Source: a bacterium (lineage in GTDB: Bacteria; Patescibacteriota; Minisyncoccia; Phycocordibacterales; UBA5272). Taken from it: a stretch of DNA of 64,000 bases. Location: positions 3,757-67,756 of the forward strand of contig JAHFNC010000004.1 in the NCBI GenBank assembly GCA_023267535.1, given 5' to 3'. The position numbers were made by a program, and so were the translations under genes. The stretch's first letter is position 1, and every line of letters starts with the position of its first letter. Under the pieces are notes generated by a model. That model was not told the origin of the DNA. It saw nothing but the letters and a program-made list of their open reading frames with translations, and ran no database searches. Shown piece after piece: positions 1-64,000 of the stretch.

Positions 1-1
1 A

Positions 2-172
2 ATTGCAACAAAGTATGAGAATAGTAAAAAAATAGATCACACAGAAGTACAAAAACTAACACAAGACTTAAAAAAACATTGGAAGATAATCAAAGGCGAA
101 GCTAAAGTTGCAAAAAAAGAAACTTTCAAAAGTGTAAAAAAGATAATAAAAAAGAAAAGTAAAAAAGATTAG
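2..172 (+). CDS. 3' end of an unidentified lysine-rich ORF cut by the window edge
   Basis: Frame 2 is open from the window start to TAG at 170-172. No recognisable motif. Confidence 0.3.
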   Translation: MATKYENSKKIDHTEVQKLTQDLKKHWKIIKGEAKVAKKETFKSVKKIIKKKSKKD

Positions 173-188
173 AATTTTAATATTTATC

Positions 189-563
189 TTACTTACTCGC
201 TCTTTTGGCTTCATTTGCTTTTGCTTTGGCTTTTAAAATTTCTTTTATAATTGTGGTCGGTATTTTTTGGTCGAACTTTATTTGTATGGTTTTACTTCCA
301 GTTCCGTAACCTTTCTTTTCTAGTGCTTCGCGGTCTTTACTTTGTAATGCGAAGGCGAGACCGAAAGTAACGTGATTCTTAAATACAGCAAATCCAGCGA
401 GAACACCATGATATTTGTAAAATGGCACACCCCAACTTATTCCTTCTTCTGCTTTTGGAATAGTCGCCTTTATTATTTTTCGAAGTTCTTTCATTGTCGG
501 GCGAGATTTTTCATCTGAACTGGCAATGTAGGAATCAACGTCTTTTGCTTTATAATTTCTCAT
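189..563 (-). CDS. DUF1801 / YdhG-like domain protein
   Basis: 124 aa. 'DVDSYIAS...RPTMKELRKIIKATIPKAEEGISWGVPFYKYHG' matches the YdhG/DUF1801 pattern. Confidence 0.7.
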   Translation of the reverse strand: MRNYKAKDVDSYIASSDEKSRPTMKELRKIIKATIPKAEEGISWGVPFYKYHGVLAGFAVFKNHVTFGLAFALQSKDREALEKKGYGTGSKTIQIKFDQKIPTTIIKEILKAKAKANEAKRASK

Positions 564-601
564 TTTCTTTATGAGATAATTTTATCATATTGTTGGTAAC
601 C

Positions 602-895
602 TTAACTTAAAGAAAAATAGAAAGTAGTGACTATTATTATTTGAATAAAAATCATCGTAAAAAGTCTCTTAAGACCCGCAAGCGATGAAAAAGAAAGACA
701 TTGGAATATGCTTTTTACTTTAGGGTTAAATAAATATATTGCCAAAGATAAAAAATAAATTATTGCTGCCATCACCGTGACCACCAGAAGATTCGGACCC
801 TCAGGGTCATTGAAAAAGAAGAACATTACTCTAGAGCAGACGAGAGCTGTTATACCTAAAATAATTAATGAAATCTTTTTTGATTTGTAATACAT
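602..895 (-). CDS. small integral membrane protein
   Basis: 97 aa with three long hydrophobic segments. No other motif. Confidence 0.45.
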   Translation of the reverse strand: MYYKSKKISLIILGITALVCSRVMFFFFNDPEGPNLLVVTVMAAIIYFLSLAIYLFNPKVKSIFQCLSFSSLAGLKRLFTMIFIQIIIVTTFYFSLS

Positions 896-936
896 ATTGT
901 AATTATACTAGAAAATTTACCAACATTGTTTTCTAA

Positions 937-1176
937 ATACCACACTTTTTAAAGAAAAACGGTGCCTGTCCCCAATTCCAAATAGGTGTTTTAGGGATTA
1001 AGGATAGCACTAGTGTTGGAGATGTAGATATACGAAATTACGCGAAGTATATTTTGAGAGATGGGAAAGATATAGAAAAAAGAGAGTTGCTAGGATGTCT
1101 AAAAAGTAAAATTTTGCTATCAGATAAAAAGATCTACATAAGCGAAATTGAGTTAGTCCCAGTTAATCAAAAGTGA
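937..1176 (+). pseudogene. start-less open frame, possible 3' remnant of a disrupted gene at the island border
   Basis: 79 codons are open from the TAA at 934-936 to the TGA at 1174-1176, with no in-frame ATG. It translates to a protein-like tail '...GVLGIKDSTSVGDVDIRNYAKYILRDGKDIEKRELLGCLKSKILLSDKKIYISEIELVPVNQK*'. Confidence 0.3.
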
Positions 1177-1183
1177 TATAATT

Positions 1184-2650
1184 ATGAGTAAATTTATGTT
1201 TGAACAAACTTTTAAGAATATAGACGACATCTTACATAAAGATGCAGGATGCGGAAGTGAGCTTGATTATGTTGAACAAACCTCATGGGTACTATTTTTG
1301 AAGTACCTCGATGATTTAGAGAAAGACAAGAAAACAGCGGCTGAACTTGCAGGAAAAAAGTACACCAACATCATATCTACTGAATACAGTTGGACTACGT
1401 GGGCTACACCAAAAGGTAAAGACGGAAAACTTGATCATCATAAAGCCTTAACTGGAGATGATTTAAAAGACTTTGTTGATCTTAAACTTTTTCCTTATCT
1501 TAAGAAATTTAAAACCACAGCTTTAAGTCCAGATACTATTGAATACAAGATTGGTGAGATTTTTTCTGAATTAAAAAATAGAATTCATAGTGGATATAAC
1601 TTACGTGAAGTTATTAATCGTATAGACGAGCTTCGTTTTCGTACTCATGCAGAAAAGCATGAAATGAGCCACTTGTATGAATCTAAAATACAGAACATGG
1701 GGAATGCTGGTCGTAATGGTGGTGAGTACTATACTCCAAGACCACTTATTACTACTATTGTTAAAGTGGTAGCTCCAAAAATTGGAGACACTATTTATGA
1801 TGGTGCAGTAGGTAGTGCAGGATTCTTATGTGAAGCTTTTGATTACCTAAAGAAGAGTAAAAACCTTACAACGAAAGATGTAGAAATTTTACAAAAGAAA
1901 ACTTTTTATGGAAAGGAAAAGAAATCATTAGCATATATTATCGGTACAATGAATATGATTTTACACGGTGTAGAAGCTCCTAATATTATCCATACCAACA
2001 CTCTTGCTGAAAATCTTGCAGATATACAAGAAAAAGATCGTTATAATGTTGTGTTGGCAAACCCACCATTTGGAGGAAAAGAACGAGTAGAGGTACAGCA
2101 GAACTTTCCAATTAAAACAGGAGAAACTGCTTCTCTTTTCTTACAACACTTTATTAAGATATTAAAAGCAGGAGGTAAAGGCGGTGTGGTTATAAAAAAT
2201 ACATTTCTTAGTAATACAGATAACGCTACGGTTAGTTTAAGAAAGTTACTTCTTGAGAATTGTAACCTACATACAGTATTAGACTTACCTGCTGGAACTT
2301 TTACAGGTGCCGGTGTCAAAACAGTCGTACTCTTTTTTGAAAAAGGGTCCTCTACGAAAAAAGTATGGTTCTATCAACTTAACTTAGACAGAAATCTCGG
2401 TAAAACAAATTCACTTAGCGAGAAAGATTTAGAAGATTTTATTAAACTTCAAAAGAATAAAGCAGAAAGTGAAAACTCTTGGAGTATAGATATAAAAAAC
2501 ATAGACCAAAAGACTTTTGATTTAAGTGCAAAGAACCCTAACAAAAAAGAAGAGGTTGCTTTGCGTTCCCCAGAAGAGATTTTGAAAGAGATGAAAGCTT
2601 TAGATAAGGAGAGTGAAAAGATATTAAGCGGTATTATTAAATTGATATGA
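1184..2650 (+). CDS. hsdM: Type I restriction-modification system, N6-adenine DNA methyltransferase subunit M
   Basis: 488 aa. HsdM N-terminal region, SAM-binding 'YDGAVGSAGFL', catalytic 'NPPFGG'. First gene of an M-X-S-R array. Confidence 0.95.
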   Translation: MSKFMFEQTFKNIDDILHKDAGCGSELDYVEQTSWVLFLKYLDDLEKDKKTAAELAGKKYTNIISTEYSWTTWATPKGKDGKLDHHKALTGDDLKDFVDLKLFPYLKKFKTTALSPDTIEYKIGEIFSELKNRIHSGYNLREVINRIDELRFRTHAEKHEMSHLYESKIQNMGNAGRNGGEYYTPRPLITTIVKVVAPKIGDTIYDGAVGSAGFLCEAFDYLKKSKNLTTKDVEILQKKTFYGKEKKSLAYIIGTMNMILHGVEAPNIIHTNTLAENLADIQEKDRYNVVLANPPFGGKERVEVQQNFPIKTGETASLFLQHFIKILKAGGKGGVVIKNTFLSNTDNATVSLRKLLLENCNLHTVLDLPAGTFTGAGVKTVVLFFEKGSSTKKVWFYQLNLDRNLGKTNSLSEKDLEDFIKLQKNKAESENSWSIDIKNIDQKTFDLSAKNPNKKEEVALRSPEEILKEMKALDKESEKILSGIIKLI

Positions 2651-3714
2651 ATGAAAAAAAAGAAGTAAAACATATTTTTATAGATTCGAATATTTTTTTA
2701 GATTTTTATAGATTAGGGAAAGAAGATTTAGAGAAACTTAATCAGTTGATTGACTTTGTTAAAAATGGTGATATTAAAATATATTTAACAAAACAGGTCT
2801 ACGATGAATTTTACAGACACAGAGAAGACACCTTTCAAAAAACATACAAAGGTTTTTTAGACTCAAAAACTGATATTCAGATGAATTCTATTTTTAAGAA
2901 TTATCCAGAATATAAAAAGATTACTCTTTTGAAAAAAGCTTTAGAGAAACTTAAGTCTGACTTAGGTCAAAAAGTAGAAAGTGACATGAGTTCAAAAAGT
3001 TTAATTGCGGATGAGGTTGTGAGAAAAATATTTGAAGCCTCTTTTTATATTGATTCGGATAAGTTTTTAGAAATGGCGATTATAAGACACAGACTTGGAA
3101 ATCCACCAGGTAAAAAAAATACTAGTTATGGAGATGAAATCAACTGGGAAACATTACTAAGTGTGGTTCCTGACGGAGAAAAACTAATAATAGTTAGTAA
3201 CGATGGAGATTACGAAAGTCCAATGTCAGAAAGAAAAATCAACGGCTATTTGGAAGCTGAATGGGATAAAAAAAAGAAATCAAAAATCTATTTATACAAG
3301 TCCCTAAGTTCATTTTTTAGAGAACACAACATTGCTATTGAGTTTGAAATTGAACAAGATAAAAGTTTACTTGTAGAAAATTTGATAAACAGTGGTAGTT
3401 TTATGGTAACTCACGAAGTTATAAGAAGGCTTTCAAAGTATAATTCATTTTCAGACGACCAAATAAAAGGTCTTGCTACAGCTTTACTAGGTAACTCGCA
3501 AGTACGGTCAATTATAGAAGATGATGATGTTAGAACTTTTTATAAAATAAACTTACTGTCTAGGTCTGATATTTTTGACGATGAAATGTGGAGTGAGATA
3601 GAGTCTCTTATTATAGTTAACCCAGTTCAGGTTAATAAAGATATTGAGGATATTATTAAAAGTCTTGATGATAAAATTGATGAAGATATCAATGTGGACG
3701 ACATTCCATTTTAA
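2647..3714 (+). CDS. PIN-like (DUF4935-type) putative nuclease embedded in the type I R-M operon
   Basis: 355 aa. ATG 2647-2649 overlaps the hsdM TGA 2648-2650. 'IFIDSNIFLDF', 'VYDEF', 'GNPPGKKNTSYGDEINWETLL' and 'IIVSNDGDY' give the acidic-residue pattern of PIN-like domains. The C-terminal ~150 aa are unassigned. Only 3 nt separate it from hsdS. Confidence 0.65.
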   Translation: MNEKKEVKHIFIDSNIFLDFYRLGKEDLEKLNQLIDFVKNGDIKIYLTKQVYDEFYRHREDTFQKTYKGFLDSKTDIQMNSIFKNYPEYKKITLLKKALEKLKSDLGQKVESDMSSKSLIADEVVRKIFEASFYIDSDKFLEMAIIRHRLGNPPGKKNTSYGDEINWETLLSVVPDGEKLIIVSNDGDYESPMSERKINGYLEAEWDKKKKSKIYLYKSLSSFFREHNIAIEFEIEQDKSLLVENLINSGSFMVTHEVIRRLSKYNSFSDDQIKGLATALLGNSQVRSIIEDDDVRTFYKINLLSRSDIFDDEMWSEIESLIIVNPVQVNKDIEDIIKSLDDKIDEDINVDDIPF

Positions 3715-3717
3715 TTT

Positions 3718-4839
3718 ATGAAAAAAGAAAACTGGGAAATAAAAAGTTTTGAAGAATGTCTTGAAAAAGTTGTTTATACAAACAAAATTCAAAGAAAAGA
3801 TTTTCTTGATAATGGAAAGCATCCAGTAATTTCACAAGAGAAAGATTTTGTTAATGGGTACTGGGATAATTCTAAAGATTTATTTAAGGTTAGAAAACCA
3901 GTTATAATTTTTGGTGATCATACACAAGTCTTAAAATATGTAGATTTTGATTTTGTTCTTGGTGCTGATGGTGTAAAAATACTTCAGCCTACAAGTGAGC
4001 TAGAACCAAGATTTTTTTACTATTATTTACAAAACATAAATATTGGTAGTTTAGGATACGCAAGACATTACAGATTATTAAAAGAGAGTGAAGTAGAATT
4101 TCCAAAGTCTCTTTTAGAACAGCAACGCATAGTGTCAGTTTTAGATAAAGCATTCGTTGATATATCTAAAGCAAAAGATATTGCTGAACAGAATCTTAAA
4201 AATGCAAAAGAACTTTTTGAAAGTTATTTACAGAGTATGTTTACAAATAAAGGAGATGATTGGGAAGAGAAAACATTAGGCGGTATTGCTTTTGTAAAAA
4301 GTGGAGGAACTCCTTCAAGGTCTAAAAAAGAATACTGGACAGGTAAAATAGCTTGGTATTCGTCGGGTGAATTAAATAATTTGTACACCACAACGCCAGA
4401 AAGATATATTAACGATTTAGCAATTAGTAACTCAAATGCAAAAATCTTTCCAAAAGGTTCTCTTTTAATAGGTATGTATGATACTGCGGCTCTAAAAATG
4501 TCTATATTAGACAGAGACGGTTCTTTTAATCAAGCTATTGCAGGTGTAAAACCTAATGACAAAATTGACTTAACTTTTATTTTACACTCTATCAACTCTA
4601 TCAAACCAGAATTACTTAATTTAAGACGTGGTGTTCGTCAGAAAAATCTAAGTCTTGAAAAGATAAAAAGTATCCCTACCTATGTTCCTCCACTTCAAGT
4701 ACAGAAGAATGTTGTTTCTAAATTAGGAGAACTTTCCACTGAAACAAAAAAACTTGAAGCAATCTATGAACAAAAATTAAATGACTTAGAAGAACTTAAG
4801 AAAAGTATTCTTCAAAAGGTATTTAACGGCGAACTATAA
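3718..4839 (+). CDS. hsdS: Type I restriction-modification system, specificity subunit S
   Basis: 373 aa. Two target-recognition halves, each followed by a conserved helical spacer ('LLEQQRIVSVLDKAF...' and 'LQVQKNVVSKLGEL...'). Confidence 0.9.
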   Translation: MKKENWEIKSFEECLEKVVYTNKIQRKDFLDNGKHPVISQEKDFVNGYWDNSKDLFKVRKPVIIFGDHTQVLKYVDFDFVLGADGVKILQPTSELEPRFFYYYLQNINIGSLGYARHYRLLKESEVEFPKSLLEQQRIVSVLDKAFVDISKAKDIAEQNLKNAKELFESYLQSMFTNKGDDWEEKTLGGIAFVKSGGTPSRSKKEYWTGKIAWYSSGELNNLYTTTPERYINDLAISNSNAKIFPKGSLLIGMYDTAALKMSILDRDGSFNQAIAGVKPNDKIDLTFILHSINSIKPELLNLRRGVRQKNLSLEKIKSIPTYVPPLQVQKNVVSKLGELSTETKKLEAIYEQKLNDLEELKKSILQKVFNGEL

Positions 4840-4860
4840 AAGTGCTATAATGTCAAGATT

Positions 4861-7182
4861 ATGAACGAATCTGAAACAAGGGCAGAGCTAATTGATCCAA
4901 AGCTAAAAGCTTGTGGTTGGGGTGTTGTTGAAGGATCTAAAATACTCCGTGAATACAATATTACTGCTGGTAAAATCCAAACTGGAGGTATAAGAGGAAA
5001 GCTACTTACTGCTGATTATGTATTGGTCTACAAAGGCATAAAATTGGCTGTGGTTGAGGCAAAGAGTGCAAATATAGGAGTTGGTGAGGGTGTTGCACAA
5101 GCCAAGCAATATGCAGAGAAACTAAAAATAGAAACAACCTATTCTACAAACGGAAAAGAGATATACAGTATCTGTATGAAAACTGGTGTTGAGGGTTTGG
5201 TTTCTGGTTATCTCTCACCTGATGAACTTTGGAACAAAACTTTTTCGGTTCAAAATGAATGGAGAGAGAAATTTAGTTCTATTCCTTTTGAAGATAAGAG
5301 TGGCTCTTGGCAATTACGTTATTATCAAGAAATAGCAGTAAAGAATGTTCTTGAATATGTTGCAAATGATAGGGACCGCATTTTGCTCACCTTAGCTACT
5401 GGTACAGGTAAAACAGCTATCGCTTTTCAGATAGTATGGAAACTATTTCAGACAAGATGGAATTTAAAACGTGACGGTTCTCGTCGTCCTCGTATTTTAT
5501 TTTTAGCAGATAGAAACATATTAGCCGACCAAGCATACAACTCTTTTTCTTCATTTCCAGAAGATGCTTTGGTGCGTATTAATCCTAAAGAAATAAGTAA
5601 GAAAGGAAGTGTGCCTACTAATGGGTCTATTTTCTTTACTATCTTTCAAACCTTTATGAGTGGTAAAGATGCCGAGGGAAACCCTGCACCATACTTCGGA
5701 GAATATCCATCTGATTACTTTGATTTTATTATTATAGACGAATGTCATCGTGGCGGTGCAAACGATGAAGGAAACTGGAGAGGTATCTTGGAATATTTTT
5801 CTCCTGCTGTGCAATTAGGTTTAACAGCTACCCCAAAGCGTAAAGATAATGTCGATACATATAAATATTTTGGTGAGCCAGTATATATTTATTCTCTTAA
5901 AGAGGGTATTAATGATGGATTTCTTACACCTTTTAAGGTTAAGCGTATTAAGACAACATTAGACGATTATATTTATACAAGTGATGACCAAATCATCGAA
6001 GGGGAAATCGAGGAAGGAAAACTTTATACCGAACCTGATTTTAATAAGATAATTGAAATTAAAGCGAGAGAAGAAAAGCGTGTGAAGGTATTTATGGACG
6101 AAGCAAATCAAAATGAAAAAGCTATTGTCTTTTGTGCTACTCAAGATCATGCGGCTGCGGTTCGTGATTTAATTAATCAATACAAGAAAAGTGCTGATCC
6201 AAATTATTGTGTCCGTGTTACAGCAAATGATGGAGAGATAGGCGAACAATTTTTAAGAGAATTCCAAGATAACGAAAAAACTATACCAACTATTTTAACG
6301 ACATCACAGAAACTTTCAACTGGAGTAGATGCTAGAAATATACGTAACATTGTACTCATGCGACCAGTGAACTCTATGATTGAATTTAAGCAAATTGTAG
6401 GGCGTGGTACACGTTTATTTGATGGTAAGGAATTCTTTACTATTTATGACTTTGTGGATGCTTATCACCATTTTGCGGATCCTGAATGGGATGGAGAACC
6501 GATCAGTCCAGTAGATGATGAACCTACGGAACCTAAACCACCAAAAGGGGTAGAGGGTGAACCACCTTTTCCTCCAGAACCACCAACAGAACCAAATAAG
6601 AAACTTAAGATTAAATTACGAGATGGAAAAGAACGTGAAATACAACACATGATAGCAACTTCTTTTTGGGGTGCAGACGGTAAACCTATTTCTGTGGAAG
6701 AGTTTTTACAAAACCTGTTTGGGACACTGCCTAGTCTTTTTAAGGGTGAAGAAGAGTTGCGAGAGATATGGAGTAATCCAATAACAAGAAAAAGTTTGTT
6801 AGAAAAACTAGACGAGGCTGGGTATGGAAAAGACGAACTAACTACATTACAGAAATTAATTGACGCTGAAAATAGTGATCTTTTTGATGTGTTGGAATAT
6901 GTATTTAATAGTGACGTTAAACCGATACCAAGAGAGATAAGAGTAGAAACATCACAGGAAACTATTTTTGAATCCCTTAATGATAAACAAAAAGAATTTA
7001 TTGAATTTGTGTTGAGTAAATATATTGAAACAGGTGTAGAAGAATTAGACCAAGAGAAACTACCAATACTTCTTACTAATAAATATCAGTCGCTAGAAGA
7101 TGCAAAAGATACACTAGGTGATATTGATTTGATTCGTTCGATTTTCTTCAAATTCCAAGAGAAACTATACGCAAAAGTATAA
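4861..7182 (+). CDS. hsdR: Type I restriction enzyme, R (helicase/endonuclease) subunit, EcoEI-R-like
   Basis: 773 aa. N-terminal 'SETRAELIDPKL..GW' region. SF2 motifs 'LATGTGKT', 'IIIDECHRG', 'LGLTATP', 'QIVGRGTR'. Pro-rich linker, then a C-terminal domain resembling the EcoEI R C-terminus ('DLFDVLEYVF...'). Confidence 0.93.
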   Translation: MNESETRAELIDPKLKACGWGVVEGSKILREYNITAGKIQTGGIRGKLLTADYVLVYKGIKLAVVEAKSANIGVGEGVAQAKQYAEKLKIETTYSTNGKEIYSICMKTGVEGLVSGYLSPDELWNKTFSVQNEWREKFSSIPFEDKSGSWQLRYYQEIAVKNVLEYVANDRDRILLTLATGTGKTAIAFQIVWKLFQTRWNLKRDGSRRPRILFLADRNILADQAYNSFSSFPEDALVRINPKEISKKGSVPTNGSIFFTIFQTFMSGKDAEGNPAPYFGEYPSDYFDFIIIDECHRGGANDEGNWRGILEYFSPAVQLGLTATPKRKDNVDTYKYFGEPVYIYSLKEGINDGFLTPFKVKRIKTTLDDYIYTSDDQIIEGEIEEGKLYTEPDFNKIIEIKAREEKRVKVFMDEANQNEKAIVFCATQDHAAAVRDLINQYKKSADPNYCVRVTANDGEIGEQFLREFQDNEKTIPTILTTSQKLSTGVDARNIRNIVLMRPVNSMIEFKQIVGRGTRLFDGKEFFTIYDFVDAYHHFADPEWDGEPISPVDDEPTEPKPPKGVEGEPPFPPEPPTEPNKKLKIKLRDGKEREIQHMIATSFWGADGKPISVEEFLQNLFGTLPSLFKGEEELREIWSNPITRKSLLEKLDEAGYGKDELTTLQKLIDAENSDLFDVLEYVFNSDVKPIPREIRVETSQETIFESLNDKQKEFIEFVLSKYIETGVEELDQEKLPILLTNKYQSLEDAKDTLGDIDLIRSIFFKFQEKLYAKV

Positions 7183-7200
7183 TTTTTCTTACTCAAAAAG

Positions 7201-9744
7201 TTAGATCATTCTTTTCTTTATGTTTCGTACAAGATCAGTGATTTCTTTCTTTGCAATATCAGGGATTTTAAATATAGAAACATCAGTTTTTAATAACCAT
7301 TCGGCACATTCCTTTCTATCATAATCCATACTTTCAATGTGGTTAGAAATTTCAATGGCTGTATGTCTACTTAGTCCGAGATTGATAAGAGAAACTTGGG
7401 TCCTTTCAAATACCCCAAACTCGAGCCACATATTTAAATCAGGGACGGAATCAAGAAACTCAGGGTGATTCATACTAAGATAATACTTTAAAATATCAAT
7501 ATAACATGAAGAATACTTTGCAAATTTAAACCTAACATATTCTTCTATATCCCCCATTGTGTTTCTGATAATTAGTGAAAGCTTTTTCTTGGGATCTCTA
7601 TTCTCCCAGTACCTAATATTAGACTTTATTATTCTAGCAAGTGGATATCCTCTCATCCAATTAGTTACTAGAATGGTGTAGTAAGGTGCGAGCGCTTCGT
7701 GGTCCCCAGAAAGAATTCTACTTATTCTTTTTATAATTGCTATGTAGCAATTAGACGCATCTAAATCGTCAGGTAAAACAGGAATTAGGTTTTTTATGTC
7801 ATCATCATAATTTACAAAATAATCAAAGAGTTTTTGTTGAGATATGGGGTTTATACCGGGATTTCTAAAAATTATATCATCTGGTATTTGAAGTGACTCT
7901 TTTACTTTTGAACACTCTACCTCAAGTTCATTAATGAAATCTTCGTCAAGAGGTTCATTTTTTAAGGAAGAGTTTTTAAGGAATTTTGTGAAATAATAAC
8001 TAAAAGCATATTCATGGTTAGAGCTAGAAGTTTCTTTAAAGTTACCTCTTATGTATTCAAGAAGATCAGTTTTATTTTCTGAAGCTTCAGTGATTGCTCT
8101 CTTAATAAAGTGCTTTGTTTTTTCTCTGATAGGTATATTATCCCAATCTTCAGGATCAATACATATAATATTTCCTTGAAATTCCTTTTTTAGGCGACCA
8201 GCTCGACCAGCGAGATTCCAAAAATCAGCTCCTGACATCGGTACTTTATTTCCTCTTTTTGGTTTTCTTATAAAAATTGATTTTGCTGGAAGGTTAACTC
8301 CTTCGAGAAGGGTTGAAGTACATACTAAGTATTTAATATGACCCTCAGAATATAATCTTTCAATTTCTTTTCTAATAACAAGTGGCATGTTGCCGTAATG
8401 AAAAGCAATCTTTCTTTCTAGAACTTTAGCTAAAGCATATTCTGGATGAATTAATTTCTTTATTAAATCAATCAATTCATTTATTTGATCATCTTCTGTT
8501 TCCTCTTTAGTTCCGACAAGATCAAAAAGTTTTTCTGAAGCATCTTCAGCATCTGCTTGTCCATTTACATATATCATGTTGCCACCTTCATTTGAACCAA
8601 GTAAGTAGCAAAAAGTAGACAGTTTTTCTTTTTCGTTTAAAGTTTGATTTAAGTTAATTTGCCCCAGTGGAGTAGATATATTTTTTAGACATAGGTTTAC
8701 GCTCCACTGCTTAGGGTGCCCCACTAATTGTGATACCCAAATTAAATTTTGATTTACGGCAATATATTCAGTAACTATAGTAGACCTATCTTCCTGGTTA
8801 CCTAAGCCATCCAGTAGAACCCCAGGGTTTTGAGAGAATGGACTACAGAATAGTATTTTTATGGCTGGTAGTCGAGTTGTAAGCTCTTCAATTTTTTGTT
8901 GTAAAAGAATACCTCTACCACCATCTCCAATTTTTTGAGCTTCGTCAATGACAAGAAAATCAATCTTAAAAGTGGGATTGTCACTTAGAAACCAATGTAA
9001 TCTTTCTTGCGTAAATATAAATAGAGATGGTTTGTTTAAGTCCATTTCATCAGGTGACTGAGGTACAGAACTTAGGTAAACAGAATAGTCTTCCTTATTA
9101 AACAATTGATCAGAAAAATCTTGCTCTACTTGATTGATAAGTGCTCTGGTAGGGACTATGTAGACAATATTTTTTGGATTCTTTTTGTCGTTTAGTTGCT
9201 CTAAAACAAAAGTATTTAGAATAAATGATTTTCCAGAAGAGGTTGGAGCAGAAGCACTTAAATAGTTTGAACTGTATGCTTTATCGTAAAAGTCTTTTTG
9301 AAATTTATTAAGATATATTGGCTCTTCATTTGTTTTTGTAAAAATGATATGTTCCACATCTCTTCTTGCATTTTCAATTTTAAAAGGTAACGGTATATCA
9401 TTATCGTAATCTGAAGGTAGATATTTCTTATGGATAGCAAGATTAATAGCTGGTTTGTTTGTTAACTTATGCAAAATGATAGATGCTCCAATTCTTTGGT
9501 TCTTCTTTGTTTCTGCATCTGTTAAACAACACTGGGCAATCCTTAATGCTGCATCTTGACAATCTGGGTTATCTGAATGTGATATTATACTTGCACACAT
9601 TAATAAATGATCCCAGTTTGGTATGTAAAATAAGTCAGATTGTTGATTTAAAATTGGGAAAAGTTTTATTACCGAATTTCTAATAATAGATAATAGGTCT
9701 TGTTGAAAGCTTTTTAAGTTATAAACTTTTTCAGGAAGGGTCAT
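7201..9744 (-). CDS. hamB: HamB-like SF2 (DEAQ-box) helicase, Hachiman-type defence
   Basis: 847 aa. Walker A 'SAPTSSGKSF', 'LVIDEAQK', 'CTSTLLEGVNLPA', 'LAGRAGR'. Its start overlaps the upstream DUF1837-like gene by 14 nt. Confidence 0.8.
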   Translation of the reverse strand: MTLPEKVYNLKSFQQDLLSIIRNSVIKLFPILNQQSDLFYIPNWDHLLMCASIISHSDNPDCQDAALRIAQCCLTDAETKKNQRIGASIILHKLTNKPAINLAIHKKYLPSDYDNDIPLPFKIENARRDVEHIIFTKTNEEPIYLNKFQKDFYDKAYSSNYLSASAPTSSGKSFILNTFVLEQLNDKKNPKNIVYIVPTRALINQVEQDFSDQLFNKEDYSVYLSSVPQSPDEMDLNKPSLFIFTQERLHWFLSDNPTFKIDFLVIDEAQKIGDGGRGILLQQKIEELTTRLPAIKILFCSPFSQNPGVLLDGLGNQEDRSTIVTEYIAVNQNLIWVSQLVGHPKQWSVNLCLKNISTPLGQINLNQTLNEKEKLSTFCYLLGSNEGGNMIYVNGQADAEDASEKLFDLVGTKEETEDDQINELIDLIKKLIHPEYALAKVLERKIAFHYGNMPLVIRKEIERLYSEGHIKYLVCTSTLLEGVNLPAKSIFIRKPKRGNKVPMSGADFWNLAGRAGRLKKEFQGNIICIDPEDWDNIPIREKTKHFIKRAITEASENKTDLLEYIRGNFKETSSSNHEYAFSYYFTKFLKNSSLKNEPLDEDFINELEVECSKVKESLQIPDDIIFRNPGINPISQQKLFDYFVNYDDDIKNLIPVLPDDLDASNCYIAIIKRISRILSGDHEALAPYYTILVTNWMRGYPLARIIKSNIRYWENRDPKKKLSLIIRNTMGDIEEYVRFKFAKYSSCYIDILKYYLSMNHPEFLDSVPDLNMWLEFGVFERTQVSLINLGLSRHTAIEISNHIESMDYDRKECAEWLLKTDVSIFKIPDIAKKEITDLVRNIKKRMI

Positions 9745-10714
9745 AGGTTATCCCAAGTGCCTCCAAGAAGTGCTTTCTAAACTCTTCCACAGAAGGAAAT
9801 GGAAGCAGAAAAACATGTATATCAAAAGTTTCAAGATTTGTATGTTTTGAAATATGTTTGACAACATTTTTTGACCAACCTTCTATTTCTTTGTTAATCT
9901 TTTCTTTTATTTGTTCAGTGGTTTCTGTGTTTGCAACGCTTGGGTATTTATCATAATCAAATCCAATGAGGCACACACCTTTATACCTTACCTGATTATG
10001 GAGAGGGTCGTCTTTGTCCAAATATTTTAATAGAGCAACTTCCAATCTCTCATCTATTACACTCAAGTTGTCCCTCATTAATTGTAAGTCTCTTTCTGCT
10101 GGAGCAGATATTCCTCCATCTGATAAAAGAAACTCTTTAAGACTTATGAAACATTTAGAGATGCCATCGTTTAAATCTTTGTACAGTTTTGATTCACCCC
10201 AATATAAAGATAGAATATCCCTTCCTTCTTCATTTAACTCCACAGAAACATGAATACCATCAGCTCCGTTCACATGGAGTTCTGGGTTTGTTTTTAATGG
10301 CATCTTACATAGTAGTTGGGGAATTTTTAGATACTCCTGAATAAGAATATAGAGAAGCATTTCACCACCTTCACCTGTCTTCTTTAGTGAAGTAAAAAGA
10401 CTTTTTGCTTTTTCAATAAGCTCGTAAGTTTTTGTGGTTGTGTTATGTTTTGTATCATATTCTTTTGCCACCTCATATTCTTTTCTTGGAATTGCATAAT
10501 CAGCTACATGCTTTGCCACAAAACGTGCAAAGTCCTTAGTGCGAGGTCTACCATTTCCGTCTAAAGTTAAAAAGTAACAATGTGAGGTTGCTTTAGTATC
10601 TTTTAAATTAACATTTGATATAACTTCAGTTATATAAGTATTTATTTCTTGTTTGCTTGTTCTCAGAAGATCAGCAATAAGTTCTGCAATATTATCTTGG
10701 TTAGCAGTAGTCAT
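9731..10714 (-). CDS. hamA: DUF1837 / HamA-like PD-(D/E)xK nuclease, Hachiman-type defence
   Basis: 327 aa. 'GEGGEMLLYIL' and 'NGADGIHV...(21 aa)...YWGESKLY' (D152...E174-x-K176), as I recall for DUF1837. Coupled to the helicase gene. Confidence 0.72.
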   Translation of the reverse strand: MTTANQDNIAELIADLLRTSKQEINTYITEVISNVNLKDTKATSHCYFLTLDGNGRPRTKDFARFVAKHVADYAIPRKEYEVAKEYDTKHNTTTKTYELIEKAKSLFTSLKKTGEGGEMLLYILIQEYLKIPQLLCKMPLKTNPELHVNGADGIHVSVELNEEGRDILSLYWGESKLYKDLNDGISKCFISLKEFLLSDGGISAPAERDLQLMRDNLSVIDERLEVALLKYLDKDDPLHNQVRYKGVCLIGFDYDKYPSVANTETTEQIKEKINKEIEGWSKNVVKHISKHTNLETFDIHVFLLPFPSVEEFRKHFLEALGITYDPS

Positions 10715-10720
10715 ATTTTA

Positions 10721-11200
10721 TTAATTTAAGAATCTACTTATTGGTTCGTTGAGCAGCGATTCAGCAATTTCTATCAGAATATTATCTCTAAAGCTTTGAA
10801 AATCTTTAGCTCCATGGAAGGTGTTGCATCGTATTTGATATATACACTTCATAATATTCGTTACATCCTTTATATCAATAAGTAAAATACCCTCTAAGTT
10901 ATTTTTTGTGGGTCTCATATCCCTAATAGGTGTCTCCTTTTTTAAATCTTCTAATCTTTCTAAATATTTGGGAGAAGACCAGGTTTCTATAAAAATATTT
11001 TTTAGAATATTATCATTATTATAAAACCAGTTTAATTTATGACTGTCTGTGATATTTGCTGCATTACTTCGGAAAGACTCGTCTGTAATGTACGCGTCAA
11101 AAATCATCCAATAAATAATGAATCGAATCCATGCATCAGCTGTATTTTCATCGGCTTTCCTTTTCCATGTTCTAAGTCTTTCTATAAATTCAGGGTCCAT
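10721..11200 (-). CDS. HEPN-like small protein (putative RNase), first gene of the Hachiman-like operon
   Basis: 159 aa. 'IRCNTFHG' fits the HEPN Rx4-6H motif (R124..H129). N-terminal 'AWIRFIIYWMIFDAY' helix. Its stop codon lies 6 nt upstream of the hamA-like start. Confidence 0.5.
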   Translation of the reverse strand: MDPEFIERLRTWKRKADENTADAWIRFIIYWMIFDAYITDESFRSNAANITDSHKLNWFYNNDNILKNIFIETWSSPKYLERLEDLKKETPIRDMRPTKNNLEGILLIDIKDVTNIMKCIYQIRCNTFHGAKDFQSFRDNILIEIAESLLNEPISRFLN

Positions 11201-11263
11201 ATACTCATTTTAGCATAAAACAATAAATCTTTCATTTACGCAAGAGTGATGACTTAAAAATCT

Positions 11264-11289
11264 AAAAAGCACCCGAAAGGGTGCTTTTT
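11264..11289 (-). terminator. Rho-independent terminator (bidirectional shape) ending the tRNA-Gln transcript
   Basis: A5-GCACCC-gaaa-GGGTGC-T5. Confidence 0.7.
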
Positions 11290-11382
11290 AGATTTGGCTG
11301 GCTACACTCAGTAGCTATGCAGTAACTGTATAGAGCTCTCATACGTTTCGACGCTCTCCGAGCGCCAGAACTGCGCTCGCAT
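11290..11382 (-). other. GC-rich structured spacer between tRNA-Gln and its terminator (possible small RNA)
   Basis: Minus-strand hairpins CGAGCGC-agttctg-GCGCTCG and GCTAC-tgagt-GTAGC, plus an AGAGCTCT palindrome. Visibly more GC-rich than its surroundings. Not a cloverleaf. Confidence 0.3.
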
Positions 11383-11456
11383 TGGCTGGGGTACATGGAC
11401 TCGAACCACGATACTCAGGACCAAAACCTGATGTCCTACCATTAGACGATACCCCA
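11383..11456 (-). tRNA. tRNA-Gln (anticodon UUG), CCA encoded
   Basis: 74-nt cloverleaf folded by hand. Acceptor TGGGGTA/TACCCCA (U1-A72), D arm GTCT/GGAC, anticodon stem TCAGG/CCTGA with loop TTTTGGT, T arm CGTGG-TTCGAGT-CCATG, discriminator G73, CCA. Confidence 0.93.
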
Positions 11457-11610
11457 AAATTATTTAATTAAATAAGGAATAATATATCATATTTTCACAA
11501 TTTATTCTACTCCTTGTGACTAAATAATATATAAAATTGACGAATATCATTTTATATTGTAGTTTTAAATTATTATCGCACTCAAACATCACAGTAAAGG
11601 GAACCATAAA

Positions 11611-11841
11611 ATGTCTAAAGTGATACCGATAGAAGTTAGCGATGAAGTGTATGCATCGATACAAAAACTCACTAGCAGTGACCCCGAGGGTATGAGATTG
11701 TTGTTTATCCGCGCTTTAGCTCGCGACGAACTCATTCAAAGGATTCTACCAAAACAGTTCTTTTATTTTTACGACAACGACTATCATCCTGTGGATTTTT
11801 CTTTTAATGCTGATAAATATAGAAAAGTCCCCAAGAGATAA
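11611..11841 (+). CDS. hypothetical protein (76 aa)
   Basis: ORF followed by its own terminator. No motif recognised. Confidence 0.45.
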   Translation: MSKVIPIEVSDEVYASIQKLTSSDPEGMRLLFIRALARDELIQRILPKQFFYFYDNDYHPVDFSFNADKYRKVPKR

Positions 11842-11847
11842 CAAAAT

Positions 11848-11882
11848 AAATCCACCCTAATTATTCAATGGGTGGATTTTTT
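11848..11882 (+). terminator. Rho-independent terminator
   Basis: ATCCACCC-12 nt loop-GGGTGGAT followed by a T-run. Confidence 0.7.
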
Positions 11883-12011
11883 ATTTCAAACATTTTTTAA
11901 GAAAATATCAATATTTACACTTATTAAAAATAAATATAAAATGGCAATCAGTTTGTGTTAACGGGGGATGTTCTTTTATTTTTTTTGAATCAGGAGTGGA
12001 GGGAGATAATA

Positions 12012-13034
12012 ATGAACAAGCAAGCTGTGCTCTCTATTGTTCCAAATATTCCAAACGCTGAAGACGAAGATCCTGGCGTCGCCCTATTAATATCGGCCGA
12101 CCAGCTTCTTTTTGATCCAAATCAACCAAGAAAGAGATACACGAAAAAAGGTCTTGAGAAATTGGCTAAAAGCATTCAAGACCAAGGTTTGCAACAGCCG
12201 GTGGTCGTTACCTTTGCTTATCGTAAGAAAGGCATAGATTACTATTACATCAAGTTCGGCGAAAGGCGTTATCGCGCTCATATTTTGCTTGGCTACAAAA
12301 ACGTTCCTTGTCTTGTGAAGAAGGGGACCTACGACGGCAAGCTTGATGTGGAACGAGTGCTTGCGCAGACTTCGGAAAATAATTTGCGCGAACCACATTC
12401 GCACAGCGAGATGATTAACGTCCTTCGTTTGGTCGTTGAAGACGAACGAGAAAAGTCTGATGGCGTGATTGGCTACATCGGCAAAGCTCAAGAAAGATTT
12501 GCCACAGCTCTTGGCTATACCGCTGAGGCCACCAGAAGGTATCACGTTTTGGCTAATCTTCATTCGGAGTTAGTTGAGATGTTGGATATTGAAGACGAAG
12601 AAGAAGGGGACGAACGAGAAAAGCTTAACTTCAGCGTTGCTCTTTCTTTGGCTAGAGCACCAAAAGATGCTCAGCTTGGGATTCTTGAAAGGTCAAAGCC
12701 TCACTTTGAAAAGTCTCACAATCACGGCATTGCTTTTGTTTCTGAACAAGCAAGGTCTGTTCGCGAGAGTCGTGGTGAAAAGATAGTCGGCAGGAAGCCG
12801 AGCGAATCAATTGACCTTGTCAGGAAATTTCTAACCTTCACCAACAATCGCCACGATTTGGTCTTTGGGCAAATGAAGCCAGCTGAGATAAAAGCCATTT
12901 TGGCTTCGGCGAGCGTGACCACCGTTGATGTTTTGCTTAACGCAGTCATTATGGCCGCAACAAACCTGAAATCACTTCAGGCACTGATTCAAGAAAGGAG
13001 AGATTACAATTATAGAGAATTCAGAAAGAAATAA
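12012..13034 (+). CDS. ParB/Srx N-terminal-domain protein (ParB-like nuclease domain), orphan
   Basis: 'LLFDPNQPRK', 'IQDQGLQQPVVV' and 'KFGERRYRAH' (GERRxRA arginine patch). RBS GGAGGGAG lies upstream of ATG 12012, so the track start at 11955 is probably too early. No parA nearby. Confidence 0.75.
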   Translation: MNKQAVLSIVPNIPNAEDEDPGVALLISADQLLFDPNQPRKRYTKKGLEKLAKSIQDQGLQQPVVVTFAYRKKGIDYYYIKFGERRYRAHILLGYKNVPCLVKKGTYDGKLDVERVLAQTSENNLREPHSHSEMINVLRLVVEDEREKSDGVIGYIGKAQERFATALGYTAEATRRYHVLANLHSELVEMLDIEDEEEGDEREKLNFSVALSLARAPKDAQLGILERSKPHFEKSHNHGIAFVSEQARSVRESRGEKIVGRKPSESIDLVRKFLTFTNNRHDLVFGQMKPAEIKAILASASVTTVDVLLNAVIMAATNLKSLQALIQERRDYNYREFRKK

Positions 13035-13039
13035 TTTGT

Positions 13040-13073
13040 AAAAAGCAATCGTGAACACACCGATTGCTTTTTT
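13040..13073 (+). terminator. Rho-independent terminator
   Basis: GCAATCG-9 nt-CGATTGC followed by T6. Confidence 0.7.
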
Positions 13074-13276
13074 GTTTGTAATTTTGTTTTCAAATCTATA
13101 AGTAAAATTATTTGCAACACTAAAATATAAAAAGTCAAAATATTTTGTTTGGAAAACGAAGCTTATATTTCCTTGATTTTGGGTATCAACAATTAACACA
13201 CTTTTTTCACTTGCTCCATACTTGTATCGTGGTTTATACTTTAGTCATTATTATTTTTTAAATCTAAATTATTTTT

Positions 13277-13498
13277 ATGGAGACTCCAACTTTTCAACAC
13301 AACAAAGAAAGACCAGACGGTGATAACGAAAATTTTGAATTACATCTGTCCAAAGATCTTCCTGAATCGTTGAAGGAGTTGAAAAGAATTTCAGATAGAG
13401 TTCTCGAAGGATTATCGTGCAAGGATGCACAAGGAGCTGTCAGACTTTCATCACTAGCAGTATTCAGAAGCCAAATGGGGCTTGGAGAAAAGAGTTAA
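13277..13498 (+). CDS. hypothetical protein (73 aa)
   Basis: ORF only. Confidence 0.35.
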   Translation: METPTFQHNKERPDGDNENFELHLSKDLPESLKELKRISDRVLEGLSCKDAQGAVRLSSLAVFRSQMGLGEKS

Positions 13499-13571
13499 TA
13501 AGTGAATTGACATTTAACATTTTTTATGAGATAGTGACATCATAAATCCCTTTATTTTTAAGGGCAAAAAG

Positions 13572-13874
13572 ATGGCATTAATCAACGAAATCAAAGAAAT
13601 ATTAGACAAATCAGACCTTACTTTTGACGAAGCAAGGGCTTTTGAGACCGGACTTTCTATGCTTACAGACAAAGAGCAAAAAGAATTTGCTAAATATATT
13701 TCTAAAGATAAGGAATTAATCTATCCTCTCTATATAAATTTCAAAGCTAAACTTCATGCAGTGAACGGAACAAAGGAAGAATGGGAAGACGCTGTCAAAA
13801 CAGAAATTCATCAACTTGAAGAATATCTAACAAAAAAAAGAGTGGGCGACGAAGTGTCAAAGTCAAATCAATAA
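13572..13874 (+). CDS. hypothetical acidic helical protein (100 aa)
   Basis: ORF only. Confidence 0.45.
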   Translation: MALINEIKEILDKSDLTFDEARAFETGLSMLTDKEQKEFAKYISKDKELIYPLYINFKAKLHAVNGTKEEWEDAVKTEIHQLEEYLTKKRVGDEVSKSNQ

Positions 13875-13930
13875 TTAATTTTGGCTTCTCCTCTAGAACA
13901 ACAGTCATTTAATATTGTATACTATTGTAA

Positions 13931-14470
13931 ATGAGGAATTTTACAAAAGCTGTAAAACAAATTTTCAATACTACAGACAGGTTTACTGTTTTTATTTTAT
14001 CTTTCTTTGTGGTGATGCTAGGGTATTTGTTTCTAGAAAACGGGAAAGATGCGCTGTCGGTATTTTCTTTTGAGTCATTTTCTTTTTTAACGAAGATAAA
14101 ACTATTTTCTTCAACTTTATTTGACCTTAATTCCTTCTTTCAACCAGCGATGTATGTCTTGGTGTCACTTTCATCACTGTTTACCGCTTTTGTGGCTTCA
14201 TTTTTATACATTTATTTCAAAACAAGAGGACAAGTCCTCATTAAAAGGAAAGTTTATAGCGGATTCGGACTATTCTTCGCAGTTATTGGTGTTGGGTGTG
14301 CCGCTTGTGGAGCAGTTTTTCTACAAGTAATATTAAGTGTCTTTGGATTCGGTGGAATATTAAAGTATTTCCCATATGACGGCGTGGAGGTTGGGTATTT
14401 GGGATTACTAATTTTAATAATTAACGCTTTTTCTTTGGCAAAAAAAGTAAACGAACCTTTGGTTTGTTAA
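13931..14470 (+). CDS. polytopic membrane protein with intramembrane CxxC
   Basis: 179 aa with several hydrophobic helices and 'GVGCAACGAVF'. First gene of a tightly spaced three-gene set. Confidence 0.55.
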   Translation: MRNFTKAVKQIFNTTDRFTVFILSFFVVMLGYLFLENGKDALSVFSFESFSFLTKIKLFSSTLFDLNSFFQPAMYVLVSLSSLFTAFVASFLYIYFKTRGQVLIKRKVYSGFGLFFAVIGVGCAACGAVFLQVILSVFGFGGILKYFPYDGVEVGYLGLLILIINAFSLAKKVNEPLVC

Positions 14471-14474
14471 ATTT

Positions 14475-15056
14475 ATGAAAATAAAAGGAGAAATATCATT
14501 GAAAGGAATTATACAAGGAACAGCTATTGGTCTTACTTTGGTCTTGGCCGTGCTCTACGCAGCTCAAGACGAAGGATTGGTAAATTTTAACTTACCAGAG
14601 AAAACAGCAAACACGATTGGCACTTATTATAAAGTTACCAGAGTGATTGATGGTGACACCATTGAAGTAAAAATGAACAGTGGTTTAGAAAAAGTGAGAT
14701 TGATTGGAATAAACACGCCGGAAATTGTTGACCCACGCAAACCAGTGGAATGTTTTGCAAAGGAAGCTAGTAACAGAATGCATTCTTTGGCTAGCGGACA
14801 AAATGTGAAGCTTGAATTTGATGATTCGCAAAGTTATCGTGATATTTACAATCGACTTTTGGCTTATGTTTATTTGCAAGATGGGGAAATGTTGAATAGA
14901 AAAATGATTGCCGAAGGTTATGCTTATGAATATACCTATATGGCTCCTTACAAATATCAAAAAGAATTTCGCGACCTGCAAACTTTTGTACAAGGAAGCG
15001 AGAGGGGACTTTGGGCCAAAGATACTTGTAACGGCAGTAAAGAGTTTCCAAAATAA
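14475..15056 (+). CDS. membrane-anchored thermonuclease (staphylococcal nuclease, SNase family)
   Basis: N-terminal TM helix, then 'VIDGDTIEV', 'VRLIGINTPE', 'YNRLLAYVYL' and 'AEGYAYEY'. Confidence 0.9.
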   Translation: MKIKGEISLKGIIQGTAIGLTLVLAVLYAAQDEGLVNFNLPEKTANTIGTYYKVTRVIDGDTIEVKMNSGLEKVRLIGINTPEIVDPRKPVECFAKEASNRMHSLASGQNVKLEFDDSQSYRDIYNRLLAYVYLQDGEMLNRKMIAEGYAYEYTYMAPYKYQKEFRDLQTFVQGSERGLWAKDTCNGSKEFPK

Positions 15057-15058
15057 TT

Positions 15059-15763
15059 ATGGACACAATACAAGATTTACTTAAGAAAATATTAGTCGCT
15101 ATTCCAATCTTGTTTTTATTTGGACTTATATATTTCGTAGCGAAAGAATTAATTTTATTAATCCCTTCTTCGCCTTCTGATTCGGCGACAACTACACAGC
15201 GTTCTTTGGGCTGGTATTTTTTCGGAGATTATTTACCATCACCAAACAACAAAGGACTTCTTGGAAAAGCCAAGACTCCAAGTGCTACAGATAATGTCTT
15301 CGTAGCAAGTAATATTTACGATAGCGGAGGAGGTGATAATAACACTACTTATGTCAGTTATGATGCTAATGGCAAAGCGATTTATACCAAAGGAATACAA
15401 GCTCGTCCGAACCCGGGAGCGAATAAAACTTTCCAAAAAGAATTATATCTTAGAAATTTATCAATTTATACAGGAGGACATATTTATACTGGGCTTTCTT
15501 TTACTGGCGAAGCAAAGAACACAATGTTTGATAACACAGGGAAATTTCAGATGCTTGTGACCGATATGTACGGAAGAGTTATTACCATGGCTTATGCGCA
15601 AGCGAGCACGGCATGGTCAATTCCAGGGTGGACTAGATTTAATATAGTGATAACCTCAGCTCTTCCAAACAAAGTGCAATGTCAGCTAGTTTTTCTCGCT
15701 GCACAAGGTTCTAGAGATGGAGCAGACGGAGTTCATATAGAAATACCAGAATTTTGTAATTAA
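15059..15763 (+). CDS. membrane-anchored exported protein with C-terminal Gmad2-like Ig domain
   Basis: N-terminal TM helix. The C-terminal 'FTGEAKNTMFDNTGKFQMLVTDMYGRVI...WTRFNIVI...VHIEIPE' resembles the Gmad2 Ig-like domain pattern. Confidence 0.5.
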   Translation: MDTIQDLLKKILVAIPILFLFGLIYFVAKELILLIPSSPSDSATTTQRSLGWYFFGDYLPSPNNKGLLGKAKTPSATDNVFVASNIYDSGGGDNNTTYVSYDANGKAIYTKGIQARPNPGANKTFQKELYLRNLSIYTGGHIYTGLSFTGEAKNTMFDNTGKFQMLVTDMYGRVITMAYAQASTAWSIPGWTRFNIVITSALPNKVQCQLVFLAAQGSRDGADGVHIEIPEFCN

Positions 15764-15787
15764 ATAAATAATCAAGATTAAGAAAAG

Positions 15788-15812
15788 AAAAAGCACCTAT
15801 TCGGTGCTTTTT
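15788..15812. terminator. bidirectional Rho-independent terminator
   Basis: A-run-GCACC-tattc-GGTGC-T5 between convergent genes. It overlaps the stop codon of the minus-strand gene. Confidence 0.65.
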
Positions 15813-16201
15813 GAAAGCTGTTCAATCAGTCTTTCGTCGTCTTCTGGATGAAGGGCAGCGTGAGCAAATTCTGGATTGGTTTTGATTTGATTATTCCAGT
15901 CATCAATCAATTCTTGAGTGTGTCCAGCTTTCGCTTCTCTTTCCGCCTCTTTTTTTCTTTTGTTTGCTTCTCCTGCAATGTGAGAAATGTAACTTCTCAC
16001 ACCCGAAGGCATAGAGTAGTAACCGTCTTTAAAACCAATGGCGTTTGCTACATTGTTTTTCTTTTGGTTGAAACTACCGGCAAAAGTATCATAGGCTTCA
16101 AAGAACTGTTTCCCTACGGCAACATCTTTATCTGTCCAAGGCATCTCTTTCTCCAATAATTTGTCAGAAGGGGTTTTATTTGGAAAAGATTCTATGCTCA
16201 T
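15797..16201 (-). CDS. hypothetical protein (134 aa)
   Basis: ORF only. Confidence 0.5.
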   Translation of the reverse strand: MSIESFPNKTPSDKLLEKEMPWTDKDVAVGKQFFEAYDTFAGSFNQKKNNVANAIGFKDGYYSMPSGVRSYISHIAGEANKRKKEAEREAKAGHTQELIDDWNNQIKTNPEFAHAALHPEDDERLIEQLSKSTE

Positions 16202-16216
16202 AATACAATATTTTGT

Positions 16217-16663
16217 CTAAATGACAAGTCTGTCGATAACTGATTTTACTAGAGCACCGTCAGCATTACTTCCAAGCTCTCTCATCATTGTTCCAACAAA
16301 TTGTCCTTTCTTGGTTGCGTCGATTGGTGATTCGGCTAATTTTGCTTTAACTTTCTCTTCAATTTCCGCTTCAGACATTTGTGCTGGAAGCAAAGCTTCG
16401 ATTATGACAAGTTCTGCTTGTTCACTTTCTGCTAAGTCAGGACGACCACCGGAAGTAAATTGTTCGATAGAATCTTTACGTTGCTTAGCTAATCTTTTTA
16501 TCACTTTCATACAATCATCATCAGAAAGTGGCTCCTGTGGAGGTCTGCCTTGAGCAACTAATTCATTTGTAAATGCAGCCGAGATTCCGCGCAAAACTTG
16601 TAATTTATCCATTTCTTTTGCCATCATGGCTGCTTTAATTTGAGCTTTTATATTTTCTTGCAT
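16217..16663 (-). CDS. yqeY: GatB/YqeY domain protein
   Basis: 148 aa. 'IKAQIKAAMMAKEMDKLQVLRGISAAF' and the overall YqeY pattern. Confidence 0.85.
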   Translation of the reverse strand: MQENIKAQIKAAMMAKEMDKLQVLRGISAAFTNELVAQGRPPQEPLSDDDCMKVIKRLAKQRKDSIEQFTSGGRPDLAESEQAELVIIEALLPAQMSEAEIEEKVKAKLAESPIDATKKGQFVGTMMRELGSNADGALVKSVIDRLVI

Positions 16664-16712
16664 AGTTTTAAAAGTATATCATAAGTTGAAATTCGCGTGA
16701 TATACTTTCCCT

Positions 16713-17765
16713 ATGTTAATGACTTTTTTAATTATTTTGGGAATTATTATCTGTGCGCTTTTGGGAATGATTCTAATGCGTCAGAACGATGCTAAAGACG
16801 TAAAAGAAGATGACCAAACATTTTTAATTCTCCAAGATCAGTTAGAAAAATTACGAAATGCTGTAGAAAACAAATTAGAGCGTTCACAATCAGAGCTGCA
16901 TCAAGTTCTTCATCGTCAGGATTCAGAATCAAAACGTCTCATCACCGAAATCACCAAAGAATTAACCGAAGTGAAAGAAGGGAACAAGCAAGTTTTTTCA
17001 ATGACTGAGCAATTACAAAATCTTGAGAAAATTTTAACCCATCAAAAGCAACGTGGGAATTTAGGCGAAGCATCACTTGAACTTATTCTTTCAAATATGA
17101 TGTCTCCTGGGCAATACGAAATGCAATACAGATTTAAGACCGGTGAAGTTGTAGACGCTGTCATTCATACTAAAGACGGCATCATACCAGTGGATGCTAA
17201 GTATTCACTTGATAATTATCAGAGATTAATGAACGCTACCGACGAAGAAGAGACTGCTTATTATCAAAATGAATTCAAAAAAGATATTCAAAAGCGAATT
17301 GACGAGACTTCAAAATACATAAAGCCAGATGAAGGCACACTACCTTTTGCTTTTATGTTTATTCCAGCTGAGGGAATCTATTATGACCTACTTGTGAATC
17401 AAGTTTCCAAAGGTGCAATCAACACGCAAAATTTAATTGAGTATGCTTATAATAAAAGAAAAGTGATTATTGTTTCGCCGACAACTTTCTACGCATATTT
17501 GCAATCAGTGCTTTTTGGGTTCAAAGCTTTTCAGATTGAAGAGAGCGCCAAAGGTATACAAAAGAAAGTGGAGGACCTAGGAAAGCATTTAGCTGTTTAC
17601 GAAGATTACATGAAGAAGTTAGGTAATACATTAGGAACGACAGTTAATCATTACAATACCGCATACAAAGAATTAAAAAAAGTTGATAAAGATGTACTAA
17701 AAATAACTGGCGAAGAAATCGGATTGGAAGTTTTAACATTGGATAAACCAGACATTGAAGAATAG
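16713..17765 (+). CDS. rmuC: DNA recombination protein RmuC
   Basis: N-terminal TM helix plus coiled coil. C-terminal 'VDAVIHTKDGIIPVDAKYSLDNY...FMFIPAEGIY'. Confidence 0.9.
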   Translation: MLMTFLIILGIIICALLGMILMRQNDAKDVKEDDQTFLILQDQLEKLRNAVENKLERSQSELHQVLHRQDSESKRLITEITKELTEVKEGNKQVFSMTEQLQNLEKILTHQKQRGNLGEASLELILSNMMSPGQYEMQYRFKTGEVVDAVIHTKDGIIPVDAKYSLDNYQRLMNATDEEETAYYQNEFKKDIQKRIDETSKYIKPDEGTLPFAFMFIPAEGIYYDLLVNQVSKGAINTQNLIEYAYNKRKVIIVSPTTFYAYLQSVLFGFKAFQIEESAKGIQKKVEDLGKHLAVYEDYMKKLGNTLGTTVNHYNTAYKELKKVDKDVLKITGEEIGLEVLTLDKPDIEE

Positions 17766-18096
17766 ACAAAATGGTGATAGTATGGCATTAGTTTGCTCTT
17801 CAGCACTCTTACATGAGGGAAAAGTAATGGAAACAGTCACTGTTCTCAGGTTCACAACCTTGTGCAAACTTCCAGACTCTCCGGATCATTGTTTAGGTGC
17901 AATTTATTTCTATGCACCAAAAGGAATTGCCATTCTAGAAATCGGAGAAACACCCGAAAAAATCATTCATAAGTTCTATTTGGTTCCTGATGTCCGAGTG
18001 AGATTGCCACACTGCGAGCCGGCGGCACTTGAAGGAACCGTGGAGATTCCCAAGTCTCTTTTGGATGAAGCCAAAGAAGCTCTGGGTTTGGTGTAA
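17755..18096 (+). CDS. hypothetical protein, start uncertain
   Basis: ORF overlapping the rmuC end. Internal ATGs at 17782 and 17827 are alternative starts. Confidence 0.35.
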   Translation: MKNRQNGDSMALVCSSALLHEGKVMETVTVLRFTTLCKLPDSPDHCLGAIYFYAPKGIAILEIGETPEKIIHKFYLVPDVRVRLPHCEPAALEGTVEIPKSLLDEAKEALGLV

Positions 18097-18117
18097 TAAT
18101 ATGAACACGAAAAGTTA

Positions 18118-18146
18118 AATCCTATGGTTGCGACTATGGGATTTTT
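18118..18146 (+). terminator. Rho-independent terminator
   Basis: AATCCTAT-10 nt-ATGGGATT (one G-U pair) followed by T5. Confidence 0.5.
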
Positions 18147-18185
18147 GTTTGCTTAATTTAGATTTTAATGTATAATAGTCAAATT

Positions 18186-18503
18186 ATGTCATTTGCTGTA
18201 ATACAAACAGGCGGAAAGCAATACCAAGTCGCAGTGGGCGATGAGATTGTTGTTGAGAAAATAAAGGGAGATTATAAAGTTGGAGACAAAGTTCAAATCG
18301 AATCTGTTGTTTTAAAAGATGACGGAACAACTACCGAACTAGGAGCTCCTTTTATTAAGGGCGCATCAGTTGAGGCAACAATCGCTGACTCAGGAAAACT
18401 AAAGAAAGTTATGGTTGTTCGTTACCGTCAGAAATCAAGATATCACAAGAGAAATGGTCATCGCCAACCATTTATGTCTCTAAAGATAGAAAGCATTAAA
18501 TAA
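18186..18503 (+). CDS. rplU: 50S ribosomal protein L21
   Basis: 'MSFAVIQTGGKQYQVAVGDEIVVEKI'. The ATG at 18186 is preferred over the track start at 18168. Confidence 0.95.
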   Translation: MSFAVIQTGGKQYQVAVGDEIVVEKIKGDYKVGDKVQIESVVLKDDGTTTELGAPFIKGASVEATIADSGKLKKVMVVRYRQKSRYHKRNGHRQPFMSLKIESIK

Positions 18504-18525
18504 TTAATTTTAAAATACAGAAAAG

Positions 18526-18555
18526 AAAAAAGCCACTTCCTTAGAAGTGGCTTTT
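18526..18555. terminator. bidirectional Rho-independent terminator
   Basis: A-run-AGCCACTTC-ctta-GAAGTGGCT-T-run. Confidence 0.7.
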
Positions 18556-18804
18556 ACCATTGGCGTGTAGCTCGGGTGTGTTTTTAATTTTATTTATTTC
18601 GTTTTGGATTAGCAATGAACTCAAAAGAAAATAGGCAACGAAAATAGATATAATCACAAACACCATTAACTCAAACATATATTTAGTATCAAAGGCTTCT
18701 GATCCAACTTCAGATACATAGAGCAAAAGTATCAGAAAAGACATGGTTAGACCAAGAAGTGCATGAGTACGTTTTTCTTCCAAATAGTCAAAGTTCATAT
18801 TCAT
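18541..18804 (-). CDS. small membrane protein (87 aa)
   Basis: Two hydrophobic helices. Confidence 0.45.
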   Translation of the reverse strand: MNMNFDYLEEKRTHALLGLTMSFLILLLYVSEVGSEAFDTKYMFELMVFVIISIFVAYFLLSSLLIQNEINKIKNTPELHANGKSHF

Positions 18805-18859
18805 AATTAGAATCCCCCCGGTTCTTTTAATGAAATCTGCTAATTATGTTATATCACAA

Positions 18860-19486
18860 TTAATCTCTTCTTTCAAAAGCACTTTTGAAAGTGTCACGGT
18901 CAACATACTCAAGTTCCAGCCCAGAAGAAAGTCCTCGCGCAAGAGAAGACATCTTCACATCTTTAATTCCAACAATTTGCGCGAGAGTATTTTCTACATA
19001 TTCTTTGGTGTTATCTCCGTAGTCAGTAACTGGTAAAGCGAAAATTATTTCAGATATTTTTTTGCTTTCAATATCAGAATGAACTCGTGACACTAATTCT
19101 CTTATTCGTATAATTTCCGAAGGCTTGTCAGTTAGTGGTGGAAGAAGTCCTCCTAAAATAAAATACATTCCATTATATGAGCCAGTTTTTTCTATGGCGT
19201 CTAGGTCTAATTCTTTTTCTACAATCATCAAAACATTTTTATCTCTGGACTCAGTGTCACAAATCACACATTTAGTTTTGTCATTTCTTAAATTATTGTC
19301 TCCAAAAAATCTGAAACAAGAGTCGCATTGTTTGCCGGTGAATTTCAATTCTTCCAAGGCTTTGATTAATTGTTCTTTGAAATGAAAATGTTCACGAAGC
19401 AAAAAGTAAACAAACCTCTTGGCTTGTTTTGGTCCAATCCCCGGAAACCTCATAAATAATTCCACCAACTTATCCGAAGCGTTCAT
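18860..19486 (-). CDS. recR: recombination protein RecR
   Basis: 'FPGIGPKQAKRFVYFLL' HhH, a CxxC...CxxC zinc finger and a Toprim region. Confidence 0.95.
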   Translation of the reverse strand: MNASDKLVELFMRFPGIGPKQAKRFVYFLLREHFHFKEQLIKALEELKFTGKQCDSCFRFFGDNNLRNDKTKCVICDTESRDKNVLMIVEKELDLDAIEKTGSYNGMYFILGGLLPPLTDKPSEIIRIRELVSRVHSDIESKKISEIIFALPVTDYGDNTKEYVENTLAQIVGIKDVKMSSLARGLSSGLELEYVDRDTFKSAFERRD

Positions 19487-19564
19487 ATTTGAGAATTATA
19501 ACATTTATTAGAATATACATATTATGATGAAAAGCTGCTATAATCCAAACAATAAATTATTGTA

Positions 19565-20269
19565 ATGAAGAAAATTCAAGACGACATAATTAGCTACAGA
19601 GAGATGTGTGATATAGAAAATGTTCAAACACTTCAGCGTGGAATGAATTTTCGTATGAACCAAAAATACTCCGTCATATTAATGTCCCAAAGATCAAACG
19701 CTCCATATATTGATAAGGTTCATGCGGATGGTTTAACTATTGAATATGAGGGACACGACGTCTCCAGAATTACAAATGAGCCCGCCTATAATCCAAAGCA
19801 ATATGATCAATCAGAGAAATTACCGAGCGGGAAATTAACACAAAATGGATTTTTTATAAAAGCTGTAAAAGAATTTAAAAAAAGTATGGCTAATCCAGAG
19901 CTTGTTAAAATTTATGAAAAAGTTTTTCCTGGTGTTTGGTCTTTGAAAGGCTATTTTGATCTCATTGATTACAGAAATGTTAGAGATGAAAAAAGAAATG
20001 TGTTTCGCTTTATTCTGAAATTATCAAATCGTCAAGAAAATTATGATTCAAAGGTTGCGAAAATTGAACACACAAGATTGATTCCGTCAGAAGTAAAAAG
20101 AGAGGTTTGGAAACGAGATGATGGAAAGTGTGTTATTTGTGGAGATACAAAAAATTTACACTTTGACCACGATCTTCCTTTTTCAAAAGGGGGCACAAGT
20201 TTATCAACAAAAAATGTGCGCTTACTTTGTATGAGACATAATCTTCAAAAATCAGATAAGATAATTTAG
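19565..20269 (+). CDS. HNH endonuclease with N-terminal SRA/YDG-like domain (candidate type IV modification-dependent restriction enzyme)
   Basis: The C-terminal HNH is clear: 'CVICGDTKNLHFDHDLPFSKGG...NVRLLCMRHNLQKSD'. The N-terminal 'LQRGMNF...SVILMS...APYIDKVHADGLTIEYEGHD...VKIYEKV..GVWSLKGYFDLIDY' resembles SRA-type base-flipping domains. Confidence 0.6.
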   Translation: MKKIQDDIISYREMCDIENVQTLQRGMNFRMNQKYSVILMSQRSNAPYIDKVHADGLTIEYEGHDVSRITNEPAYNPKQYDQSEKLPSGKLTQNGFFIKAVKEFKKSMANPELVKIYEKVFPGVWSLKGYFDLIDYRNVRDEKRNVFRFILKLSNRQENYDSKVAKIEHTRLIPSEVKREVWKRDDGKCVICGDTKNLHFDHDLPFSKGGTSLSTKNVRLLCMRHNLQKSDKII

Positions 20270-20278
20270 TATTTCTAC

Positions 20279-20325
20279 TTATCCACAGTTGTTCTATTGC
20301 AGTAGAACAATCGTTCTAATATACT
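20279..20325 (+). promoter_or_regulatory. lexA promoter with SOS box and upstream DnaA-box-like element
   Basis: TTGCAG (20297-20302), 17 nt, TATACT (20320-20325). The spacer holds TAGAAC-AATC-GTTCTA (20303-20318), a GAAC-N4-GTTC box. Second palindrome TTGTTCTA-N6-TAGAACAA at 20289-20310. TTATCCACA at 20279-20287. Confidence 0.6.
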
Positions 20326-20331
20326 GAATTG

Positions 20332-20895
20332 ATGAATGAGGAAGAAATTTTAATATCATTTTTTACGGAAAATAAAAGAATGCCAACATACGAAGAGATG
20401 AAAGGTCTCTTCGGTGTGGCTTCAAAAAACACTGTGGCTTTCAGAGTAAATAAATTATTAGAAAATGGTTTCTTGATTAAGAAAGGAAGTAAAATTGCTC
20501 TTGCTCAATCTGGCTCAGTTGTGAGATTGGGAACTGTTCAAGCTGGATTTCCAACTACTGCAGACGAAGATGTCGTATCCGAGTTATTATCACTTGATGA
20601 TTTTTTAATAGAAAGAAAGAGTTCAACATATATGTTGGAAGTGGTTGGTGAATCAATGAAAGATGCCGGAATAATTGAAGGCGACTTGGTTTTAGTAGAA
20701 AGAGGAAAGACTCCACGTCGTGGAGATATAGTTCTAGCACTTGTTGATAATGAATACACGCTGAAATATTTAGAAACAGAAAAAGGAAAACCAGTGCTTG
20801 TGCCAGCCAATAAATTATTTAAGAAAATCTATCCAAACCCAAACAAATTAAAAATCGAAGCAGTTTTAAAAGCAGTAATTAGAAAATATAGATAA
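20332..20895 (+). CDS. lexA: LexA repressor (S24 peptidase)
   Basis: wHTH N-terminus, cleavage-site region 'VQAGFP', catalytic Ser context 'VVGESMKDAG' and Lys context 'EYTLKYL'. Confidence 0.9.
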   Translation: MNEEEILISFFTENKRMPTYEEMKGLFGVASKNTVAFRVNKLLENGFLIKKGSKIALAQSGSVVRLGTVQAGFPTTADEDVVSELLSLDDFLIERKSSTYMLEVVGESMKDAGIIEGDLVLVERGKTPRRGDIVLALVDNEYTLKYLETEKGKPVLVPANKLFKKIYPNPNKLKIEAVLKAVIRKYR

Positions 20896-20899
20896 ACAT

Positions 20900-21477
20900 A
20901 TGAAATTATTTAACATCACAATTACAATACAGAGCTCCATAAAAAACGACGAGCCAGTTTACAAAAATGAACTAATAAGTAGACACATTAATTTCGCTTC
21001 AAAACTTACTCAACTTTCTAGATTATAAATAACTATTTCAAATATATGTCACCATCACCACGCGCCATAATACAAATAAGCACAACAGGAAAGAATTTTT
21101 CTCGTATAAATTATAGTCGTCGCATGTATGCCGTCATTAGACGTTATACACCGGACGTGGCTGAGGGTAATATAAATGAATGCTTTGCTGATATAACCGG
21201 ACTTCGCACTTTCTTTAAAATGTCATACAAAGAATTGGCAGAAAAAATTCTTAAAGATTTAAATAAAGAAATTGGTGTGCAATTTACAATCAGAATTACT
21301 TCAATGAAAGCCTTTCAAAATGCAAAAACTAACAGTAGAAACTCCAAGAGTATTTCTACTTACAAAGAATTAAACAAACTTTTTGCCGGACTATCATTTG
21401 TTGAAGCCAAAAATCGTAAAAGCTTAATTAGTAGAAGAAGAAAATTTGCCGTACCATTTATTGGTAAGGTTGCATAA
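20900..21477 (+). pseudogene. decayed Y-family DNA polymerase (DinB/UmuC-like) relic
   Basis: Two frames. 20900-21028: 'LFNITITIQSSIKNDEPVYKNE', compare '..IDMD.FFASVE....P.L.gk'. 21046-21477: 'YSRRMYAVIRRYTPDVAEGNINECFADITGL', compare 'Y...S..i..i...yt..vE..SiDEafLDvTg'. Has a frameshift, internal deletions, a missing thumb/little finger, and substituted catalytic acids. Confidence 0.65.
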
Positions 21478-21483
21478 TTATTT

Positions 21484-22026
21484 TTGGTCGTGAAAGAGAT
21501 AAGCTATAAATTAAAAATTAGTAAAAAATCCAAAAGATTAAAACTTGCTGTCTATCATGACGGTACTGTTTTGGTTACTGTTCCCAGAGGTGTAACTAAA
21601 GAAATTGTTAAGAGTTTTGTGTTAAGTAAATATAAATGGATTACTAAAAAAGTAGAATTTTTTAAAAAGTATCCAGCTAGAGCACTGCCTAAAAATAATA
21701 AGAAAGCTTTTGAAGAAAATAAAGAGGTGGCTTACAAGATTGCTATTGAAAGACTAGAGCATTTTAATAAGTTCTATAAATTGAAATGGAATAACATAAC
21801 CATAAAGAATACAAAAACCCGCTGGGGAAGTTGTTCAAGAAAAGGAAATTTAAATTTTAATTACAAAATAGCACTACTTTCTCCAAAGCTTAGAGATTAC
21901 ATAATCGTTCATGAGCTTTGCCATTTAGGAGAATTCAACCACTCGCAAAAGTTTTGGACATTAGTTTCAAAAACTATTCCAAATTATTTAGAGTTAAAAA
22001 AGGAACTAAAAATAAATATTTTTTAA
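21484..22026 (+). CDS. YgjP-like (DUF45/M48-related) zinc metalloprotease
   Basis: 'RWGSCSRKGNLNFNYKI' and 'HELCHLGEFNHSQKFW' (HExxH). Confidence 0.85.
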   Translation: MVVKEISYKLKISKKSKRLKLAVYHDGTVLVTVPRGVTKEIVKSFVLSKYKWITKKVEFFKKYPARALPKNNKKAFEENKEVAYKIAIERLEHFNKFYKLKWNNITIKNTKTRWGSCSRKGNLNFNYKIALLSPKLRDYIIVHELCHLGEFNHSQKFWTLVSKTIPNYLELKKELKINIF

Positions 22027-22079
22027 TGTTTTATTAAATCGTCTGTATTAAATTGAAGAAATTTGTTAATATAGCTCAC

Positions 22080-23198
22080 ATGTCACTTTCAATAGGAATT
22101 GTTGGACTACCAAATGTTGGCAAGTCAACACTATTTAACGCCATTACAAAAAAATCTGTTCCAGCGGAAAATTATCCGTTCTGCACCATTGACCCATCGG
22201 TGGGTGTGGTTGCTGTGCCGGATGCACGACTTGAAGTTTTGTCTAAAATTTCTGGCTCTAAAAAATTAATTCCAGCTATTGTTGAGTTTGTAGATATTGC
22301 GGGTCTCGTAAAAGGAGCCTCATCTGGCGAAGGACTTGGAAACGCCTTCTTGTCACATATTCGTGAGACCGACGCTATCGCGGAAGTGGTGCGTATTTAT
22401 GAAAACGGCGAGTTAATCCACGTGGAAGGAACAATCGACCCACTTCGTGATATTGAAATCATTAATATGGAATTGATTTTGGCTGATATGCAAACAGTTG
22501 AGAAAAGAAGTCAGACCATTGGTCGCGACGTTAAACGCGGAGACAAAGACGCAATTAAATTACAAGGACTGCTGGATGTCTTCAAGAAAAATTTTGATGA
22601 AGGAAAACTAGCTAACACACTTTCGTTTGATGAAGAAGAAACAAGATTAATTAAGGATTTGCATTTAATTACTATGAAGCCGTTTCTTTACGTGTTGAAT
22701 AAACAATCTGGCGGAAAAAATTTAGACGAAATGAACCTGTCTGCCGGACAGGCAGGTGATGAACGATTCCAAAAGTTAATTGAGTATTTTAAAAAGAATA
22801 ATTTTAAATATGTAATAGTAGACGCCAAGATTGAAGATGAATTGAAAGATTTTGAAGGAGAAGAAAAAGAAATAATGCGTAAGGAAATGAATGCCAATGA
22901 CAATGGAGTGGATAATTTAATCAAAGCAGGATATGACTTACTTGGTCTTGAAACATATTTAACAACAGGAGAGGTTGAAACTCGCGCCTGGACGATTAAA
23001 AAGGGCTCTACTGCACCAGTTGCAGGCCAAGCGATACATACTGACTTTAAAGATAAATTCATCCGTGCTGAGGTTGTAGCTTATGATGATTTAGTTAAAG
23101 CTGGAAATTATGTTGAAGCAAAGACAAGGGGATTGCTACGCACGGAAGGAAAAGATTATATAGTCAAAGATGGCGATGTAATAGAGTTTAAGATTTAA
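22080..23198 (+). CDS. ychF: ribosome-binding ATPase YchF
   Basis: '[17 protein letters not shown]', TGS and C-terminal domain. The ATG at 22080 is preferred over the TTG at 22053. Confidence 0.95.
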
Positions 23199-23413
23199 AA
23201 TTAATTCATCTACTTTGTCACAATTTCATTTTTGTCAGTCGTCGTAGGATATCTACGCCTTCTTCCAAAAATTCTTTGTTTCGTGTATCTAAAGCAATTT
23301 TAAAGCTTAAACAAATTCAAAATATAAAATTATTTTACCTTAGTTTAAGTTTGCATGTTTATTCGTTTTAGTTTAATCTGTGTTTCTAGTTCTTTTATAA
23401 ACAGAGGTTAGTA

Positions 23414-23719
23414 ATGTCAGATATTCTTTTGGTAAAAACTGGGCAAACTCACAAAGTTACCCAACCGCAGCTTGATTGTCTTAAAATTCTTACAGAAAAG
23501 AAAGGGAGATTTGTACTTGTTTTTTATGTTTGGGAACAATATCAATCATTAACAAAAAAAGAAGGTCGTCCTGACGAAGGGCACACTTCTTCAAGAATGA
23601 TCGCTAATGATCTAGATGATTTATTCAACAAAAAAATCATTGAAAGAGGTGCTCACAGTGAAAGCGCCCCGCATTCCTGTAAAGGTTATAGAATCATTGA
23701 AGATTTTGAAATCGTTTAA
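23414..23719 (+). CDS. hypothetical protein (101 aa)
   Basis: ORF preceded by GAGG. No motif. Confidence 0.4.
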   Translation: MSDILLVKTGQTHKVTQPQLDCLKILTEKKGRFVLVFYVWEQYQSLTKKEGRPDEGHTSSRMIANDLDDLFNKKIIERGAHSESAPHSCKGYRIIEDFEIV

Positions 23720-23742
23720 CTTTAAATGGAGGATATACACGA

Positions 23743-23997
23743 ATGTATTCTCATAATGAAATAAAGGAGCAAAATAATCCCGACTGCAAAGAATGTTTTG
23801 GTGCTGGCAATATCCTCGTTTATTTTGTTGACCACAGAAAGAAAAGGGTCATAGAGGAATGGGTTTACTGCACCACCTGTTACCCAACTAGTTCTTGCTT
23901 TGGATTTGATAAATCCTGCAATTTTGCGGAAGAAATTTCCAAAGAAGATGCAGACAACCTCGTAAAAGAAAAAGGTTACGACTTGCACGTTCCTTAA
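23743..23997 (+). CDS. hypothetical Cys-rich protein (CxxC...CxxC zinc-ribbon-like)
   Basis: 'CKECFG...CTTCYP'. Terminator immediately downstream. Confidence 0.4.
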   Translation: MYSHNEIKEQNNPDCKECFGAGNILVYFVDHRKKRVIEEWVYCTTCYPTSSCFGFDKSCNFAEEISKEDADNLVKEKGYDLHVP

Positions 23998-24022
23998 ATC
24001 AGCGCCACTTGCGCTGATTTTT
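23996..24022 (+). terminator. Rho-independent terminator
   Basis: ATCAGCGC-cactt-GCGCTGAT followed by T5. Confidence 0.75.
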
Positions 24023-24140
24023 ATTTTTATAAATCGGCCTTGTTTTCCTGATTACAGAAACACTCCTTGTGGTATTTAAATAATTATTGTACAGTTTAAT
24101 TTGTAACGTCTGTTCTTTAATTGTTACGAGAGGGGACATC

Positions 24141-24446
24141 ATGAGTGATATGGACGACTGCTCTTCAGGACAAGAACTTGCTATAAATGCTGCCAGAAAA
24201 TTGAACAAAATAAATCCTAATCACGAACTTCTCAATCTTTTCAATTTTGGTGGAAAAGGATGTGACGAAAAAAAGTTTGAGGAGAACTGGGAAAATTTTC
24301 AAGTTCGTTTCGGAAAGCCTGGTGCCAGTAAAGAAGAAAGAGGGACTTCGCCCGGCCAAGCATACTTTTGGGCACAATATTACTTAGCGCTAGAAAAAGC
24401 ACTAGACGAAAAAGCCAAATACGAACCAATGTATGTTCCTGTGTAA
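24141..24446 (+). CDS. hypothetical protein (101 aa from ATG 24141)
   Basis: RBS GAGAGGGGA upstream of ATG 24141. The track start at 24087 is a TTG. Confidence 0.4.
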   Translation: MSDMDDCSSGQELAINAARKLNKINPNHELLNLFNFGGKGCDEKKFEENWENFQVRFGKPGASKEERGTSPGQAYFWAQYYLALEKALDEKAKYEPMYVPV

Positions 24447-24455
24447 TTTTTAATG

Positions 24456-24478
24456 AAGGAGACCGCGAGTCTCCTTTT
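24456..24478 (+). terminator. Rho-independent terminator
   Basis: GGAGAC-cgcga-GTCTCC followed by T4. Confidence 0.7.
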
Positions 24479-24514
24479 GTTTTTATCTCTTTATTTTGTA
24501 TAATCAATTGACCT

Positions 24515-26401
24515 ATGACTGTAAGTGAAATTAGAGCAAAATTTTTATCATATATGGAAATGAAGGGGCACAAAGTTGTCTTTTCTTCGTCATTAAAACC
24601 AGAGAATGACCCAACCACACTCTTTACTGGCTCCGGAATGCAACCAATGCTTCCATATTTGCTTGGTCAGCCTCACGAATTGGGAAAAAGGATCGCTGAT
24701 TCGCAAAAATGTTTTCGTTCACAAGATATAGATGATGTTGGAGATAACCGCCACACCACTTTCTTTGAAATGCTTGGAAATTGGTCATTTGGTGATTATT
24801 TTAAGGGAGAAGAAATCGTCTGGATGTTTAATTTTTTAATTGGTGAACTTCACCTTGACCCAAAAAACTTCTACGTAACTTGTTTCAAAGGAAATTCTAA
24901 TTTAAATATTCCAAGAGATGATGTATCGGCTGACTTGTGGAAAAAAACTTTCAAACAAAAAGGATTAGATGTAAAAGTTGGAGAGAATCCAGAAGTTGAT
25001 GGAATAAAAGAAGGAGAACATATTTTCTATTATGACGAGAGAAAAAATTGGTGGTCTCGTTCTGGAATTCCAAAGAATATGCCAGAAGGTGAGCCTGGGG
25101 GGCCAGATTCTGAAATGTTTTATGACTTTGATTCTGATTTATCAAAAAAGATTCACGCTAATTCAAAATTTAAAGATAGTGTTTGTCATGTGAACTGTGA
25201 TTGTGGAAGATTTTTGGAAATTGGAAACAATGTTTTTATGGAATACAAGAAAGTTGGAAATGGCTTTGAAGAATTGCCACAGAAAAATGTTGACCACGGC
25301 TCTGGACTAGAAAGACATGCTTGTGCTGTAAATAATGACGAAGATATTTTTAATATCGATGTATTTAATGAAGCAAAAAATACTATAGAAAGATTATCTG
25401 GTAAAAAATATCGCGATGATGAAAAAGTAACTTATGCTTATCGTGTAATTCTTGATCATCTTCGTGCCGGAACATTTTTAATTGGAGATGATGTTTTACC
25501 AGGGAATAAAGATCAGTCATATTTCGTGCGCCGACTTATTCGTCGTTCAGTGAGATTCGCCAGAAATTTAGGAATTGATAAAAATTTTACAAAATCAATC
25601 GCGCTTTCATTTATTGAAGTTTATAAAGACGAATATAAAAATCTAAACGAAAAGAAAGAAATCATTTTATTTGAAATGGAAAAAGAAGAGACTAAATTTA
25701 GAGCCACTCTTGAAAAAGGAATAAAAGAATTCGAGAAAATCGGTAGTAGAGACATTTCAGGACACAATGCATTTGATTTACTTCAATCTTACGGATTTCC
25801 AATTGAACTTACAATTGAACTAGCAAAAGAAAGAGGTTTAAATGTTGATTTAGTTGGATTTGAAGAAGAAAAGAAAAAGCATTCTGAAAGTTCTCGCACT
25901 GCTTCCGCTGGAAAGTTTAAAGGAGGACTAGGAGGAGACGGAGAAATAGAAACAAAATATCATACAGCTACACACTTATTACACGAAGCATTACGCCAAG
26001 TACTTGGAGAACACGTGGAACAAAAAGGTTCAAACATCACATCCGAAAGATTACGTTTTGATTTTTCTCATAATGAAAAAATGACAGACGAAGAAAAGAA
26101 AAAAGTTGAAGATTTGGTAAACGAAAAAATAAATGAAGCATTGCCAGTGAAAAGAGAAGAGATTAAGAAAGATGAGGCCATAAGTAGAGGCGCAATTGGA
26201 CTTTTCGGTGATAAATATGGCGACGTGGTTACGGTTTATAGAATCGGAACTGGCGAAAAAAGAGGGGATACAAATTTGTTTTCAATGGAATTATGTGGTG
26301 GTCCTCATGTTGCCAACACCAAAGAACTTGGTCACTTTAAAATAGTAAAAGAAGAAGCAGTCTCTGCCGGTGTTCGTCGAATAAAAGCGATTTTGTCTTA
26401 A
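24515..26401 (+). CDS. alaS: alanine--tRNA ligase, short form without a C-Ala domain
   Basis: 'FTGSGMQPM', 'FFEMLGNWSFGDYFK', and editing-domain 'HTATHLLH' and 'CGGPHV'. 628 aa. Confidence 0.93.
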   Translation: MTVSEIRAKFLSYMEMKGHKVVFSSSLKPENDPTTLFTGSGMQPMLPYLLGQPHELGKRIADSQKCFRSQDIDDVGDNRHTTFFEMLGNWSFGDYFKGEEIVWMFNFLIGELHLDPKNFYVTCFKGNSNLNIPRDDVSADLWKKTFKQKGLDVKVGENPEVDGIKEGEHIFYYDERKNWWSRSGIPKNMPEGEPGGPDSEMFYDFDSDLSKKIHANSKFKDSVCHVNCDCGRFLEIGNNVFMEYKKVGNGFEELPQKNVDHGSGLERHACAVNNDEDIFNIDVFNEAKNTIERLSGKKYRDDEKVTYAYRVILDHLRAGTFLIGDDVLPGNKDQSYFVRRLIRRSVRFARNLGIDKNFTKSIALSFIEVYKDEYKNLNEKKEIILFEMEKEETKFRATLEKGIKEFEKIGSRDISGHNAFDLLQSYGFPIELTIELAKERGLNVDLVGFEEEKKKHSESSRTASAGKFKGGLGGDGEIETKYHTATHLLHEALRQVLGEHVEQKGSNITSERLRFDFSHNEKMTDEEKKKVEDLVNEKINEALPVKREEIKKDEAISRGAIGLFGDKYGDVVTVYRIGTGEKRGDTNLFSMELCGGPHVANTKELGHFKIVKEEAVSAGVRRIKAILS

Positions 26402-26442
26402 AATTACTTCTAACTTTTTCTTTTTAAGTTTATACTTAACTC

Positions 26443-26826
26443 ATGCCACATTACTTACTCATTGAAGTTGATGACTCTAAGACAAATCTAAAATATGTCG
26501 TTGATGAGAATGTTTTAGCTACTCATTCTCACGATTTTGGTTTGAAACATTTGGAGTCACACGCCATGAGTAAGATCGCTTCTTCGAAATTCTTAGACGG
26601 AGTGTTTTATATTCTAGAATACATTTCTCTTTACGAAAGAATTCCTACGGAATTTGTTTTATGTTCACCGCGCTATTCATCTTGGATAAAAAATTTAATC
26701 GAGGAAGCCTCTTATACACAGTTTTACACAAACAAAATTCCAGTGTGTGTTAAAATAGACGGCAATAGGGAGGCTTCTTCTAACTATGCAAGACATAAAA
26801 AAACCACATTCTCGTTCAAAGTCTGA
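26443..26826 (+). CDS. hypothetical protein (127 aa)
   Basis: ORF only. Its 3' end overlaps the next ORF by 41 nt. Confidence 0.35.
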   Translation: MPHYLLIEVDDSKTNLKYVVDENVLATHSHDFGLKHLESHAMSKIASSKFLDGVFYILEYISLYERIPTEFVLCSPRYSSWIKNLIEEASYTQFYTNKIPVCVKIDGNREASSNYARHKKTTFSFKV

Positions 26827-28123
26827 CAACGATATAAATTCGCGTGTTGAGCAATTTGAAAAAAGATCTTATCTTCTTAAAAAAGAAAGAGAAGAAGAAA
26901 GAAGCGATGAGAAATACAATAAAATTCCTATAAAAATCAACAAAAAAAACAGAAGTGACTCAATTCACATTCGTCGAAAGTCAGGTACAAGTTTCGGAAC
27001 ATGGGTATTTATTGGTTTTGTTTTACTTTTGGTTACAATTGTTTGTTTACTTTCTTTTGTCTTTAATTCAGCAACAATTACCTACAAACCAAAATATTCA
27101 GATATAGATTTAAATAATCAAAATAAGAATTTCACTTTTAATTTACAAGGAACAACAGGCGCTGTTCACTTTGTAATTGCCACTACGACAATAACCAAAA
27201 CTCAAGTTCTTCCACTGTCTGAATCAAAAGCAGTACAAAGCAAAGCTTCTGGAAAAATAATTGTTTACAATAAATTTGACTCTTCTCCACAAAAATTAAT
27301 TAAAAATACTCGTTTCGAATCGTCCGCCGGAAAAATCTACAGAATAAATCAGTCAATCACTATCCCAGGTAAAAATGGAGATACTCCAGGAAGTGTGGAA
27401 GTTACTGTTTATGCAGATAGTTATGGCTCTGATTATAATTCTGACCCAACTGATTTCACTATTCCCGGATTCAAGGGCTCGCCACGATACACCGGATTCT
27501 TTGCAAGGTCAGACGGAGCATTAACAGGAGGTGCTTCTGGTAACGCTTCTATTGCTTCACAGACAGATATAAATTCTGCGAAGGATGAATTAGCTTTAGA
27601 ATTGACCCAAGAGTTAAAAACTGCACTTAAGAAGACAACAATGAATGGATATTTAGGTTTGTATGACAACATTCAAGTAAAGTTTGCTGACAATGAAGCC
27701 GATTTGAAAGTTGGTAACGCTTCAACTTATCAAGTGACGGCGACTGGTATTCTTATGTTTGTAGACAAAAAGGAATTAGCCACCGAAATTGCCAAAACAT
27801 TACCAACAGAAAGATACACCAATGAAGATGTAAGATTGGATAATTCTGACAAGTTGAAGTTTTCATTAAAGGATTCGGCTGATATTGAGAGCACAAATAG
27901 TATCGACGTTTTGGTTGAAGGTAATCCGCGAATTGTTTGGACAACCAATGTTGAAATATTAAAGCAGAAATTAATTGGTCATAATAAAGCTGATTTTACA
28001 AAGGTTATGCATGATACTTCATCTATTGATAGCGCTGAAATAAACTTCTCTCCATTGTGGCTTAGTACGTTCCCTGGTGCAGAAAATAAAATAAAGTTCG
28101 TTGAACAAATCGGAAAGAACTAA
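26786..28123 (+). CDS. hypothetical membrane-anchored exported protein
   Basis: Basic N-terminus, one TM helix ('WVFIGFVLLLVTIVCLLSFVF'), then a long beta-rich ectodomain. Confidence 0.55.
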   Translation: MQDIKKPHSRSKSDNDINSRVEQFEKRSYLLKKEREEERSDEKYNKIPIKINKKNRSDSIHIRRKSGTSFGTWVFIGFVLLLVTIVCLLSFVFNSATITYKPKYSDIDLNNQNKNFTFNLQGTTGAVHFVIATTTITKTQVLPLSESKAVQSKASGKIIVYNKFDSSPQKLIKNTRFESSAGKIYRINQSITIPGKNGDTPGSVEVTVYADSYGSDYNSDPTDFTIPGFKGSPRYTGFFARSDGALTGGASGNASIASQTDINSAKDELALELTQELKTALKKTTMNGYLGLYDNIQVKFADNEADLKVGNASTYQVTATGILMFVDKKELATEIAKTLPTERYTNEDVRLDNSDKLKFSLKDSADIESTNSIDVLVEGNPRIVWTTNVEILKQKLIGHNKADFTKVMHDTSSIDSAEINFSPLWLSTFPGAENKIKFVEQIGKN

Positions 28124-28174
28124 TTTGTGTTGATTTATTATGCTTTCACTGATAAAATCAAATCTCAACTAACT

Positions 28175-28387
28175 ATGAACAACGAAGAAATTGAATTAGT
28201 GGAAGGAAGAGTAACCGAGGCGTTACCAAGCACCCTCTTTCGTGTTCAAACAAAAGACGGAAAAGAAATACTGTCATATTTGGGAGGAAGAATGAGAGTA
28301 AACAAAATAAAAATCTTAGTAGGAGACAGAGTAACAGTTCAAGTTGATCCATATGGGGGAAAAGGGAGAATAATCAAAAGACTGTAA
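28175..28387 (+). CDS. infA: translation initiation factor IF-1
   Basis: 'VEGRVTEALPSTLFRVQTKDGKEILSYLGGRMRVNKIKILVGDRV'. Confidence 0.95.
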   Translation: MNNEEIELVEGRVTEALPSTLFRVQTKDGKEILSYLGGRMRVNKIKILVGDRVTVQVDPYGGKGRIIKRL

Positions 28388-28482
28388 AGTTTTGAATTAT
28401 AGATTTCATTATTAACTAAAAATAGCCAATTATATTGCATTTAATTTAAATATATAGTAGAATAGCTACCATATTTTCTTTT

Positions 28483-28596
28483 ATGAAAGTTAGATCATCA
28501 CTTAAAAAAATTTGTTCGAAATGTAAGATGCTTAAGAGAGGTGGAGTACTTCGCGTAATTTGCGTTACTCCAAAACATAAACAATGCCAAGGCTAA
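28483..28596 (+). CDS. rpmJ: 50S ribosomal protein L36
   Basis: Not in the ORF track. Hand translation gives [37 protein letters not shown]. Confidence 0.9.
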
Positions 28597-28603
28597 ACTA
28601 TAT

Positions 28604-28984
28604 ATGCGTATTTCAGGTATAACACTTCCAGAAAATAAGAGATTAGAGATTGCCCTTACGGCTGTTTATGGTGTCGGACGTCCTCGCGCTAAGAAAATAT
28701 TAGACAAGCTAAAGCTTGATTGGGGAATGAAGACTGCCGATCTTACACCAGAGCAAGAAAATGCTATTCGTAAAGAGATTGAATTATTCAAAACCGAAGG
28801 GGATTTGAAAAGAGACAATCAACAAAACATTAAAAGACTAAAAGACATCAAGGCCTACAGAGGTACACGTCATACCAAGCACCTTCCAGCCAGAGGACAA
28901 AGAACAAAAACAAATAGCAGAACTGTTCGTGGAAATGTTCGTCGTACTATGGGTAGCGGTCGCAGAAAGGTTGAGAAGACCTAA
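28604..28984 (+). CDS. rpsM: 30S ribosomal protein S13
   Basis: 'MRISGITLPENKRLEIALTAVYGVG'. Confidence 0.97.
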   Translation: MRISGITLPENKRLEIALTAVYGVGRPRAKKILDKLKLDWGMKTADLTPEQENAIRKEIELFKTEGDLKRDNQQNIKRLKDIKAYRGTRHTKHLPARGQRTKTNSRTVRGNVRRTMGSGRRKVEKT

Positions 28985-28994
28985 AAAATAATAT

Positions 28995-29429
28995 ATGGGT
29001 AAAAAAAGAATTGTAAAAAAGAATAGTTCCGGAGTAGATAATGCCCTAAAAGCAAGATCTTTAGCTAGAGCAACAAAGAAGAAAATTGTTGAAGGTATTT
29101 TGTATGTGCAATCAACCTACAACAACACCGCCTTGTCATTAACAGATAAAGCAGGGAACGTTTTGGTTTGGTCATCGTCTGGTGCGCTTGGCTTCAAGGG
29201 AGCTAAAAAGGGTACACCCTTTGCAGCATCTAAGATTGCTGAGCTTATTGGTGAGAAGGCACAACAGATTGGTCTTAAGGAAGTTTCTGTAATCGTAAAA
29301 GGAGTTGGTTCAGGTAGAGAATCCGCAATTAGAACTTTTTCGGCTTTCGGAATTGAAATTACTAAAATAGTGGATAAGACACCAGTTCCACATAACGGTC
29401 CGAAGCCTCGTAAGCCTCGCCACGTATAA
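28995..29429 (+). CDS. rpsK: 30S ribosomal protein S11
   Basis: 'YVQSTYNNT...GFKGAKKGTPFAA'. Confidence 0.97.
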   Translation: MGKKRIVKKNSSGVDNALKARSLARATKKKIVEGILYVQSTYNNTALSLTDKAGNVLVWSSSGALGFKGAKKGTPFAASKIAELIGEKAQQIGLKEVSVIVKGVGSGRESAIRTFSAFGIEITKIVDKTPVPHNGPKPRKPRHV

Positions 29430-29440
29430 TTTTAAATATT

Positions 29441-30079
29441 ATGAGTAGAATCACATGTAAAACTTGTCGTCGTTTGGGAGAATCGGTCTGTGGCCGTGAG
29501 AAGTGTGCTTATAAGAAGCGCCCTTATACTCCAGGAAAGCTAGATAGCGAAAAGAAAAGAAGATCAGCACTATCAGAATACGGTGAGCAACTTCGTGCTA
29601 AGCAAAAGATGCGTATCACTTACGGCCTAATAGAAAGACAATTCGCTACTTATGTTAAAGGCGCGACTCTTGTTCAAAAAGCTGTTAAAGGAAAAGATGC
29701 AGTCAAGGAAACAATTTCTCCTTCACTTAAACTTTATAGATTACTAGAAGGAAGATTGGATAACATTGTTTATCGTTCAGGAATTGCAAACACAAGAGCT
29801 CTTGCTCGTCAGCTTGTAAACCACGGACACGTAACTGTTAACGGTCGCAAATTAAGTATTCCTTCACACCAAACAAAAGTCGGTGATGTAATCTCTATCC
29901 GTGAGGGTAGTAAGGTTGCGAAAGTTTTTGTTGGTTTGGAAGAAAAATTAACAGCTTTAGCACCAAGTAGTGTCGTCTCTGTTAATCCAAGTAAGTTGGA
30001 AGCAAAAATAACTGGACTTCCACGTGAAGTGGAGCCAGCATTTGATACTCAGAAGGTTCTTGAGTATTACAGTAGATAA
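29441..30079 (+). CDS. rpsD: 30S ribosomal protein S4
   Basis: N-terminal Cys cluster and S4 RNA-binding domain 'RLDNIVYRSG...ARQLVNHGHV.VNG'. Confidence 0.97.
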   Translation: MSRITCKTCRRLGESVCGREKCAYKKRPYTPGKLDSEKKRRSALSEYGEQLRAKQKMRITYGLIERQFATYVKGATLVQKAVKGKDAVKETISPSLKLYRLLEGRLDNIVYRSGIANTRALARQLVNHGHVTVNGRKLSIPSHQTKVGDVISIREGSKVAKVFVGLEEKLTALAPSSVVSVNPSKLEAKITGLPREVEPAFDTQKVLEYYSR

Positions 30080-30083
30080 CCCG

Positions 30084-30119
30084 AAAATGCAAGTGGATAA
30101 GAAAAACTTGCATTTTTTT
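30084..30119 (+). terminator. Rho-independent terminator or attenuator between rpsD and rpoA
   Basis: ATGCAAGT-11 nt-ACTTGCAT followed by T7. Confidence 0.65.
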
Positions 30120-30185
30120 GGTTTTTCTAGTATTATTAGATAACTTTTATAAAGCGCGCTAATTTAAAGACTTTTTTATTTTTTT

Positions 30186-31148
30186 ATGTCTTCACACTCT
30201 ATTATTTTGCCATCAAAACCAAGAATCGTTAAAGAAGACGCCCTACACGGCGTCTATGAAATTGACGGTCTATATCCAGGATATGGACACACTTTAGGTA
30301 ATTCCTTAAGAAGGATTATTCTTTCTTCTATACCAGGAGCTGCTATTACTTCTCTTTCAATAGACGGAGTAAAGCATGAATTCTCTTCAATTGACGGCAT
30401 TAAAGAAGACGTTATAACAATAATTCTAAACTTAAAGAAGCTAAACTTTAAACTACACACAGACGAAGGACAGAAGGCGACACTAAAGATAAAGGGTGCG
30501 AAGATAGTTACCGCTAATGACATTTCAATTCCATCACAGCTAGAAATACTTAACAAAGATGAGTACATTTGTGAATCAACTGCAAAGGACGTAGATGTTG
30601 TTGTTGAATTAACAATTGAAAAAGGCCTTGGTTATGTTCCTCGTGAAGAAATCCAAAAAGAAAAAGCTGATATCGGCTCTATTATTTTAGATGCTGCTTT
30701 CACTCCAATTCGTCGTGCAAGTTACGAAGTTGAGAATATGCGTGTTGGTGACAAAACTGACCACAATCGTTTAAGAGTTTCTATTGAAACAGACGGAACA
30801 ATTACTCCACACGAAGCACTAGAGCATTCAATCCACACAATGATTAGTCAATTACAAGCTGTTGTTGGTTTTAGAGAAGCAACTCCTGTAGCTCAAAAAG
30901 AAGAAGCTCCTGTCGCAAAAATATCAGAAGCTGATCTTGATGAGAGCGATGTTACAAAAATCAAAGTAGAGGATTTAAATCTTTCTACAAGAACTTTAAA
31001 CGCAATTATCTCAGCCTCAATCAGAACAGCCGGTGGTCTTTCTCGTAAAACAGAAGATGACCTTCTAAATACTGACGGTCTAGGAATAAAGGGAATTGAT
31101 GAAATAAAGAAGGCACTAGAAAATCTAGGACTTACACTTAAACAATAA
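30186..31148 (+). CDS. rpoA: DNA-directed RNA polymerase subunit alpha
   Basis: '[25 protein letters not shown]' and a C-terminal HhH domain. Confidence 0.97.
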   Translation: [320 protein letters not shown]

Positions 31149-31165
31149 TTAGAAATTAAAAAGGT

Positions 31166-31519
31166 ATGAAGCATCACAAGTCATTCAGAAAATTCGGTAG
31201 AGAAAAAAATGGTCGCAAGGCGTTCGTCAGAGGTCTGATTATAAACCTTGTTCGTCATGGAAGAATTGAAACAACTCTTGCTCGCGCAAAAGAGATTCGT
31301 CCTTTCGTTGAAAAATTAGTTACTCTAGCTAAAAGCGATACTGTTGCCAGAAGAAGATTAGTTACTTCTCGTATTATTAATCAAGAGGATGAGACAATTA
31401 AGCTCTTCAAAGAACTTGCTCCAAAGTATAAAGAAGTAGCTGGAGGATACACTCGTATTATAAAATTGCCAAACCGTCTTTCTGATGGAGCTGAAAAGGC
31501 AATTATAGAATTTGTATAA
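31166..31519 (+). CDS. rplQ: 50S ribosomal protein L17
   Basis: 'LVRHGRIETTLARAKEIRPFVEKLVTLAK'. Confidence 0.96.
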   Translation: MKHHKSFRKFGREKNGRKAFVRGLIINLVRHGRIETTLARAKEIRPFVEKLVTLAKSDTVARRRLVTSRIINQEDETIKLFKELAPKYKEVAGGYTRIIKLPNRLSDGAEKAIIEFV

Positions 31520-31528
31520 AATAAATTT

Positions 31529-31873
31529 ATGAACTACACAATTGACGCCACAAATAAACCCCTAGGAAGACTTGCTTCAGAAGTAGCATCTATTTTGAAT
31601 TCCAAAAATGATGTTAACTTCGTTAAGAACAGAGTAGAAGAAATGACTGTCACTGTAACTAATGCTTCTAAAGTAAAAGTAACTGGCAATAAAATGAAAG
31701 ACAGTGTCCATAAGTCATTTTCTGGATATCCAAGTGGATTAAAAGAAAGAACACTTAACTATGTTGTTGCTAATAAAGGTTTTAGTGAAATTATAAGACA
31801 CGCTATAAAAGGAATGCTTCCAAAGAATAAATTACAAGATATTCGTATGAAGAATTTAACAATTGAAGAATAA
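31529..31873 (+). CDS. rplM: 50S ribosomal protein L13
   Basis: 'IDATNKPLGRLASEVA...GMLPKN'. Confidence 0.93.
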   Translation: MNYTIDATNKPLGRLASEVASILNSKNDVNFVKNRVEEMTVTVTNASKVKVTGNKMKDSVHKSFSGYPSGLKERTLNYVVANKGFSEIIRHAIKGMLPKNKLQDIRMKNLTIEE

Positions 31874-31878
31874 AGATT

Positions 31879-32286
31879 ATGACTACTGATACAAAAAATC
31901 GCTATATTGAAGGAATTGGTCGCAGAAAGACTGCTATTGCTCGTGTTCGTATAACTCCTGCTACTAAAGGGTCTTTCACTATAAATGATAAAGACATAAA
32001 AGTATATTTTGATACTAATGATTTACAAGCAATCGCTCAAAGTGCCATTACCAAAACTGAAATCAAAGATAAATTTTTAATAACAGTAAAAGTTTCTGGT
32101 GGTGGAATACACGCACAGGCTGAAGCAATTCGTCACGGACTTTCTCGTGCTTTAGTTATAAGAGACGAAGATATAAAAAACACCCTAAAGAAATTAGGTT
32201 TCCTAAAGAGAGATCCAAGACAAGTTGAAAGAAAGAAATTCGGACTTAAGAAGGCTCGTAAAGCTCCAACATGGAGTAAGAGATAG
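31879..32286 (+). CDS. rpsI: 30S ribosomal protein S9
   Basis: 'GIGRRKTAIARVRI...GGG..AQAEAIRHGLSRAL'. Confidence 0.96.
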   Translation: MTTDTKNRYIEGIGRRKTAIARVRITPATKGSFTINDKDIKVYFDTNDLQAIAQSAITKTEIKDKFLITVKVSGGGIHAQAEAIRHGLSRALVIRDEDIKNTLKKLGFLKRDPRQVERKKFGLKKARKAPTWSKR

Positions 32287-32298
32287 GTTAGGTAATTT

Positions 32299-32319
32299 AA
32301 ACCCCCGCGAAGGGGTTTT
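32299..32319 (+). terminator. Rho-independent terminator after rpsI
   Basis: AAACCCC-cgcgaa-GGGGTTT. Confidence 0.55.
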
Positions 32320-32323
32320 AAAT

Positions 32324-32352
32324 TTGACAGAATAGACGATTTCGTTTATATA
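32324..32352 (+). promoter_or_regulatory. sigma70-type promoter for grpE-dnaK
   Basis: TTGACA (32324-32329), 17 nt, TATATA (32347-32352), about 32 nt upstream of the grpE ATG. Confidence 0.5.
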
Positions 32353-32384
32353 TAATAGGTGCCTAAGGAGCACTTTTTTAAATT

Positions 32385-32963
32385 ATGAAAAAAGAAGAAA
32401 ATAAAAATGCCACAGAAATGGAGGAAATGACAGATGATGTAGAATTTGAAGAAGTGAATGAAGAAGGAGAAGTAGATACAAAAACTACGATTAAAAAATT
32501 AAGAATAAAAGTAAAAGAATTAGAAGCCGAAAAAAGAGAATACTTACTAGGTTGGCAAAGAGCTCAAGCTGATTATGCTAATCTAAAAAAAGAACATATT
32601 GGAGATATGGCAAATAGAACTAGACTAGCCAACAAAAATCTCGTTGAAGATTTAATTCCAGTTCTTGATTCTTATTACATGGCTAGAAATAATGCGGAAG
32701 CTTGGAATAAAGTAGACTCGGGATGGAGAAGCGGTATTGAATATATTTTTAATCATTTCTTATCAGTGTTAGAAAAAATAGGACTCTCATCTTTCGGAGA
32801 AGTTGGAGAAAAATTTAATCCGATTATCCACGAAAATATTGAAATTGTATCTACCGAAGATTCTTCAAAAAATGATATAATAGAGAGTATATTAGCAAAA
32901 GGATACAAAATGGGAGATACAATAATACGTCCGGCGAGAGTAAAAGTATTTCATTCTGCTTAA
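32385..32963 (+). CDS. grpE: nucleotide exchange factor GrpE
   Basis: Coiled-coil N-terminus, 'RAQADYANLKK', C-terminal beta domain. Confidence 0.95.
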   Translation: MKKEENKNATEMEEMTDDVEFEEVNEEGEVDTKTTIKKLRIKVKELEAEKREYLLGWQRAQADYANLKKEHIGDMANRTRLANKNLVEDLIPVLDSYYMARNNAEAWNKVDSGWRSGIEYIFNHFLSVLEKIGLSSFGEVGEKFNPIIHENIEIVSTEDSSKNDIIESILAKGYKMGDTIIRPARVKVFHSA

Positions 32964-33003
32964 GATAAAAGTTAGTAAATTATAAATTTAATTATTTAAA
33001 ACT

Positions 33004-34872
33004 ATGTCAAAGATTATTGGTATTGATTTGGGAACAACAAACTGTGCTGTGGCCATCATAGAAGGAGGACAGCCGAAAATAATAGAAAATGTTGAGGGTA
33101 ATAGAACTACCCCTTCTGTTGTTTCTGTAAATAAAAATGGTGAAAGATCTGTGGGTCTTATCGCTAAGCGTCAAGCCGTAACCAACGCCAAAGATACTAT
33201 TTACGGAGTAAAGCGCTTCATGGGACATTCTTTTAAAGATAAGGAGGTTCAAAATGACATTCCTAATGTAGCGTATGGTATTAAGGAAGGAGATAACGGC
33301 GGAACATTAATCACACTTTCCGGGAAAGATTATCGTCCAGAAGAAATTTCAGCAATGATTTTACAAAAAATAAAAGCTGATGTAGAGGCTAAACTTGGAG
33401 AAAAAATCACTGAAGCGGTGATAACTGTTCCTGCATATTTTAATGATACACAACGTCAAGCAACAGTAGACGCCGGAAAAATTGCCGGCCTTGATGTTAA
33501 AAGAATTATTCCTGAACCGACAGCAGCCGCTCTTGCATATGGTTTTAACTCACAAAAAAATGAAAAGCTGGCTGTCTTTGATTTTGGTGGAGGCACATTT
33601 GATATTTCTATTTTAGAAGTAGGGGATGGGGTGGTTGAAGTAAAATCAGTTGATGGTGACTCTCACCTTGGAGGACGTGACATTGACCAAAAGTTTGTTC
33701 AATTTATCGCATCTGAATTTAAAAAAGAATCAGGTATTGATATTACAGCTGACCCATTAGCACTTCAGAGATTAGATGAGGCCGCAGAAAAAGCAAAACA
33801 CGAACTTTCAACTCAATTAGAAACCGAAATAAATCTTCCGTTTATTACATCAGACGCTAATGGTCCAAAGCACTTGGTTATTAAGGTAACAAGAGCGTCA
33901 CTTGAAAATATTGCAAAAGAATTTATAGATAGAGCTTTAGTTATTACACAAAGAGCGTTGGACAATTCTCCATTTAAAAAAGAAGAAATACATGAAATTA
34001 TTATGGTTGGCGGACAAACCAGAATGCCAATGATTGTTGAAGCTGTTAAAAATCTTTTTGGAAAAGAACCAAACCGAACAATTAACCCAGATGAAGTGGT
34101 AGCGCTCGGCGCCGCTGTTCAAGCTGGAGTTCTTCAAGGTGATGTAAAGGATGTTTTACTTTTGGATGTCATTCCGCTTTCACTTGGGATTGAAACCATG
34201 GGTGGAGTTTCTACAAAACTTGTTGAGAAAAACATGACTATACCAACATCAAAGTCACAAATATTTTCAACCGCTGCTGATAATCAGACTTCAGTTGAAA
34301 TTCATATCGTTCAAGGAGAGCGTCCGATGGCTACAGATAACAAATCACTAGGTAGATTTATTCTAGACGGTATTCCACCTGCGCCTCGTGGTATGCCTCA
34401 AGTGGAAGTAACTTTTGATGTTGACGCTAATGGCATACTACAAGTAAAAGCAAAAGATAAAACCAGTGGAAAAGAACAATCAATTCGCATAGAAGCCTCA
34501 TCTGGTTTAACTGATGAGGATATCAAGAAGATGCAACAAGATGCTGAAGCTCATGCCGAAGAAGATAAAAAGAAAAGGGAGTTGGCTGAAGAGAAAAATA
34601 TGTCAGATGCTTTAGTTCATACCGCCGAGAAAGCACTTAAAGAGGCTGAGGGTAAAATAGGAGATGATGTAAAGAAAGAAATTGAAGATAAAATAAATGC
34701 TTTAAGAACTGCTCGTAATGGTGAAGATGTATCTTTGATTAAATCTTCGGCCGAGGAATTATCTGCTTCTATGATGAAAATAGGTGAAGCTATGCAAAAA
34801 GCACAATCGGAATCAAATACTACTGAAACAAACACAGAAAATACAAACCCTACTGACGAAAATAAAGGATAA
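33004..34872 (+). CDS. dnaK: chaperone DnaK (Hsp70)
   Basis: '[13 protein letters not shown]', 'DLGGGTFD' and 'VGGQTRMP'. Confidence 0.98.
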
Positions 34873-34910
34873 AATACTTAGGAACTTGTTGCGAAGTATT
34901 TTATCCTTTT
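34867..34910 (+). terminator. Rho-independent terminator of dnaK
   Basis: 13-bp stem GGATAAAATACTT / AAGTATTTTATCC (34867-34879 and 34894-34906) followed by T4. It overlaps the dnaK stop codon. Confidence 0.7.
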
Positions 34911-35000
34911 CAACTCCTCGGCTCGGAAATGTGAAAGATTACTTTTCCACTTCTCTCGCTCTACGTCGTTAATAAAACAACTGAATAATCTAAAAACAAA

Positions 35001-35031
35001 AACAGCCGTCGCAATTCCTGCGACGGCTGTT
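35001..35031 (-). terminator. Rho-independent terminator of the minus-strand RNB-like gene
   Basis: 12-bp stem AACAGCCGTCGC / GCGACGGCTGTT. The T-run is on the minus strand only. Confidence 0.7.
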
Positions 35032-35035
35032 AAAT

Positions 35036-35818
35036 TTAAGAGCATTGATAAACTTCGTTCACAGCCTTTTTCATTTCTTCTTCTGTAACGATTGGTCTTT
35101 CTTCATTTAGAAAGTTTTGTAAATTACTGACGTTTATGAGAGACAAAACATCCCTCAACGGCCTGTTGAACCTTCCGTATTCAATAGGAGAAATCAGTAG
35201 CGTATTTTTTCTCTTAAGGAAATCAAAAAACGGAATTCCGTTTACCCTACAAAAGTTACGACAAGCATCATTAAACAAATCACACAGCGAATGGACCAGT
35301 TGTTGATCATACATAAAATCTGATCCATCATGATAACGGAAACACCAGTGAAAGGACCTCCTAGCCAGAGTATGTTTATGTTTTTTGTAAATCAAATCAA
35401 TCAAATTTTTTGCTTTGTTGCAGATTTCTTCCTCTTGATGATCGCCGTGCTGTATCCAACTGACAGTGGCAGAAGAAGGAAAAACATTTTCTGAAAAAAC
35501 TTCGCCAGTATAACTGACAGAGAATTTAACTGCGATAACAGGAGTGGAAACCCCTTCTCGTAAACCAAAATACCTTTTGATATCTCTGTTAAAAAGATTT
35601 ATGCTTTGTGGCATTTTTGAGTAAGGAAGATTTTTTAAACACATGTCTACAACTTCGGTGTTTAAAAAACGAAGTGGAGGAATAATACCCACCACAACTA
35701 AAACCCATCCAGTCTCATTTTCTTCAACAAAAAATCCGTCTTCCCTGACCATAGCACCAACCGGGTCAAGGGCTAAGCAATGAAAAACTTCACTACTCTC
35801 ACTTATCAAGGAGCTCAT
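35036..35818 (-). CDS. degenerate RNB (RNase II/R catalytic domain)-like protein
   Basis: 260 aa. 'LALDPVGAMVREDGFFVEENETGWVLVVVGI' compares with RNB 'IDp..a.D.DDA..ve...gw.l.V.IADV'. 'ISPIEYGRFNRPLRD' compares with 'TSPIRRY.DL'. Catalytic Asp and Arg positions are replaced. Confidence 0.4.
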   Translation of the reverse strand: MSSLISESSEVFHCLALDPVGAMVREDGFFVEENETGWVLVVVGIIPPLRFLNTEVVDMCLKNLPYSKMPQSINLFNRDIKRYFGLREGVSTPVIAVKFSVSYTGEVFSENVFPSSATVSWIQHGDHQEEEICNKAKNLIDLIYKKHKHTLARRSFHWCFRYHDGSDFMYDQQLVHSLCDLFNDACRNFCRVNGIPFFDFLKRKNTLLISPIEYGRFNRPLRDVLSLINVSNLQNFLNEERPIVTEEEMKKAVNEVYQCS

Positions 35819-35908
35819 TTTTCCTCCACTTTTTAATTATGGAAAACTGTTAAGTATACTATCACGATTCTTTATAAAATCAATTATTATTGTTATAATA
35901 GAGACCAT

Positions 35909-36202
35909 ATGAATTTAACCGCCTTAGCTAATAGTTTTACAACAAATGTAATCAGTGCCATCGCTTTTTTATTAATGACTGGTTCAATAACGGCATTTTT
36001 TTACGGAACTTTTGTATTTCTTGTAAATCAACAAAAGGGAGATAGCGCAAAAAGTAATGATGGAAAACAATTTATGTTATGGGGATTAATTTCACTTTTT
36101 GTTATGTTTTCTGTTTGGGGGATAATAACAGCTCTACAAGTCAATCTTGGGTTTGGCACAAGCACCAACATACAAATTCCTGCCATGAACGTTGGTCAAT
36201 AA
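35909..36202 (+). CDS. small two-TM protein, TrbC/VirB2-type T4SS-pilin-like
   Basis: 97 aa. Two hydrophobic helices separated by a short polar loop. Assigned by pattern only. Confidence 0.4.
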   Translation: MNLTALANSFTTNVISAIAFLLMTGSITAFFYGTFVFLVNQQKGDSAKSNDGKQFMLWGLISLFVMFSVWGIITALQVNLGFGTSTNIQIPAMNVGQ

Positions 36203-36266
36203 TTTTTGTTTTTAGTGTAAATAATTTAGACTTTATATATTTGTTTTTTTATGTTATAAATCTTCT

Positions 36267-37352
36267 ATGACAAAGAACTATTACGATGTTTTAGGAATCG
36301 AAAAATCAGCTTCAAAAGATGAAATTAAGAAGGCTTTTTATAAGCTAGCTTCAAAATATCACCCTGATAAAAAAGGAGGAGACGAGGCTAAATTCAAAGA
36401 AGTAAACGAAGCCTATCAAATTTTATCCGATGAAAAGAAGAGGAAAGAATACGATACCTATGGACAAACATTTTCTGGCTCTGGAGCAAGAGCGGGGGGA
36501 TTTGGTTTTGAGGGATTTGACGCTTCTGACTTTTCAAATATGCAATTTGATTTTGGAGACTTAGGAGATATCTTTGGTGATATGTTCGGAATGGGTGGAT
36601 CACCATTTGGTGGGCCTCGTCAAAAAAGAGGGCGCGATATTTCTCTTGAGGTAGACATTTCTTTTTCCGAATCAATTTTTGGAACACAAAGAGATGTGCT
36701 GATAAGCAAAGTTGGACAATGTAAAACCTGCAAAGGAACAGGGGCAAAACACGGAACCGAAACAACAACTTGTGAGATTTGTAACGGTAAAGGAAAAGTT
36801 CACGACACTAAGAAAACTTTTATGGGAACATTCCAAACTGTAAAGACTTGCAGTAACTGTAATGGTAAAGGAAAAGTTGCCAAAGAGAAATGTCACGATT
36901 GTCGTGGAGCTGGAGTTCATACTATGAAAGAAGATATTCACATAGAAGTGCCGGCTGGAATATCAAACGGAGAAATGATTAGATTGTCACAAATGGGAGA
37001 AGCTATCTCAGGAGGACTGTCTGGTGATTTATATGTCAGAGTGAATGTCGCGTCTCATAAAGAATGGAAAAGGGAGGGAGCTGATTTAATTATTAAGCAT
37101 AGTATTAAATTAACTGATGCTTTACTTGGAGCAAAGCACACGATACACGGATTAGATGGCGACATAAATATAGAAATTGCACCTGGCGCTTCCGCTGGAG
37201 AAATTTTACGAGTAAGGGGACGAGGCGTTCCTTCTGTTCACGATAAAATAAAAAGAGGAGACGCTCTTGTAAAACTAGACATCATTATGCCAAAGAAGTT
37301 AACCAAAAAAGCGATGAAGTTAGTGGAGGAAATGAAAGAGGAGGGGCTATAA
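36267..37352 (+). CDS. dnaJ: chaperone DnaJ
   Basis: J domain 'KYHPDKK', G/F region and four CxxCxGxG repeats. Confidence 0.97.
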   Translation: MTKNYYDVLGIEKSASKDEIKKAFYKLASKYHPDKKGGDEAKFKEVNEAYQILSDEKKRKEYDTYGQTFSGSGARAGGFGFEGFDASDFSNMQFDFGDLGDIFGDMFGMGGSPFGGPRQKRGRDISLEVDISFSESIFGTQRDVLISKVGQCKTCKGTGAKHGTETTTCEICNGKGKVHDTKKTFMGTFQTVKTCSNCNGKGKVAKEKCHDCRGAGVHTMKEDIHIEVPAGISNGEMIRLSQMGEAISGGLSGDLYVRVNVASHKEWKREGADLIIKHSIKLTDALLGAKHTIHGLDGDINIEIAPGASAGEILRVRGRGVPSVHDKIKRGDALVKLDIIMPKKLTKKAMKLVEEMKEEGL

Positions 37353-37418
37353 AACAAAAAAGTACACGACCTTTATGTGCTTTAGTTTTTCTGTTTATTA
37401 AGTTACAATATTCATATT

Positions 37419-38420
37419 ATGTCTAATTCATCTAATAAAAAAGTTCTAGTTTCTGGTATAAAACCAACTGGCCGACTTCACTTCGGAAATTATTTTGGAG
37501 CAATGAAGCAGAATATAGAACTTGGAAATAGTGGTGAATACGAAAGCTATGTATTCATTGCTGACTATCATGCTTTAACAACAGTTAAAAATGGTGATGA
37601 ATTGAGAAAACAAACTATTGAGGCGGTGGCCTCATATCTTGCTTGTGGTCTTGATACAACTAAAGTTATTTTATTTAAGCAATCAGATGTCAGAGAAGTG
37701 ACCGAACTTACTTGGATATTTAATAACTTGGTAACGGTTCCTTACATGATGAGAGCTCACGCTTTCAAAGACCAAGAAGCTAGAAGTAAAGATGTTAATG
37801 TTGGATTATTTGATTATCCAGTTCTAATGGCATCAGATATTTTAATTTATGATGCTGATATTGTGCCGGTTGGAGCGGACCAAAAGCAACATATTGAATA
37901 CGCTCGTGACATCGCTGGGTATTATAACCGTGCCTATAACATTGAAGAATTTAAATTACCAAAAGAATTAATAATGGCCGGAGTAGAAAATGTTCCTGGT
38001 ATTGATGGACAAAAAATGAGTAAGAGTTATAACAATCATATTGAACTTTTTTGCTCTGATGATGAATTAAAAAAGAGAGTTATGAGTATTGTTACAGATA
38101 GCGCCACACCTGAAGACAAAAAGAATCCCGATGAAAATAATATTTACAAAATTCATAAACTTTTTTTGAATAAAGAAGCAGATGAGGTGTTGCGTTCTAA
38201 ATTTTCAAATGGCGGATACAGTTACAAGGAAGCTAAAGAAGAATTACTAGCAACAATAATGAAATGGAGAGAAGGGAAGCTAGAAAAATATAATCACCTT
38301 GTGGATAACTTTTCAGAATTAAATTCACTACTTGAGAAGAATGGAGGGGTTGCTTGCGAAAAAGCAAAAATTAAAATGGAGAAAATTAGAAAAACAGTAG
38401 GATTAACAAATACTTTTTAG
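37419..38420 (+). CDS. trpS: tryptophan--tRNA ligase
   Basis: HIGH-type 'TGRLHFGNYFG', 'GADQKQH' and 'KMSKS'. Confidence 0.93.
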   Translation: MSNSSNKKVLVSGIKPTGRLHFGNYFGAMKQNIELGNSGEYESYVFIADYHALTTVKNGDELRKQTIEAVASYLACGLDTTKVILFKQSDVREVTELTWIFNNLVTVPYMMRAHAFKDQEARSKDVNVGLFDYPVLMASDILIYDADIVPVGADQKQHIEYARDIAGYYNRAYNIEEFKLPKELIMAGVENVPGIDGQKMSKSYNNHIELFCSDDELKKRVMSIVTDSATPEDKKNPDENNIYKIHKLFLNKEADEVLRSKFSNGGYSYKEAKEELLATIMKWREGKLEKYNHLVDNFSELNSLLEKNGGVACEKAKIKMEKIRKTVGLTNTF

Positions 38421-38447
38421 TAAAATAAATTAAAACGAATTTGAAAT

Positions 38448-38476
38448 AAAACAAGACAAGAGATGTCTTGTTTTTT
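38448..38476 (+). terminator. Rho-independent terminator
   Basis: AACAAGAC-7 nt-GTCTTGTT followed by a T-run. Confidence 0.7.
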
Positions 38477-38552
38477 CTTTTTGTCAAAATTGTGATTATA
38501 ATTTTTTTGTAATAGACTTTTAACAGCAGTTGATCTTTTGTGGAGATGTTAA

Positions 38553-38810
38553 ATGAATGAACTTCAAAAAAATGGAAATCGTTTACCTTCTTGTGCCGGA
38601 GTCTTTCTAGCCAAGGACCAAAACGGAAATACTTTCGAATTGGAAGTTGTCTGGAGACCAAACGGTATCCCGAAACAAAAAGGTCTCTTCGTTCTCTTTC
38701 CAGGGAAAACCAGTAACGACGACCAATTTGTTCCAGTCACTGGTACTGAGTATGACTTCCTGGCAAAAATAGGAGACATAAGAACGGATTACTTTGAAGC
38801 TTACGGTTGA
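38553..38810 (+). CDS. hypothetical protein (85 aa)
   Basis: ORF with its own terminator. Confidence 0.4.
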   Translation: MNELQKNGNRLPSCAGVFLAKDQNGNTFELEVVWRPNGIPKQKGLFVLFPGKTSNDDQFVPVTGTEYDFLAKIGDIRTDYFEAYG

Positions 38811-38811
38811 G

Positions 38812-38848
38812 GCGCGAAAGCAGGTTACAAACTTGCTTTCGCGCTTTT
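38812..38848 (+). terminator. Rho-independent terminator
   Basis: GCGCGAAAGCA-11 nt-TGCTTTCGCGC followed by T4. Confidence 0.75.
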
Positions 38849-38884
38849 CTTTTTAATTAAATCAAAATTTGGTAGTATATATAA

Positions 38885-40291
38885 ATGCGAATTTATATAA
38901 AAGATTTAAATAAATATATTGGACAAGAGGTCAAGATATCGGCTTGGGTTGATGTTAGACGAGATCAAGGAAAAATGATTTTCGTCGATTTAAGAGACTC
39001 AACTGGTAAAGTTCAAGGTGTGATTCTTCCGTCACACGAAAAAGCCCTTCTGGTTGGCGAAAAAATACGTACAGAGTGGGTTTTAAACGTAACTGGTCAA
39101 GTAAACCAAAGACCAGAAAAAAACAGGAAATCAGAGGTTTTAAACGGAGATATCGAACTTGAAATTTTAGACATTGAAATTCTAAACGAGGCCGATACTC
39201 CAGCTTTTGATATTTCCACCGATGGTTATGAAGTAAATGAAGATGCTCGTTTTAGAAAGAAGTATCTTGATAATCGCCGTGCTCGTATACAAAGAAATAT
39301 TACAATGCGTCACAAGGTAAATTTATTTATTCGTGAATATTTAGACAAGGAAAACTTTTTAGAAATAGAAACACCGCTTTTAACTAATCCAACACCCGAA
39401 GGATCAAGAAGCTATATTGTTCCATCAAGAATTTATCCTGGCGAATTTTATGCACTTCCACAGTCGCCACAACAATACAAACAACTTTTAATGTCTTCTG
39501 GTTTTGATAGATATTTCCAAATTGCCAGATGTATGCGCGACGAAGACACGAGAGGTGATAGACAACCAGAATTTACTCAAATGGACATGGAGATGAGTTT
39601 TGTGACTCGTGAAGATGTTATGAAAGTAAACGAAGACCTTCTTATAAAATTAGTTACCGAATTATTCCCAGAGAAAAAAATTCAAACTGTGCCATTTCCA
39701 GTTTTCTCATACAAAGAGGTAATGGAAAAATACGGTACTGATAAGCCAGACTTGAGAGAAGATAAAGAAGATAAAAATTTATTAGCTTTCTGTTGGGTTA
39801 TTGATTTCCCAGCATTTGAAAGAACGGGGGAAGATAATGTTGACGGAACAGGAGAGTGGACATTCACTCATAATCCATTCACTGGTGTAAAAGATGATTT
39901 TATTTCTGATTTGAGAGAAAAGAAAAATATTGAAAATATTATTTCTACACAATACGACATTGCAATGAATGGTTATGAAATTGGTGGTGGAGGAATCAGG
40001 TTACACAAAGCGGAAGATTTAAAAAAAGTTTTTGAAATAATGGGGTATAGCGACGAAAGAATAGAGACAAATTTCGGACAAATGCTTATGGCCTTCAATG
40101 AAGGAACTCCACCGCACGGAGGTATTGCTTGGGGATTAGACAGATTACTGATGATATTACTTAATGAACCAAACATCCGTGAAGTTATGGCCTTTCCAAA
40201 AACAGGAGAGGGTAAAGACTTATTAATGCAAGCACCGTCAAAACCAGCAGATAAGGTGTTAAAGGAATTGAAGATTAGTATTAATAAATAA
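38885..40291 (+). CDS. aspS: aspartate--tRNA ligase, short bacterial-type form lacking the GAD insertion
   Basis: OB-fold N-terminus and class II motifs 'FQIARCMRDEDTRGDRQPEFTQMDMEMSF' and 'GGGGIRLH'. 468 aa. Confidence 0.93.
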   Translation: MRIYIKDLNKYIGQEVKISAWVDVRRDQGKMIFVDLRDSTGKVQGVILPSHEKALLVGEKIRTEWVLNVTGQVNQRPEKNRKSEVLNGDIELEILDIEILNEADTPAFDISTDGYEVNEDARFRKKYLDNRRARIQRNITMRHKVNLFIREYLDKENFLEIETPLLTNPTPEGSRSYIVPSRIYPGEFYALPQSPQQYKQLLMSSGFDRYFQIARCMRDEDTRGDRQPEFTQMDMEMSFVTREDVMKVNEDLLIKLVTELFPEKKIQTVPFPVFSYKEVMEKYGTDKPDLREDKEDKNLLAFCWVIDFPAFERTGEDNVDGTGEWTFTHNPFTGVKDDFISDLREKKNIENIISTQYDIAMNGYEIGGGGIRLHKAEDLKKVFEIMGYSDERIETNFGQMLMAFNEGTPPHGGIAWGLDRLLMILLNEPNIREVMAFPKTGEGKDLLMQAPSKPADKVLKELKISINK

Positions 40292-40304
40292 AAGTTAACA
40301 AACA

Positions 40305-40341
40305 AAAATAGCGTGACGCAATGCGTAACGCTATTATTTTT
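40305..40341. terminator. bidirectional terminator hairpin
   Basis: AATAGCGT...ACGCTATT with inner ACGC-aat-GCGT, flanked by an A-run and a T-run. Confidence 0.6.
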
Positions 40342-40352
40342 GTGAGCGATGA

Positions 40353-40565
40353 CTAAGAATCAAAATCTATTTCATCGCCACAATCCAATACTGGAATTCC
40401 GAAGTTGCAATCGCCACAAAGGGGCTCATTGCTTTCTGACCTGTAATTCATTTCTCTGTCGATGATGTCTAGCGGTTTACCACATCTTGAACATTTTACC
40501 GCTTTTGATAGGGAAAAGATTGGTTGTTGTGTTGTCTTTTTGAATGAAGATGCGCCAAGACCCAT
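40353..40565 (-). CDS. small zinc-ribbon protein (70 aa)
   Basis: 'CSRCGKPLD...CGDCNFG'. Confidence 0.4.
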   Translation of the reverse strand: MGLGASSFKKTTQQPIFSLSKAVKCSRCGKPLDIIDREMNYRSESNEPLCGDCNFGIPVLDCGDEIDFDS

Positions 40566-40673
40566 GATTACCCCCTATGTGACTTATTTGACTACTAAGA
40601 ACAATTTCTGTCAATATTATATACCTTTCCATTTAATTTGTCATCATTAAATTTATGTTAAAATATATATATT

Positions 40674-41801
40674 ATGTTTCGTAAAAATTTATTACTTCTA
40701 ACATTTTTAATATCAATGTTTAGTTTCGCTTCCGCGGCAACTTTTGATAAAGCAATATGGATTCCTTATTGGGGAAAAACAGGTGGGGCGTCATCTACTC
40801 TTCCTAATTTATCTTCAATTACTCAAATCAGTCCTTTTTCTTTCGAATTACAAACTGATGGAACATTAAAAAATGCTTTAAAAATAGAGGAGGCTCCTTG
40901 GCCTGATTTAATCGCTCAAGCAAAAAAGAAAGGAATAAAAATTTATCCAAGTATTTTATCTTATCCACATAACGATAAAGAAAAACAAATTCAATATTTA
41001 CTACTTGCTCAAAAAGCAAAACGTATCGCTCACGAAAAAGCAATTGTTGCTTTAGTTAAAAAATATAAGTTCGATGGAATAGACATAGACTACGAAGCAA
41101 AGATTGCTGAAACTAAACCATATTTCTCGGCCTTCTTAACAGAACTAGGAAAATTACTTCACGCCAGTAATAAAAAATTAATTTGCACCGTGGAAGCTAG
41201 AACTCCGCCGGAAAGTAGATATGCCACAACTTCCACTCAAGTATTATCAAAAGTGGAATACGCAAATGACTACAAAGTGATTGGAAAGGTTTGTGACCAA
41301 GTTCGCATTATGACTTATGACCAATTAAATGATGACGCTTCACTTGTGCAAGATAACTCTGCTTATCTTTATAGACCAGTATCTGATATAACTTGGGTTA
41401 AAAAAGTTTTAACTTTAGCATTAGAAGATATACCTGCTAAGAAAATACTAGTCGGTGTTGCAACTTATGGTTATAAGTATGAAATAATTTCTGGAACAGC
41501 CACTAGCACTAGATATATTCGTATTGGTTCTATGAATTTTATTTATGCTGATCAATTAGCAAAATCAATCGGAATAACTCCAACCAGAAATACAGCCGGG
41601 GAATTATCTTTTAATTATGCCACGACAACTGATTACTCTGGACAATCTTTGGGTGGTTGGAAACAGTACATGGTTTGGTATTCAGACGCTCAAGCCATTG
41701 CTGATAAAATAAAAATCGCAAAATTATATAAATTGGGAGGGGTGGCTATATTTAAAATAGACGGCTCGCAAGATGAAAATATTTGGAAAGTAATAAAATA
41801 G
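40674..41801 (+). CDS. secreted glycoside hydrolase family 18 (chitinase-like) protein
   Basis: Signal peptide and the catalytic 'FDGIDIDYE' (DxxDxDxE). Confidence 0.85.
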   Translation: MFRKNLLLLTFLISMFSFASAATFDKAIWIPYWGKTGGASSTLPNLSSITQISPFSFELQTDGTLKNALKIEEAPWPDLIAQAKKKGIKIYPSILSYPHNDKEKQIQYLLLAQKAKRIAHEKAIVALVKKYKFDGIDIDYEAKIAETKPYFSAFLTELGKLLHASNKKLICTVEARTPPESRYATTSTQVLSKVEYANDYKVIGKVCDQVRIMTYDQLNDDASLVQDNSAYLYRPVSDITWVKKVLTLALEDIPAKKILVGVATYGYKYEIISGTATSTRYIRIGSMNFIYADQLAKSIGITPTRNTAGELSFNYATTTDYSGQSLGGWKQYMVWYSDAQAIADKIKIAKLYKLGGVAIFKIDGSQDENIWKVIK

Positions 41802-41855
41802 CCTTCTTATAACTGTGAATAATAATATCTTTTAAAGGTGTTAAAATAAGAATAC

Positions 41856-42701
41856 ATGGAATTTACTGTAAAATTGGATCGCTTTGAAGGTCCATATACA
41901 AAACTGCTTGAGCTAATAGAAGCAAAAAAATTATCTATAACTGAAATCAGTTTGGTTTCTGTGGCTGATGATTATATTAACTATATAAAAGCAATCGAAA
42001 ATGAGAGCTTAAATGTTTTTGATGTCTCTCAGTTTATTGTGGTGGCTTCGACTTTGATTTTAATGAAAGCAAAATCACTTTTACCGAATATAAGCTACAC
42101 CGAAGATGAAGAAAAAGAAATTCATACCTTAGAAGAAAAATTAGAACTTTTCTCAATATTAAAAAGAGCTTCAAAAAATGTTGCCGGCATTTTTATGAAA
42201 ACTCCAATGTACGGAAGAGAAAGAATAAAATATAAAGGAAAGCCAGTTTTTGTTCCTGATAATCACATTACAGTAAATAATTTAAAATCTATCGCTATTC
42301 TCACTATTGCTTCCTTTAAGCCAAGAGAACAACTGAAAGAAATAGTAGTTAAACAAAAAGTCCGTATAGAAGAAGTTATAGAAAACCTTATGAAGAGAAT
42401 AGAGGAAGCCAAGGACTCTTCTTTCTTAAAAATAATTCACGGTGTCACACATTCCTTTGAAGATAAAAAGAAAATGCTAATAGTTAATTTTTTGGCATTA
42501 CTTGAACTTATTAGGACTGGTCAGGTTGATGCTAATCAAGATGAAAAAACTAATGACATAACATTAGACATAAATAATAAAAGTCTAGAAGCAAAAACAA
42601 TTGATGATTCTTTAGAAGAATTACTGAAACCTACCGAAACGCCAACAGTTACTCCGGTGATTCCAGTGATTAATGACGACCCTAATAATATGATAAAATA
42701 A
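41856..42701 (+). CDS. scpA: segregation and condensation protein A
   Basis: 'FEGPYTKLLELIEAKKLSITEISLVSVADDY'. Confidence 0.9.
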   Translation: MEFTVKLDRFEGPYTKLLELIEAKKLSITEISLVSVADDYINYIKAIENESLNVFDVSQFIVVASTLILMKAKSLLPNISYTEDEEKEIHTLEEKLELFSILKRASKNVAGIFMKTPMYGRERIKYKGKPVFVPDNHITVNNLKSIAILTIASFKPREQLKEIVVKQKVRIEEVIENLMKRIEEAKDSSFLKIIHGVTHSFEDKKKMLIVNFLALLELIRTGQVDANQDEKTNDITLDINNKSLEAKTIDDSLEELLKPTETPTVTPVIPVINDDPNNMIK

Positions 42702-42705
42702 AAAT

Positions 42706-43218
42706 ATGTTACAAAAATTAATGACAATCTTGTTTCTATCTGGAGACGAAATATCGATTGATAATCTTGCTAAGCTTTGCGAAGTATCTGTTGTAGATAT
42801 GGAATCAGCTTTTTCTGAGTTGAAAATGTATTTAAATGAAGGAGGTCTTGATTTATTGATTAACAAAGGAATGGTTTCAATCGCCACCAAAGCAGAACAG
42901 GCAAAAATTGTTCAAAATTTCTGGGTAGGGGAATTAAGTGGCGAATTAAGTCCTGCCACACTTCAAGTTTTAACATTAGTTGCTTACTTAGGATCACCAA
43001 CTCAAAAAGATATATCTTTTATTCGCGGGGTCCAATCATCTCAATCTATCAGAACACTTTCTGTACGTGGAATGGTTACAAAGCAAGGAGAAATATGTAC
43101 AATAACAACTGACGCTTTAAAATATCTTGGCGTTACTAGAATAGAAGACTTGCCAGATTTTGCAAACATAAACAAGGATTTAAAGCAGAAACTAGAATTA
43201 CTTTATAAGGAACAGTAA
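42706..43218 (+). CDS. scpB: segregation and condensation protein B
   Basis: 'ILFLSGDEISIDNLAKL' and tandem wHTH. Confidence 0.88.
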   Translation: MLQKLMTILFLSGDEISIDNLAKLCEVSVVDMESAFSELKMYLNEGGLDLLINKGMVSIATKAEQAKIVQNFWVGELSGELSPATLQVLTLVAYLGSPTQKDISFIRGVQSSQSIRTLSVRGMVTKQGEICTITTDALKYLGVTRIEDLPDFANINKDLKQKLELLYKEQ

Positions 43219-44153
43219 TGATTAAGCATTTCAAAAAAGATTTTGTATCAAATGTTTTGGTTTATATTTTAGCGACTATTTTTATATTAAGTCTTTCTTC
43301 TTTATCAAATAATTTTCAGAATGAGAAAGATTGGCTTAAGAAAAATAAACAAAAACTAAATCAAGATACTTTAAATTATAATACTACTCCATTTCAAAAT
43401 TTAGAAATAAAGGCGAAGGCCTTTGTTGTTTATGATTTAGTAGAAAATAAAGTTATTTTTGGTAAAAATGAAAAAAGAACTTTACCTTTGGCAAGTATTA
43501 CAAAAATAATGACCGCCTTAACGGCCTTAGCTAATGAAGATAAAGAAAAGCTCATAACCATAGGAAAAATAAATCCTGACGGAAGTTACGATTTGGGTCT
43601 TAAAAAAAATCAGATTTGGAAATTAGATGAACTCATTAAATACACACTTCTATTTTCTTCAAATGACGGAGCTCAGGTAATTGCAAATAATGATATTGGA
43701 GGATCTGATGAGTTTATAAAAAAAATGAACACCAAAGCAAAAGCTTTAGATTTAAACATGTACTTCACTCATCCGGCTGGTCTTGATTTAAATAATCAAA
43801 TTGGCGGACTTGGAAACGCCGTAGATGTTGCAAAATTAATGGGTTACGCGGTAAATGATTTTCCAGATATTTTAGAAACAACAACAAAGGCAAGAAATTC
43901 AGTAATTGCAAATAAAGAAATAATAAGAGGTATCCCCAACACAAATCAATCAGTAGACCAATTTGCTGGCATAGAAGCATCAAAAACTGGCTACACAGAC
44001 AGTGCTGGAGGAAACTTAGCCCTAGTCGTAGACGTCAGTTTGGGACGCCCTGTGGCTATTGTTGTTTTAGGTTCAACAAAAAACGAAAGATTTACTGATG
44101 CTGTAAAACTTTATAATGCTTTGAAAGAAAGCTTGATAGGGTCAGTAAAATAG
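43218..44153 (+). CDS. D-alanyl-D-alanine carboxypeptidase (S11, PBP5-like)
   Basis: SxxK 'ASITKIM', SxN 'SSND' and KTG 'KTGYT'. Confidence 0.88.
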   Translation: MIKHFKKDFVSNVLVYILATIFILSLSSLSNNFQNEKDWLKKNKQKLNQDTLNYNTTPFQNLEIKAKAFVVYDLVENKVIFGKNEKRTLPLASITKIMTALTALANEDKEKLITIGKINPDGSYDLGLKKNQIWKLDELIKYTLLFSSNDGAQVIANNDIGGSDEFIKKMNTKAKALDLNMYFTHPAGLDLNNQIGGLGNAVDVAKLMGYAVNDFPDILETTTKARNSVIANKEIIRGIPNTNQSVDQFAGIEASKTGYTDSAGGNLALVVDVSLGRPVAIVVLGSTKNERFTDAVKLYNALKESLIGSVK

Positions 44154-44191
44154 CTGACATTTAGGAAATTTTCGTGTTATAATAAACACGT

Positions 44192-45262
44192 ATGTTTCTG
44201 TCTATTGACCCCCTAAAAGTCCTTCTTCCTGCTGTTGTTTCTTTCATCATTGGTGTATTGATTGCTCCAACAATTGCTAAATTTTTGGTTAAAAACAAAC
44301 TTTGGAAAAAGAAAAATGTATCAAAAACTATTGATGGAAAAGAGGCTACTATAACGGCCTCTCTTCATAATGATGTTGGAAATCCGATACCAAGAATGGG
44401 TGGAATCGTTGTTTGGGCTTCTGTTTTTATAACTACCCTCATCTTTTGGATTTTTGCGCACATTCATCCAACAGATTTATCTGAGAAACTTTACTTCATT
44501 TCTAGAAATCAAACATGGCTTCCTCTTGCTGCAATGTTAGTTGGTGCTATCGTTGGAGCAATAGATGATTTACTGGTAGTGGAGTGTTTTAATAAATCTG
44601 GTACATATATTGGTGGTGGATTATCTTTTCCAGTAAGATTTTTATCTGTATCACTACTTGGATTATTTGCTGGTTGGTGGTTTTATGCAAAACTAGAAGT
44701 AGACACTGTTCACATTCCATTTAATGGCGATATTCATTTGGGTGGAATTTTATTTATTTTATTTTTCATCTTGGTAACATTGGCCACATTTTCAACTGGA
44801 GTTATAGATGGAGTAGACGGACTCTCTGGTGGCGTCTTGTCATCAGTTTTTGCAGCTTATGGAATGATTGCGTTTGCTCATGGTCAAATTAACATTGCTG
44901 CTTTTTGTTTCGTAGTGGTTGGAGCAATACTTGCTTTTTTGTGGTTTAATATACCGCCAGCTTTATTTTATCTCTCAGAAACGGGAATGCTGGCCTTATC
45001 TTTAACGCTTTCTGTCATAGCTTTCTTAACTAATGCTGTTTTATATCTTTTAATAATTGCTTTACCACTTGTAGTAACAACCGTCTCTGTCATACTTCAG
45101 TTATTCTGGAAAAAGGTCTTTAAAAGAAAATTATTTTTAGTAGCACCACTTCATAATCATTTCCAAGCTAAAGGTTGGCCAGCATACAAAGTATCTATGC
45201 GTTACTGGCTTGTTTCTTATATATGTGCAATTTTTGGAGTCATAATTACTCTAATAAGTTAG
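44192..45262 (+). CDS. mraY: phospho-N-acetylmuramoyl-pentapeptide transferase
   Basis: 10-TM profile, 'PRMGG', 'GAIDDLL' and 'APLHNHF'. Confidence 0.92.
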   Translation: MFLSIDPLKVLLPAVVSFIIGVLIAPTIAKFLVKNKLWKKKNVSKTIDGKEATITASLHNDVGNPIPRMGGIVVWASVFITTLIFWIFAHIHPTDLSEKLYFISRNQTWLPLAAMLVGAIVGAIDDLLVVECFNKSGTYIGGGLSFPVRFLSVSLLGLFAGWWFYAKLEVDTVHIPFNGDIHLGGILFILFFILVTLATFSTGVIDGVDGLSGGVLSSVFAAYGMIAFAHGQINIAAFCFVVVGAILAFLWFNIPPALFYLSETGMLALSLTLSVIAFLTNAVLYLLIIALPLVVTTVSVILQLFWKKVFKRKLFLVAPLHNHFQAKGWPAYKVSMRYWLVSYICAIFGVIITLIS

Positions 45263-45263
45263 T

Positions 45264-46358
45264 ATGTTTTCTAAAATAGATAAAATATTACTTGTAACCA
45301 CAATCGTCACGCTATTTTTTGGATTAATTATTTTCGGCTCAGCTGCCTTAGGGGTGCTTGCAATAAATGAAGCGAAATTTTATTCGGTTATAAAGAGTCA
45401 ATTAATCTTTGCTTTAGTGATTGGAATAATTGCACTTTTTATTGGTGCCAGTATCCCTTATTCTTTTTACAAAAAATACGCCTACTATATTTTTATAGGA
45501 GCACTTATTTTTACTGCGCTTGTTTTTATTCCAAAGCTATCACAGTATCACGGTGGAGCTAGACGTTGGATAGATTTAGGAAGTATATCTATCCAACCGA
45601 GTGAATCACTGAAATTAGCTTTTACCATTTTCATGGCTTTTTGGTGTGTTAGATACAGAAATAAATTTAGAGATTGGAAATTTGGGTTACTTCCATATTT
45701 TGTTGGATTGGGACTTGTTTCCGTTGTTATGGTACTTCAAAAAGATTTTGGAACATTAGCTGTGATATTAATGTCATCATTTGCTGTCTTTTTTACAGGA
45801 GGAGCACGGCTGAAACACATTTTGATTATGATTGTTATCAGTGTCTTAGGTTTTTCCGCATTACTTTATGTAAGACCTTATATGATGGAAAGAATTAAAA
45901 CTTTTATAAACCCAAGCTATGATGACAGGGGAGCTTCGTGGCAATCAAATCAATCATTAATTGCTATTGGAGCCGGAGGACTGTTTGGTAGGGGACTTGG
46001 TCAGAGCATACAAAAGTTTACATATTTACCAGAACCAATAGGGGACTCAGTTTTTGCTGTCTTGGGAGAGGAATTAGGCTTGGCAGGTATAATAATAATT
46101 TTTATTCTTTATGGTATATTAGGATTTAGGGGGTATTTTATATCATTTAATTCAGAAGACTTTTTTGGTCTGCTTTTAGGTGTAGGAATAACAACTATAA
46201 TTTTATCTCAGGCATTGGTCAATATTTCGGCAATGCTTGGAGTTATACCTCTAACAGGAATTCCGCTTCCTTTTGTGTCTCACGGTGGAACAGCATTGGT
46301 CGCGTCACTTTTTGAAATTGGTATACTTTTAAATATTTCTAAAAAACAAAATATATGA
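45264..46358 (+). CDS. ftsW: SEDS peptidoglycan glycosyltransferase FtsW/RodA
   Basis: 'SIQPSE..K', 'QKDFGT' and 'IPLPFVSHGG'. Confidence 0.9.
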   Translation: MFSKIDKILLVTTIVTLFFGLIIFGSAALGVLAINEAKFYSVIKSQLIFALVIGIIALFIGASIPYSFYKKYAYYIFIGALIFTALVFIPKLSQYHGGARRWIDLGSISIQPSESLKLAFTIFMAFWCVRYRNKFRDWKFGLLPYFVGLGLVSVVMVLQKDFGTLAVILMSSFAVFFTGGARLKHILIMIVISVLGFSALLYVRPYMMERIKTFINPSYDDRGASWQSNQSLIAIGAGGLFGRGLGQSIQKFTYLPEPIGDSVFAVLGEELGLAGIIIIFILYGILGFRGYFISFNSEDFFGLLLGVGITTIILSQALVNISAMLGVIPLTGIPLPFVSHGGTALVASLFEIGILLNISKKQNI

Positions 46359-47467
46359 AAATAGTTTTAACAGGTGCAGGAGGAGGACATTTTTACCCAT
46401 TGGTTGCAGTGGCTGATAGAATTCGTAAAGAAGTTTTCCTTCAAAAAATTGTTAGTCCAGAAATATATTTTTTGTCTGACGCTCCTTATGACGAAAGAGA
46501 ATTGTTTAATTCTCAAATAAAATTTATTCAAATACCAGCTGGGAAATTAAGACTTTACCCATCGCTAAAAACTTTTACAGATATATTTAAAACAGCTTAT
46601 GGATTATTTGTCGCTTTCAGAGAAATGTACAAGCTTTACCCAGACGTTGTTTTTGCTAAAGGTGGATATTCAAGTTTTCCTGTAGTTTTTGCTGCTAGAT
46701 TATTATCAATTCCAGTTTTCATACACGAAAGCGATACTGTAGCTGGCAGAACAACCAAGTGGGCCGGAAAATTTGCTGCCAGAGTTGCCGTTTCGTATGG
46801 AGAAGCCGCTAAATTTTTCCCGATGAAAAACTTAGCTCTTACTGGTCAACCAATAAGAACAAGATTGTTACCTCCGATTGATTTTGAAAGAAAATATCCA
46901 GAAGGAAAAGAAAGAAAAGTTATCTTAGTGTTAGGAGGGTCACAAGGAAGCCAAAGACTAAACGATGCTGTTTTTACGGCTCTTCCTGAAATTCTAGAAA
47001 AATATGACGTTGTTCATCAAGTGGGAACAAATAATTTTGAAGATGTAAAAAAACTTTCTGAGTCATTACTTAGAAACAATCCAAATAAAGATAGATATTT
47101 TGCTGATGGTTTTATAGATGTCGCTTTGTTTTATCCAAAAGCTGATTTAGTTATTACTCGTGCTGGTTCTGTTTTGTTTGAGCTGGCAATATGGCAATTA
47201 CCATCAATTGTGGTTCCAATACCAGAAACAATTAGTCGAGATCAAAGAAGTAATGCCTATGCATACACAGAAAAAGGAACTGGCGTAGTGTTAGAAGAAA
47301 ATAATATATCCAAAAGTGTTTTGATGTCCCAAATTAAACATTTTCTAGAAGACAAAAAAGTTTACGAAGAAACTATTAAAGCCTGTCATAAATTTGATGA
47401 TTCAAAATCAGCAGCTACAACAATTGCTAGAGAAATAATAAGTGTCGCTCTAAGCCATAACGATTAA
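46355..47467 (+). CDS. murG: UDP-N-acetylglucosamine--LPS/undecaprenyl-PP-MurNAc-pentapeptide GlcNAc transferase
   Basis: 'LTGAGGGHFYP', 'LGGSQG' and a GT28 C-terminus. Confidence 0.9.
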   Translation: MKIVLTGAGGGHFYPLVAVADRIRKEVFLQKIVSPEIYFLSDAPYDERELFNSQIKFIQIPAGKLRLYPSLKTFTDIFKTAYGLFVAFREMYKLYPDVVFAKGGYSSFPVVFAARLLSIPVFIHESDTVAGRTTKWAGKFAARVAVSYGEAAKFFPMKNLALTGQPIRTRLLPPIDFERKYPEGKERKVILVLGGSQGSQRLNDAVFTALPEILEKYDVVHQVGTNNFEDVKKLSESLLRNNPNKDRYFADGFIDVALFYPKADLVITRAGSVLFELAIWQLPSIVVPIPETISRDQRSNAYAYTEKGTGVVLEENNISKSVLMSQIKHFLEDKKVYEETIKACHKFDDSKSAATTIAREIISVALSHND

Positions 47468-47468
47468 T

Positions 47469-48821
47469 ATGCTCAATAAATTAAAAAATATTTTTAATGA
47501 TAAAAAAATAGTTGTCAGATTCGCTCCGTCACCAACAGGTCTTCTTCACCTCGGTAATTATAGAACAGCTGTTTTTGCTTATCTATATGCTAGAAAAAAT
47601 GGTGGTAAATTTATTTTGAGAATAGAAGATACAGACAGAGAAAGAAGCAAAAAAGAATACGAAGAAAACATAATAGAAAGTTTAAAATGGCTTAACATTG
47701 ATTACGATAATTTTTATCGTCAAAGTGAAAATTTAACTTCACACACCAAACATTTAAAAAAATTAATTGAAGAAGGTAAAGCTTTTATTTCAAAAGAAGA
47801 AGCAAAAGACGGTAGCGGTATTATGCGCGAATTGGTCCGATTTAAAAATCCAAACAAGGATGTAATCTTTAATGATATTATTCGTGGAGAAATAAAAACA
47901 AATACGACTGATCTTGGAGATTTTGTTATTGCTAAGTCAATAACTGAACCATTATTTCATTTAGCGGTTGTGGTTGATGATTACGAAGAAGGCGTGACCC
48001 ATATTTTAAGAGGAGAAGACCATATACCAAATACTCCTCGCCAAATTTTAATTCAGGAGGCACTTGGTTTTCCACATCCAACGTATGCACATTTACCACT
48101 TGTTTTATCGGAAGACAGAACAAAGCTATCAAAAAGAAAAGGAGCATTGCCTGTAACAGCTTATAGAGATATTGGATATTTACCCGAAGCTCTTATAAAC
48201 TTTATGGCTTTTATTGGATGGAATCCAGGAGGAGAAAAAGAAATTTTTTCAAAAGAAGAATTGGTTAAAATTTTTGATTTATCTGACATACAAAAAGGTG
48301 GAGCAATCTTCAATGAAGAAAAATTAAAATGGATGAATAAAGAACATTTAAAAAAAGAATCTAAAGATAAACAGTTTTCAAATATAAAAAAGTTTTTAAG
48401 TGAATATGATGACGGAATTATTAAAAGAGCACAAGACACAATAATAGAAAGAATTTCTTATTACGGTGAAATTGATTTGATAAAAGAAAATGAATTTGAG
48501 TTCTTAATAAAAAGACCAAAAATAACAGGGGACAAACTTGTTTGGAAAACATCAAACAAAGAAAAAACTATAGCTAACTTAATAGGGGTATTGGACGTAC
48601 TATCTAAAACATCTCTTGAATCAATTGATTCAATCAAAAATAATCTTATGCCATATGCCGAAAAGAACGGTAAAGGAGATGTTCTTTGGCCACTTCGTTT
48701 TGCATTGTCAGGACAAGATAAATCTATGGATCCATTTACCATTTGTTATATTCTTCAGTCTGTTGAAGCAAAAGAAAGAATAGAGAACGCAATAAAACTT
48801 CTTAATCAAACAACAATGTAA
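47469..48821 (+). CDS. gltX: glutamate--tRNA ligase
   Basis: 'RFAPSPTGLLHLGN', 'RIEDTD' and 'KLSKRK'. Confidence 0.94.
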   Translation: MLNKLKNIFNDKKIVVRFAPSPTGLLHLGNYRTAVFAYLYARKNGGKFILRIEDTDRERSKKEYEENIIESLKWLNIDYDNFYRQSENLTSHTKHLKKLIEEGKAFISKEEAKDGSGIMRELVRFKNPNKDVIFNDIIRGEIKTNTTDLGDFVIAKSITEPLFHLAVVVDDYEEGVTHILRGEDHIPNTPRQILIQEALGFPHPTYAHLPLVLSEDRTKLSKRKGALPVTAYRDIGYLPEALINFMAFIGWNPGGEKEIFSKEELVKIFDLSDIQKGGAIFNEEKLKWMNKEHLKKESKDKQFSNIKKFLSEYDDGIIKRAQDTIIERISYYGEIDLIKENEFEFLIKRPKITGDKLVWKTSNKEKTIANLIGVLDVLSKTSLESIDSIKNNLMPYAEKNGKGDVLWPLRFALSGQDKSMDPFTICYILQSVEAKERIENAIKLLNQTTM

Positions 48822-48824
48822 TAC

Positions 48825-50120
48825 ATGAAGATGAGCTCTTTTCAAAAATCAATATTTTTATTTGTGACATCATTTTTTTTGATGGCTAATGTCTATGGAG
48901 CAACAGTAGATGAAATGAAAGCAAGCATCGATGATATAACTCAAAAAATACAAACTCTTGATAAAGAAATAGCTCAGTACAATAAACAAATAAGCCAAAC
49001 TCAAGGACAAGCTAAGACGTTGAAACAAGCGATTACTAATCTAGAAGTTAGGCGTGCTGCTTTACTTAAGGAAATAGATAAGACTAAATTAAATATTACT
49101 AAAACTGAAGATGATATATCTAAAACACAATCAAAAATTTCTGTAACTCAACAAAAAATAAATAATAACAATCTTTCGTTGGCTGAAATTATAAGGGGAA
49201 TTAATCAACAGGAAAATTCAGCCCCACCTATGCTGGGAATACTAGAAAAGAACAGTAGTATTTCTTCTGCTTTAGATGTTGTTAAAAGAAGCACTGATGT
49301 AAGTAATGCCGTAAATGAAAAAATTAGAAATCTACAGGATGCTAAAGTTGATTTAAGCAACACTAAACAAGAATTTGAGGTGCATAAGAAACAGCTTATT
49401 GACCTTAATAAAAATCTTTCTGACCAAAAACAATTAGTTGAACAAACTAAAGCTGATAAGAATCAATTGCTTTCTGAAACTAAAAATAAAGAAAGCGAAT
49501 ACCAAAAACTTTTAGCCGACAGAAAACAAAAGAAGGATCAAATGGAATCTGAATTAGGAGACATCGAATCGAAATTAACAGCTGCTGTTGATTTAAGTAA
49601 ACTTCCATCCTATGGAAGTGGAGCTCTTCATTATCCTGTTGATGTTGTAAAAATTACCCAGTACTTCGGTAACACTCCATTTGCTACCAAGAACCCACAA
49701 GTATATAACGGTATGGGACATAACGGTGTAGATTTTGGAACACATGTCGGAACCGTTGTGTATTCCGCAGCCGATGGCATTGTAGCTGGTACAGGAAACA
49801 CAGACGCTGGTTGTGTTGGCGTATCTTATGGAAAATGGGTTCTAATCCGTCACAACAACGGATTGTCTACTTTATACGCTCACTTATCAGTTATAGATGT
49901 AACAGCAGGTCAATCGGTTACAACGCATCAAAGAATTGCGCTATCTGGCAATACTGGTTACAGTACTGGTCCTCATGTTCACTTTACGGTATACGCTTCT
50001 TCAGCTGTTCATATAACAAGTCCAACAGAATATAAAAGTAAAGTTTGTGGAACTTATATGATAATGCCTATTGCTCCACGAGATGCTTACCTTAATCCTT
50101 TAACTTATTTGCCTCAATAG
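48825..50120 (+). CDS. coiled-coil M23 family metallopeptidase (EnvC-like murein endopeptidase)
   Basis: Signal peptide, long coiled coil, 'HNGVDF', 'LYAHLS' and 'GNTGYSTGPHVHF'. Confidence 0.9.
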   Translation: MKMSSFQKSIFLFVTSFFLMANVYGATVDEMKASIDDITQKIQTLDKEIAQYNKQISQTQGQAKTLKQAITNLEVRRAALLKEIDKTKLNITKTEDDISKTQSKISVTQQKINNNNLSLAEIIRGINQQENSAPPMLGILEKNSSISSALDVVKRSTDVSNAVNEKIRNLQDAKVDLSNTKQEFEVHKKQLIDLNKNLSDQKQLVEQTKADKNQLLSETKNKESEYQKLLADRKQKKDQMESELGDIESKLTAAVDLSKLPSYGSGALHYPVDVVKITQYFGNTPFATKNPQVYNGMGHNGVDFGTHVGTVVYSAADGIVAGTGNTDAGCVGVSYGKWVLIRHNNGLSTLYAHLSVIDVTAGQSVTTHQRIALSGNTGYSTGPHVHFTVYASSAVHITSPTEYKSKVCGTYMIMPIAPRDAYLNPLTYLPQ

Positions 50121-50145
50121 TAAGGGGATACATACTACCGAGATT

Positions 50146-50241
50146 ATGATAACTTTTACTATTCCGGCCTTCATATTGATAATTCTTACAGTTCTCATTA
50201 TAGGAACAATAACTGGCGCTTTGTTTATCTTGAAAAAATAA
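50146..50241 (+). CDS. possible 31-aa single-TM micropeptide
   Basis: Hand translation gives MITFTIPAFILIILTVLIIGTITGALFILKK*. No further support. Confidence 0.25.
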   Translation: MITFTIPAFILIILTVLIIGTITGALFILKK

Positions 50242-50270
50242 AATCATAACTAGTAAGATAACCTAAAATG

Positions 50271-50408
50271 ATACATAATAACGCTTTTTATTATATAGAG
50301 TCGTAAAGTACCGTTGTAAGACATTTTAGGGATCTTAATGTCTTACAACGGCTACAATCTTTTACGACAATACATAATAAGAGTTTTTGTTATGTATTGT
50401 CGTAAAAG
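50271..50408. repeat. composite repeat: two ~38-nt direct repeats flanking a perfect 15-bp hairpin
   Basis: DR1 at 50271-50308 and DR2 at 50370-50408 match at 31/39 positions by hand alignment, with a 99-nt period. Hairpin 1: CCGTTGTAAGACATT (50311-50325) / AATGTCTTACAACGG (50337-50351). Hairpin 2: ACGACAATACATAA (50364-50377) / TTATGTATTGTCGT (50390-50403). Confidence 0.8.
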
Positions 50409-50543
50409 ATATATTGTGCGACATTGCCTATATAAATCCCCCGATACGAAAACCTTGAAAACTAGACAACTTTACTTAGCGTCATAAATAACATTTTAAA
50501 ATAATTTACAAACAAGCTTTCTCTTACCCTTTCAATCGTCAGA

Positions 50544-51305
50544 CTAATTACTAGAATTCTGATTCCTCCATTCATATAACACCACCGCCGTTGCTACTGA
50601 CGCATTCAAAGACTCACACAATGGATTTGTTTTGATTGATATCTTAAAATCACACATTTCAAGTGTTTTAAGTCTTATACCAGACCCCTCTTTACCTATA
50701 ACCAAAACTGTAGGACTATCAAATTTTGTTTTATTTAATTCTGTGTCACCGTCGCCAGCTAAACCATAAATCCAAAATTGTTTTTCCTTTAACTTTTCAA
50801 GTGTATTGTTTATATTTCCAATTCTGACAATTGGTATAGCAAAGTTCATGCCAGAAGCTGTCTTGATTACCGTTGTAGTTACTTGTGTTTGATCATGCTC
50901 AGGCATAAGAATTGCATCGGCTCCGAAAGCGACAGCACTACGAATTATAGCTCCGACATTATGAGGATCTTCTAATTCATCAAGCAACACGAAAAGTGGA
51001 TTACCCTCTTTGGTTTTTATTTTTTCTAAAATAAAATCTAAATCTGAATACAAAGATTTATTGTTAAGTAATGCACACACACCTTGGTGTAAAACTTCTT
51101 TCCCTGACATACTTTCTATCTCACTTCCTGTAACTACTTCATAAGAAATTTTATTACTCTGAACAAGGCTAATTATTTCTGGATTACTCTCTGATTGTTT
51201 GGTTAGATATAATTTTTCTATTATATGACTATTATCTCGCTTTTGAGCAAAAATAGCCTCTTTTAAAGGGTTTTTGCCACATAAATAGACTTTATTGGTG
51301 TTCAT
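50544..51305 (-). CDS. rlmB: SpoU/TrmH-family RNA 2'-O-methyltransferase (RlmB-like)
   Basis: N-terminal substrate-binding domain, 'DPHNVGAIIRSA', and the C-terminal knot 'SLNASVATAVVLYE'. Confidence 0.88.
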   Translation of the reverse strand: MNTNKVYLCGKNPLKEAIFAQKRDNSHIIEKLYLTKQSESNPEIISLVQSNKISYEVVTGSEIESMSGKEVLHQGVCALLNNKSLYSDLDFILEKIKTKEGNPLFVLLDELEDPHNVGAIIRSAVAFGADAILMPEHDQTQVTTTVIKTASGMNFAIPIVRIGNINNTLEKLKEKQFWIYGLAGDGDTELNKTKFDSPTVLVIGKEGSGIRLKTLEMCDFKISIKTNPLCESLNASVATAVVLYEWRNQNSSN

Positions 51306-51322
51306 AGTGTGGATATTATAAC

Positions 51323-51349
51323 AAAAAATCCCCTATTTTGGGGATTTTT
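51323..51349 (-). terminator. Rho-independent terminator
   Basis: AATCCCC-tatttt-GGGGATT flanked by A/T runs, downstream of the minus-strand gene 51366-51782. Confidence 0.7.
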
Positions 51350-51365
51350 ATATTGTTTTGAAAAT

Positions 51366-51782
51366 TTATCTGAATTGAGGTGTGGTGGTTGCTGTATTTG
51401 TTTTTGGTTTTGTCTGCTTTACAGTTTTACTTTTTACGCTTACCTCTGCTTTTTTTGATTCTACTTTTTTAGCGATTACAGATTTTTTAACCTCTCCGTT
51501 CCCACGAATAGCTGTTGACGATGCTTTCATTTCAACATTCTTTTTAGTCTCTGCTATTTTTTCTGTTGAAGTAGCACTTCCTTTCCATTTTATGGTGCTT
51601 GTAGCAACTGGATGAAAAGCTTTCACTACTGGTTTTTTAATTTCTTTTTTTACTTCCTTCTTATTCTTAACTATCGTACTGCCTGTATTTTGTCCGAGAG
51701 TCTGTGCGAAAGAAGATAAAGGGAACAAAGCTAGCGTTCCAACTATAATTGATGTTTGAATTATTTTTTTCTTACTAATCAT
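51366..51782 (-). CDS. secreted lysine-rich low-complexity protein
   Basis: Signal peptide 'IIVGTLALFPLSSFA', then K/T/S-rich sequence. Confidence 0.55.
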   Translation of the reverse strand: MISKKKIIQTSIIVGTLALFPLSSFAQTLGQNTGSTIVKNKKEVKKEIKKPVVKAFHPVATSTIKWKGSATSTEKIAETKKNVEMKASSTAIRGNGEVKKSVIAKKVESKKAEVSVKSKTVKQTKPKTNTATTTPQFR

Positions 51783-51910
51783 AAATTTACAAATTTGCGT
51801 TTGTTATTAACTATTAAATACATTAGCAGGGACTACAAAAATTGTGGCCTAAGACCCGCTTATTTAATAATATATGAAAAATGGCTTTTTTATTGCAGTT
51901 ATCCCCAAAT

Positions 51911-52759
51911 TTAAACAATATATAGATCTTGATTAAAAGCACCAAGCCCAACGTTTTTACCGCCACCGTTTAAGATGGTTTCAAACGGGCGACAAAAGAT
52001 ACAACCCTCTTCTCCTCTTGGACAATTAAATCCTCCTCCTGTAACCCCCTTTTCTCTTGCTTCTTTTACCTTAATGGCAACTTCCATAACATCTCTACGC
52101 GCTTCATCTTTATCTGGTAATTCTTTTTCAACAATCTTATCGCTATCTAAATACCAATATGAAGCCTTAGACACTTTTCTTTTTTGTAAAGCATTACACA
52201 ATAAAAGGTATATAGGTAACTGTAATGATTTTTCATTTTCTTCATTCTTTCCAGTTTTAAAATCAATTATATGAAGAGAGTCTGTTTTTGGTAAATATTC
52301 TATCCAGTCTATAAGACCATTTAATATTAAATTATCATCTTCGCTTAAATAAAAATTAGGATTCATTTTTTCTTGCGGAAGTTTTATTATTTTATTTCCT
52401 AAAAATCTTGGATTATTAATTACTGTTTTTATCATTTCAATACCTCTCTTTTTATAATCTTCCTCTTCTTCTTTTGATTTGAATCCACCTTTCTCGCCAG
52501 TTACTTTTTCCCATTCTTTTTCGAAATCATCTAACAAATTACGATTCAAACGAACATCTGACGGGAATTTTGCTAACCCTTCAAGCACTTCGTGCACTGC
52601 CACACCTAAAGATAAGGCAGGGGTAACTATATTCATCTTTCTTCCAGTTTTAGGATCTTTGTAAATATTTCGTAAATAATAAAGACGAGGACATTTAAGA
52701 AAATCCCCCATCGATGAGTGTGACACCCAAACTGCTTTATATTTATCAGGTAAAGCCAT
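51911..52759 (-). CDS. PD-(D/E)XK nuclease, Cas4/RecB-like with four-Cys cluster
   Basis: 'KCPRLYYLR' N-terminal Cys, 'LIDWIEY...HIIDFKTGK', 'QLPIYLLL' (QxxxY), and C-terminal 'CPRGEEGCIFC'. Confidence 0.8.
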   Translation of the reverse strand: MALPDKYKAVWVSHSSMGDFLKCPRLYYLRNIYKDPKTGRKMNIVTPALSLGVAVHEVLEGLAKFPSDVRLNRNLLDDFEKEWEKVTGEKGGFKSKEEEEDYKKRGIEMIKTVINNPRFLGNKIIKLPQEKMNPNFYLSEDDNLILNGLIDWIEYLPKTDSLHIIDFKTGKNEENEKSLQLPIYLLLCNALQKRKVSKASYWYLDSDKIVEKELPDKDEARRDVMEVAIKVKEAREKGVTGGGFNCPRGEEGCIFCRPFETILNGGGKNVGLGAFNQDLYIV

Positions 52760-52782
52760 TATAATTTGTATTTTAACATGAA

Positions 52783-53484
52783 CTAGAAAAAGGCTTCTGT
52801 ATAAATGTTTTCTTCAGAAATACCACCGTCCCTTAATCCCTTCCACATTTCACGAACAAAAGAAATTGACCCACAAATAAAAAATTCTTTATTTCTAATT
52901 TCGTTATTAATATGATTAATAATTTCTTTAGCATCTATCCTTCCCTTTATAAAAAAATTATCTAAATCACTCTCTTGTGTAATAAAATATTTAACCATAA
53001 AGTTATTATGTGAAGATGAAAAATAATCAAATTCATTTTTAAAAACAATATCTGAAATATTTTTATTACTATAAAATAAATACATATTTCTTTTAGAATT
53101 ATTATTTAAATGATGTGTAATCTGGCTTTTAAAAGGAGTGATTCCCATGCCTCCTGCTACAAATACTAAATCTGTTTCTTTATTTTCTGTATAAAAAAAT
53201 CCATACGGATTGGAAGAAACAACTTCGTCTCCAATTTTTAAATCATTCAATTTAGAAGAAAATTCTCCTACTTTTTTTATTGTTATGCTAAATGTATTAT
53301 CATCAATTTTATCTGACACACTATATGCTTTCCCCTCTTTGATTTCTGTGTCTGGAAAAAAAATAGTAATAAACTGCCCGGGAATAAAAGAGGTTTTTTC
53401 TTGACTATATAATTTAAGAGTAAAAATATTATTACCCCTATCTTCTTTATCTATTACTTTTAACTTTGTTTTATTTCCTTCCAT
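52783..53484 (-). CDS. ferredoxin-NADP reductase-like FAD/NAD(P)-binding oxidoreductase
   Basis: 'GKAYSVS' (RxYS-like FAD motif) and 'FVAGGMGITPF' (NAD(P) motif). No Fe-S domain. Confidence 0.75.
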   Translation of the reverse strand: MEGNKTKLKVIDKEDRGNNIFTLKLYSQEKTSFIPGQFITIFFPDTEIKEGKAYSVSDKIDDNTFSITIKKVGEFSSKLNDLKIGDEVVSSNPYGFFYTENKETDLVFVAGGMGITPFKSQITHHLNNNSKRNMYLFYSNKNISDIVFKNEFDYFSSSHNNFMVKYFITQESDLDNFFIKGRIDAKEIINHINNEIRNKEFFICGSISFVREMWKGLRDGGISEENIYTEAFF

Positions 53485-53905
53485 AATTTTCTTCGTAATC
53501 TTTTATTGCTTCACGTAATGCCAAATGACCAAGTACCGAGCAATGATATTTTCTATCGGGTAACCCTCCTAATCTATCAATAATAGCTTCTGGCGTAATG
53601 TGTTTAGCTTTAGAAATTTCCATACCGTCATTTTCTAATACCATTGTAGACATCATAGAAGTAGAAGCAATCGCCGAAGCACAACCAAATGTTCTCCATT
53701 TACATTCATAAATATTTTTCTTATCTTTGTCTATCTTTATCCAAACCACCATCATGTCTCCACAAGCTGGGCTTCCAACAATTCCAATACCATCGGCTTC
53801 GTAATTACTTTCATCTAAAAGAATGTTTCGCGGACTCAAAAAATGATCTTTAACAACGTCGCTGTATAACCAATTATTTACATCACAAATTTGTTTATCG
53901 TTCAT
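53471..53905 (-). CDS. nifU: NifU/IscU-type Fe-S cluster scaffold
   Basis: 'GSPACGDMM', 'FGCASAIASTS' and 'YHCSVLG'. Confidence 0.9.
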   Translation of the reverse strand: MNDKQICDVNNWLYSDVVKDHFLSPRNILLDESNYEADGIGIVGSPACGDMMVVWIKIDKDKKNIYECKWRTFGCASAIASTSMMSTMVLENDGMEISKAKHITPEAIIDRLGGLPDRKYHCSVLGHLALREAIKDYEENYGRK

Positions 53906-55214
53906 ATATTTTTAAAGTAAGAGCTGACATTTGTGTTAAATCTTCAACGATTTTAGGAAAAATATTGAGGACTCTATCTATATCTTCTTTAGTTGTATGT
54001 CGGCCAAAAGAAAATCTCAAACTTCCGTGAATAAGTTTTACATCTTGTCCGATAGCTAAAAGTACATATGATGGTTTCAAATCGTTTGAGGAACAAGCCG
54101 AACCAGTAGAAACTTCTATTCCTAAATTATCTAATTTAAGAAGCATTGACTCCCCTTCTATGTAGGGAACGGTGACATGCGTAATTGATGGAGATCTAAA
54201 TTCTAGAGGAACATTAATTAAAATATTTGGAATTAATTCCTCCAATTCCTCTACAAAATATTTTTGTAGACTTTTTAATCTTTCATATTCTTCTTTTCTA
54301 TTTTCTTGTGCTTTAGTGAGCGCTAAAGAAAATCCAAAAATATTGGCAATGCTTTCTGTCCCACTTCTTAGTCCCCTCTCCTGTCCACCACCGAAAACTA
54401 TTGGGTGTAATTTAATGTCATTTCTTTTATAAAGAAGACCAATACCAGCAGGCCCATAAATTTTAGAACTATTGATAGTCATCAAATCTACACCTAAATC
54501 TTTTACATCTAAAGAAAAAAGATTCGCCGCCTGACAAGCGTCTGTATGTATTAAAGGTTTAAATGGAGTTTCATTTTTTATTCTTTCAGATAATTCTTTT
54601 ATGGGCTGTATGGTTCCAATTTCATTGTTTACGTACATTACGGAAATTAATATTGTCTTTGTGGTAATTAGAGTTAAACATTCTTCTATTTTTATTCTGC
54701 CAAAATTATCAACTGGCATAAAGCTTATTTCAAACCCTTCTTTTTCTAATTGATTAACTGCTTCTATAATTGATTTGTGTTCAATAGAAGAAATAATTAT
54801 ATGATTCCCATTTTGACGATTAGCGCGAGCAAAACCTAAAATAGCTAAATTATTTGCTTCTGTCCCTCCGCTCGTGAAGATAATTTCATTATCGTTTGAA
54901 TTAATTATTTTTGAAATATCAATTCTTGCATTTTCAATTATTCTTTTTGCTTTTCTGCCACTAGTGTGAACAGAAGAAGGGTTGCTATAATCTAATCCAA
55001 AATACGGAAGCATTGTACGAAACACCTCTTTATCAATAGGAGTGCTTGCTGCATAATCTAAATATATTCTTCTATCAGCGACGCCAGACGAGAGAAGTGA
55101 GAAAGTATTCTTTTTCACTTCCGAGTCAAGGAGCTGAAAAGGTAAACGCTCCTTAGTAGCATCCTTGTGATTCTTATCTTGTTTAACTTTACCTGATTCC
55201 GCAATATTTAACAT
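53895..55214 (-). CDS. nifS: cysteine desulfurase (NifS/IscS class)
   Basis: 'FTSGGTEANN', PLP-Lys region 'NSSKIYGPAGIG', and active-site 'SGSACSS'. Confidence 0.92.
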   Translation of the reverse strand: MLNIAESGKVKQDKNHKDATKERLPFQLLDSEVKKNTFSLLSSGVADRRIYLDYAASTPIDKEVFRTMLPYFGLDYSNPSSVHTSGRKAKRIIENARIDISKIINSNDNEIIFTSGGTEANNLAILGFARANRQNGNHIIISSIEHKSIIEAVNQLEKEGFEISFMPVDNFGRIKIEECLTLITTKTILISVMYVNNEIGTIQPIKELSERIKNETPFKPLIHTDACQAANLFSLDVKDLGVDLMTINSSKIYGPAGIGLLYKRNDIKLHPIVFGGGQERGLRSGTESIANIFGFSLALTKAQENRKEEYERLKSLQKYFVEELEELIPNILINVPLEFRSPSITHVTVPYIEGESMLLKLDNLGIEVSTGSACSSNDLKPSYVLLAIGQDVKLIHGSLRFSFGRHTTKEDIDRVLNIFPKIVEDLTQMSALTLKIYER

Positions 55215-55875
55215 AATTTTGTAATCCCTTTTGAAAGGATGTTAATTCTTCTTCTGAGTAAGTAATCTTATTTTTAAATTGTGGGTTTAGAATTTTAGTT
55301 GAAACAAATTTTTGTAAATAATATTTTTTTGCACCCCTTATTTCTTCCCCTATTTCTAAAACATCAGATTCCGATACTAAAGATTTAATAAGAGTTGTTC
55401 TAAATTCATAATCTATAGGCGATGACAAAAGTAAATCAATACTTTGTCGTATTTTCTCGATATCGACCGGACGAGAAACAGTTTGGCTATATTTTGAAAG
55501 TGGAGATTTTATATCCATAGCAATATAATCAACAACACCTTCACTTATAGCTTTTTTAAGAACACTCGGATTTGTACCGTTTGAATCAAGCTTTACCAAA
55601 AATCCTAATTCTTTTATTTTTTTAATAAATGAAATTAAATCATTGTGCATTGTCGGTTCACCGCCGGTTATAACCACACCATCTAACAACCCAACTCTCG
55701 TTTTTAAAAAATCCATTACTTCTTCTTCGTTTATTCTAGTTTCCACTGTCTCATCGACCAATTCTGGATTATGACAATAAGGACAACGGAAGTTACATCC
55801 AATGGTGTATAAAATACAAGCTGTTTTTCCTGGATAATCAATTAGAGTAAATTTTTCTAATCCTCCGAATATCAT
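55189..55875 (-). CDS. nrdG: anaerobic ribonucleotide reductase activating enzyme (radical SAM)
   Basis: 'CNFRCPYCHN' and 'VVITGGEP'. ATGA overlap with nrdD. Confidence 0.92.
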   Translation of the reverse strand: MIFGGLEKFTLIDYPGKTACILYTIGCNFRCPYCHNPELVDETVETRINEEEVMDFLKTRVGLLDGVVITGGEPTMHNDLISFIKKIKELGFLVKLDSNGTNPSVLKKAISEGVVDYIAMDIKSPLSKYSQTVSRPVDIEKIRQSIDLLLSSPIDYEFRTTLIKSLVSESDVLEIGEEIRGAKKYYLQKFVSTKILNPQFKNKITYSEEELTSFQKGLQNYVKYCGIR

Positions 55876-58037
55876 TTTTGAATTACTAATGGAGACTCTA
55901 TTAATTTTGACTCAATAATATTGTGCTCATACATTTCTCGGCAATCAAATTCAGCTCGTTTACCTTCATTCCATTGACTCACTGGACGAATATAACCCAC
56001 TATTCTTGAATAAACTTCGCATTCATTATTGCAAGTTGGACATAAATGTTTTTCACCATTTATATACCCATGAGAAGGACAGACGCTGAAAGTTGGGGTT
56101 AGCGTAAAGTATGGCAATTTAAAATTCTCACAAATCTTTTTGACAAGCACAGGAACAGATGATGGGTCAGCAACTCTTTCTCCTAAGAAAAGATGCATAA
56201 CTGTTCCACCGGTGTATTTTGTTTGCAAACCATCTTGAATTTCTAAAGTTTCAAAAATATCTTTTGAAAAATTAACTGGTAAATGAGAAGAATTAGTGTA
56301 ATAAGGATTGGCTTTTTTATTATTATAATCGTCTTCATTAGCAACAAGTATGTCAGGGAAAGCTTTTTTGTCATTTAATGCAAAACGATAGGCAGTCCCC
56401 TCTCCTGGTGTTGCTTCTAGATTAAATAAATTATCTGTCTCTTTTTGATATTGCACTAATCTTTCACGCATAAAATCCAATACGTCTGAAGCAAAAGCTC
56501 TCCCTTTTACAGTACCAATATTTTCTCCAAGTAAATTAAGAGAAGCTTCGTTGGTTCCAATCAAGCCAATGGTAGAGAAATGATTTTTCCAATATTCACC
56601 ATAGGACTCTTTTATTTTTCTTAAATAGAATTTTGTATATGGATATAGATTGGCGTTAGTTAATCTTTCTAACATTTTTCTTTTAATCTCCAAGCTTTCT
56701 TTGGCAATATCCATTTGCAAAGCCAGCGAGTCGTAAAATTCTTTTTTAGCTTTTCTTATGTCTTTCGGAAATTTCTTGCTAGCTTTGTAAGCAAGACGTG
56801 GAAGATTTATGGTTACCACACCAACTGAGCCAGTTAAAGCGTTTGCACCAAACAATCCTCCTCCACGCCTATCTAATTCAGCGACGTCTAATCTCAAACG
56901 ACAACACATTGATCTTGTGTCTTCCGGCTTCATATCTGAACTAACAAAATTACTAAAATACGGAATACCATATTTAGCAGTTATTTCCCAAAGACCTTTT
57001 AGGTTAGGATTATTCCATTCAAAATCTTTGGTGACATTCACTGTTGGAATTGGAAAAGTAAAGACTCTACCTGAGGCGTCCCCTTCATACATAACTTCAA
57101 AGAGAGCTTTGTTAAACATGTTCATCTCTCTTTGAAATTCTTTGTATGTTTCAACTTGAGGTTTACCGCCGATAATTACCTTTGTGTCTTTAAAATTTGC
57201 CGAGGGTGTTAAATCAAGAGTGATGTTTGAAAATGGAGTTTGAAATCCAACTCTGGTTGGTACATTCATATTAAAGATGAATTCTTGAAGCCCTTGCTTA
57301 ACCTCATCAAAGGTAAGTCCATCATAACGAATAAACGGTGCAAGAAGTGTATCAAAATTAGAAAAAGCAATGGCGCCAGCTGCCTCACCTTGAAGCGTGT
57401 ACATAAAGTTGACTGCTTGCCCCAAAGCGGTGCGAAAATGCTTAGGAGGGGCAGATTCTACCTTACCAACTACCCCCTTGAACCCTTCAGTAAGTAAATC
57501 CATTAAATCCCAACCAACACAGTAAACAGAAATAAGACCTAAATCGTGAATATGTATATCTGTTTTCTCATAGGCATCTCTTATTTCCTTGGGATATATC
57601 TTATTTAACCAGTAAGTCTTACTAATTTCACCAAAAACATAGTTATTTAACCCTTGCAAGGAATATTCCATGTTACTGTTTTCTTTCACTTGCCAATCAC
57701 TTCTATCCAAATAATTATCAACCATGCCAAGTGACATAGAAGTAGCAAAAGCGCGAAGTTCAGCATGTTGCTTTCTGTATAGAATATAGGCTTTAGCTGT
57801 TTCTTTGTATTGAGAACGCATCAAAACTAACTCCACCACATCTTGAATATCTTCAACAGTTGGCTCGTTTCCGACTATATTTTTGTCCACTATAGAAATA
57901 ACCTTTTTTGATAGTATTTCTGCCTCCTTCGCATCAAATTCTCCAGTAGCTTTACCTGCTTTGACTATTGCTATGGTAATTTTTTTATAGTCAAAGGCTA
58001 CTTTGGCACCATTTCTTTTGATAATGAATTTTGGCAT
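55872..58037 (-). CDS. nrdD: anaerobic ribonucleoside-triphosphate reductase (class III)
   Basis: N-terminal ATP-cone, C-terminal Zn site 'CPSHG...CPTC' and glycyl-radical motif 'RIVGYIRP'. Confidence 0.96.
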   Translation of the reverse strand: MPKFIIKRNGAKVAFDYKKITIAIVKAGKATGEFDAKEAEILSKKVISIVDKNIVGNEPTVEDIQDVVELVLMRSQYKETAKAYILYRKQHAELRAFATSMSLGMVDNYLDRSDWQVKENSNMEYSLQGLNNYVFGEISKTYWLNKIYPKEIRDAYEKTDIHIHDLGLISVYCVGWDLMDLLTEGFKGVVGKVESAPPKHFRTALGQAVNFMYTLQGEAAGAIAFSNFDTLLAPFIRYDGLTFDEVKQGLQEFIFNMNVPTRVGFQTPFSNITLDLTPSANFKDTKVIIGGKPQVETYKEFQREMNMFNKALFEVMYEGDASGRVFTFPIPTVNVTKDFEWNNPNLKGLWEITAKYGIPYFSNFVSSDMKPEDTRSMCCRLRLDVAELDRRGGGLFGANALTGSVGVVTINLPRLAYKASKKFPKDIRKAKKEFYDSLALQMDIAKESLEIKRKMLERLTNANLYPYTKFYLRKIKESYGEYWKNHFSTIGLIGTNEASLNLLGENIGTVKGRAFASDVLDFMRERLVQYQKETDNLFNLEATPGEGTAYRFALNDKKAFPDILVANEDDYNNKKANPYYTNSSHLPVNFSKDIFETLEIQDGLQTKYTGGTVMHLFLGERVADPSSVPVLVKKICENFKLPYFTLTPTFSVCPSHGYINGEKHLCPTCNNECEVYSRIVGYIRPVSQWNEGKRAEFDCREMYEHNIIESKLIESPLVIQK

Positions 58038-58078
58038 ATTTTTGTGGTTTTTTGTTAATTTTGGTGGTTAATATTTTC

Positions 58079-58185
58079 ATCTTAAGCCCTGTTGATAAGA
58101 TGCGCAATAGAACAACTGTGGATATAAAAAGTCCTTATTTTACAAGGTTTTTTTGGAAAATAAAATATTTTAGTTATCCACAGTT
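58079..58185 (-). promoter_or_regulatory. nrdD promoter region with three DnaA-box-like elements and the 20-mer shared with lexA
   Basis: On the minus strand: TTGCGC (58107-58102), 17 nt, TAAGAT (58084-58079). TTATCAACA (58098-58090) sits in the spacer. ATATCCACA at 58125-58117. TTATCCACA on the plus strand at 58174-58182. 58104-58123 is the exact reverse complement of 20281-20300. Confidence 0.55.
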
Positions 58186-58385
58186 CCGTTTTTAAAATGA
58201 TTGTGTTTTAGCAAAAATTGTAAATCTCTTTTTCCATATTTTTGATTGAATTTTTATAAAAAAATAATTTAATTTTTAAAATTATAAATTTATATATGCA
58301 AATGATTCGCATTTGTATCGACACTAGACTTTATTTCAAAAAAAAGTTAGATTAATTAAAGTTTAGTTCTTATGAGGTCATTCCA

Positions 58386-58880
58386 ATGACACAACTGATT
58401 ACAAAAATAAACATTGCTCATCTAGCGTCGCTTGCAAAAATTCCCAAAAAAGAATTACCAATTTCTTCACTCAAGAATAAATCAGCTCCCCTTCCATTTG
58501 ACGCAGAAAAAAGAGAGTCTGTCATCCGTGCACTTTTTCGTGTAAGAAATTTTTGCACTGAAGAGTTAGGAAGAGGAACTTTAATCTTTAATGAAAAAAT
58601 GTTGAACATCGGACTGCAATTCGCAAATTTATCACTTCATCATCTCAAACAAAACCAAAATGAGGATGATATTCTTCTTGAAAATTTTTTGGATGAATAT
58701 AAATACATACTTAAGAACTTGCGAATGATTGATGTGGAAAAAGTAAGTGACGCTATCCCCTTCTGGAAAACAGGTGCGAGCCGCGCAGAATTTAGGCGCA
58801 GCGCAAATGTTTCTGTTGGCGGTAAAGCACATCCGACTTTTCTTCTTTTTCTTTTACCACGCACATTACAAGAGCTGTAA
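58386..58880 (+). CDS. hypothetical protein (164 aa)
   Basis: ORF with a downstream terminator. No motif. Confidence 0.4.
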   Translation: MTQLITKINIAHLASLAKIPKKELPISSLKNKSAPLPFDAEKRESVIRALFRVRNFCTEELGRGTLIFNEKMLNIGLQFANLSLHHLKQNQNEDDILLENFLDEYKYILKNLRMIDVEKVSDAIPFWKTGASRAEFRRSANVSVGGKAHPTFLLFLLPRTLQEL

Positions 58881-58884
58881 AACT

Positions 58885-58908
58885 AAACGCGACAACAAGT
58901 CGCGTTTT
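58885..58908. terminator. bidirectional Rho-independent terminator
   Basis: AAACGCGAC-aacaa-GTCGCGTTT followed by a T-run. Confidence 0.7.
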
Positions 58909-58913
58909 ATTTT

Positions 58914-61900
58914 TTATATAATCTCATTAATCAAATCATCTTCAAAAGCAATTATCCCCTTATAACTCTTATCATAATTAGAAACATCTGGAAAATCTAA
59001 GTTTACTATTTTTTTGTATACGGCTTCTATTAATTTCTTTACTCTCTCTATTTCTGCTTCATTTATATCTAATGGTAATTCAATTATTTTTCCTTCATCA
59101 TTTTCTTCTACAAATTGTAGACTTAAATTTTTTACTGAAAACTTGTTGTAAGAAGAGCTGTTTTCTAAAAGAAGTTTATATATAATTAATTGTTGTCGAT
59201 ATTTATGTAATTTTATTTTTGTGTCATCATCTTTTCCTTCCCAAGAGGAAAAAGATTTTCCTGTTTTAAAATCTATAACTTCATAGAAATTATTAACTAC
59301 TCGTAAAAAATCTATCTTACCCGTCAAATGAGCACTGTTAATAATTACTCCTTCACTCTTCATATCAACTTCTATTTTGTCATCGTCTTTAAAAGATTTA
59401 ATTTTTTCATCATAATATTTTTTAAGAACAATTTCTCCCCTATCTTTCATAAACTTATAATCAGAAATATTTAATCTGGAACGCGATAATATAAAATCAA
59501 ATTTAGATAAAATGTGTGAGAGTTTTGGTTTCTCACCAGCGTTGTATTTTGGGTACACAATCATTTCTTCTATCGCTTTGTGTATTGCTGAGCCATAAGC
59601 ACCTGAGGCGTTCATCGGCTGTGGAAAATGAAGTAAATTTTGTTCAACAAAAAATATTGGTCCACCATTTTTAATATCTAAAAAATTATTCAAATGCGTT
59701 ACTGGCATTTTATAGTTCTCTACAAGTTTGGATAACATTGCCCATTCGTCTTCTTTTATTTTATTTACTCCTATTCCTAAAATACTTTCGTGGTCTTCTT
59801 CGCTTATTTCTAAAGACTTAGCATCAACCTCTTTAATTAAATCTTGCGGTAAGTAACGCAACATCTCTTCATGACCACTTATGTGTAGTGTATGTTTAGC
59901 ACGAGTAATAGCCACGAAAAACAATCTAATAAAATCATCTTCTTCGTCTCCAGCTGGATTTATTAATTGAGAAAGAGCTGATGGAATCGGTGCTTTGTTG
60001 ACCATGTTTCCCCTTGTCCAAGGTTTATCATGAGCATTTATAATAAACACTTCTTCAAACTCAAGACCCTTAGCAGCATGAGCGGTCATTAATTGTATTG
60101 AAAATTTATTTCTAGTAAATAATGATTCACTGATAAGAGGAATGTTATTATCTTTATGCATCTTAACAAATTGCGTCACATCGGAAGCTGTAATTGTCTC
60201 TCCTTTCTTCCACTCACGCAGAGCGTCAATAAAAGTCTTAAGTGAAGCCAAAAAATAAACATAAGTAGCTGGAGTGTTTTTTAATTTTTCTTTTGAGAAA
60301 TAAAATTCCTTGAAATTACTTTTCTCTATAAACTTTTCAATCAAATTTTCAAGTGGCAAACTTTTAGCCTCCACAGATAAATCAGTAAGAAGTTCATAAA
60401 TTTTGTGTAATTTTTCATCCTCTGATATTTTGAGAGCTTCTATCCAAGATATATTTTTTGTCTTAGCGTTTACAGCAACATTAAAAATTTCTTTATGACT
60501 TAAATTTAAAAATTTATAAGATAAAATCTCTGGTAACAGATAATCTTTATTATTTTCGTAATTTAAAACCGAAGACACATATTCACAAACAATAATGAGT
60601 TGTCTTATATGTTCTTCATCAAAAACATTCGCCTTCTTAATGTATTCATAAGGAATAGACAATTTATCAAGATACGGAAGTATAGCTTGTAAATCTTTAT
60701 GATTACGAGAAAGAATGGCTATTTCTTTTGGATCTACTCCATCATCCAATACTTTTTTTATTTTTCTAGAAACATCAGAATATTCTTCTACCTTAGAATT
60801 ATATTTAATGATTTCTATTTTCCCGTTTGGTAGATTTTTATTTTCTGATTTTAGTTCTTTAACAATATCCTCAAATCTATTTTCCAATCTAATTTTCCCT
60901 TTGGTGATTATTTGTCTGGCAAAAGAAACAACATCTTTAGTAGAGCGATAATTTTTATCAAGCACTATTGTCTGAACATCTTTATAAGTCTTTTCTCTAA
61001 ATTCCATAATATGAGACACTTCGGCTCCTTGGAATTTATAAATTGCTTGATCGTCATCTCCCACAACACAAACATTGGGATGCCCCTCATGAATCGGGCT
61101 TGAAGTGATGGCTTTAACTAAACTCATCTGAGCAAGATTAGTATCTTGAAATTCATCAATCATAATATATTGGTATTGTTCTTCAAGTTCGTTTCTTAAA
61201 ACATTTTTATTACGCAATATATGAGCCACTTCAATAATGGTGTCATCGTAATCATAAAGACCCAGCTCATGCATTTTGTTTTCATACAATTCGTAAATTT
61301 CAGCTACTGCTAAAATTTTATCGTAATTGTAACTCTCTTTTAAAATTGGAGTACTTTCATCAACCGCTAAATATTTCTTCTTGAAATCCGCTATCGGCTC
61401 AGTCTTTCCAATTACAAAAGATTCTTCGACGGCATTTTTTAAGGCTAGAGAAATAAATTTACTGGTTGTGGTCTTTAATTTATCTAGTGAAGAAATAATG
61501 TTATTAAAAACTTCTAACTTCTTTACATTTAATCTTTCTACTGGCCATAAAGCAAAAACTTCATTTATATCTTTATAATCTTCTTTGATAGAAGTGACTA
61601 TCGTTTTATATTCTTCCGGAGTGTATCCACCGGATTTTATGTGTTTTATTCTGTCTGTCACATCTTTTAAATAAGCAAACCCAAGTTCTGGATGTTTAGC
61701 ACTTAGCGGATGTTTATGTAGAAGGGACTTAAAAATTTCTGTAATTATTTCGGCACGAGTAATATCATTTGCTTGAGAAAAATTTGTAGCGTTGTAAAAA
61801 TATTCTGGGTATCGTCCAATAACGTAATTACAAAAAGCGTGGAAGGTAAAAATATTAACCCTAAAGGCATCTTCCTTTATCAAAGAAGATAATCTTTCTC

Positions 61901-62168
61901 GCATATTAATAGCTCCGTTTTCTGTAAAGGTTAAGCACAAAATGTTTGATGGTGTAGCCAAGCCTAATTTCAAGATGTTAGCGACACGAAGTGATAAAAG
62001 CTCTGTCTTTCCACTCCCCGGCCCAGCGATTACCATTACAGGACCATCAGTTGTATCTACAGCAAGCTTCTGCTCTTTATTTAATTTCTGATAACGAGAT
62101 TCAAATTCTGCATTCTTTGATTTTGATTCATTATTTATTCTCATACTTAGAAAGTGCCTCCTTAGCAT
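58914..62168 (-). CDS. UvrD/PcrA-type helicase fused to a C-terminal RecB-family nuclease (AddA-like)
   Basis: 'IAGPGSGKTE', 'MIDEFQDTN', 'VGDDDQAIYKFQGA' and 'NYRS'. C-terminal 'GKIDF...VIDFKTGK...YRQQLIIYKLL'. The start may be ATG 62144. Confidence 0.88.
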   Translation of the reverse strand: MLRRHFLSMRINNESKSKNAEFESRYQKLNKEQKLAVDTTDGPVMVIAGPGSGKTELLSLRVANILKLGLATPSNILCLTFTENGAINMRERLSSLIKEDAFRVNIFTFHAFCNYVIGRYPEYFYNATNFSQANDITRAEIITEIFKSLLHKHPLSAKHPELGFAYLKDVTDRIKHIKSGGYTPEEYKTIVTSIKEDYKDINEVFALWPVERLNVKKLEVFNNIISSLDKLKTTTSKFISLALKNAVEESFVIGKTEPIADFKKKYLAVDESTPILKESYNYDKILAVAEIYELYENKMHELGLYDYDDTIIEVAHILRNKNVLRNELEEQYQYIMIDEFQDTNLAQMSLVKAITSSPIHEGHPNVCVVGDDDQAIYKFQGAEVSHIMEFREKTYKDVQTIVLDKNYRSTKDVVSFARQIITKGKIRLENRFEDIVKELKSENKNLPNGKIEIIKYNSKVEEYSDVSRKIKKVLDDGVDPKEIAILSRNHKDLQAILPYLDKLSIPYEYIKKANVFDEEHIRQLIIVCEYVSSVLNYENNKDYLLPEILSYKFLNLSHKEIFNVAVNAKTKNISWIEALKISEDEKLHKIYELLTDLSVEAKSLPLENLIEKFIEKSNFKEFYFSKEKLKNTPATYVYFLASLKTFIDALREWKKGETITASDVTQFVKMHKDNNIPLISESLFTRNKFSIQLMTAHAAKGLEFEEVFIINAHDKPWTRGNMVNKAPIPSALSQLINPAGDEEDDFIRLFFVAITRAKHTLHISGHEEMLRYLPQDLIKEVDAKSLEISEEDHESILGIGVNKIKEDEWAMLSKLVENYKMPVTHLNNFLDIKNGGPIFFVEQNLLHFPQPMNASGAYGSAIHKAIEEMIVYPKYNAGEKPKLSHILSKFDFILSRSRLNISDYKFMKDRGEIVLKKYYDEKIKSFKDDDKIEVDMKSEGVIINSAHLTGKIDFLRVVNNFYEVIDFKTGKSFSSWEGKDDDTKIKLHKYRQQLIIYKLLLENSSSYNKFSVKNLSLQFVEENDEGKIIELPLDINEAEIERVKKLIEAVYKKIVNLDFPDVSNYDKSYKGIIAFEDDLINEII

Positions 62169-62739
62169 CCGTCAAAGCTTTTGAATATTTCAAAACAAGA
62201 GAGTGGTCGTTACCTAATCTTTCCTTAAACAAAGATAAAAGTTCTTCATAAAACCAAGAAACCTTATCTAAATTGCCAACCGCTCTTTTAAAAACATTGT
62301 GATTATTTTCTTCTAAATCATAAATTAAACTACCGAGGTTATGAGTTTTATCAGCTACACTTATAAGAATACTTTTATCATTAGCGTTACGAAGAGTTTC
62401 TAGATATGCTTTCTTTCTATCCATCCAAGGCATTTGCATATCATCTGGTAAATTGGCATCTAGTGGCTCAGTCACTCCTTTTACAAGTAGGGCTACAGTT
62501 TCTCCGCAATCTTTTTTTAAATCTTCATAAGAATAATCTGGCACATCTTCCAATGCGTCATGCATAATCCCAGCGATTAAAATATCTTCATCATCTGTTA
62601 TTTCACTCAATAAAATCATGGTCGAAACTAAGTGGGAGATATACGGTGTTCTGACAAAGTCTTTACGTATTTGGTTTTGATGTAGTCTGGATGATAAATT
62701 TATTGCGTATTGTAAGCGAGTTGTAAGATTCATATTCAA
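62131..62739 (-). CDS. HD-domain (p)ppGpp hydrolase-like protein (SpoT/RelA HD family)
   Basis: 'LHQNQIRKDFVRTPYISHL' and 'AGIMHDALEDV'. Confidence 0.8.
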   Translation of the reverse strand: MNMNLTTRLQYAINLSSRLHQNQIRKDFVRTPYISHLVSTMILLSEITDDEDILIAGIMHDALEDVPDYSYEDLKKDCGETVALLVKGVTEPLDANLPDDMQMPWMDRKKAYLETLRNANDKSILISVADKTHNLGSLIYDLEENNHNVFKRAVGNLDKVSWFYEELLSLFKERLGNDHSLVLKYSKALTDAKEALSKYENK

Positions 62740-62756
62740 TGATTATAGCAAGAAAT

Positions 62757-62783
62757 CAAAAGCGCGCCTAAGGCGCGCTTTTA
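62757..62783 (-). terminator. Rho-independent terminator
   Basis: AAAAGCGCGCC-taa-GGCGCGCTTTT. Confidence 0.75.
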
Positions 62784-62784
62784 G

Positions 62785-62850
62785 CTATTTTTCTACAACC
62801 TTCTTTGGTTTCTTTTTTTCTTTTCTTTCTCTGTGATTTCCTTTTGCCAT
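62785..62850 (-). CDS. possible 21-aa lysine-rich micro-ORF
   Basis: Hand translation gives MAKGNHRERKEKKKPKKVVEK*. Its stop abuts the strong terminator. No clear RBS. Confidence 0.25.
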   Translation of the reverse strand: MAKGNHRERKEKKKPKKVVEK

Positions 62851-62918
62851 ATTTTTTATTTGGTTATATTTTAAGTATAGCTAAATTAAAAAAGTAAAGA
62901 AGTGGACAACGTATAAAG

Positions 62919-63278
62919 TTAATTTTTGCCACATAATTTAGATAATCTTCTTCCGGACGTAATGGCTTCTTCTTCATTGTTAAAATAAATTCTATTTTCC
63001 TCTTTTATTCTGTCAGCAGCACTACACCAAGAAAATGTGTAGGTAGCTCCATTTTTGCTGGCAAAAATCTTTTGGTTTTCACTTAGGTTAGCGCTAATTT
63101 CTCCTATATTTTCTAGGTATTTTAAATCTTTTTTATGAATATTGTTTTCATAGTAAATAAATATAGAAAAACCAAAAAAAGTTATGGTAACTACGCTGAT
63201 TATTACCAAATCAAATAAATGTAGTCTACTGTTGATTTTTTTAAGATATTCTTGTATAATACTACTCATTAATTTCAT
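62919..63278 (-). CDS. membrane-anchored protein with C-terminal Ada-like metal-binding ('sunset') domain
   Basis: TM helix, then 'YTFSWCSAADRIKEENRIYFNNEEEAITSGRRLSKLC', which fits 'YH..C....I...N...F.s..eA...G.....C'. Confidence 0.5.
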   Translation of the reverse strand: MKLMSSIIQEYLKKINSRLHLFDLVIISVVTITFFGFSIFIYYENNIHKKDLKYLENIGEISANLSENQKIFASKNGATYTFSWCSAADRIKEENRIYFNNEEEAITSGRRLSKLCGKN

Positions 63279-63294
63279 TTAATTATTATAAACT

Positions 63295-63570
63295 ATGGCA
63301 ACAAGAAAAGCCGCTGGTTCGGCAAAAAACCTAAAAGATAGTAAGCCAAAATACCTAGGTACAAAGCTCTACGCTGGAGAAACTGCAATGGCTGGTAATA
63401 TTATCGTTCGTCAAAGAGGAACAAAAATAATGGCCGGCAAAAATGTTGGTGTTGGAAAAGATCACACTCTTTACGCACTAAAGACAGGTAAAATTAAATT
63501 CACTGAAAAAAGAAAAGTTGGATTTGATGGATCTTGGAAGAAAAAGAAAGTAGCAAACATTGAGCTATAA
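63295..63570 (+). CDS. rpmA: 50S ribosomal protein L27
   Basis: '[22 protein letters not shown]....[26 protein letters not shown]'. Confidence 0.95.
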
Positions 63571-63606
63571 AATTAAAACTCACCATTATAATGGTGAGTT
63601 TTAATT
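63571..63606. terminator. bidirectional terminator, 16-bp perfect stem
   Basis: AATTAAAACTCACCAT-tata-ATGGTGAGTTTTAATT between the convergent rpmA and rhodanese genes. Confidence 0.75.
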
Positions 63607-63849
63607 TATGTCTTTTAATCCTCCTAAATTTTTTGCATTCACGTACCCTAAGCCCTTTAAAATTTTTGTAGCTACCCCTGCTCTTCCACCCGCCATACAA
63701 TAACAGCCAATATCTTCGTCTTTTTTAATTTTGGAAATTTCTCCCAAGTCTCCTTTTATAATTTGCTCTATTGGAATATTTATTGCTCCTTCTGCATGTT
63801 TACTTTTATATTCCTCTTTTGTTCTGACGTCAATTAAAATTTGGCTCAT
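63601..63849 (-). CDS. single-domain rhodanese-like sulfurtransferase
   Basis: 'LIDVRTKEEY' and the active-site loop 'CYCMAGGRAG'. Confidence 0.85.
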   Translation of the reverse strand: MSQILIDVRTKEEYKSKHAEGAINIPIEQIIKGDLGEISKIKKDEDIGCYCMAGGRAGVATKILKGLGYVNAKNLGGLKDIN

Positions 63850-63850
63850 A

Positions 63851-64000
63851 TTATTTTATATTTATGAACACTTCTCCGATCTTGTCACCTTGTTTTATTT
63901 TAACTTTATGAAGACCTAGATTCTTTATCTGTCCTCCTATAATTATTTGCTTTGGATCAACAGATAATTTTGTGGAATTAAAAATAGCGTCTACTATATC
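63851..64000 (-). CDS. 3' end of an unidentified ORF running off the window
   Basis: Open frame ending '...IIIGGQIKNLGLHKVKIKQGDKIGEVFINIK*'. The stop lies 1 nt before the rhodanese ATG. Confidence 0.35.
   Translation of the reverse strand, partial: DIVDAIFNSTKLSVDPKQIIIGGQIKNLGLHKVKIKQGDKIGEVFINIK

Follow-up and report, generated by a model that had tools for sequence, protein, structure and literature searches.

In the window, by which we mean the whole analysed stretch of 64,000 nucleotides, lexA is followed by two short open reading frames, and the second of them encodes a derivative of a Y-family DNA polymerase, called mini-Y in the following, that consists of little more than a palm domain and the extreme C-terminal tail of the ancestral enzyme. 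Judged from sequence comparisons, mini-Y is the product of a functional gene under purifying selection and not a decaying polymerase, and lexA, the short micro-protein gene behind it and mini-Y form a conserved module in CPR bacteria. We consider it rather probable that positions 20303-21477 make up a LexA-autoregulated operon, with mini-Y as an SOS-controlled, non-catalytic and very basic adaptor that acts through its tail. The features of the locus are listed in Table 1.

Table 1. Positions of genes, protein segments and upstream elements at the lexA/mini-Y locus, numbered from the first letter of the window
Feature	Position	Strand	Description
9-mer TTATCCACA, DnaA-box-type	20279..20287	+	just 5' of the operator
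LexA operator	20303..20318	+	perfect palindrome TAGAACAATCGTTCTA, GAAC-N4-GTTC type
lexA	20329..20895	+	188 aa; wHTH and S24 self-cleaving peptidase domain
Small ORF (42 aa, MKLFNITITIQSSIK...)	20900..21028	+	divergent member of a stand-alone micro-protein family
mini-Y	21046..21477	+	143 aa; palm-plus-tail Y-family DNA polymerase derivative, catalytic residues replaced
N-terminal strand of mini-Y, residues 6-14, RAIIQISTT	21061..21087	+	homologue of the polymerase beta-strand PRAIvHvDGD
Palm core of mini-Y, residues 19-104	21100..21357	+	homologous to residues 80-165 of full-length relatives
NINE, former SIDE, residues 42-45	21169..21180	+	catalytic Asp replaced by Asn44; Glu45 kept
C-terminal tail of mini-Y, residues 104-143	21355..21474	+	STYKELNKLFAG.SF, basic linker, terminal motif [KR]L.VPF[LI]GKV
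YgjP-like zinc metallopeptidase gene	21484..22026	+	Pfam YgjP-like, 148.7 bits

Homology and architecture of mini-Y

The mini-Y frame, which contains YSRRMYAVIRRYTPDVAEGNINECFADITGL, comprises 143 codons and lies 17 nt 3' of the 42-aa ORF in another frame. Its product matches the Pfam family IMS (PF00817) with 30.6 bits, compared to a gathering cut-off of 23.2, over profile positions 74-136 of 148, and gives local matches to several Pol IV models of NCBIfam; IMS is matched by all 30 aligned members of the mini-Y family. A search with a profile of these 30 members against 1.84 billion representative proteins ranked the short mini-Y family first (E <= 1e-23), followed by polymerases of about 410-450 aa (E about 1e-17), which were hit at their residues ~85-165 and are Pol IV-like, with matches to IMS, IMS_HHH and IMS_C. 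Comparison of mini-Y with these full-length relatives by hhalign resulted in a probability of 99.7% and an E-value of 4.9e-27 over 86 columns. The AlphaFold (AF2) model of mini-Y has a pLDDT of 77, and its predicted order of strand, helix, hairpin, helix, strand and helix is that of the palm topology. The original prediction, made from the letters of the DNA, had assigned this frame to the Y-family palm region and had proposed an alignment with an IMS profile as a check; the Pfam match above the cut-off and the hhalign result confirm the assignment, and all peptide strings quoted at that time were found at their positions. The family is very basic, with a median pI of 10.2 and a net charge of +16. 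PADLOC and PHROGs scans returned solely UmuD/LexA-like and DNA-polymerase matches, and an origin from a defence system or a phage was therefore rejected.

In an E-INS-i alignment the short and the full-length sequences are collinear from end to end. The N-termini correspond to each other (xSPRAIIxITTSGK in mini-Y, xFPRAIvHvDGDaFF in the full-length proteins; P 2.2e-4 with hhalign restricted to the N-terminal segments), and the AF2 model predicts a strand at residues 8-13. The fingers, a stretch of about 65 residues that separates beta-1 from the palm helix in the full-length enzymes, are absent from the alignment, and a loop of ~8 residues (GKNFSRIN) takes their place. Thumb and little finger, which account for ~220 missing residues, are absent as well: IMS_HHH and IMS_C are present in the full-length relatives and gave no match in mini-Y, and no coding remnant of the thumb or little finger was detected in any frame. 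The clamp motif Q.[DS]LF, located after the little finger in the full-length relatives, lies outside the columns kept by mini-Y. As both termini are kept and the alignment is collinear, the architecture of mini-Y, as read from this alignment, is one of clean in-frame domain losses sparing both termini and not a truncation. It had been stated correctly that the frame ends before the thumb and little-finger domains, but the last ~40 residues are, according to hhalign, the homologue of the extreme C-terminal tail of the full-length proteins.

The catalytic residues of Y-family polymerases are D7, D105 and E106 in Dpo4, and the Asp-to-Asn exchange in the SIDE motif is the classical dead allele D103N (dinB003) of E. 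coli DinB. Of the three metal-binding carboxylates, mini-Y has lost two. In the N-terminal strand both Asp residues of PRAIvHvDGD have been exchanged (S12 and T14), so that the window has STT where the polymerases have DGD, and TTS, STS or TTT is found in most of the family. The change from SIDE to NINE was recognized correctly in the window and turned out to be family-wide: N44 is invariant in the 30-sequence alignment, and a census of the Asp-Glu pair in 113 members revealed NE in 105, SE in 4 and NQ in 4, with Asp never at this position. Since the carboxylates are replaced and fingers, thumb and little finger are gone, mini-Y should be unable to make DNA, and the predicted loss of catalysis, i.e. 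of nucleotidyl transfer and DNA synthesis, is almost certainly real in view of the replacements across the family.

The tail follows the pattern STYKEiNKLFaG.SF, basic linker, RRLtVPFLGKV in the mini-Y family, with the terminal motif [KR]L.VPF[LI]GKV at residues 132-143 (nt 21439-21474), and ..aiD.l..kYGk.tv.LaSSl....KRL.IPFLGEV in the full-length clade. Both tails align by hhalign with a probability of 91.9% (E 6.8e-7), and in ~20 of 65 full-length proteins the end of the profile matches the very last residues in a second HMM stretch. A terminal motif of the form [KR]L.[IL]PFLG.V is thus common to mini-Y and a widespread clade of lexA-linked polymerases. The C-tails of bacterial Y-family proteins have been assigned to the binding of the clamp, RecA and small subunits (PMC6511836; PMC12926913), with QxxLF binding the beta clamp and the very C-terminal end of UmuC binding a small subunit, e.g. 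UmuD' (PMC6511836; PMC12926913). The full-length relatives of mini-Y show all three elements, i.e. a clamp motif, a RecA-NT-like motif and the terminal motif; the RecA-NT-like motif appears as weak DUF4113 matches in their tails, and the similarity of these tails to RecA N-termini in hhalign (P 1.1e-4) is weak evidence, as it was obtained with three non-cognate RecA sequences. In mini-Y the clamp motif is lost, and what may be a shortened RecA-NT-like segment is kept together with the terminal motif. The mini-Y tail alone, with its shortened segment and helix, had no significant similarity to the same three RecA N-termini, and the RecA-NT-like segment is placed differently by two alignments. 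A recA gene is absent from the window and from the related loci. The tail is near-invariant yet has a pLDDT of only about 58 and is predicted to be flexible, and this combination, as far as the model can be followed, is the signature of docking motifs.

LexA control, origin and possible role

The likely start codon of lexA is the ATG at 20332. The product matches Peptidase_S24 of Pfam with 85 bits and, in NCBIfam, TIGR00498 (LexA) with 98.8 bits in a full-length alignment as well as the UmuD model with 101.9 bits. The wHTH, the Ala-Gly site (VQAGFP), the Ser (GESMKD) and the Lys (TLKYL) are all present in the translation, and the identity of 75-86% across 26 related loci exceeds the conservation of mini-Y. 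The operator overlaps a putative -10 element (TAATAT, 20317-20322), and its palindrome is the sole perfect GAAC-N4-GTTC sequence within the 64-kb window. A box of this kind upstream of lexA is kept in 25 of 25 related loci and is preceded by TTGTTCTATTG, which is conserved 5' of lexA in essentially all of them. The assumption that lexA and its operator have remained intact therefore holds, and the operator is conserved beyond the window. A promoter and terminator scan of the locus was uninformative, and an Rfam scan of positions 19000-24500 yielded no match to a structured RNA.

In all 26 loci with upstream sequence, lexA is located directly upstream of mini-Y; the genes share the same strand, the gaps in the region from lexA to mini-Y range from 4 to 385 nt, and no LexA box was found in front of mini-Y in the related loci. 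Based on the shared strand, these gaps, the conserved lexA operator and the lack of a separate box, it is likely that mini-Y is co-transcribed with lexA and induced in the SOS response.

An ancestral lexA-dinB SOS operon was part of the original prediction, and the loci of the full-length enzymes are in line with this idea. We analyzed 80 metagenomic loci of the closest full-length relatives, with a G+C content of 31-67%, and lexA is located directly upstream of the polymerase in ~60 of them, often with the same type of box. Since so many full-length loci are linked to lexA, the lexA-polymerase operon is, on the evidence of this distribution, ancestral and widespread. Linkage of lexA and polY is also known in Geobacter, at least as cited in PMC6511836, where the lexA-imuB-C-polY / lexA-dinB operon of Geobacter sulfurreducens is attributed to Jara et al. 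(2003). A full-length polymerase was found at one of the 27 mini-Y loci, L016, in which lexA, the micro-protein gene, mini-Y and an apparently intact full-length polymerase follow each other in a row; the latter contains HIDGDAFF, SIDECFADLTGL, QSDLFGE and the RecA-NT-like RIDQLENKFGKKVVHLGS. Because L016 holds both forms side by side, we regard mini-Y as a retained paralogue, which probably arose by duplication and reduction; in most lineages the full-length gene would subsequently have disappeared or changed its position.

From these features we infer not only co-transcription and SOS induction but also DNA binding and the identity of possible partners. Mini-Y would be made upon LexA cleavage and would act non-enzymatically: the basic palm module (pI about 10) could sit on DNA, and the flexible, near-invariant tail would bind a protein with which the ancestral polymerase interacted. 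One candidate is RecA, via the degenerate RecA-NT-like segment; another is a small subunit, for instance the UmuD-like C-terminal domain of LexA, via the terminal [KR]L.VPFLGKV. In this way mini-Y would influence the response to damage or whatever translesion polymerase remains, or it would compete with a polymerase for partners. It is known that UmuD2C has non-catalytic checkpoint roles and that dead proteins still act through their binding partners. In contrast to mini-Y, which is devoid of the clamp motif and the DNA-gripping domains, DinB D103N and UmuD2C are full-length and bind the beta clamp. With all elements of DNA synthesis gone and palm and tail retained under strong selection, mini-Y represents a natural separation-of-function construct for the little-understood non-catalytic roles and tail interactions of Y-family enzymes.

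A special case of the adaptor reading, which does not exclude it, would be that mini-Y is an accessory or regulatory subunit of a full-length PolY or a DnaE2-type enzyme encoded elsewhere, with which it cooperates or competes, either as an ImuB-like hub or as a natural dominant-negative form that blocks the sites where the polymerase meets its partners. The arrangement at L016, where the intact polymerase comes immediately after mini-Y in the same operon, fits this possibility, as does the homology of the two tails, by which both proteins would bind the same partner, and inactive scaffolds such as ImuB and iPolY provide a precedent (PMC6511836; PMC12926913). However, no second polymerase was detected within about 4 kb of mini-Y in the other 26 loci or anywhere in the 64-kb window, a pair of a mini and a full-length gene occurs in none of the 80 loci of full-length relatives, and the clamp motif, the little finger and ImuB-C are all absent from mini-Y. 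We therefore consider a role as dedicated subunit possible but rather doubtful.

Even more tentative, and in our opinion unlikely, is the idea that mini-Y is the core output of a minimal, polymerase-free "Pol V-like" SOS system in CPR bacteria, in which the C-terminal domain of LexA and/or RecA would act on the tail of a dead palm. RecA-stimulated LexA cleavage would then bring the UmuD'-like LexA C-terminal domain and/or RecA onto the tail of this DNA-binding palm, possibly together with the micro-protein, and the resulting particle would serve as a damage checkpoint by capping RecA filaments or by occupying primer ends. If this were true, mini-Y would represent an undescribed class of SOS effectors that originated from the domain-by-domain reduction of a translesion polymerase.

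Among the known systems, mini-Y is best filed as an extreme variant of the inactive Y-family homologues. ImuB and iPolY (scDinB2-like, Kyrpidia-type; PMC6511836, PMC12926913) are also derived from the Y-family and have lost the active-site carboxylates; like mini-Y they are LexA-regulated or linked to lexA and are under selection, presumably for protein interactions of the C-tail. Whereas mini-Y has only palm and tail, ImuB and iPolY retain the complete polymerase fold with fingers, thumb and little finger; they also have a clamp-binding motif and a clear RecA-NT motif, and ImuB-C is often present as well. Mini-Y ends 40 residues after the palm and does not contain ImuB-C. ImuB and iPolY are encoded together with imuA and dnaE2, whereas the neighbours of mini-Y are ygjP and ychF, and neither imuA nor dnaE2 was found among the neighbouring genes at the mini-Y loci. 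The lexA-polY operons and the proposed PolY-RecA type of mutasome (PMC12926913) resemble the locus in having lexA followed by a Y-family gene and an operator of the GAAC-N4-GTTC type, and the closest full-length relatives of mini-Y have the same lexA-polY arrangement with QxxLF, RecA-NT-like and terminal motifs in addition. Unlike in these operons, the polymerase at the mini-Y locus is a dead palm, and a lineage-specific micro-protein gene, not ImuB-C, is located in between. Fragments of mutasomes do persist as small genes next to polY, namely stand-alone ImuB-C and small subunits of the YqjX/YolD type that consist of the N-terminal arm only (PMC6511836, PMC12926913), but none of these stand-alone modules is a palm domain, and the micro-protein matches neither YolD nor any Pfam family.

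The micro-protein between lexA and mini-Y

The small ORF starts 4 nt after the stop codon of lexA (the lexA ORF ends at 20895), at the coordinates given in the original prediction, in which its 42 codons were taken for the N-terminus of DinB/UmuC and both ORFs for the halves of one broken gene. The comparison with related loci leads to a different picture, in which the first ORF belongs to an independent micro-protein family. Of 27 loci, 19 have a micro-protein ORF between lexA and mini-Y, with a clear alignment in 14 of these, and the other 8 lack it. The ORF also occurs in L108 and L111, and in the loci of closer relatives it had already been annotated by gene callers. The family consensus is MKILNLSIEIxxxxKxxESxYLSRRSDFxxRLTQLSEL. 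A coding signature is evident from a pN/pS of 0.07-0.45 and from third codon positions being the most variable, with 12 synonymous and 3 nonsynonymous differences between L001 and L005. Divergent copies are found in the window and in L109, and the copy in the window may be decaying.

No homology of this family to polymerases could be detected. The 42-aa ORF has no match in Pfam or NCBIfam, including YolD, the micro-protein profile identified no Y-family chain in the PDB, and hhalign probabilities were 0.1% for 25 full-length relatives and 1.8% for mini-Y. Nothing resembling the micro-protein was found in the gaps between lexA and polY of the full-length relatives. The original assignment of the small ORF to the polymerase N-terminus was rejected on these grounds, i.e. 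the lack of a family match, the hhalign probability of 0.1% and the position of the true N-terminus, the PRAIIxI strand, at the beginning of the 143-aa ORF. A database search resulted in 21 called micro-proteins, all with a length of 35-67 aa and without longer relatives, and the idea that the small ORF is a remnant of ImuB-C, of YolD or of any longer protein was rejected. Likewise, a programmed frameshift or readthrough joining both ORFs was discarded, as frame and spacing vary between loci and stop codons intervene.

It could also be imagined that both ORFs encode the parts of a split protein, in which the truncated palm is completed by a strand or helix of the 42-aa peptide; part of the original idea would thereby be saved. 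All loci with the micro-protein have the gene order lexA, micro-protein, mini-Y, the N-terminal segment of the peptide resembles a beta-strand, a helix is predicted at its C-terminus, and short N-terminal-arm subunits that insert into PolY have been described (PMC12926913). On the other hand, mini-Y is otherwise normal in the 8 of 27 loci without the micro-protein, it already has a beta-1 strand of its own, and the micro-protein shows no detectable homology to polymerase N-termini or YolD. The AF2 model of the peptide, in which nothing but the C-terminal helix is predicted, is of low confidence. We regard a split protein as improbable.

Conservation, selection and gene neighbourhood

A word-indexed search of 5.8 billion proteins revealed at least 194 homologues of mini-Y with 53-71% identity, nearly all of them 141-153 aa in length, from NCBI, JGI, ENA and Logan assemblies labelled Nomurabacteria or Paceibacterota. 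The 30-sequence alignment contains 24 invariant and 28 near-invariant columns. Among 27 genome loci, the closest pairs have Nei-Gojobori dN/dS ratios of 0.03-0.17, and comparison of the window copy with its nearest GTDB relatives gives 0.20-0.27, with synonymous sites near saturation in the comparison overall. Neither frame disruption nor variable truncation nor relaxed selection, the usual marks of a pseudogene, was observed for mini-Y.

The locus had been described as a snapshot of reductive evolution, in which a lexA-linked polymerase decays by deletions and a frameshift and both ORFs are its non-functional remains. It is true that mini-Y has lost most domains and carries substitutions at its catalytic residues, that the 42-aa ORF of the window departs from its family consensus and that the dN/dS of the window copy compared to the nearest GTDB relatives is somewhat higher than that of the closest pairs. 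However, independent assemblies yield at least 194 sequence clusters in which the 143-aa form recurs with the same start and stop, and the dN/dS values are far below 1. All 24 invariant residues and both termini are found in the window copy, and the first ORF is a member of another family that has a coding signature of its own. The constant length, the low dN/dS, the gap of ~590 nt and the lack of remnants exclude decay as well as an assembly error, and we consider a pseudogene very improbable; the dN/dS analysis suggested as a check in the original prediction speaks against decay with values of 0.03-0.27 in a stable family that is lexA-linked in 26 of 26 loci. The option that had been regarded as less likely there, a repurposed non-catalytic fragment, fits the evidence better. 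A sequencing or assembly artefact, in which a frameshift or collapse hides an intact full-length polymerase, has nothing in its favour but the a priori possibility in a metagenome-assembled genome and can practically be dismissed, as the lexA stop and the ygjP start are about 590 nt apart, too little for a gene that requires roughly 1250 nt (1.25 kb), no thumb or little-finger coding remnant is present in any frame, and the identical architecture recurs in 27 GTDB genomes and many independent Logan, JGI and ENA contigs.

Genes of the mini-Y type are easily annotated as truncated or pseudogenised dinB, or discarded. Two systematic surveys of bacterial Y-family proteins dropped sequences that were poorly aligned, strongly diverged or truncated (PMC6511836, PMC12926913), and proteins like mini-Y are not mentioned in them. 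A full-text literature search returned no paper linking Y-family proteins, LexA and CPR/Patescibacteria. CPR/Paceibacteria lineages keep the highly conserved LexA, its operator and mini-Y as a fixed module, so that the function of the SOS response in reduced genomes becomes a directly testable question.

The start of ygjP lies 6-12 nt after the mini-Y stop and is followed by ychF on the same strand, and ygjP is probably part of the same transcript as mini-Y here. In the related loci the surroundings are less constant: 9 of 27 loci have ygjP in the vicinity of lexA and mini-Y, where its position varies, and the neighbours of mini-Y include ygjP, ychF, RNase H and comEC-like genes. With a G+C content of 33.7%, the window is AT-rich. 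The DnaA-box-type 9-mer TTATCCACA occurs at the identical position in 24 of 25 related loci, and four copies were observed in the window compared to an expected number of 0.58.

The lexA promoter and a conserved 9-mer

The upstream region of lexA contains a perfect DnaA-box-type 9-mer, TTATCCACA, located 5' of the LexA operator; 24 of 25 related loci have kept it at this same position. Together with three further copies (see table below) it occurs four times in the 64-kb window, versus a chance expectation of 0.58, and may serve these bacteria as part of a promoter or as a regulatory element. The operator itself is overlapped by the sequence TAATAT, a putative -10 element in the region 20317-20334 of the window. 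As this element lies only about 10 nt ahead of the lexA ATG (20332) and no Shine-Dalgarno-like sequence was found in the window 5' of lexA, the small ORF or mini-Y (the catalytically dead Y-family derivative), the sequence suggests that the lexA mRNA is leaderless or near-leaderless.

Features around lexA and mini-Y
Feature	Location	Strand	Context
Putative recR ORF	window 18860-19486	-	opposite to and upstream of lexA
HNH-endonuclease-like ORF	window 19565-20269		immediately 5' of lexA promoter
HNH-endonuclease-like ORF	L109 1-361		related locus, immediately 5' of lexA promoter
9-mer TTATCCACA, perfect	window 20279-20287	+	16 nt 5' of LexA operator
9-mer TTATCCACA, further copy	window 38300-38308	-	
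9-mer TTATCCACA, further copy	window 40961-40969		
9-mer TTATCCACA, further copy	window 58174-58182		
YgjP-like zinc metallopeptidase (PF01863)	window 21484-22026		start 6-12 nt past mini-Y stop
Full-length Y-family polymerase, apparently intact	L016 4577-5745 (CAZNVC010000015)		directly 3' of mini-Y
Extra perfect GAAC-N4-GTTC boxes	L005 6760; L012 7134; L018 6123; L024 6730		~2.5-3 kb 3' of mini-Y

Neighbouring genes

The HNH-like assignment is based on weak HNH/HNH_5 matches and a C-terminal CxxC...H motif, and an HNH gene is likewise located 5' of lexA at the locus of the related sequence P0017. Judged by eye, the translation of the minus-strand ORF (MNASDKLVELFMRFPGIGPKQAKRF...) looks like recR, which would put one more recombination-repair gene next to the lexA module. 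On the other side, the YgjP-like protein has weak similarity to WLM and SprT, and a putative role in DNA-damage processing is conceivable. In 9 of the 27 related loci ygjP is found near lexA and mini-Y, upstream in some and downstream in others.

Full-length polymerases and additional boxes

The full-length polymerase in locus L016 of one related genome, whose gene extends past the locus end, has its catalytic residues in place and also carries QSDLFGE as well as a RecA-NT-like motif. Common to the full-length lexA-linked clade (metagenomic loci L028-L107) is an uncharacterised motif at the very C-terminus, [KR]L.[IL]P[FY]LG.V, which is positioned after the QxxLF and RecA-NT-like motifs. In several of these loci, lexA and the polymerase are separated by unrelated inserted genes. 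Extra GAAC-N4-GTTC boxes are present in four related loci, and two of the four sit within the 3' part of ychF.

What the first reader, a model, noticed from the sequence alone, without database searches (positions are those of the whole stretch)
35036..35818. Opposite-strand degenerate RNB-like gene splitting grpE-dnaK from dnaJ
Between dnaK and dnaJ sits a minus-strand 260-aa ORF with its own strong 12-bp terminator. Its sequence parallels the RNase II/R catalytic (RNB) domain at several landmarks:
- LALDPVGAMVREDGFFVEE..GWVLVVVGI versus IDP..A.D.DDA...GW.L.V.IADV.
- KMPQSINLF... versus PMLP..LS...
- ISPIEYG versus TSPIRRY.

The four catalytic Asp and the Arg are substituted, and the protein is shorter than a full RNB domain with no flanking CSD/S1 domains. 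It could be an inactivated pseudo-ribonuclease or RNA-binding protein parked in the heat-shock locus.
Basis: inference. Interest (0 to 1): 0.5.

Follow-up and report, generated by a model that had tools for sequence, protein, structure and literature searches.

The report
Stand-alone mini-RNB nuclease between dnaK and dnaJ
The ORF is a real gene for an unusually small, stand-alone version of the RNase II/R catalytic (RNB) domain that keeps most of its active site; it occurs only in one group of ultra-small (Parcubacteria/Nomurabacteria-like) bacteria, always wedged backwards between the chaperone genes dnaK and dnaJ, where it evolves very fast and is often lost.

Summary
A 260-aa minus-strand gene (35036-35818) with a Shine-Dalgarno and a strong terminator separates grpE-dnaK from dnaJ.

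**Active site.** The "fully degenerate" reading is wrong. Across 57 homologues, D18, E26, D27 and R222 (RNase II D201, D209, D210, R500) are near-invariant. Only the D207 position is lost.

**Architecture.** The protein has no CSD/S1 domains. It also lacks about 90 residues of the canonical RNB domain, apparently including the tri-helix "wedge".

**Distribution.** The family is unannotated, below Pfam's RNB cut-off, and rare (about 50 representatives among 1.84 billion). In all 16 lineages examined it lies between dnaK and dnaJ on the opposite strand. Median identity is 20%, against GrpE 67%, DnaJ 79% and DnaK 86% in the same genomes. It shows tandem paralogues, a remnant, and at least four losses.

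**Best reading.** An accessory, probably active, minimal RNB ribonuclease. Its biological role is unknown. This is a new variant of a known kind.

The parts
35036..35818 (-). mini-RNB gene: 260-aa stand-alone, trimmed RNB-fold protein (stop codon included)
35732..35773 (-). RNB motif I equivalent, aa 16-29 (ALDPVGAMVREDGF): D18 = RNase II D201, V24 = D207 (lost), E26 = D209, D27 = D210
   Evidence: Alignments; RNase II numbering checked. Family conservation: D18 53/55; position 26 E48 + D4 of 55; D27 53/55; position 24 never acidic.
35258..35278 (-). conserved helix motif LFNxxCR (aa 181-187); N183 aligns with RNase II N397 in the EEAMIAAN helix
   Evidence: N183 54/56, F182 47/56, C186 48/56. 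The local hhalign 168-196 <-> 382-410 is weak (E = 0.69) but collinear.
35120..35170 (-). RNB motif IV equivalent, aa 217-233 (FNRPLRDVLSLINVSNL); R222 = RNase II R500, N229 = N507
   Evidence: hmmsearch and hhalign alignments to WTSPIRKYGDMINHRLL. R222 52/56, N229 55/56.
34991..35031 (-). intrinsic terminator of the mini-RNB gene (13-bp stem, 5-nt loop, U-tract), placed between the convergent dnaK and mini-RNB stop codons
   Evidence: -23.7 kcal/mol, z = -5.75. Analogous hairpins lie between dnaK and the mini-RNB gene in L019 and L028.
35823..35827 (-). Shine-Dalgarno GGAGG, 4 nt upstream of the ATG
   Evidence: Sequence read.
35836..35865 (-). promoter-like site for the mini-RNB gene (GTGATA-18-CATAAT); weak consensus match only
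   Evidence: 9 of 12 matches; the number of sites in the region is no higher than in shuffles.
33004..34872 (+). dnaK, convergent with the mini-RNB gene (conserved flank)
   Evidence: PF00012.
36267..37352 (+). dnaJ, divergent from the mini-RNB gene (conserved flank)
   Evidence: PF00226, PF01556, PF00684.
35909..36202 (+). 97-aa small membrane ORF (weak T4SS-pilin-like) between the mini-RNB gene and dnaJ; specific to this genome and probably not part of the unit
   Evidence: PF18895 E = 1.3e-4, below the cut-off. Absent from all related loci.

Best explanation
The gene encodes a stand-alone, trimmed RNB catalytic core.

**What it is (shown).** It is the RNase II/R nuclease domain stripped of its cold-shock and S1 RNA-binding domains and of about 90 internal residues. 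The missing residues apparently include the tri-helix 'wedge' that lets RNase R unwind duplexes. It retains the three Mg2+-coordinating acidic positions (D18, E26, D27 = RNase II D201, D209, D210) and the phosphate-contacting Arg (R222 = R500). The fold, the residue mapping, the family conservation and the synteny are shown by tool results.

**What it most likely does (inferred).** It is most likely a metal-dependent hydrolytic ribonuclease that threads an accessible single-stranded 3' end straight into an exposed catalytic cavity. It would have little processivity or unwinding capacity. Its 3'-end recognition is probably altered, because the Asp that hydrogen-bonds the terminal 3'-OH (D207) is missing.

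**Its place in the genome (shown).** It is an accessory gene of a Parcubacteria/Nomurabacteria-like clade. It has been fixed for a long time in the dnaK-dnaJ spacer on the opposite strand. There it diverges far faster than its neighbours, duplicates, decays and is repeatedly lost.

**Not established.** Catalytic activity, substrate and physiological role are inferred.
For: **Fold**
- AF2 on the 40-sequence alignment: pLDDT 87.8.
- Foldseek: the top 43 PDB hits are all RNB proteins.

**Sequence**
- Family profile vs PDB: RNase II E = 0.0024, RNase R E = 0.0034.
- 11 of 40 members hit Pfam RNB individually, best E = 7.9e-6.
- hhalign vs RNase II+R: 90.8% probability.

**Active site**
- D18 53/55; position 26 Glu 48 + Asp 4 of 55; D27 53/55; R222 52/56.
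- Mean column identity across the family is only 26%.
- D201, D209 and D210 are the Mg-coordinating residues (PMC8097288). D280 of RNase R (= D209) is the proposed general base (PMC5714204).
- A conserved Glu inside the signature is tolerated in active Dss1 enzymes (PMC8097288).

**A minimal architecture is plausible**
- Here the largest gap (about 65 aa) maps between RNase II 410 and 487, which contains that region.

**Real, expressed-looking gene**
- SD, terminator and coding periodicity.

**Accessory and fast-evolving**
- Same slot in 16 of 16 lineages.
- Among 14 related species loci: intact in 7, a remnant in 1, absent in 6, with absences scattered over the DnaK+DnaJ tree.
- Median identity 20%, against GrpE 67%, DnaJ 79% and DnaK 86%.
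Against: - No activity data exist.
- The canonical DxxxxxDxDD signature is not intact. The second Asp is replaced by hydrophobic or other residues in every member, and the third is Glu in most. PMC8097288 states that homologues lacking some of these residues are likely to lack conventional nuclease activity.
- RNA-clamping residues of RNase II have no clear equivalent. Y253 falls in an alignment gap, and F358 lies in a region that is deleted or unalignable.
- No OB-fold RNA-binding domain is present, so substrate capture is unexplained.
- The mapping of the C-terminal half rests on weak, though collinear, local alignments, and I could not inspect model coordinates.
- Very fast evolution and frequent loss would also fit a protein under relaxed constraint.
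Confidence: 0.55

Rival explanations
1. Pseudonuclease or RNA-binding protein. The RNB scaffold has lost catalysis and acts by binding RNA or another ligand, with the conserved acidic cluster kept for metal or ligand binding rather than hydrolysis.
For: - The signature is incomplete: the D207 equivalent is never acidic, and D209 is Glu in 48/55.
- The rule of thumb in PMC8097288 is that homologues lacking some catalytic Asp are presumed pseudonucleases.
- Equivalents of the Y253/F358 clamp are missing.
Against: - Known RNB pseudonucleases lose the Mg-coordinating Asp residues. Here those three positions and the Arg are among only 13 near-invariant columns of a very fast-evolving family.
- Position 26 alternates only between Glu and Asp in 52/55 members, which suggests selection for a carboxylate.
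- Ssd1-type proteins bind RNA through their CSD/S1 surfaces, which this protein lacks.
Confidence: 0.25
2. Conflict gene. The mini-RNB is a nuclease effector of an anti-phage, abortive-infection or toxin-type function, sitting in a small hypervariable hotspot inside the chaperone operon. This concerns the role and is compatible with an active nuclease.
For: - Presence/absence polymorphism among close relatives, tandem paralogues (L007, L019), decaying copies (L026, L019_2), and at least 7 deeply divergent subfamilies occupying one slot.
- Divergence far exceeds that of the neighbours. For L021 vs L028 it is 29%, against DnaK 93%.
- The window genome also carries a type I R-M system, so it does invest in defence.
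Against: - No hit to PADLOC models, for the window protein or as a family; the single hit at E = 0.0085 is noise.
- No PHROG hit.
- No partner (antitoxin or sensor) gene lies in the slot in any locus.
- No relatives in viral contigs. The only viral fold matches are full-size RNB proteins of giant viruses.
- No mobility genes or repeats mark the slot.
Confidence: 0.12
3. Stress-coupled regulator. The position matters. The protein is co-regulated with dnaJ from the shared divergent spacer, or interferes with dnaK by convergent transcription, and it processes or degrades chaperone or heat-shock transcripts.
For: - Invariant position and orientation in 16/16 lineages.
- Its presence turns a 21-49 bp dnaK-dnaJ junction into two transcription units separated by a shared hairpin.
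Against: - No CIRCE element in the window.
- A dnaJ promoter-like element is conserved whether or not the gene is present.
- Half of the related species do without the gene.
- Fast sequence evolution is not expected for a regulator of a highly conserved operon.
- Conserved synteny in small, rarely rearranged genomes may simply be historical.
Confidence: 0.06
4. Non-functional: a spurious ORF or a decaying pseudogene.
For: Some copies are clearly decaying: the L026 111-aa remnant, and L019_2, which has no ATG and a mutated E26 position.
Against: - A 260-codon open frame in 36% GC DNA has a chance probability of about 1e-8.
- The gene has an SD and a terminator.
- There are about 50 full-length homologues with conserved motifs.
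- The alignment supports a confident fold.
Confidence: 0.02

Closest known systems
E. coli RNase II (rnb; PDB 2IX0/2IX1/2ID0) and RNase R (rnr; 5XGU): RNB-family 3'->5' exoribonucleases
   Same: - Collinear motifs I-IV.
- Equivalents of D201, D209 (as Glu), D210, R500, N397 and N507 are retained.
   Different: - 260 aa against 644/813 aa; no CSD1, CSD2 or S1 (nor the HTH/K-rich regions of RNase R).
- About 90 residues of the RNB domain itself are missing, apparently including the tri-helix region.
- The D207 equivalent is lost, and there is no clear Y253/F358 clamp.
- Scores below the Pfam RNB gathering cut-off.
Deinococcus radiodurans RNase II-family protein (PDB 2R7D, 461-469 aa), the best structural match
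   Different: It is still about 200 residues longer, with additional domains. Sequence identity is only 14-16%, and the family profile scores E = 1 against it.
Engineered RNase R fragments: the RNB domain alone and the tri-helix deletion (delta-3H) (PMC5714204)
   Same: They show that an RNB core without RNA-binding domains, or without the tri-helix, still folds and degrades ssRNA. The mini-RNB looks like a natural combination of both truncations.
   Different: Those constructs keep the full DxxxxxDxDD signature. The natural protein does not, and it has never been assayed.
Ssd1 / Sts5 RNB pseudonucleases of fungi (PDB 7AM1; PMC8934651, PMC8097288)
   Different: Ssd1 has lost the Mg-coordinating Asp residues and keeps its CSD/S1 domains for RNA binding. 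The mini-RNB keeps the acidic triad and the Arg, and it has no CSD/S1 domains.
Mitochondrial Dss1 (PDB 6F3H)
   Same: An active RNB enzyme with a conserved Glu inside the signature (DxxxxxELDD; PMC8097288). It is a precedent for Asp-to-Glu tolerance, and it appears among the profile and fold hits.
   Different: The Glu is at the second acidic position, not the third. Dss1 is a large multidomain protein that works with a helicase.

Membership tests
RNase II/R (RNB) superfamily | RNB catalytic-domain fold | tested here: met
   [not shown]
RNase II/R (RNB) superfamily | Detectable sequence homology to RNB (profile level) | tested here: met
   Family profile vs PDB: RNase II E = 0.0024, RNase R E = 0.0034. 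hhalign: 90.8% probability, E = 1.2e-6. 11 of 40 members hit PF00773 individually.
RNase II/R (RNB) superfamily | Pfam PF00773 gathering score (29.3 bits) | tested here: not met
   The window protein has no Pfam hit at E <= 10. The best family member scores 25.8 bits and covers only model positions 8-155 of 326.
RNase II/R (RNB) superfamily | Motif I signature DxxxxxDxDD (four Asp) | tested here: not met
   The window protein has D18-x5-V24-x-E26-D27. Across the family D1 is 53/55, D2 is never acidic, D3 is Glu 48 + Asp 4 of 55, and D4 is 53/55. The three Mg-coordinating positions are therefore acidic, but the strict motif is not met.
RNase II/R (RNB) superfamily | Motif IV Arg (RNase II R500) | tested here: met
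   FNRPLRD aligns with TSPIRKY. R222 is conserved in 52/56.
RNase II/R (RNB) superfamily | Flanking OB-fold RNA-binding domains (CSD1, CSD2, S1) | tested here: not met
   The protein is 260 aa, and about 230 of them align to the RNB domain alone. There are no other Pfam domains.
RNase II/R (RNB) superfamily | Full-length RNB domain including the tri-helix region | tested here: not met
   The collinear mapping is 10-128 <-> 193-317, 168-196 <-> 382-410 and 208-243 <-> 487-521. This leaves about 12 residues opposite RNase II 410-487. The C-terminal mapping is weak, so this result is an inference.
RNase II/R (RNB) superfamily | Mg2+-dependent 3'->5' exoribonuclease activity | not testable with these tools
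   Needs biochemistry.
RNB pseudonucleases (Ssd1-like) | Loss of the Mg-coordinating acidic residues | tested here: not met
   D18, E26 and D27 are retained and near-invariant.
RNB pseudonucleases (Ssd1-like) | RNA binding through retained CSD/S1 surfaces | tested here: not met
   No CSD/S1 domains are present.
Known anti-phage defence systems (PADLOC-DB v2) | Match to a defence-protein model | tested here: not met
   No hit for the window protein. Among 40 members there is only one hit, at E = 0.0085.
HrcA/CIRCE heat-shock regulon | CIRCE operator near the locus | tested here: not met
   No match with up to 3 mismatches anywhere in the window.

The most novel reading that the evidence does not exclude
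This is the smallest natural RNB nuclease: a domain-only enzyme of about 230-265 aa with a three-carboxylate site (D...ED) and no OB-fold domains. It would serve as a rapidly diversifying conflict or defence effector, or as another lineage-specific accessory RNase, housed in a dedicated hypervariable slot inside the dnaK-dnaJ operon of Parcubacteria. That would make it a new functional class within the RNB superfamily and a rare example of an 'arms-race' locus in CPR bacteria.
Probability: 0.2. Interest if true: 0.75.

Novelty: new variant of a known kind. Interest (0 to 1): 0.55.

Why it matters
RNB enzymes (RNase II, RNase R, Dis3/Rrp44, Dis3L2) are central to RNA decay in all domains of life. 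They have been studied as large multidomain proteins in which OB-fold domains feed RNA into the catalytic channel.

- **A natural minimal form.** A natural RNB core of about 260 aa, with no RNA-binding domains and no tri-helix wedge, would define the minimal functional unit of the fold. It would also be a compact scaffold for structural and engineering work.
- **A test of the catalytic signature.** The conserved D...ED/R site tests how much of the DxxxxxDxDD signature catalysis really needs.
- **Annotation.** The family is invisible to standard annotation: it is called 'hypothetical protein' and scores below the Pfam cut-off. The work therefore annotates a dark-matter family of CPR bacteria.
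- **Evolution.** A gene that stays locked in one slot between two of the most conserved bacterial genes, while diverging to about 20% identity, duplicating and being repeatedly lost, is an unusual pattern that calls for an explanation. The candidates are conflict, relaxed constraint, or coupling to the chaperone operon.

Tried and rejected
- **Direct searches with the window protein.** Pfam, NCBIfam, PHROGs and PADLOC gave nothing.
- **PDB by single sequence.** The only hits were artefacts. The designed repeat protein 7ue2 scored through summed repeats, and a weak BTB hit appeared. Both were rejected.
- **Word-indexed homologue search.** It found only the protein itself, and only two proteins with the profile, which wrongly suggested an orphan. 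The exhaustive HMMER scan was needed.
- **Single-sequence AlphaFold.** Unusable, with pLDDT 33.
- **P0006 (963 aa).** This hit is a perfect tandem-repeat artefact.
- **The search for related loci with the full family alignment.** It failed because no stretch is conserved enough.
- **afdb50 fold library.** Unavailable.
- **Metagenome scan with a subfamily alignment.** It returned only one extra locus, with the same synteny.
- **Viral scans.** Two pattern scans of viral contigs were negative. The BFVD fold search gave only full-size RNB proteins of giant viruses.
- **dN/dS.** The only close pair (P0043/P0051) differs by one substitution, so it carries no information. All other pairs are saturated.
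- **Insertion scars.** A search for target duplications or repeats around the slot found only the conserved dnaJ promoter-like element.
- **CIRCE search.** Negative.
- **Mapping of the C-terminal half.** A whole-length hhalign misaligned it. Segment-wise alignments were used instead.
- **Literature.** Searches for the RNB domain together with Patescibacteria or CPR returned nothing.

Full report
**1. The observation**

The minus-strand ORF is at 35036..35818 and encodes 260 aa. It lies between dnaK (33004-34872) and dnaJ (36267-37352), downstream of grpE (32385-32963). All three are on the plus strand. A 97-aa ORF at 35909-36202 lies between it and dnaJ.

The gene has its own expression signals:
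- A GGAGG Shine-Dalgarno lies 4 nt before the ATG.
- There is a weak promoter-like site.
- An intrinsic terminator follows the stop codon: a perfect 13-bp stem, a 5-nt loop and UUUUUGUUUUU. Its free energy is -23.7 kcal/mol, z = -5.75, and 0 of 200 shuffles fold as well.

GC by codon position is 0.45/0.33/0.33. At about 36% GC, a 260-codon open frame has a chance probability of roughly 1e-8 (my calculation).

**2. Not an orphan**

Direct searches with the protein found nothing in Pfam, NCBIfam, PHROGs or PADLOC. The word-indexed search found only the protein itself.

An exhaustive phmmer scan of 1.84 billion representatives found 50 proteins with E <= 1e-3. Nearly all are 225-286 aa and align end to end. 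One, P0006, is a tandem-repeat artefact.

A 40-sequence alignment (A1) has a mean column identity of only 26%. It nevertheless has 13 near-invariant columns: M1, D18, E26, D27, P47, F182, N183, C186, F217, R222, N229, N232 and L233. Where any source names these proteins, the name is 'hypothetical protein'.

**3. The fold is RNB**

*Sequence evidence*
- The A1 profile finds E. coli RNase II (E = 0.0024), RNase R (E = 0.0034), Dss1 and the D. radiodurans RNase II-family protein in the PDB.
- 11 of 40 members hit Pfam RNB individually, best E = 7.9e-6. None reaches the gathering score; the best is 25.8 bits against 29.3.
- hhalign against an RNase II + RNase R pair gives 90.8% probability and E = 1.2e-6.

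*Structure evidence*
- The single-sequence AlphaFold model was useless, with pLDDT 33.
- With A1 the model has pLDDT 87.8 and pTM 0.88.
- Foldseek against the PDB: the top 43 hits are all RNB proteins (RNase II, RNase R, Dss1, Rrp44/Dis3, Dis3L2, Ssd1), with E down to 5e-11. After those the scores collapse.

**4.

RNase II numbering was checked against the translated E. coli gene.

The alignments put LALD18PVGAMV24RE26D27GFF on TID201SASTED207MD209D210ALF. They put FNRPLR222D on TSPIR500KY.

Conservation over 57 non-redundant family sequences:

| Window residue | RNase II equivalent | Conservation |
|---|---|---|
| D18 | D201 | Asp 53/55 |
| position 24 | D207 | never acidic |
| position 26 | D209 | Glu 48 + Asp 4 of 55 |
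| D27 | D210 | Asp 53/55 |
| R222 | R500 | Arg 52/56 |
| N183 | N397 (weak alignment) | Asn 54/56 |
| N229 | N507 | Asn 55/56 |

How this compares with the literature:
- D201, D209 and D210 coordinate Mg2+, and D207 hydrogen-bonds the terminal 3'-OH. Homologues lacking some of these residues are presumed pseudonucleases. Active Dss1 enzymes nevertheless carry a conserved Glu inside the signature (PMC8097288).
- The D209 equivalent in RNase R (D280) is the proposed general base (PMC5714204).
- D209N is inactive but still binds RNA (PMC8943300).

So the metal-binding triad and the Arg are retained and strongly selected, and only the 3'-OH-contacting Asp is missing. This is not the pattern of Ssd1-type pseudonucleases.

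**5. What is missing from the domain**

There are no CSD or S1 domains.

The collinear mapping is:
- mini 10-128 <-> RNase II 193-317 (confident);
- 168-196 <-> 382-410 (weak);
- 208-243 <-> 487-521.

This implies a loss of about 25 residues between RNase II 317 and 382, a region that includes F358. It implies a loss of about 65 residues between 410 and 487. The second block contains the RNase II counterpart of the RNase R tri-helix wedge. Deleting that wedge experimentally abolishes duplex unwinding but not folding, ssRNA binding or ssRNA degradation, and the RNase R RNB domain alone is active (PMC5714204). Y253 falls in an alignment gap.

The deletion mapping is an inference, because I could not inspect model coordinates.

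**6. Distribution and synteny**

Contig look-ups for divergent members always show dnaJ <- | mini-RNB -> | <- dnaK:
- P0027, 24% identical to the window protein;
- P0005, P0008 and P0013;
- P0028 and P0018;
- the metagenome locus L036.

A DnaJ-anchored scan of species-representative genomes returned 14 loci in which dnaK adjoins dnaJ. Their DnaJ is 68-73% identical to the window's. They come from MAGs titled Candidatus Nomurabacteria, Parcubacteria or Paceibacterota; some are auto-labelled Saccharibacteria. Scanning them with a family HMM gave:
- intact in the slot, on the opposite strand, in 7 (L014, L016, L017, L019, L021, L023, L028);
- a 111-aa remnant in L026;
- absent in 6 (L012, L013, L015, L018, L020, L022). 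In these, dnaK and dnaJ are 21-49 bp apart, or 167 bp in L020.

L007 and L019 carry two tandem copies. L019_2 has no ATG and has a Thr at the E26 position.

On a DnaK+DnaJ neighbour-joining tree the absences fall in four separate places, and one shallow clade contains 'short x2 / absent / long / long / remnant'. In total 16 lineages were examined and none is an exception to the slot.

**7. Rate of evolution**

Median pairwise identity in the same genome pairs is 20% for the mini-RNB, 67% for GrpE, 79% for DnaJ and 86% for DnaK.

Part of this is paralogue sorting. There are at least seven deep subfamilies, including a 'short' type of 220-238 aa. Even within one subfamily, however, L021 vs L028 are 29% identical while their DnaK is 93% identical.

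dN/dS could not be estimated. The only close pair differs by a single substitution.

**8. Tests of rival roles**

- *Defence.* No PADLOC match as a family, no PHROG hit, and no relatives in viral contigs. The only viral fold matches are full-size RNB proteins of giant viruses. No partner gene lies in the slot.
- *Heat-shock coupling.* There is no CIRCE element in the window. A dnaJ promoter-like element (GTCAAT...TGGTATAAC) is conserved with or without the gene.
- *Redundancy.* No second RNB gene lies in the window or in the fetched flanks. The rest of each genome could not be examined.
- *Prior description.* No paper was found linking the RNB domain with CPR or Patescibacteria.

**9. Verdict**

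The inference of a dead active site is not supported.

The best reading (confidence 0.55) is an accessory, minimal, probably active RNB ribonuclease. It would have an exposed catalytic pocket, no unwinding wedge and altered 3'-end recognition.

The main rival (0.25) is a pseudonuclease or ligand-binding protein. A conflict-related role (0.12) is suggested only by the evolutionary dynamics.

It is a new variant of a known kind: a new, very compact and unannotated branch of the RNB superfamily with an unusual, strictly conserved genomic address.

Noticed in passing
window 35909-36202 (+): A 97-aa small hydrophobic ORF with a weak, sub-threshold match to T4SS_pilin (PF18895, E = 1.3e-4; also the Mbov_0395 pilin-like family at E = 0.015). 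It sits between the mini-RNB gene and dnaJ only in this genome and is absent from every related locus.
   Followed up: partly
L007:6888-7598 (+); L019:4459-5151 and 5245-5904 (-); L026:2886-3218 (-): Tandem mini-RNB paralogues occur in two relatives. The L007 second copy has a canonical-looking ...RDDAF motif. L019_2 lacks an ATG and has Thr at the E26 position, so it is probably decaying. L026 keeps only a 111-aa N-terminal remnant.
   Followed up: partly
L018, L019, L020, L021, L022, L026, L028: about 10-60 nt upstream of dnaJ (locus coordinate about 5940-6000 in most; about 3130-3180 in L022 and 3260-3317 in L026); window 35871-35899 (+): A promoter-like element is conserved just upstream of dnaJ (GTCAAT... 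then an extended -10, TGGTATAAC; TGTTATAAT in the window). It is present whether or not the mini-RNB gene is there, so dnaJ seems to have its own promoter even where it abuts dnaK.
   Followed up: partly
window 1184-7182 (+): An apparent type I restriction-modification cluster. The 773-aa ORF at 4861-7182 has ResIII, EcoEI_R_C and HSDR_N domains (HsdR). The upstream ORFs were not checked.
   Followed up: no
window 12012-13034 (+): A ParB_N-domain protein with unusually high GC3 (0.44, against 0.16-0.33 for other genes in the window). A 158-aa antisense ORF overlaps it. It is possibly foreign DNA.
   Followed up: no
window 26786-28123 (+) and 38553-38810 (+): A 445-aa ORF and an 85-aa ORF have no Pfam match. 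The 445-aa ORF lies between alaS and infA in an otherwise housekeeping stretch.
   Followed up: no
window 58914-62168 (-) and 55872-58037 (-): An AddA-like helicase-nuclease (UvrD plus PD-(D/E)XK domains) and an anaerobic ribonucleotide reductase NrdD with an ATP-cone. Both are ordinary and fit an anaerobic CPR lifestyle.
   Followed up: no

What the first reader, a model, noticed from the sequence alone, without database searches (positions are those of the whole stretch)
50241..50543. 300-nt intergenic region of nested inverted and direct repeats at a convergent strand switch
Coding polarity switches here. Genes from 19.5 to 50.1 kb are almost all on the plus strand, and genes from 50.5 to 63.3 kb are almost all on the minus strand.

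The gap contains:
- Two ~38-nt direct repeats (50271-50308 and 50370-50408) matching at 31/39 positions, 99 nt apart.
- A perfect 15-bp hairpin between them (50311-50351).
- A perfect 14-bp hairpin formed by the second repeat (50364-50403).

The segment CTTTTACGAC (50359-50368) can pair either with the upstream GTCGTAAAG (50300-50308) or within the second hairpin, so the structures are mutually exclusive. Neither hairpin has a proper U-tract.

Possible explanations are a small structured RNA or switch, a miniature inserted element with duplicated flanks, or a recombination or replication-terminus-associated site. A weak dif-like stretch lies at 50397-50424.
Basis: seen in the sequence. Interest (0 to 1): 0.55.

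Follow-up and report, generated by a model that had tools for sequence, protein, structure and literature searches.

The report
Terminus dif site with hairpin insert
This gap is the replication terminus of a tiny Patescibacteria genome: it holds the chromosome-dimer-resolution (dif) site that is letter-for-letter conserved across the phylum, and next to it sits an unusual 99-base gene-less insert made of dif look-alike hairpins.

Summary
The repeats and hairpins are real and non-random.

**The dif site (about 0.9).**
- Its 24-nt core is exactly conserved in at least 120 Patescibacteria species, one copy each, and the flanks diverge immediately.
- Genes converge on it in 54 of 56 loci.
- GGGNAGGG switches polarity there: 67:1 on the left, 3:53 on the right.
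- The window's GC-skew maximum lies about 0.6 kb away.
- Filamentous prophages in oral Saccharibacteria are flanked by it.
- I conclude it is the phylum's Xer/dif site at the replication terminus.

**The other repeats (shown).**
- They are copies of the dif arms: a crippled direct pseudo-dif (5-nt spacer), an inverted pseudo-dif (11-nt spacer), and an inverted copy of the left arm.
- Together they form hairpins 1 and 2.
- Two of the closest relatives found have the same flanks but lack exactly these 99 nt, cut at the left-arm/central boundary.
- One relative carries two different units in tandem. Others carry decayed units.

**Origin of the insert (about 0.5).** I infer a miniature, gene-less, Xer-dependent insertion with the layout of an integrated CTX-phage attP hairpin. 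A local palindromic triplication or a host accessory structure remain possible. A small RNA, a switch or plain terminators are not supported.

The parts
48825..50120 (+). M23 peptidase gene, last large gene of the plus-strand (left) replichore
   Evidence: ORF. Pfam Peptidase_M23 in called genes. Synteny M23 - small ORF - dif is shared with L005, L006, L130, L134, L135, L172, L173 and L175.
50146..50241 (+). 31-aa hydrophobic small ORF (MITFTIPAFILIILTVLIIGTITGALFILKK), last plus-strand coding sequence before the terminus
   Evidence: Translation. Homologous small ORF in L006. A matching reading frame, not translated here, is also visible in the sequences shown for L005, L130, L134 and L135, and a more divergent one in L172/L173.
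50271..50298 (.). hp0: imperfect 11-6-11 palindrome ATACATAATAA CGCTTT TTATTATATAG. Its 3' half plus the following GTCGTAAA is the original chromosomal left flank of dif.
   Evidence: D2, I16. TATATAGAGTCGTAAA is identical to the dif left flank of relatives L172 and L173, which have no insert.
50298..50324 (+). Direct pseudo-dif: left-arm copy GAGTCGTAAAG (50298-50308), 5-nt spacer TACCG (50309-50313), right-arm-like TTGTAAGACAT (50314-50324)
   Evidence: Read and printed. Found by the arm-spacer-arm scan. The same site is conserved in L006, L130, L134, L135 and L143.
50311..50351 (.). Hairpin 1: perfect 15-bp stem with an 11-nt loop. The stem is the right-arm-like sequence plus 3 spacer bases, paired with its inverted copy.
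   Evidence: Across 6 homologous units, 5 of 15 pairs change on both sides and 92% of cells stay paired.
50338..50370 (-). Inverted pseudo-dif: ATGTCTTACAA (50338-48), 11-nt spacer CGGCTACAATC (50349-59, ending in ATC as in the bottom strand of dif), TTTTACGACAA (50360-70, the exact reverse complement of the dif left arm)
   Evidence: The 3' half of the unit HMM weakly matches dif itself in reverse orientation in many loci.
50357..50410 (.). Hairpin 2: 24-nt arms with 1 mismatch and a 6-nt loop. The outer 12 bp are the inverted left arm plus ATC, paired with the true dif left arm plus GAT. The inner 12 bp are a hypervariable palindrome.
   Evidence: The inner stem differs completely between relatives but always pairs.
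50308..50406 (.). 99-nt unit absent from two of the closest relatives found. Its boundaries are ambiguous within the shared GTCGTAAA. The left junction falls at the left-arm/central-region boundary.
   Evidence: Window sequence compared with L172 and L173, which read TATATAGA-GTCGTAAAAGATATATTGTGCGACATT with related-looking right flanks.
50397..50424 (+). dif core: TTGTCGTAAAA (left arm 50397-50407), GATATA (central 50408-50413), TTGTGCGACAT (right arm 50414-50424)
   Evidence: Unique in the window at up to 3 mismatches. The 24-mer is exact in at least 120 species, 19 metagenome loci and 17 IMG/VR contigs. Genes converge on it in 54 of 56 loci. GGGNAGGG polarity switches there. It flanks inovirus-like prophages.
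50544..51305 (-). rlmB (SpoU-family rRNA methyltransferase), first gene of the minus-strand (right) replichore

Best explanation
The gap is the replication terminus of a Paceibacteria-type (Patescibacteria) chromosome.

**dif site (shown, about 0.9).** 50397-50424 is the chromosome's dif site. It has two 11-bp imperfectly symmetric arms around a 6-bp centre. By analogy with other bacteria (inferred), Xer-family tyrosine recombinases resolve chromosome dimers there, guided by FtsK reading GGGNAGGG-type polar motifs that converge on it.

**What the repeats are (shown).** They are extra copies of the dif arms. In order they are:
- a direct pseudo-dif with a 5-nt spacer;
- a loop;
- an inverted pseudo-dif with an 11-nt spacer;
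- a short palindrome;
- the intact dif.

This direct-inverted-direct arrangement produces hairpin 1, hairpin 2 and the alternative pairing. The 99 nt between the two GTCGTAAA left-arm copies are missing from two of the closest relatives found, exactly at the arm/centre boundary.

**Origin of the insert (inferred, about 0.5).** The unit was put there, and can be removed, by the host Xer machinery. It acts as a gene-less miniature relative of the CTX-phage type of IMEX.
- As a single strand, the two inverted pseudo-sites fold into a dif-mimicking stem with an unpaired centre.
- One strand exchange at the left-arm boundary inserts it.
- That regenerates an intact dif on the right and leaves a crippled pseudo-dif on the left.
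For: **dif site**
- The 24-nt core is exact in at least 120 different species assemblies spanning Saccharibacteria, Paceibacterota, Nomura-, Yonath-, Campbell- and Zambryskibacteria. There is one hit per assembly, including contigs of 0.5-0.97 Mb.
- Conservation collapses outside about 28-30 bp.
- The site has 11-6-11 architecture, with arms 8/11 symmetric. It matches E. coli dif at 16/28 and B. subtilis dif at 17/28.
- Long ORFs converge on it in 54 of 56 loci and diverge in none.
- GGGNAGGG counts are 67 forward to 1 reverse on the left and 3 to 53 on the right.
- The window's G-C maximum is at 49839 and the gene strand switch lies at 50241/50544.
- Inovirus-like prophages (Zot ATPase, RCR Rep) of 5.1-5.9 kb are bounded by a perfect dif and by a second site with a foreign left arm followed by GATATA-TTGTGCGAC.
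- A XerC/D-family ORF lies about 570 nt from the module and dif in L129.

**The insert**
- Half-site anatomy is read directly from the sequence.
- The same unit occurs in L006, L130, L134, L135 and L143. It is always directly 5' of dif and never elsewhere in about 1 Mb of loci.
- The hairpin 1 stem is kept through changes on both sides in 5 of 15 pairs.
- Other Paceibacteria lineages show the same architecture with different stems, and a spacer half that co-varies between the direct and inverted copies: CCG/CGG, GGGA/TCCC, CCAGA/TCTGG.
- Empty sites in L172 and L173 have the same flank, TATATAGA-GTCGTAAA.
- L134 carries an L135-type unit plus a second, different unit inserted at the arm/centre boundary. 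Their flanks are 94% identical.
- L005 and L114 carry decayed units next to an intact dif.
- The layout matches the published description of an integrated CTX prophage: a new dif plus inverted attP2/attP1, with a folded attP(+) that has an unpaired overlap region and a single XerC strand exchange (PMC3442271).
Against: - No Xer or FtsK gene lies in the 64-kb window, so the cognate enzyme is not shown for this genome.
- Similarity to classical dif is only 16-17 of 28.
- The unit has no genes, no recognisable replication origin and no known vehicle.
- No free or viral copy was found in IMG/VR.
- No kb-sized element with this hairpin-type site was seen in about 140 loci.
- A CTX-type integration does not by itself predict the 37-nt duplication of flank plus left arm (hp0 resembling the inner part of hairpin 2) seen here and in L078. 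That needs an extra step, either tandem gain followed by partial loss or a snap-back copy.
- The direction of the 99-nt difference (gain here versus loss in L172/L173) is not polarised.
- The first bases of the 5-nt spacer would pair poorly with dif after strand exchange.
Confidence: 0.65

Rival explanations
1. Local palindromic triplication. A snap-back or template-switch event at the quasi-palindromic dif region made a direct-inverted-direct triplication of flank plus dif, of the kind described as a tandem inversion duplication. The two extra copies were then inactivated by spacer changes. The structure would be a replication-error fossil with no mobility.
For: - The arrangement is almost symmetric. 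The centres of hp0, hairpin 1 and hairpin 2 are 46.5 and 52.5 nt apart (coordinates).
- Flank plus left arm is duplicated, 81% in direct and 76% in inverted orientation (D2, I1). The same is seen in L078.
- The unit has no genes, and no free or viral copy was found.
- Decayed copies exist in L005 and L114.
Against: - Units in six divergent genomes share derived features that are not in dif: spacer GTACC, arm TGTAAGACATT, spacer GGCTAC. So they were not each copied from the local dif.
- The spacer halves of the direct and inverted copies co-vary between lineages.
- L134 has a second, heterologous unit of the same family in tandem, which a local copy cannot give.
- The difference from L172/L173 is precise at the arm/centre boundary.
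Confidence: 0.2
2. Host-encoded accessory architecture. The extra recombinase-binding arms and the extrudable hairpins would be a selected part of the dif locus in some Paceibacteria. Possible roles are to load or sequester Xer, to impose directionality as the accessory sequences of cer and psi do, or to protect dif from phage integration.
For: - The unit is always on the left-arm side, immediately next to dif.
- Pairing and half-sites are maintained over roughly 35-40% protein divergence while the neighbouring intergenic DNA is unalignable.
- The same architecture recurs in several lineages.
Against: - It is present in only about 10 of 123 species loci.
- It is absent from close relatives L172, L173 and L175 and decayed in L005 and L114, all with an intact dif, so it is dispensable.
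- Tandem heterologous units, as in L134, are not expected for a fixed regulatory site.
Confidence: 0.15
3. Ordinary RNA-level elements. The hairpins would be intrinsic terminators of the convergent M23/small-ORF and rlmB transcripts, or a small structured RNA or attenuator with alternative folds.
For: - The region is very stably folded on both strands.
- A lenient scan calls hairpin 2 terminator-like.
- No other terminator is evident between the two convergent genes.
Against: - There is no Rfam family, only sub-threshold miRNA-hairpin noise.
- Canonical terminators elsewhere in this genome and in relatives have GC-rich stems flanked by A and T runs, for example 11258-11295 and 58879-58913. Neither hairpin here has these.
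- The invariant parts are exactly the Xer arms, and hairpin 2 is built on the dif left arm itself.
- G.T pairs show no strand bias, 31 against 29.
- In the output as displayed (part of it was cut), the other loci show dif without these hairpins.
Confidence: 0.05

Closest known systems
dif / XerCD (and single-recombinase XerS, XerH, XerA) chromosome-dimer-resolution sites
   Same: - 28-bp site with two 11-bp inverted arms and a 6-bp centre.
- One copy per chromosome.
- Located at the skew and gene-orientation switch.
- Conserved over a whole phylum with unconserved flanks.
- Polar G-rich octamers converge on it.
- Exploited by integrating phages.
   Different: - The sequence matches E. coli dif at only 16/28 and B. 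subtilis dif at 17/28.
- The arms are more symmetric (8/11), so a single recombinase is possible.
- The recombinase for this genome is not identified.
- I found no description of this site in the searchable literature.
CTX-phi type IMEX: folded attP(+) hairpin integrated at dif by one XerC strand exchange (PMC3442271)
   Same: - Two dif-like sites in inverted orientation whose single strand folds into a stem with both binding arms and an unpaired centre.
- The insertion point is at the left-arm/centre boundary.
- The product is a hybrid crippled site, then the inverted site, then the element, then a new intact dif.
- Tandem arrays occur.
   Different: - The 'element' between the inverted site and the new dif is only 13-44 nt, a palindrome, instead of a phage genome of about 7 kb.
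- It has no genes.
- No free form or vehicle is known.
- Flank plus arm is duplicated in two lineages.
- Xer dependence is untested.
Filamentous-phage IMEX with double-stranded attP (VGJ-phi / TLC-phi type) and the inovirus-like prophages found here at the same dif in oral Saccharibacteria (L157-L164)
   Same: They use the same 28-bp site, are bounded by direct dif-like repeats, and form tandem arrays.
   Different: - Those elements are 5-6 kb and have Zot and Rep genes.
- Their second site keeps the centre and right arm but has a foreign left arm.
- The window's unit keeps the left arm and has a foreign centre and right arm.
- They contain no inverted site pair.
Tandem inversion duplications / quasi-palindrome template switching
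   Same: Direct-inverted-direct order, with long palindromes at both junctions and duplicated flank.
   Different: The family-specific derived sequence shared across genomes, the co-varying spacers and the heterologous tandem unit are not explained by a local copying error.
Acinetobacter pdif modules
   Same: Xer-type sites alternate in orientation along the DNA.
   Different: Those modules are kb-sized, gene-carrying and on plasmids. Here the segments between sites are 11-44 nt and lie on the chromosome, at dif itself.

Membership tests
dif (Xer chromosome-dimer-resolution site) | About 28 bp: two 11-bp imperfect inverted arms separated by a 6-8-bp central region | tested here: met
   The site reads TTGTCGTAAAA GATATA TTGTGCGACAT, with arms 8/11 symmetric.
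dif (Xer chromosome-dimer-resolution site) | Single copy per chromosome | tested here: met
   Unique in the 64-kb window at up to 3 mismatches. There is one exact hit in each of 120 different assemblies, including contigs of 514-972 kb. The whole genome of this organism was not available.
dif (Xer chromosome-dimer-resolution site) | Lies at the replication terminus (GC-skew sign change, convergence of co-oriented genes) | tested here: met
   The window's skew changes sign here and the cumulative maximum is at 49839. The ORF strand switch is at 50241/50544. ORFs converge in 54 of 56 related loci and diverge in none. Skew runs + to - in 21 loci and - to + in 2.
dif (Xer chromosome-dimer-resolution site) | Core conserved across related taxa while flanks are not | tested here: met
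   The 24/24 core is exact across classes of Patescibacteria. Base frequencies fall to background beyond about 3 nt on either side.
dif (Xer chromosome-dimer-resolution site) | FtsK-orienting polar sequences converge on the site | tested here: met
   Pooled over 142 loci, GGGNAGGG is 67:1 (forward:reverse) on the left and 3:53 on the right. In this AT-rich window there is only one copy, correctly oriented, which is uninformative on its own. FtsK itself was not examined.
dif (Xer chromosome-dimer-resolution site) | Cognate Xer-family tyrosine recombinase encoded by the same genome | tested here: inconclusive
   None was found among the 43 ORFs of 120 aa or more that were searched or carried stored Pfam annotations, covering all 51 except 8 antisense or unexamined ones. 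A XerC/D-family ORF (TIGR02224, E 7.5e-59, truncated) lies about 570 nt from the module next to dif in the related locus L129.
dif (Xer chromosome-dimer-resolution site) | Supports site-specific recombination | not testable with these tools
   The support is indirect only. Inovirus-like prophages are bounded by dif and a hybrid dif. There is also a precise 99-nt presence/absence at the arm/centre boundary.
dif (Xer chromosome-dimer-resolution site) | Resemblance to the canonical dif consensus | tested here: inconclusive
   16/28 to E. coli dif and 17/28 to B. subtilis dif. The reference sequences were recalled from memory.
IMEX, CTX-phi type (folded attP) | Integrated at dif, bounded by a dif-like site on one side and an intact dif on the other, in direct orientation | tested here: met
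   The pseudo-dif is at 50298-50324 and dif at 50397-50424.
IMEX, CTX-phi type (folded attP) | Two dif-like sites in inverted orientation that fold into a stem with both arms and an unpaired central region | tested here: met
   50298-50324 pairs with 50338-50370. The arm stems are 9 and 15 bp, with a 2-nt against 7-nt internal loop. The pairing is conserved across 6 units.
IMEX, CTX-phi type (folded attP) | Precise presence/absence polymorphism with the junction at the arm/central boundary; tandem arrays | tested here: met
   Empty sites are seen in L172 and L173. A heterologous tandem is seen in L134.
IMEX, CTX-phi type (folded attP) | Carries genes (replication, morphogenesis or cargo) and has an extrachromosomal form | tested here: not met
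   The unit is 99 nt with no ORF. No copy was found in IMG/VR. No kb-sized element with this site type was seen in about 140 loci. It is therefore not filed as a phage IMEX, only as working like one.
IMEX, CTX-phi type (folded attP) | Integration depends on host Xer recombinase | not testable with these tools
   This needs biochemistry or genetics.
Rho-independent terminator | GC-rich stem followed by a U-tract | tested here: not met
   Hairpin 1 has no T-run. Hairpin 2 passes only a lenient scan, with 4 GC pairs out of 20. Canonical terminators elsewhere in the window look different.
Described RNA family (Rfam) | Match at or above the family gathering score | tested here: not met
   There was no hit in the gap at gathering thresholds. 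In E-value mode the best hit is 29.6 bits against a gathering score of 86, in miRNA hairpin models.
Dispersed repeat (MITE / REP-like) | Many copies scattered in the genome | tested here: not met
   There are no other copies in the window. The unit HMM hits only positions directly 5' of dif in about 1 Mb of related loci.

The most novel reading that the evidence does not exclude
The roughly 100-nt units are autonomous-looking 'nothing but attachment site' DNA parasites of the dimer-resolution machinery.
- As a circle, the whole unit would fold into one continuous rod. That rod consists of the inner palindrome, the left-arm duplex, an unpaired centre, the right-arm duplex and a loop.
- The rod would mimic dif and be inserted, excised and stacked in tandem at dif by the host Xer recombinase alone.
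- This would make them the smallest IMEX known and a DNA analogue of viroid-like minimal replicons. They may spread through the natural DNA uptake of these episymbionts.
Probability: 0.25. Interest if true: 0.85.

Novelty: new variant of a known kind. Interest (0 to 1): 0.6.

Why it matters
- **A marker for MAGs.** Patescibacteria genomes come almost entirely from metagenomes. A single invariant 24-28-nt terminus marker, together with the GGGNAGGG polarity, gives a direct way to orient and close MAGs, check mis-binning, anchor ori/ter growth-rate estimates and find Xer-exploiting prophages.
- **Phage integration.** The same site is shown here to be an integration hotspot for filamentous phages in oral Saccharibacteria.
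- **The hairpin units.** If they are Xer substrates, Xer hijacking would extend from phages and islands to gene-less 100-nt DNA. That would provide a minimal natural system for studying recombination between folded single-stranded and double-stranded DNA.

Tried and rejected
- **Xer site inside the direct repeat.** I first read the 11-6-11 palindromes within the direct repeat (ATACATAATAA-N6-TTGTTATGTAT) as the Xer site. I rejected this because that sequence is not conserved in any relative.
- **Conserved structured RNA.** I next read the conservation between the window and L006 as a structured RNA. I rejected this when the 24-mer proved invariant with unconserved flanks in 120 species, no Rfam match appeared and there was no strand bias in G.T pairs.
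- **Same-species contigs.** L001-L004 were 100% identical and therefore uninformative.
- **rlmB homologues.** They mostly sit in a different context, so synteny on that side did not help.
- **IMG/VR scan for inverted-arm hairpins.** It returned only chance matches inside coding sequence. Scans for the unit's own sequence found nothing.
- **A second dif-like site within 8 kb (classical IMEX) in Paceibacteria loci.** None was convincing.
- **A Xer gene in the window.** None was found.
- **Literature.** Searches for a described Patescibacteria or Saccharibacteria dif, or for the motif itself, found nothing.
- **Alignment of the empty sites.** MAFFT placed the L172/L173 flank against the dif-proximal copy. 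By eye the distal copy matches better (16/16 against 13/16), so the argument rests on the raw sequences.
Full report
**1. The observation**

The features are in the sequence as described.
- The direct repeat is 50271-50307 and 50370-50406: 37 nt, 81% identical, 99 nt apart.
- Hairpin 1 has perfect 15-nt arms at 50311-50325 and 50337-50351.
Its 24-nt arms (50357-50380 and 50387-50410) carry one mismatch, and it is the longest short-range inverted repeat in the window.
- The 303 nt fold far better than shuffles on both strands, with z = -7.05 and -6.24.
- Long ORFs are almost all on + from 19.5 kb to 50241 and on - from 50544.
- GC skew changes sign here. The cumulative G-C maximum is at 49839.

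**2. The organism and same-species contigs**

Flanking proteins place the window in Patescibacteria, of the Paceibacterota/Nomurabacteria type. Same-species contigs are identical across the gap and so gave no information.

**3. What the core is**

A relative about 70% identical in RlmB (L006) carries a homologous structure downstream of its M23 peptidase gene and small ORF, with a 27-nt block identical to the window.
- Each hit comes from a different assembly and each assembly has one hit. These include contigs of 514-972 kb.
- By record titles, the hosts span Saccharibacteria/Saccharimonadales, Paceibacterota, Nomura-, Yonath-, Campbell- and Zambryskibacteria.
- Outside about 28-30 bp the sequence is unrelated between species.
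- The site reads TTGTCGTAAAA / GATATA / TTGTGCGACAT. This is an 11-6-11 layout with arms 8/11 symmetric. It matches E. coli dif at 16/28 and B. subtilis dif at 17/28 (reference sites recalled from memory).

The genomic position fits a terminus site.
- In 54 of 56 loci with at least 2 kb on each side, long ORFs converge on the site. They diverge in none.
- Pooled over 142 loci, the octamer GGGNAGGG (the E. coli KOPS consensus, from my own knowledge) is 67 forward to 1 reverse on the left and 3 to 53 on the right.
- The 28-mer is unique in the window.

There is independent functional evidence from phages.
- The 24-mer occurs in 17 IMG/VR contigs of oral, TM7-like composition.
- In six contigs of 9-11 kb it bounds a 5.1-5.9 kb segment. 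In the one contig annotated (L162), that segment encodes a Zot-type ATPase and a rolling-circle Rep.
- The other end of that segment is a hybrid site with a foreign left arm followed by GATATA-TTGTGCGAC. Different phage types sit in tandem.
- This is the classical signature of elements that exploit Xer recombination.
- A XerC/D-family ORF lies about 570 nt from the module next to dif in L129.

I conclude with about 0.9 confidence that 50397-50424 is the dif site at the replication terminus. I found no description of this site in the searchable literature.

**4. What the repeats are**

Reading the gap in units of dif arms:

| Coordinates | Element | Sequence |
|---|---|---|
| 50298-50324 | Direct pseudo-dif, 5-nt spacer | GAGTCGTAAAG TACCG TTGTAAGACAT |
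| 50338-50370 | Inverted pseudo-dif, 11-nt spacer | ATGTCTTACAA CGGCTACAATC TTTTACGACAA |
| 50371-50396 | Inner palindrome | (hypervariable between relatives) |
| 50397-50424 | dif | TTGTCGTAAAA GATATA TTGTGCGACAT |

- Hairpin 1 is the right-arm-like sequence paired with its inverted copy.
- Hairpin 2 is the inverted left arm plus ATC, paired with the true left arm plus GAT, and extended by the inner palindrome.
- The "mutually exclusive" pairing exists simply because there are three copies of the left arm.

**5. Comparative evidence on the unit**

Distribution and conservation:
- About 10 of 123 species loci have an inverted left arm 24-49 nt upstream of dif.
- A metagenome scan for that arrangement gave 19 more loci.
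- Six genomes (window, L006, L130, L134, L135, L143) share a clearly homologous unit with the spacers GTACC and GGCTAC and the arm TGTAAGACATT.
- Its HMM hits only positions directly 5' of dif and nowhere else in about 1 Mb.
- In hairpin 1, 5 of 15 pairs change on both sides while 92% of cells stay paired.
- The loops and the inner palindrome of hairpin 2 are unrelated between genomes, yet the palindrome always pairs.
- Other Paceibacteria lineages have the same architecture with other stems. In them, part of the direct spacer is complementary to part of the inverted spacer (CCG/CGG, GGGA/TCCC, CCAGA/TCTGG). The inverted spacer always carries 2-5 extra bases plus ATC.
- G.T pairs show no strand bias, 31 against 29. 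This argues for DNA-level palindromes rather than an RNA.

Gain, loss and decay:
- L172 and L173 are among the closest relatives by M23 peptidase (63-65% identity) and share the M23 - small ORF - dif arrangement; L172 also has the convergent rlmB, while the L173 contig ends before that point.
- They read ...TATATAGA-GTCGTAAAAGATATATTGTGCGACATT..., with related-looking right flanks.
- The window reads ...TATATAGA-GTCGTAAA[99 nt]AGATATATTGTGCGACATT. The difference is therefore a precise 99-nt block at the left-arm/centre boundary.
- L175 also lacks the unit.
- L005 and L114 carry recognisable but decayed units beside an intact dif.
- L134, whose flanks are 94% identical to L135, has the right part of an L135-type unit. 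This is followed, at the arm/centre boundary, by a second unit of the same family with a different loop and inner palindrome.

**6. Mechanism**

Shown:
- The site is at the terminus.
- The repeats are dif-arm copies in direct-inverted-direct order.
- The unit is dispensable.
- It is gained or lost precisely at the arm/centre boundary.
- It can be stacked in tandem.

Inferred (about 0.5): the unit is inserted and removed by the host Xer machinery, like a miniature CTX-type IMEX.
- For CTX phage, the published description is that the replicative form carries two inverted XerC/XerD site pairs. In the single strand these fold into attP(+), whose overlap region has unpaired bases. XerC exchanges a single pair of strands with dif. 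The prophage ends up flanked by a new dif and the inverted attP2/attP1 pair, often in tandem (PMC3442271).
- The window's layout is the same, with 26 nt in place of the phage genome.
- The 5-nt spacer of the left hybrid site would make it a poor substrate. That would explain why the unit is stable.
- The ATC kept next to the inverted left arm matches the three centre bases that an invading dif strand would pair with.

Not explained by this model alone: the 37-nt duplication of flank plus left arm, in which hp0 resembles the inner part of hairpin 2. This is also seen in L078.
- It fits a tandem gain followed by loss of the distal unit's left part. The L172/L173 state would then be one precise excision away.
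- It also fits a snap-back copying event.

**7. Rivals**

- Local palindromic triplication fossil: about 0.2.
- Host accessory structure: about 0.15.
- Terminators or a small RNA: about 0.05.

The evidence for and against each is set out in the rival-explanations section.

**8. Novelty and score**

A dif site at a terminus is expected biology. Three things appear to be new:
- the identity and extreme conservation of the Patescibacteria site, together with its KOPS-like polarity;
- its use by filamentous prophages in oral Saccharibacteria;
- above all, the gene-less hairpin units stacked against it.

I rate this a new variant of a known kind, with interest 0.6.

Noticed in passing
L157, L159, L160, L162, L163, L164 (IMG/VR contigs); e.g. 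L162:2300-8512: Inovirus-like prophages of 5.1-5.9 kb are integrated at the Patescibacteria dif in oral Saccharibacteria-like DNA. In L162 they encode a Zot-type ATPase, a rolling-circle Rep and a DUF2726 protein. They are bounded by a perfect dif and by a hybrid site with a foreign left arm. At least two phage types occur in tandem or alternative arrays.
   Followed up: partly
142 dif loci pooled (L005-L147 and the window): GGGNAGGG is almost perfectly polar around dif: 67:1 on the left and 3:53 on the right. Runs such as GGGCAGGGG pile up within about 300 nt to the left, and CCCC runs within about 250 nt to the right. This looks like a KOPS system identical in consensus to that of E. coli.
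   Followed up: partly
window 50146-50241; L006:19383-19484; L174 and L175 downstream of M23: A roughly 31-33-aa very hydrophobic ORF (MITFTIPAF...) follows the M23 peptidase gene in many relatives. It is present as two tandem paralogues in L174 and L175. Its function is unknown.
   Followed up: partly
window 7201-10714 (-): A Hachiman-type defence pair: HamA (PF08878, E 4e-63) next to a DEAD/Helicase_C protein that resembles HamB.
   Followed up: no
window 1184-7182 (+): A type I restriction-modification operon (HsdM, HsdS, HsdR) with a PIN_12-domain gene inserted between hsdM and hsdS.
   Followed up: no
L005:10771-20084 and L006:10755-18810: In two relatives, about 8-9 kb lie between rlmB and dif. 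This segment encodes an FAD oxidoreductase, an RND efflux pump (ACR_tran), a YknX-like protein, MarR and hypothetical proteins. In the window, rlmB abuts dif. The terminus-proximal region is therefore a hotspot of gene content change.
   Followed up: partly
L129:3-884 (-): A XerC/XerD-family tyrosine recombinase gene lies about 570 nt from the module next to dif. This recalls the xerS/difSL and xerH/difH linkage. It was seen in only one locus.
   Followed up: partly
window 63570-63607, 34864-34909, 11258-11295: Other long palindromes. 63570-63607 is a perfect 19+19-nt palindrome with no loop. 34864-34909 has 22-nt arms at the end of dnaK. 11258-11295 is a textbook bidirectional terminator beside tRNA-Gln.
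   Followed up: no
L023 and L106 (GTDB records titled Pseudomonadales and Bdellovibrionales): Contigs in MAGs labelled as non-Patescibacteria carry the exact Patescibacteria dif 24-mer. They are probably mis-binned or mis-labelled, so the motif could serve as a contamination check.
   Followed up: no
window 20329-21477 (+); also L005:4374-5536 and L006:5740-6885: A conserved pair: an S24 (LexA/UmuD-like) peptidase followed by a short 143-147-aa ORF that matches only part of the Y-family polymerase IMS domain. It may be a truncated or split mutagenesis cassette.
   Followed up: no
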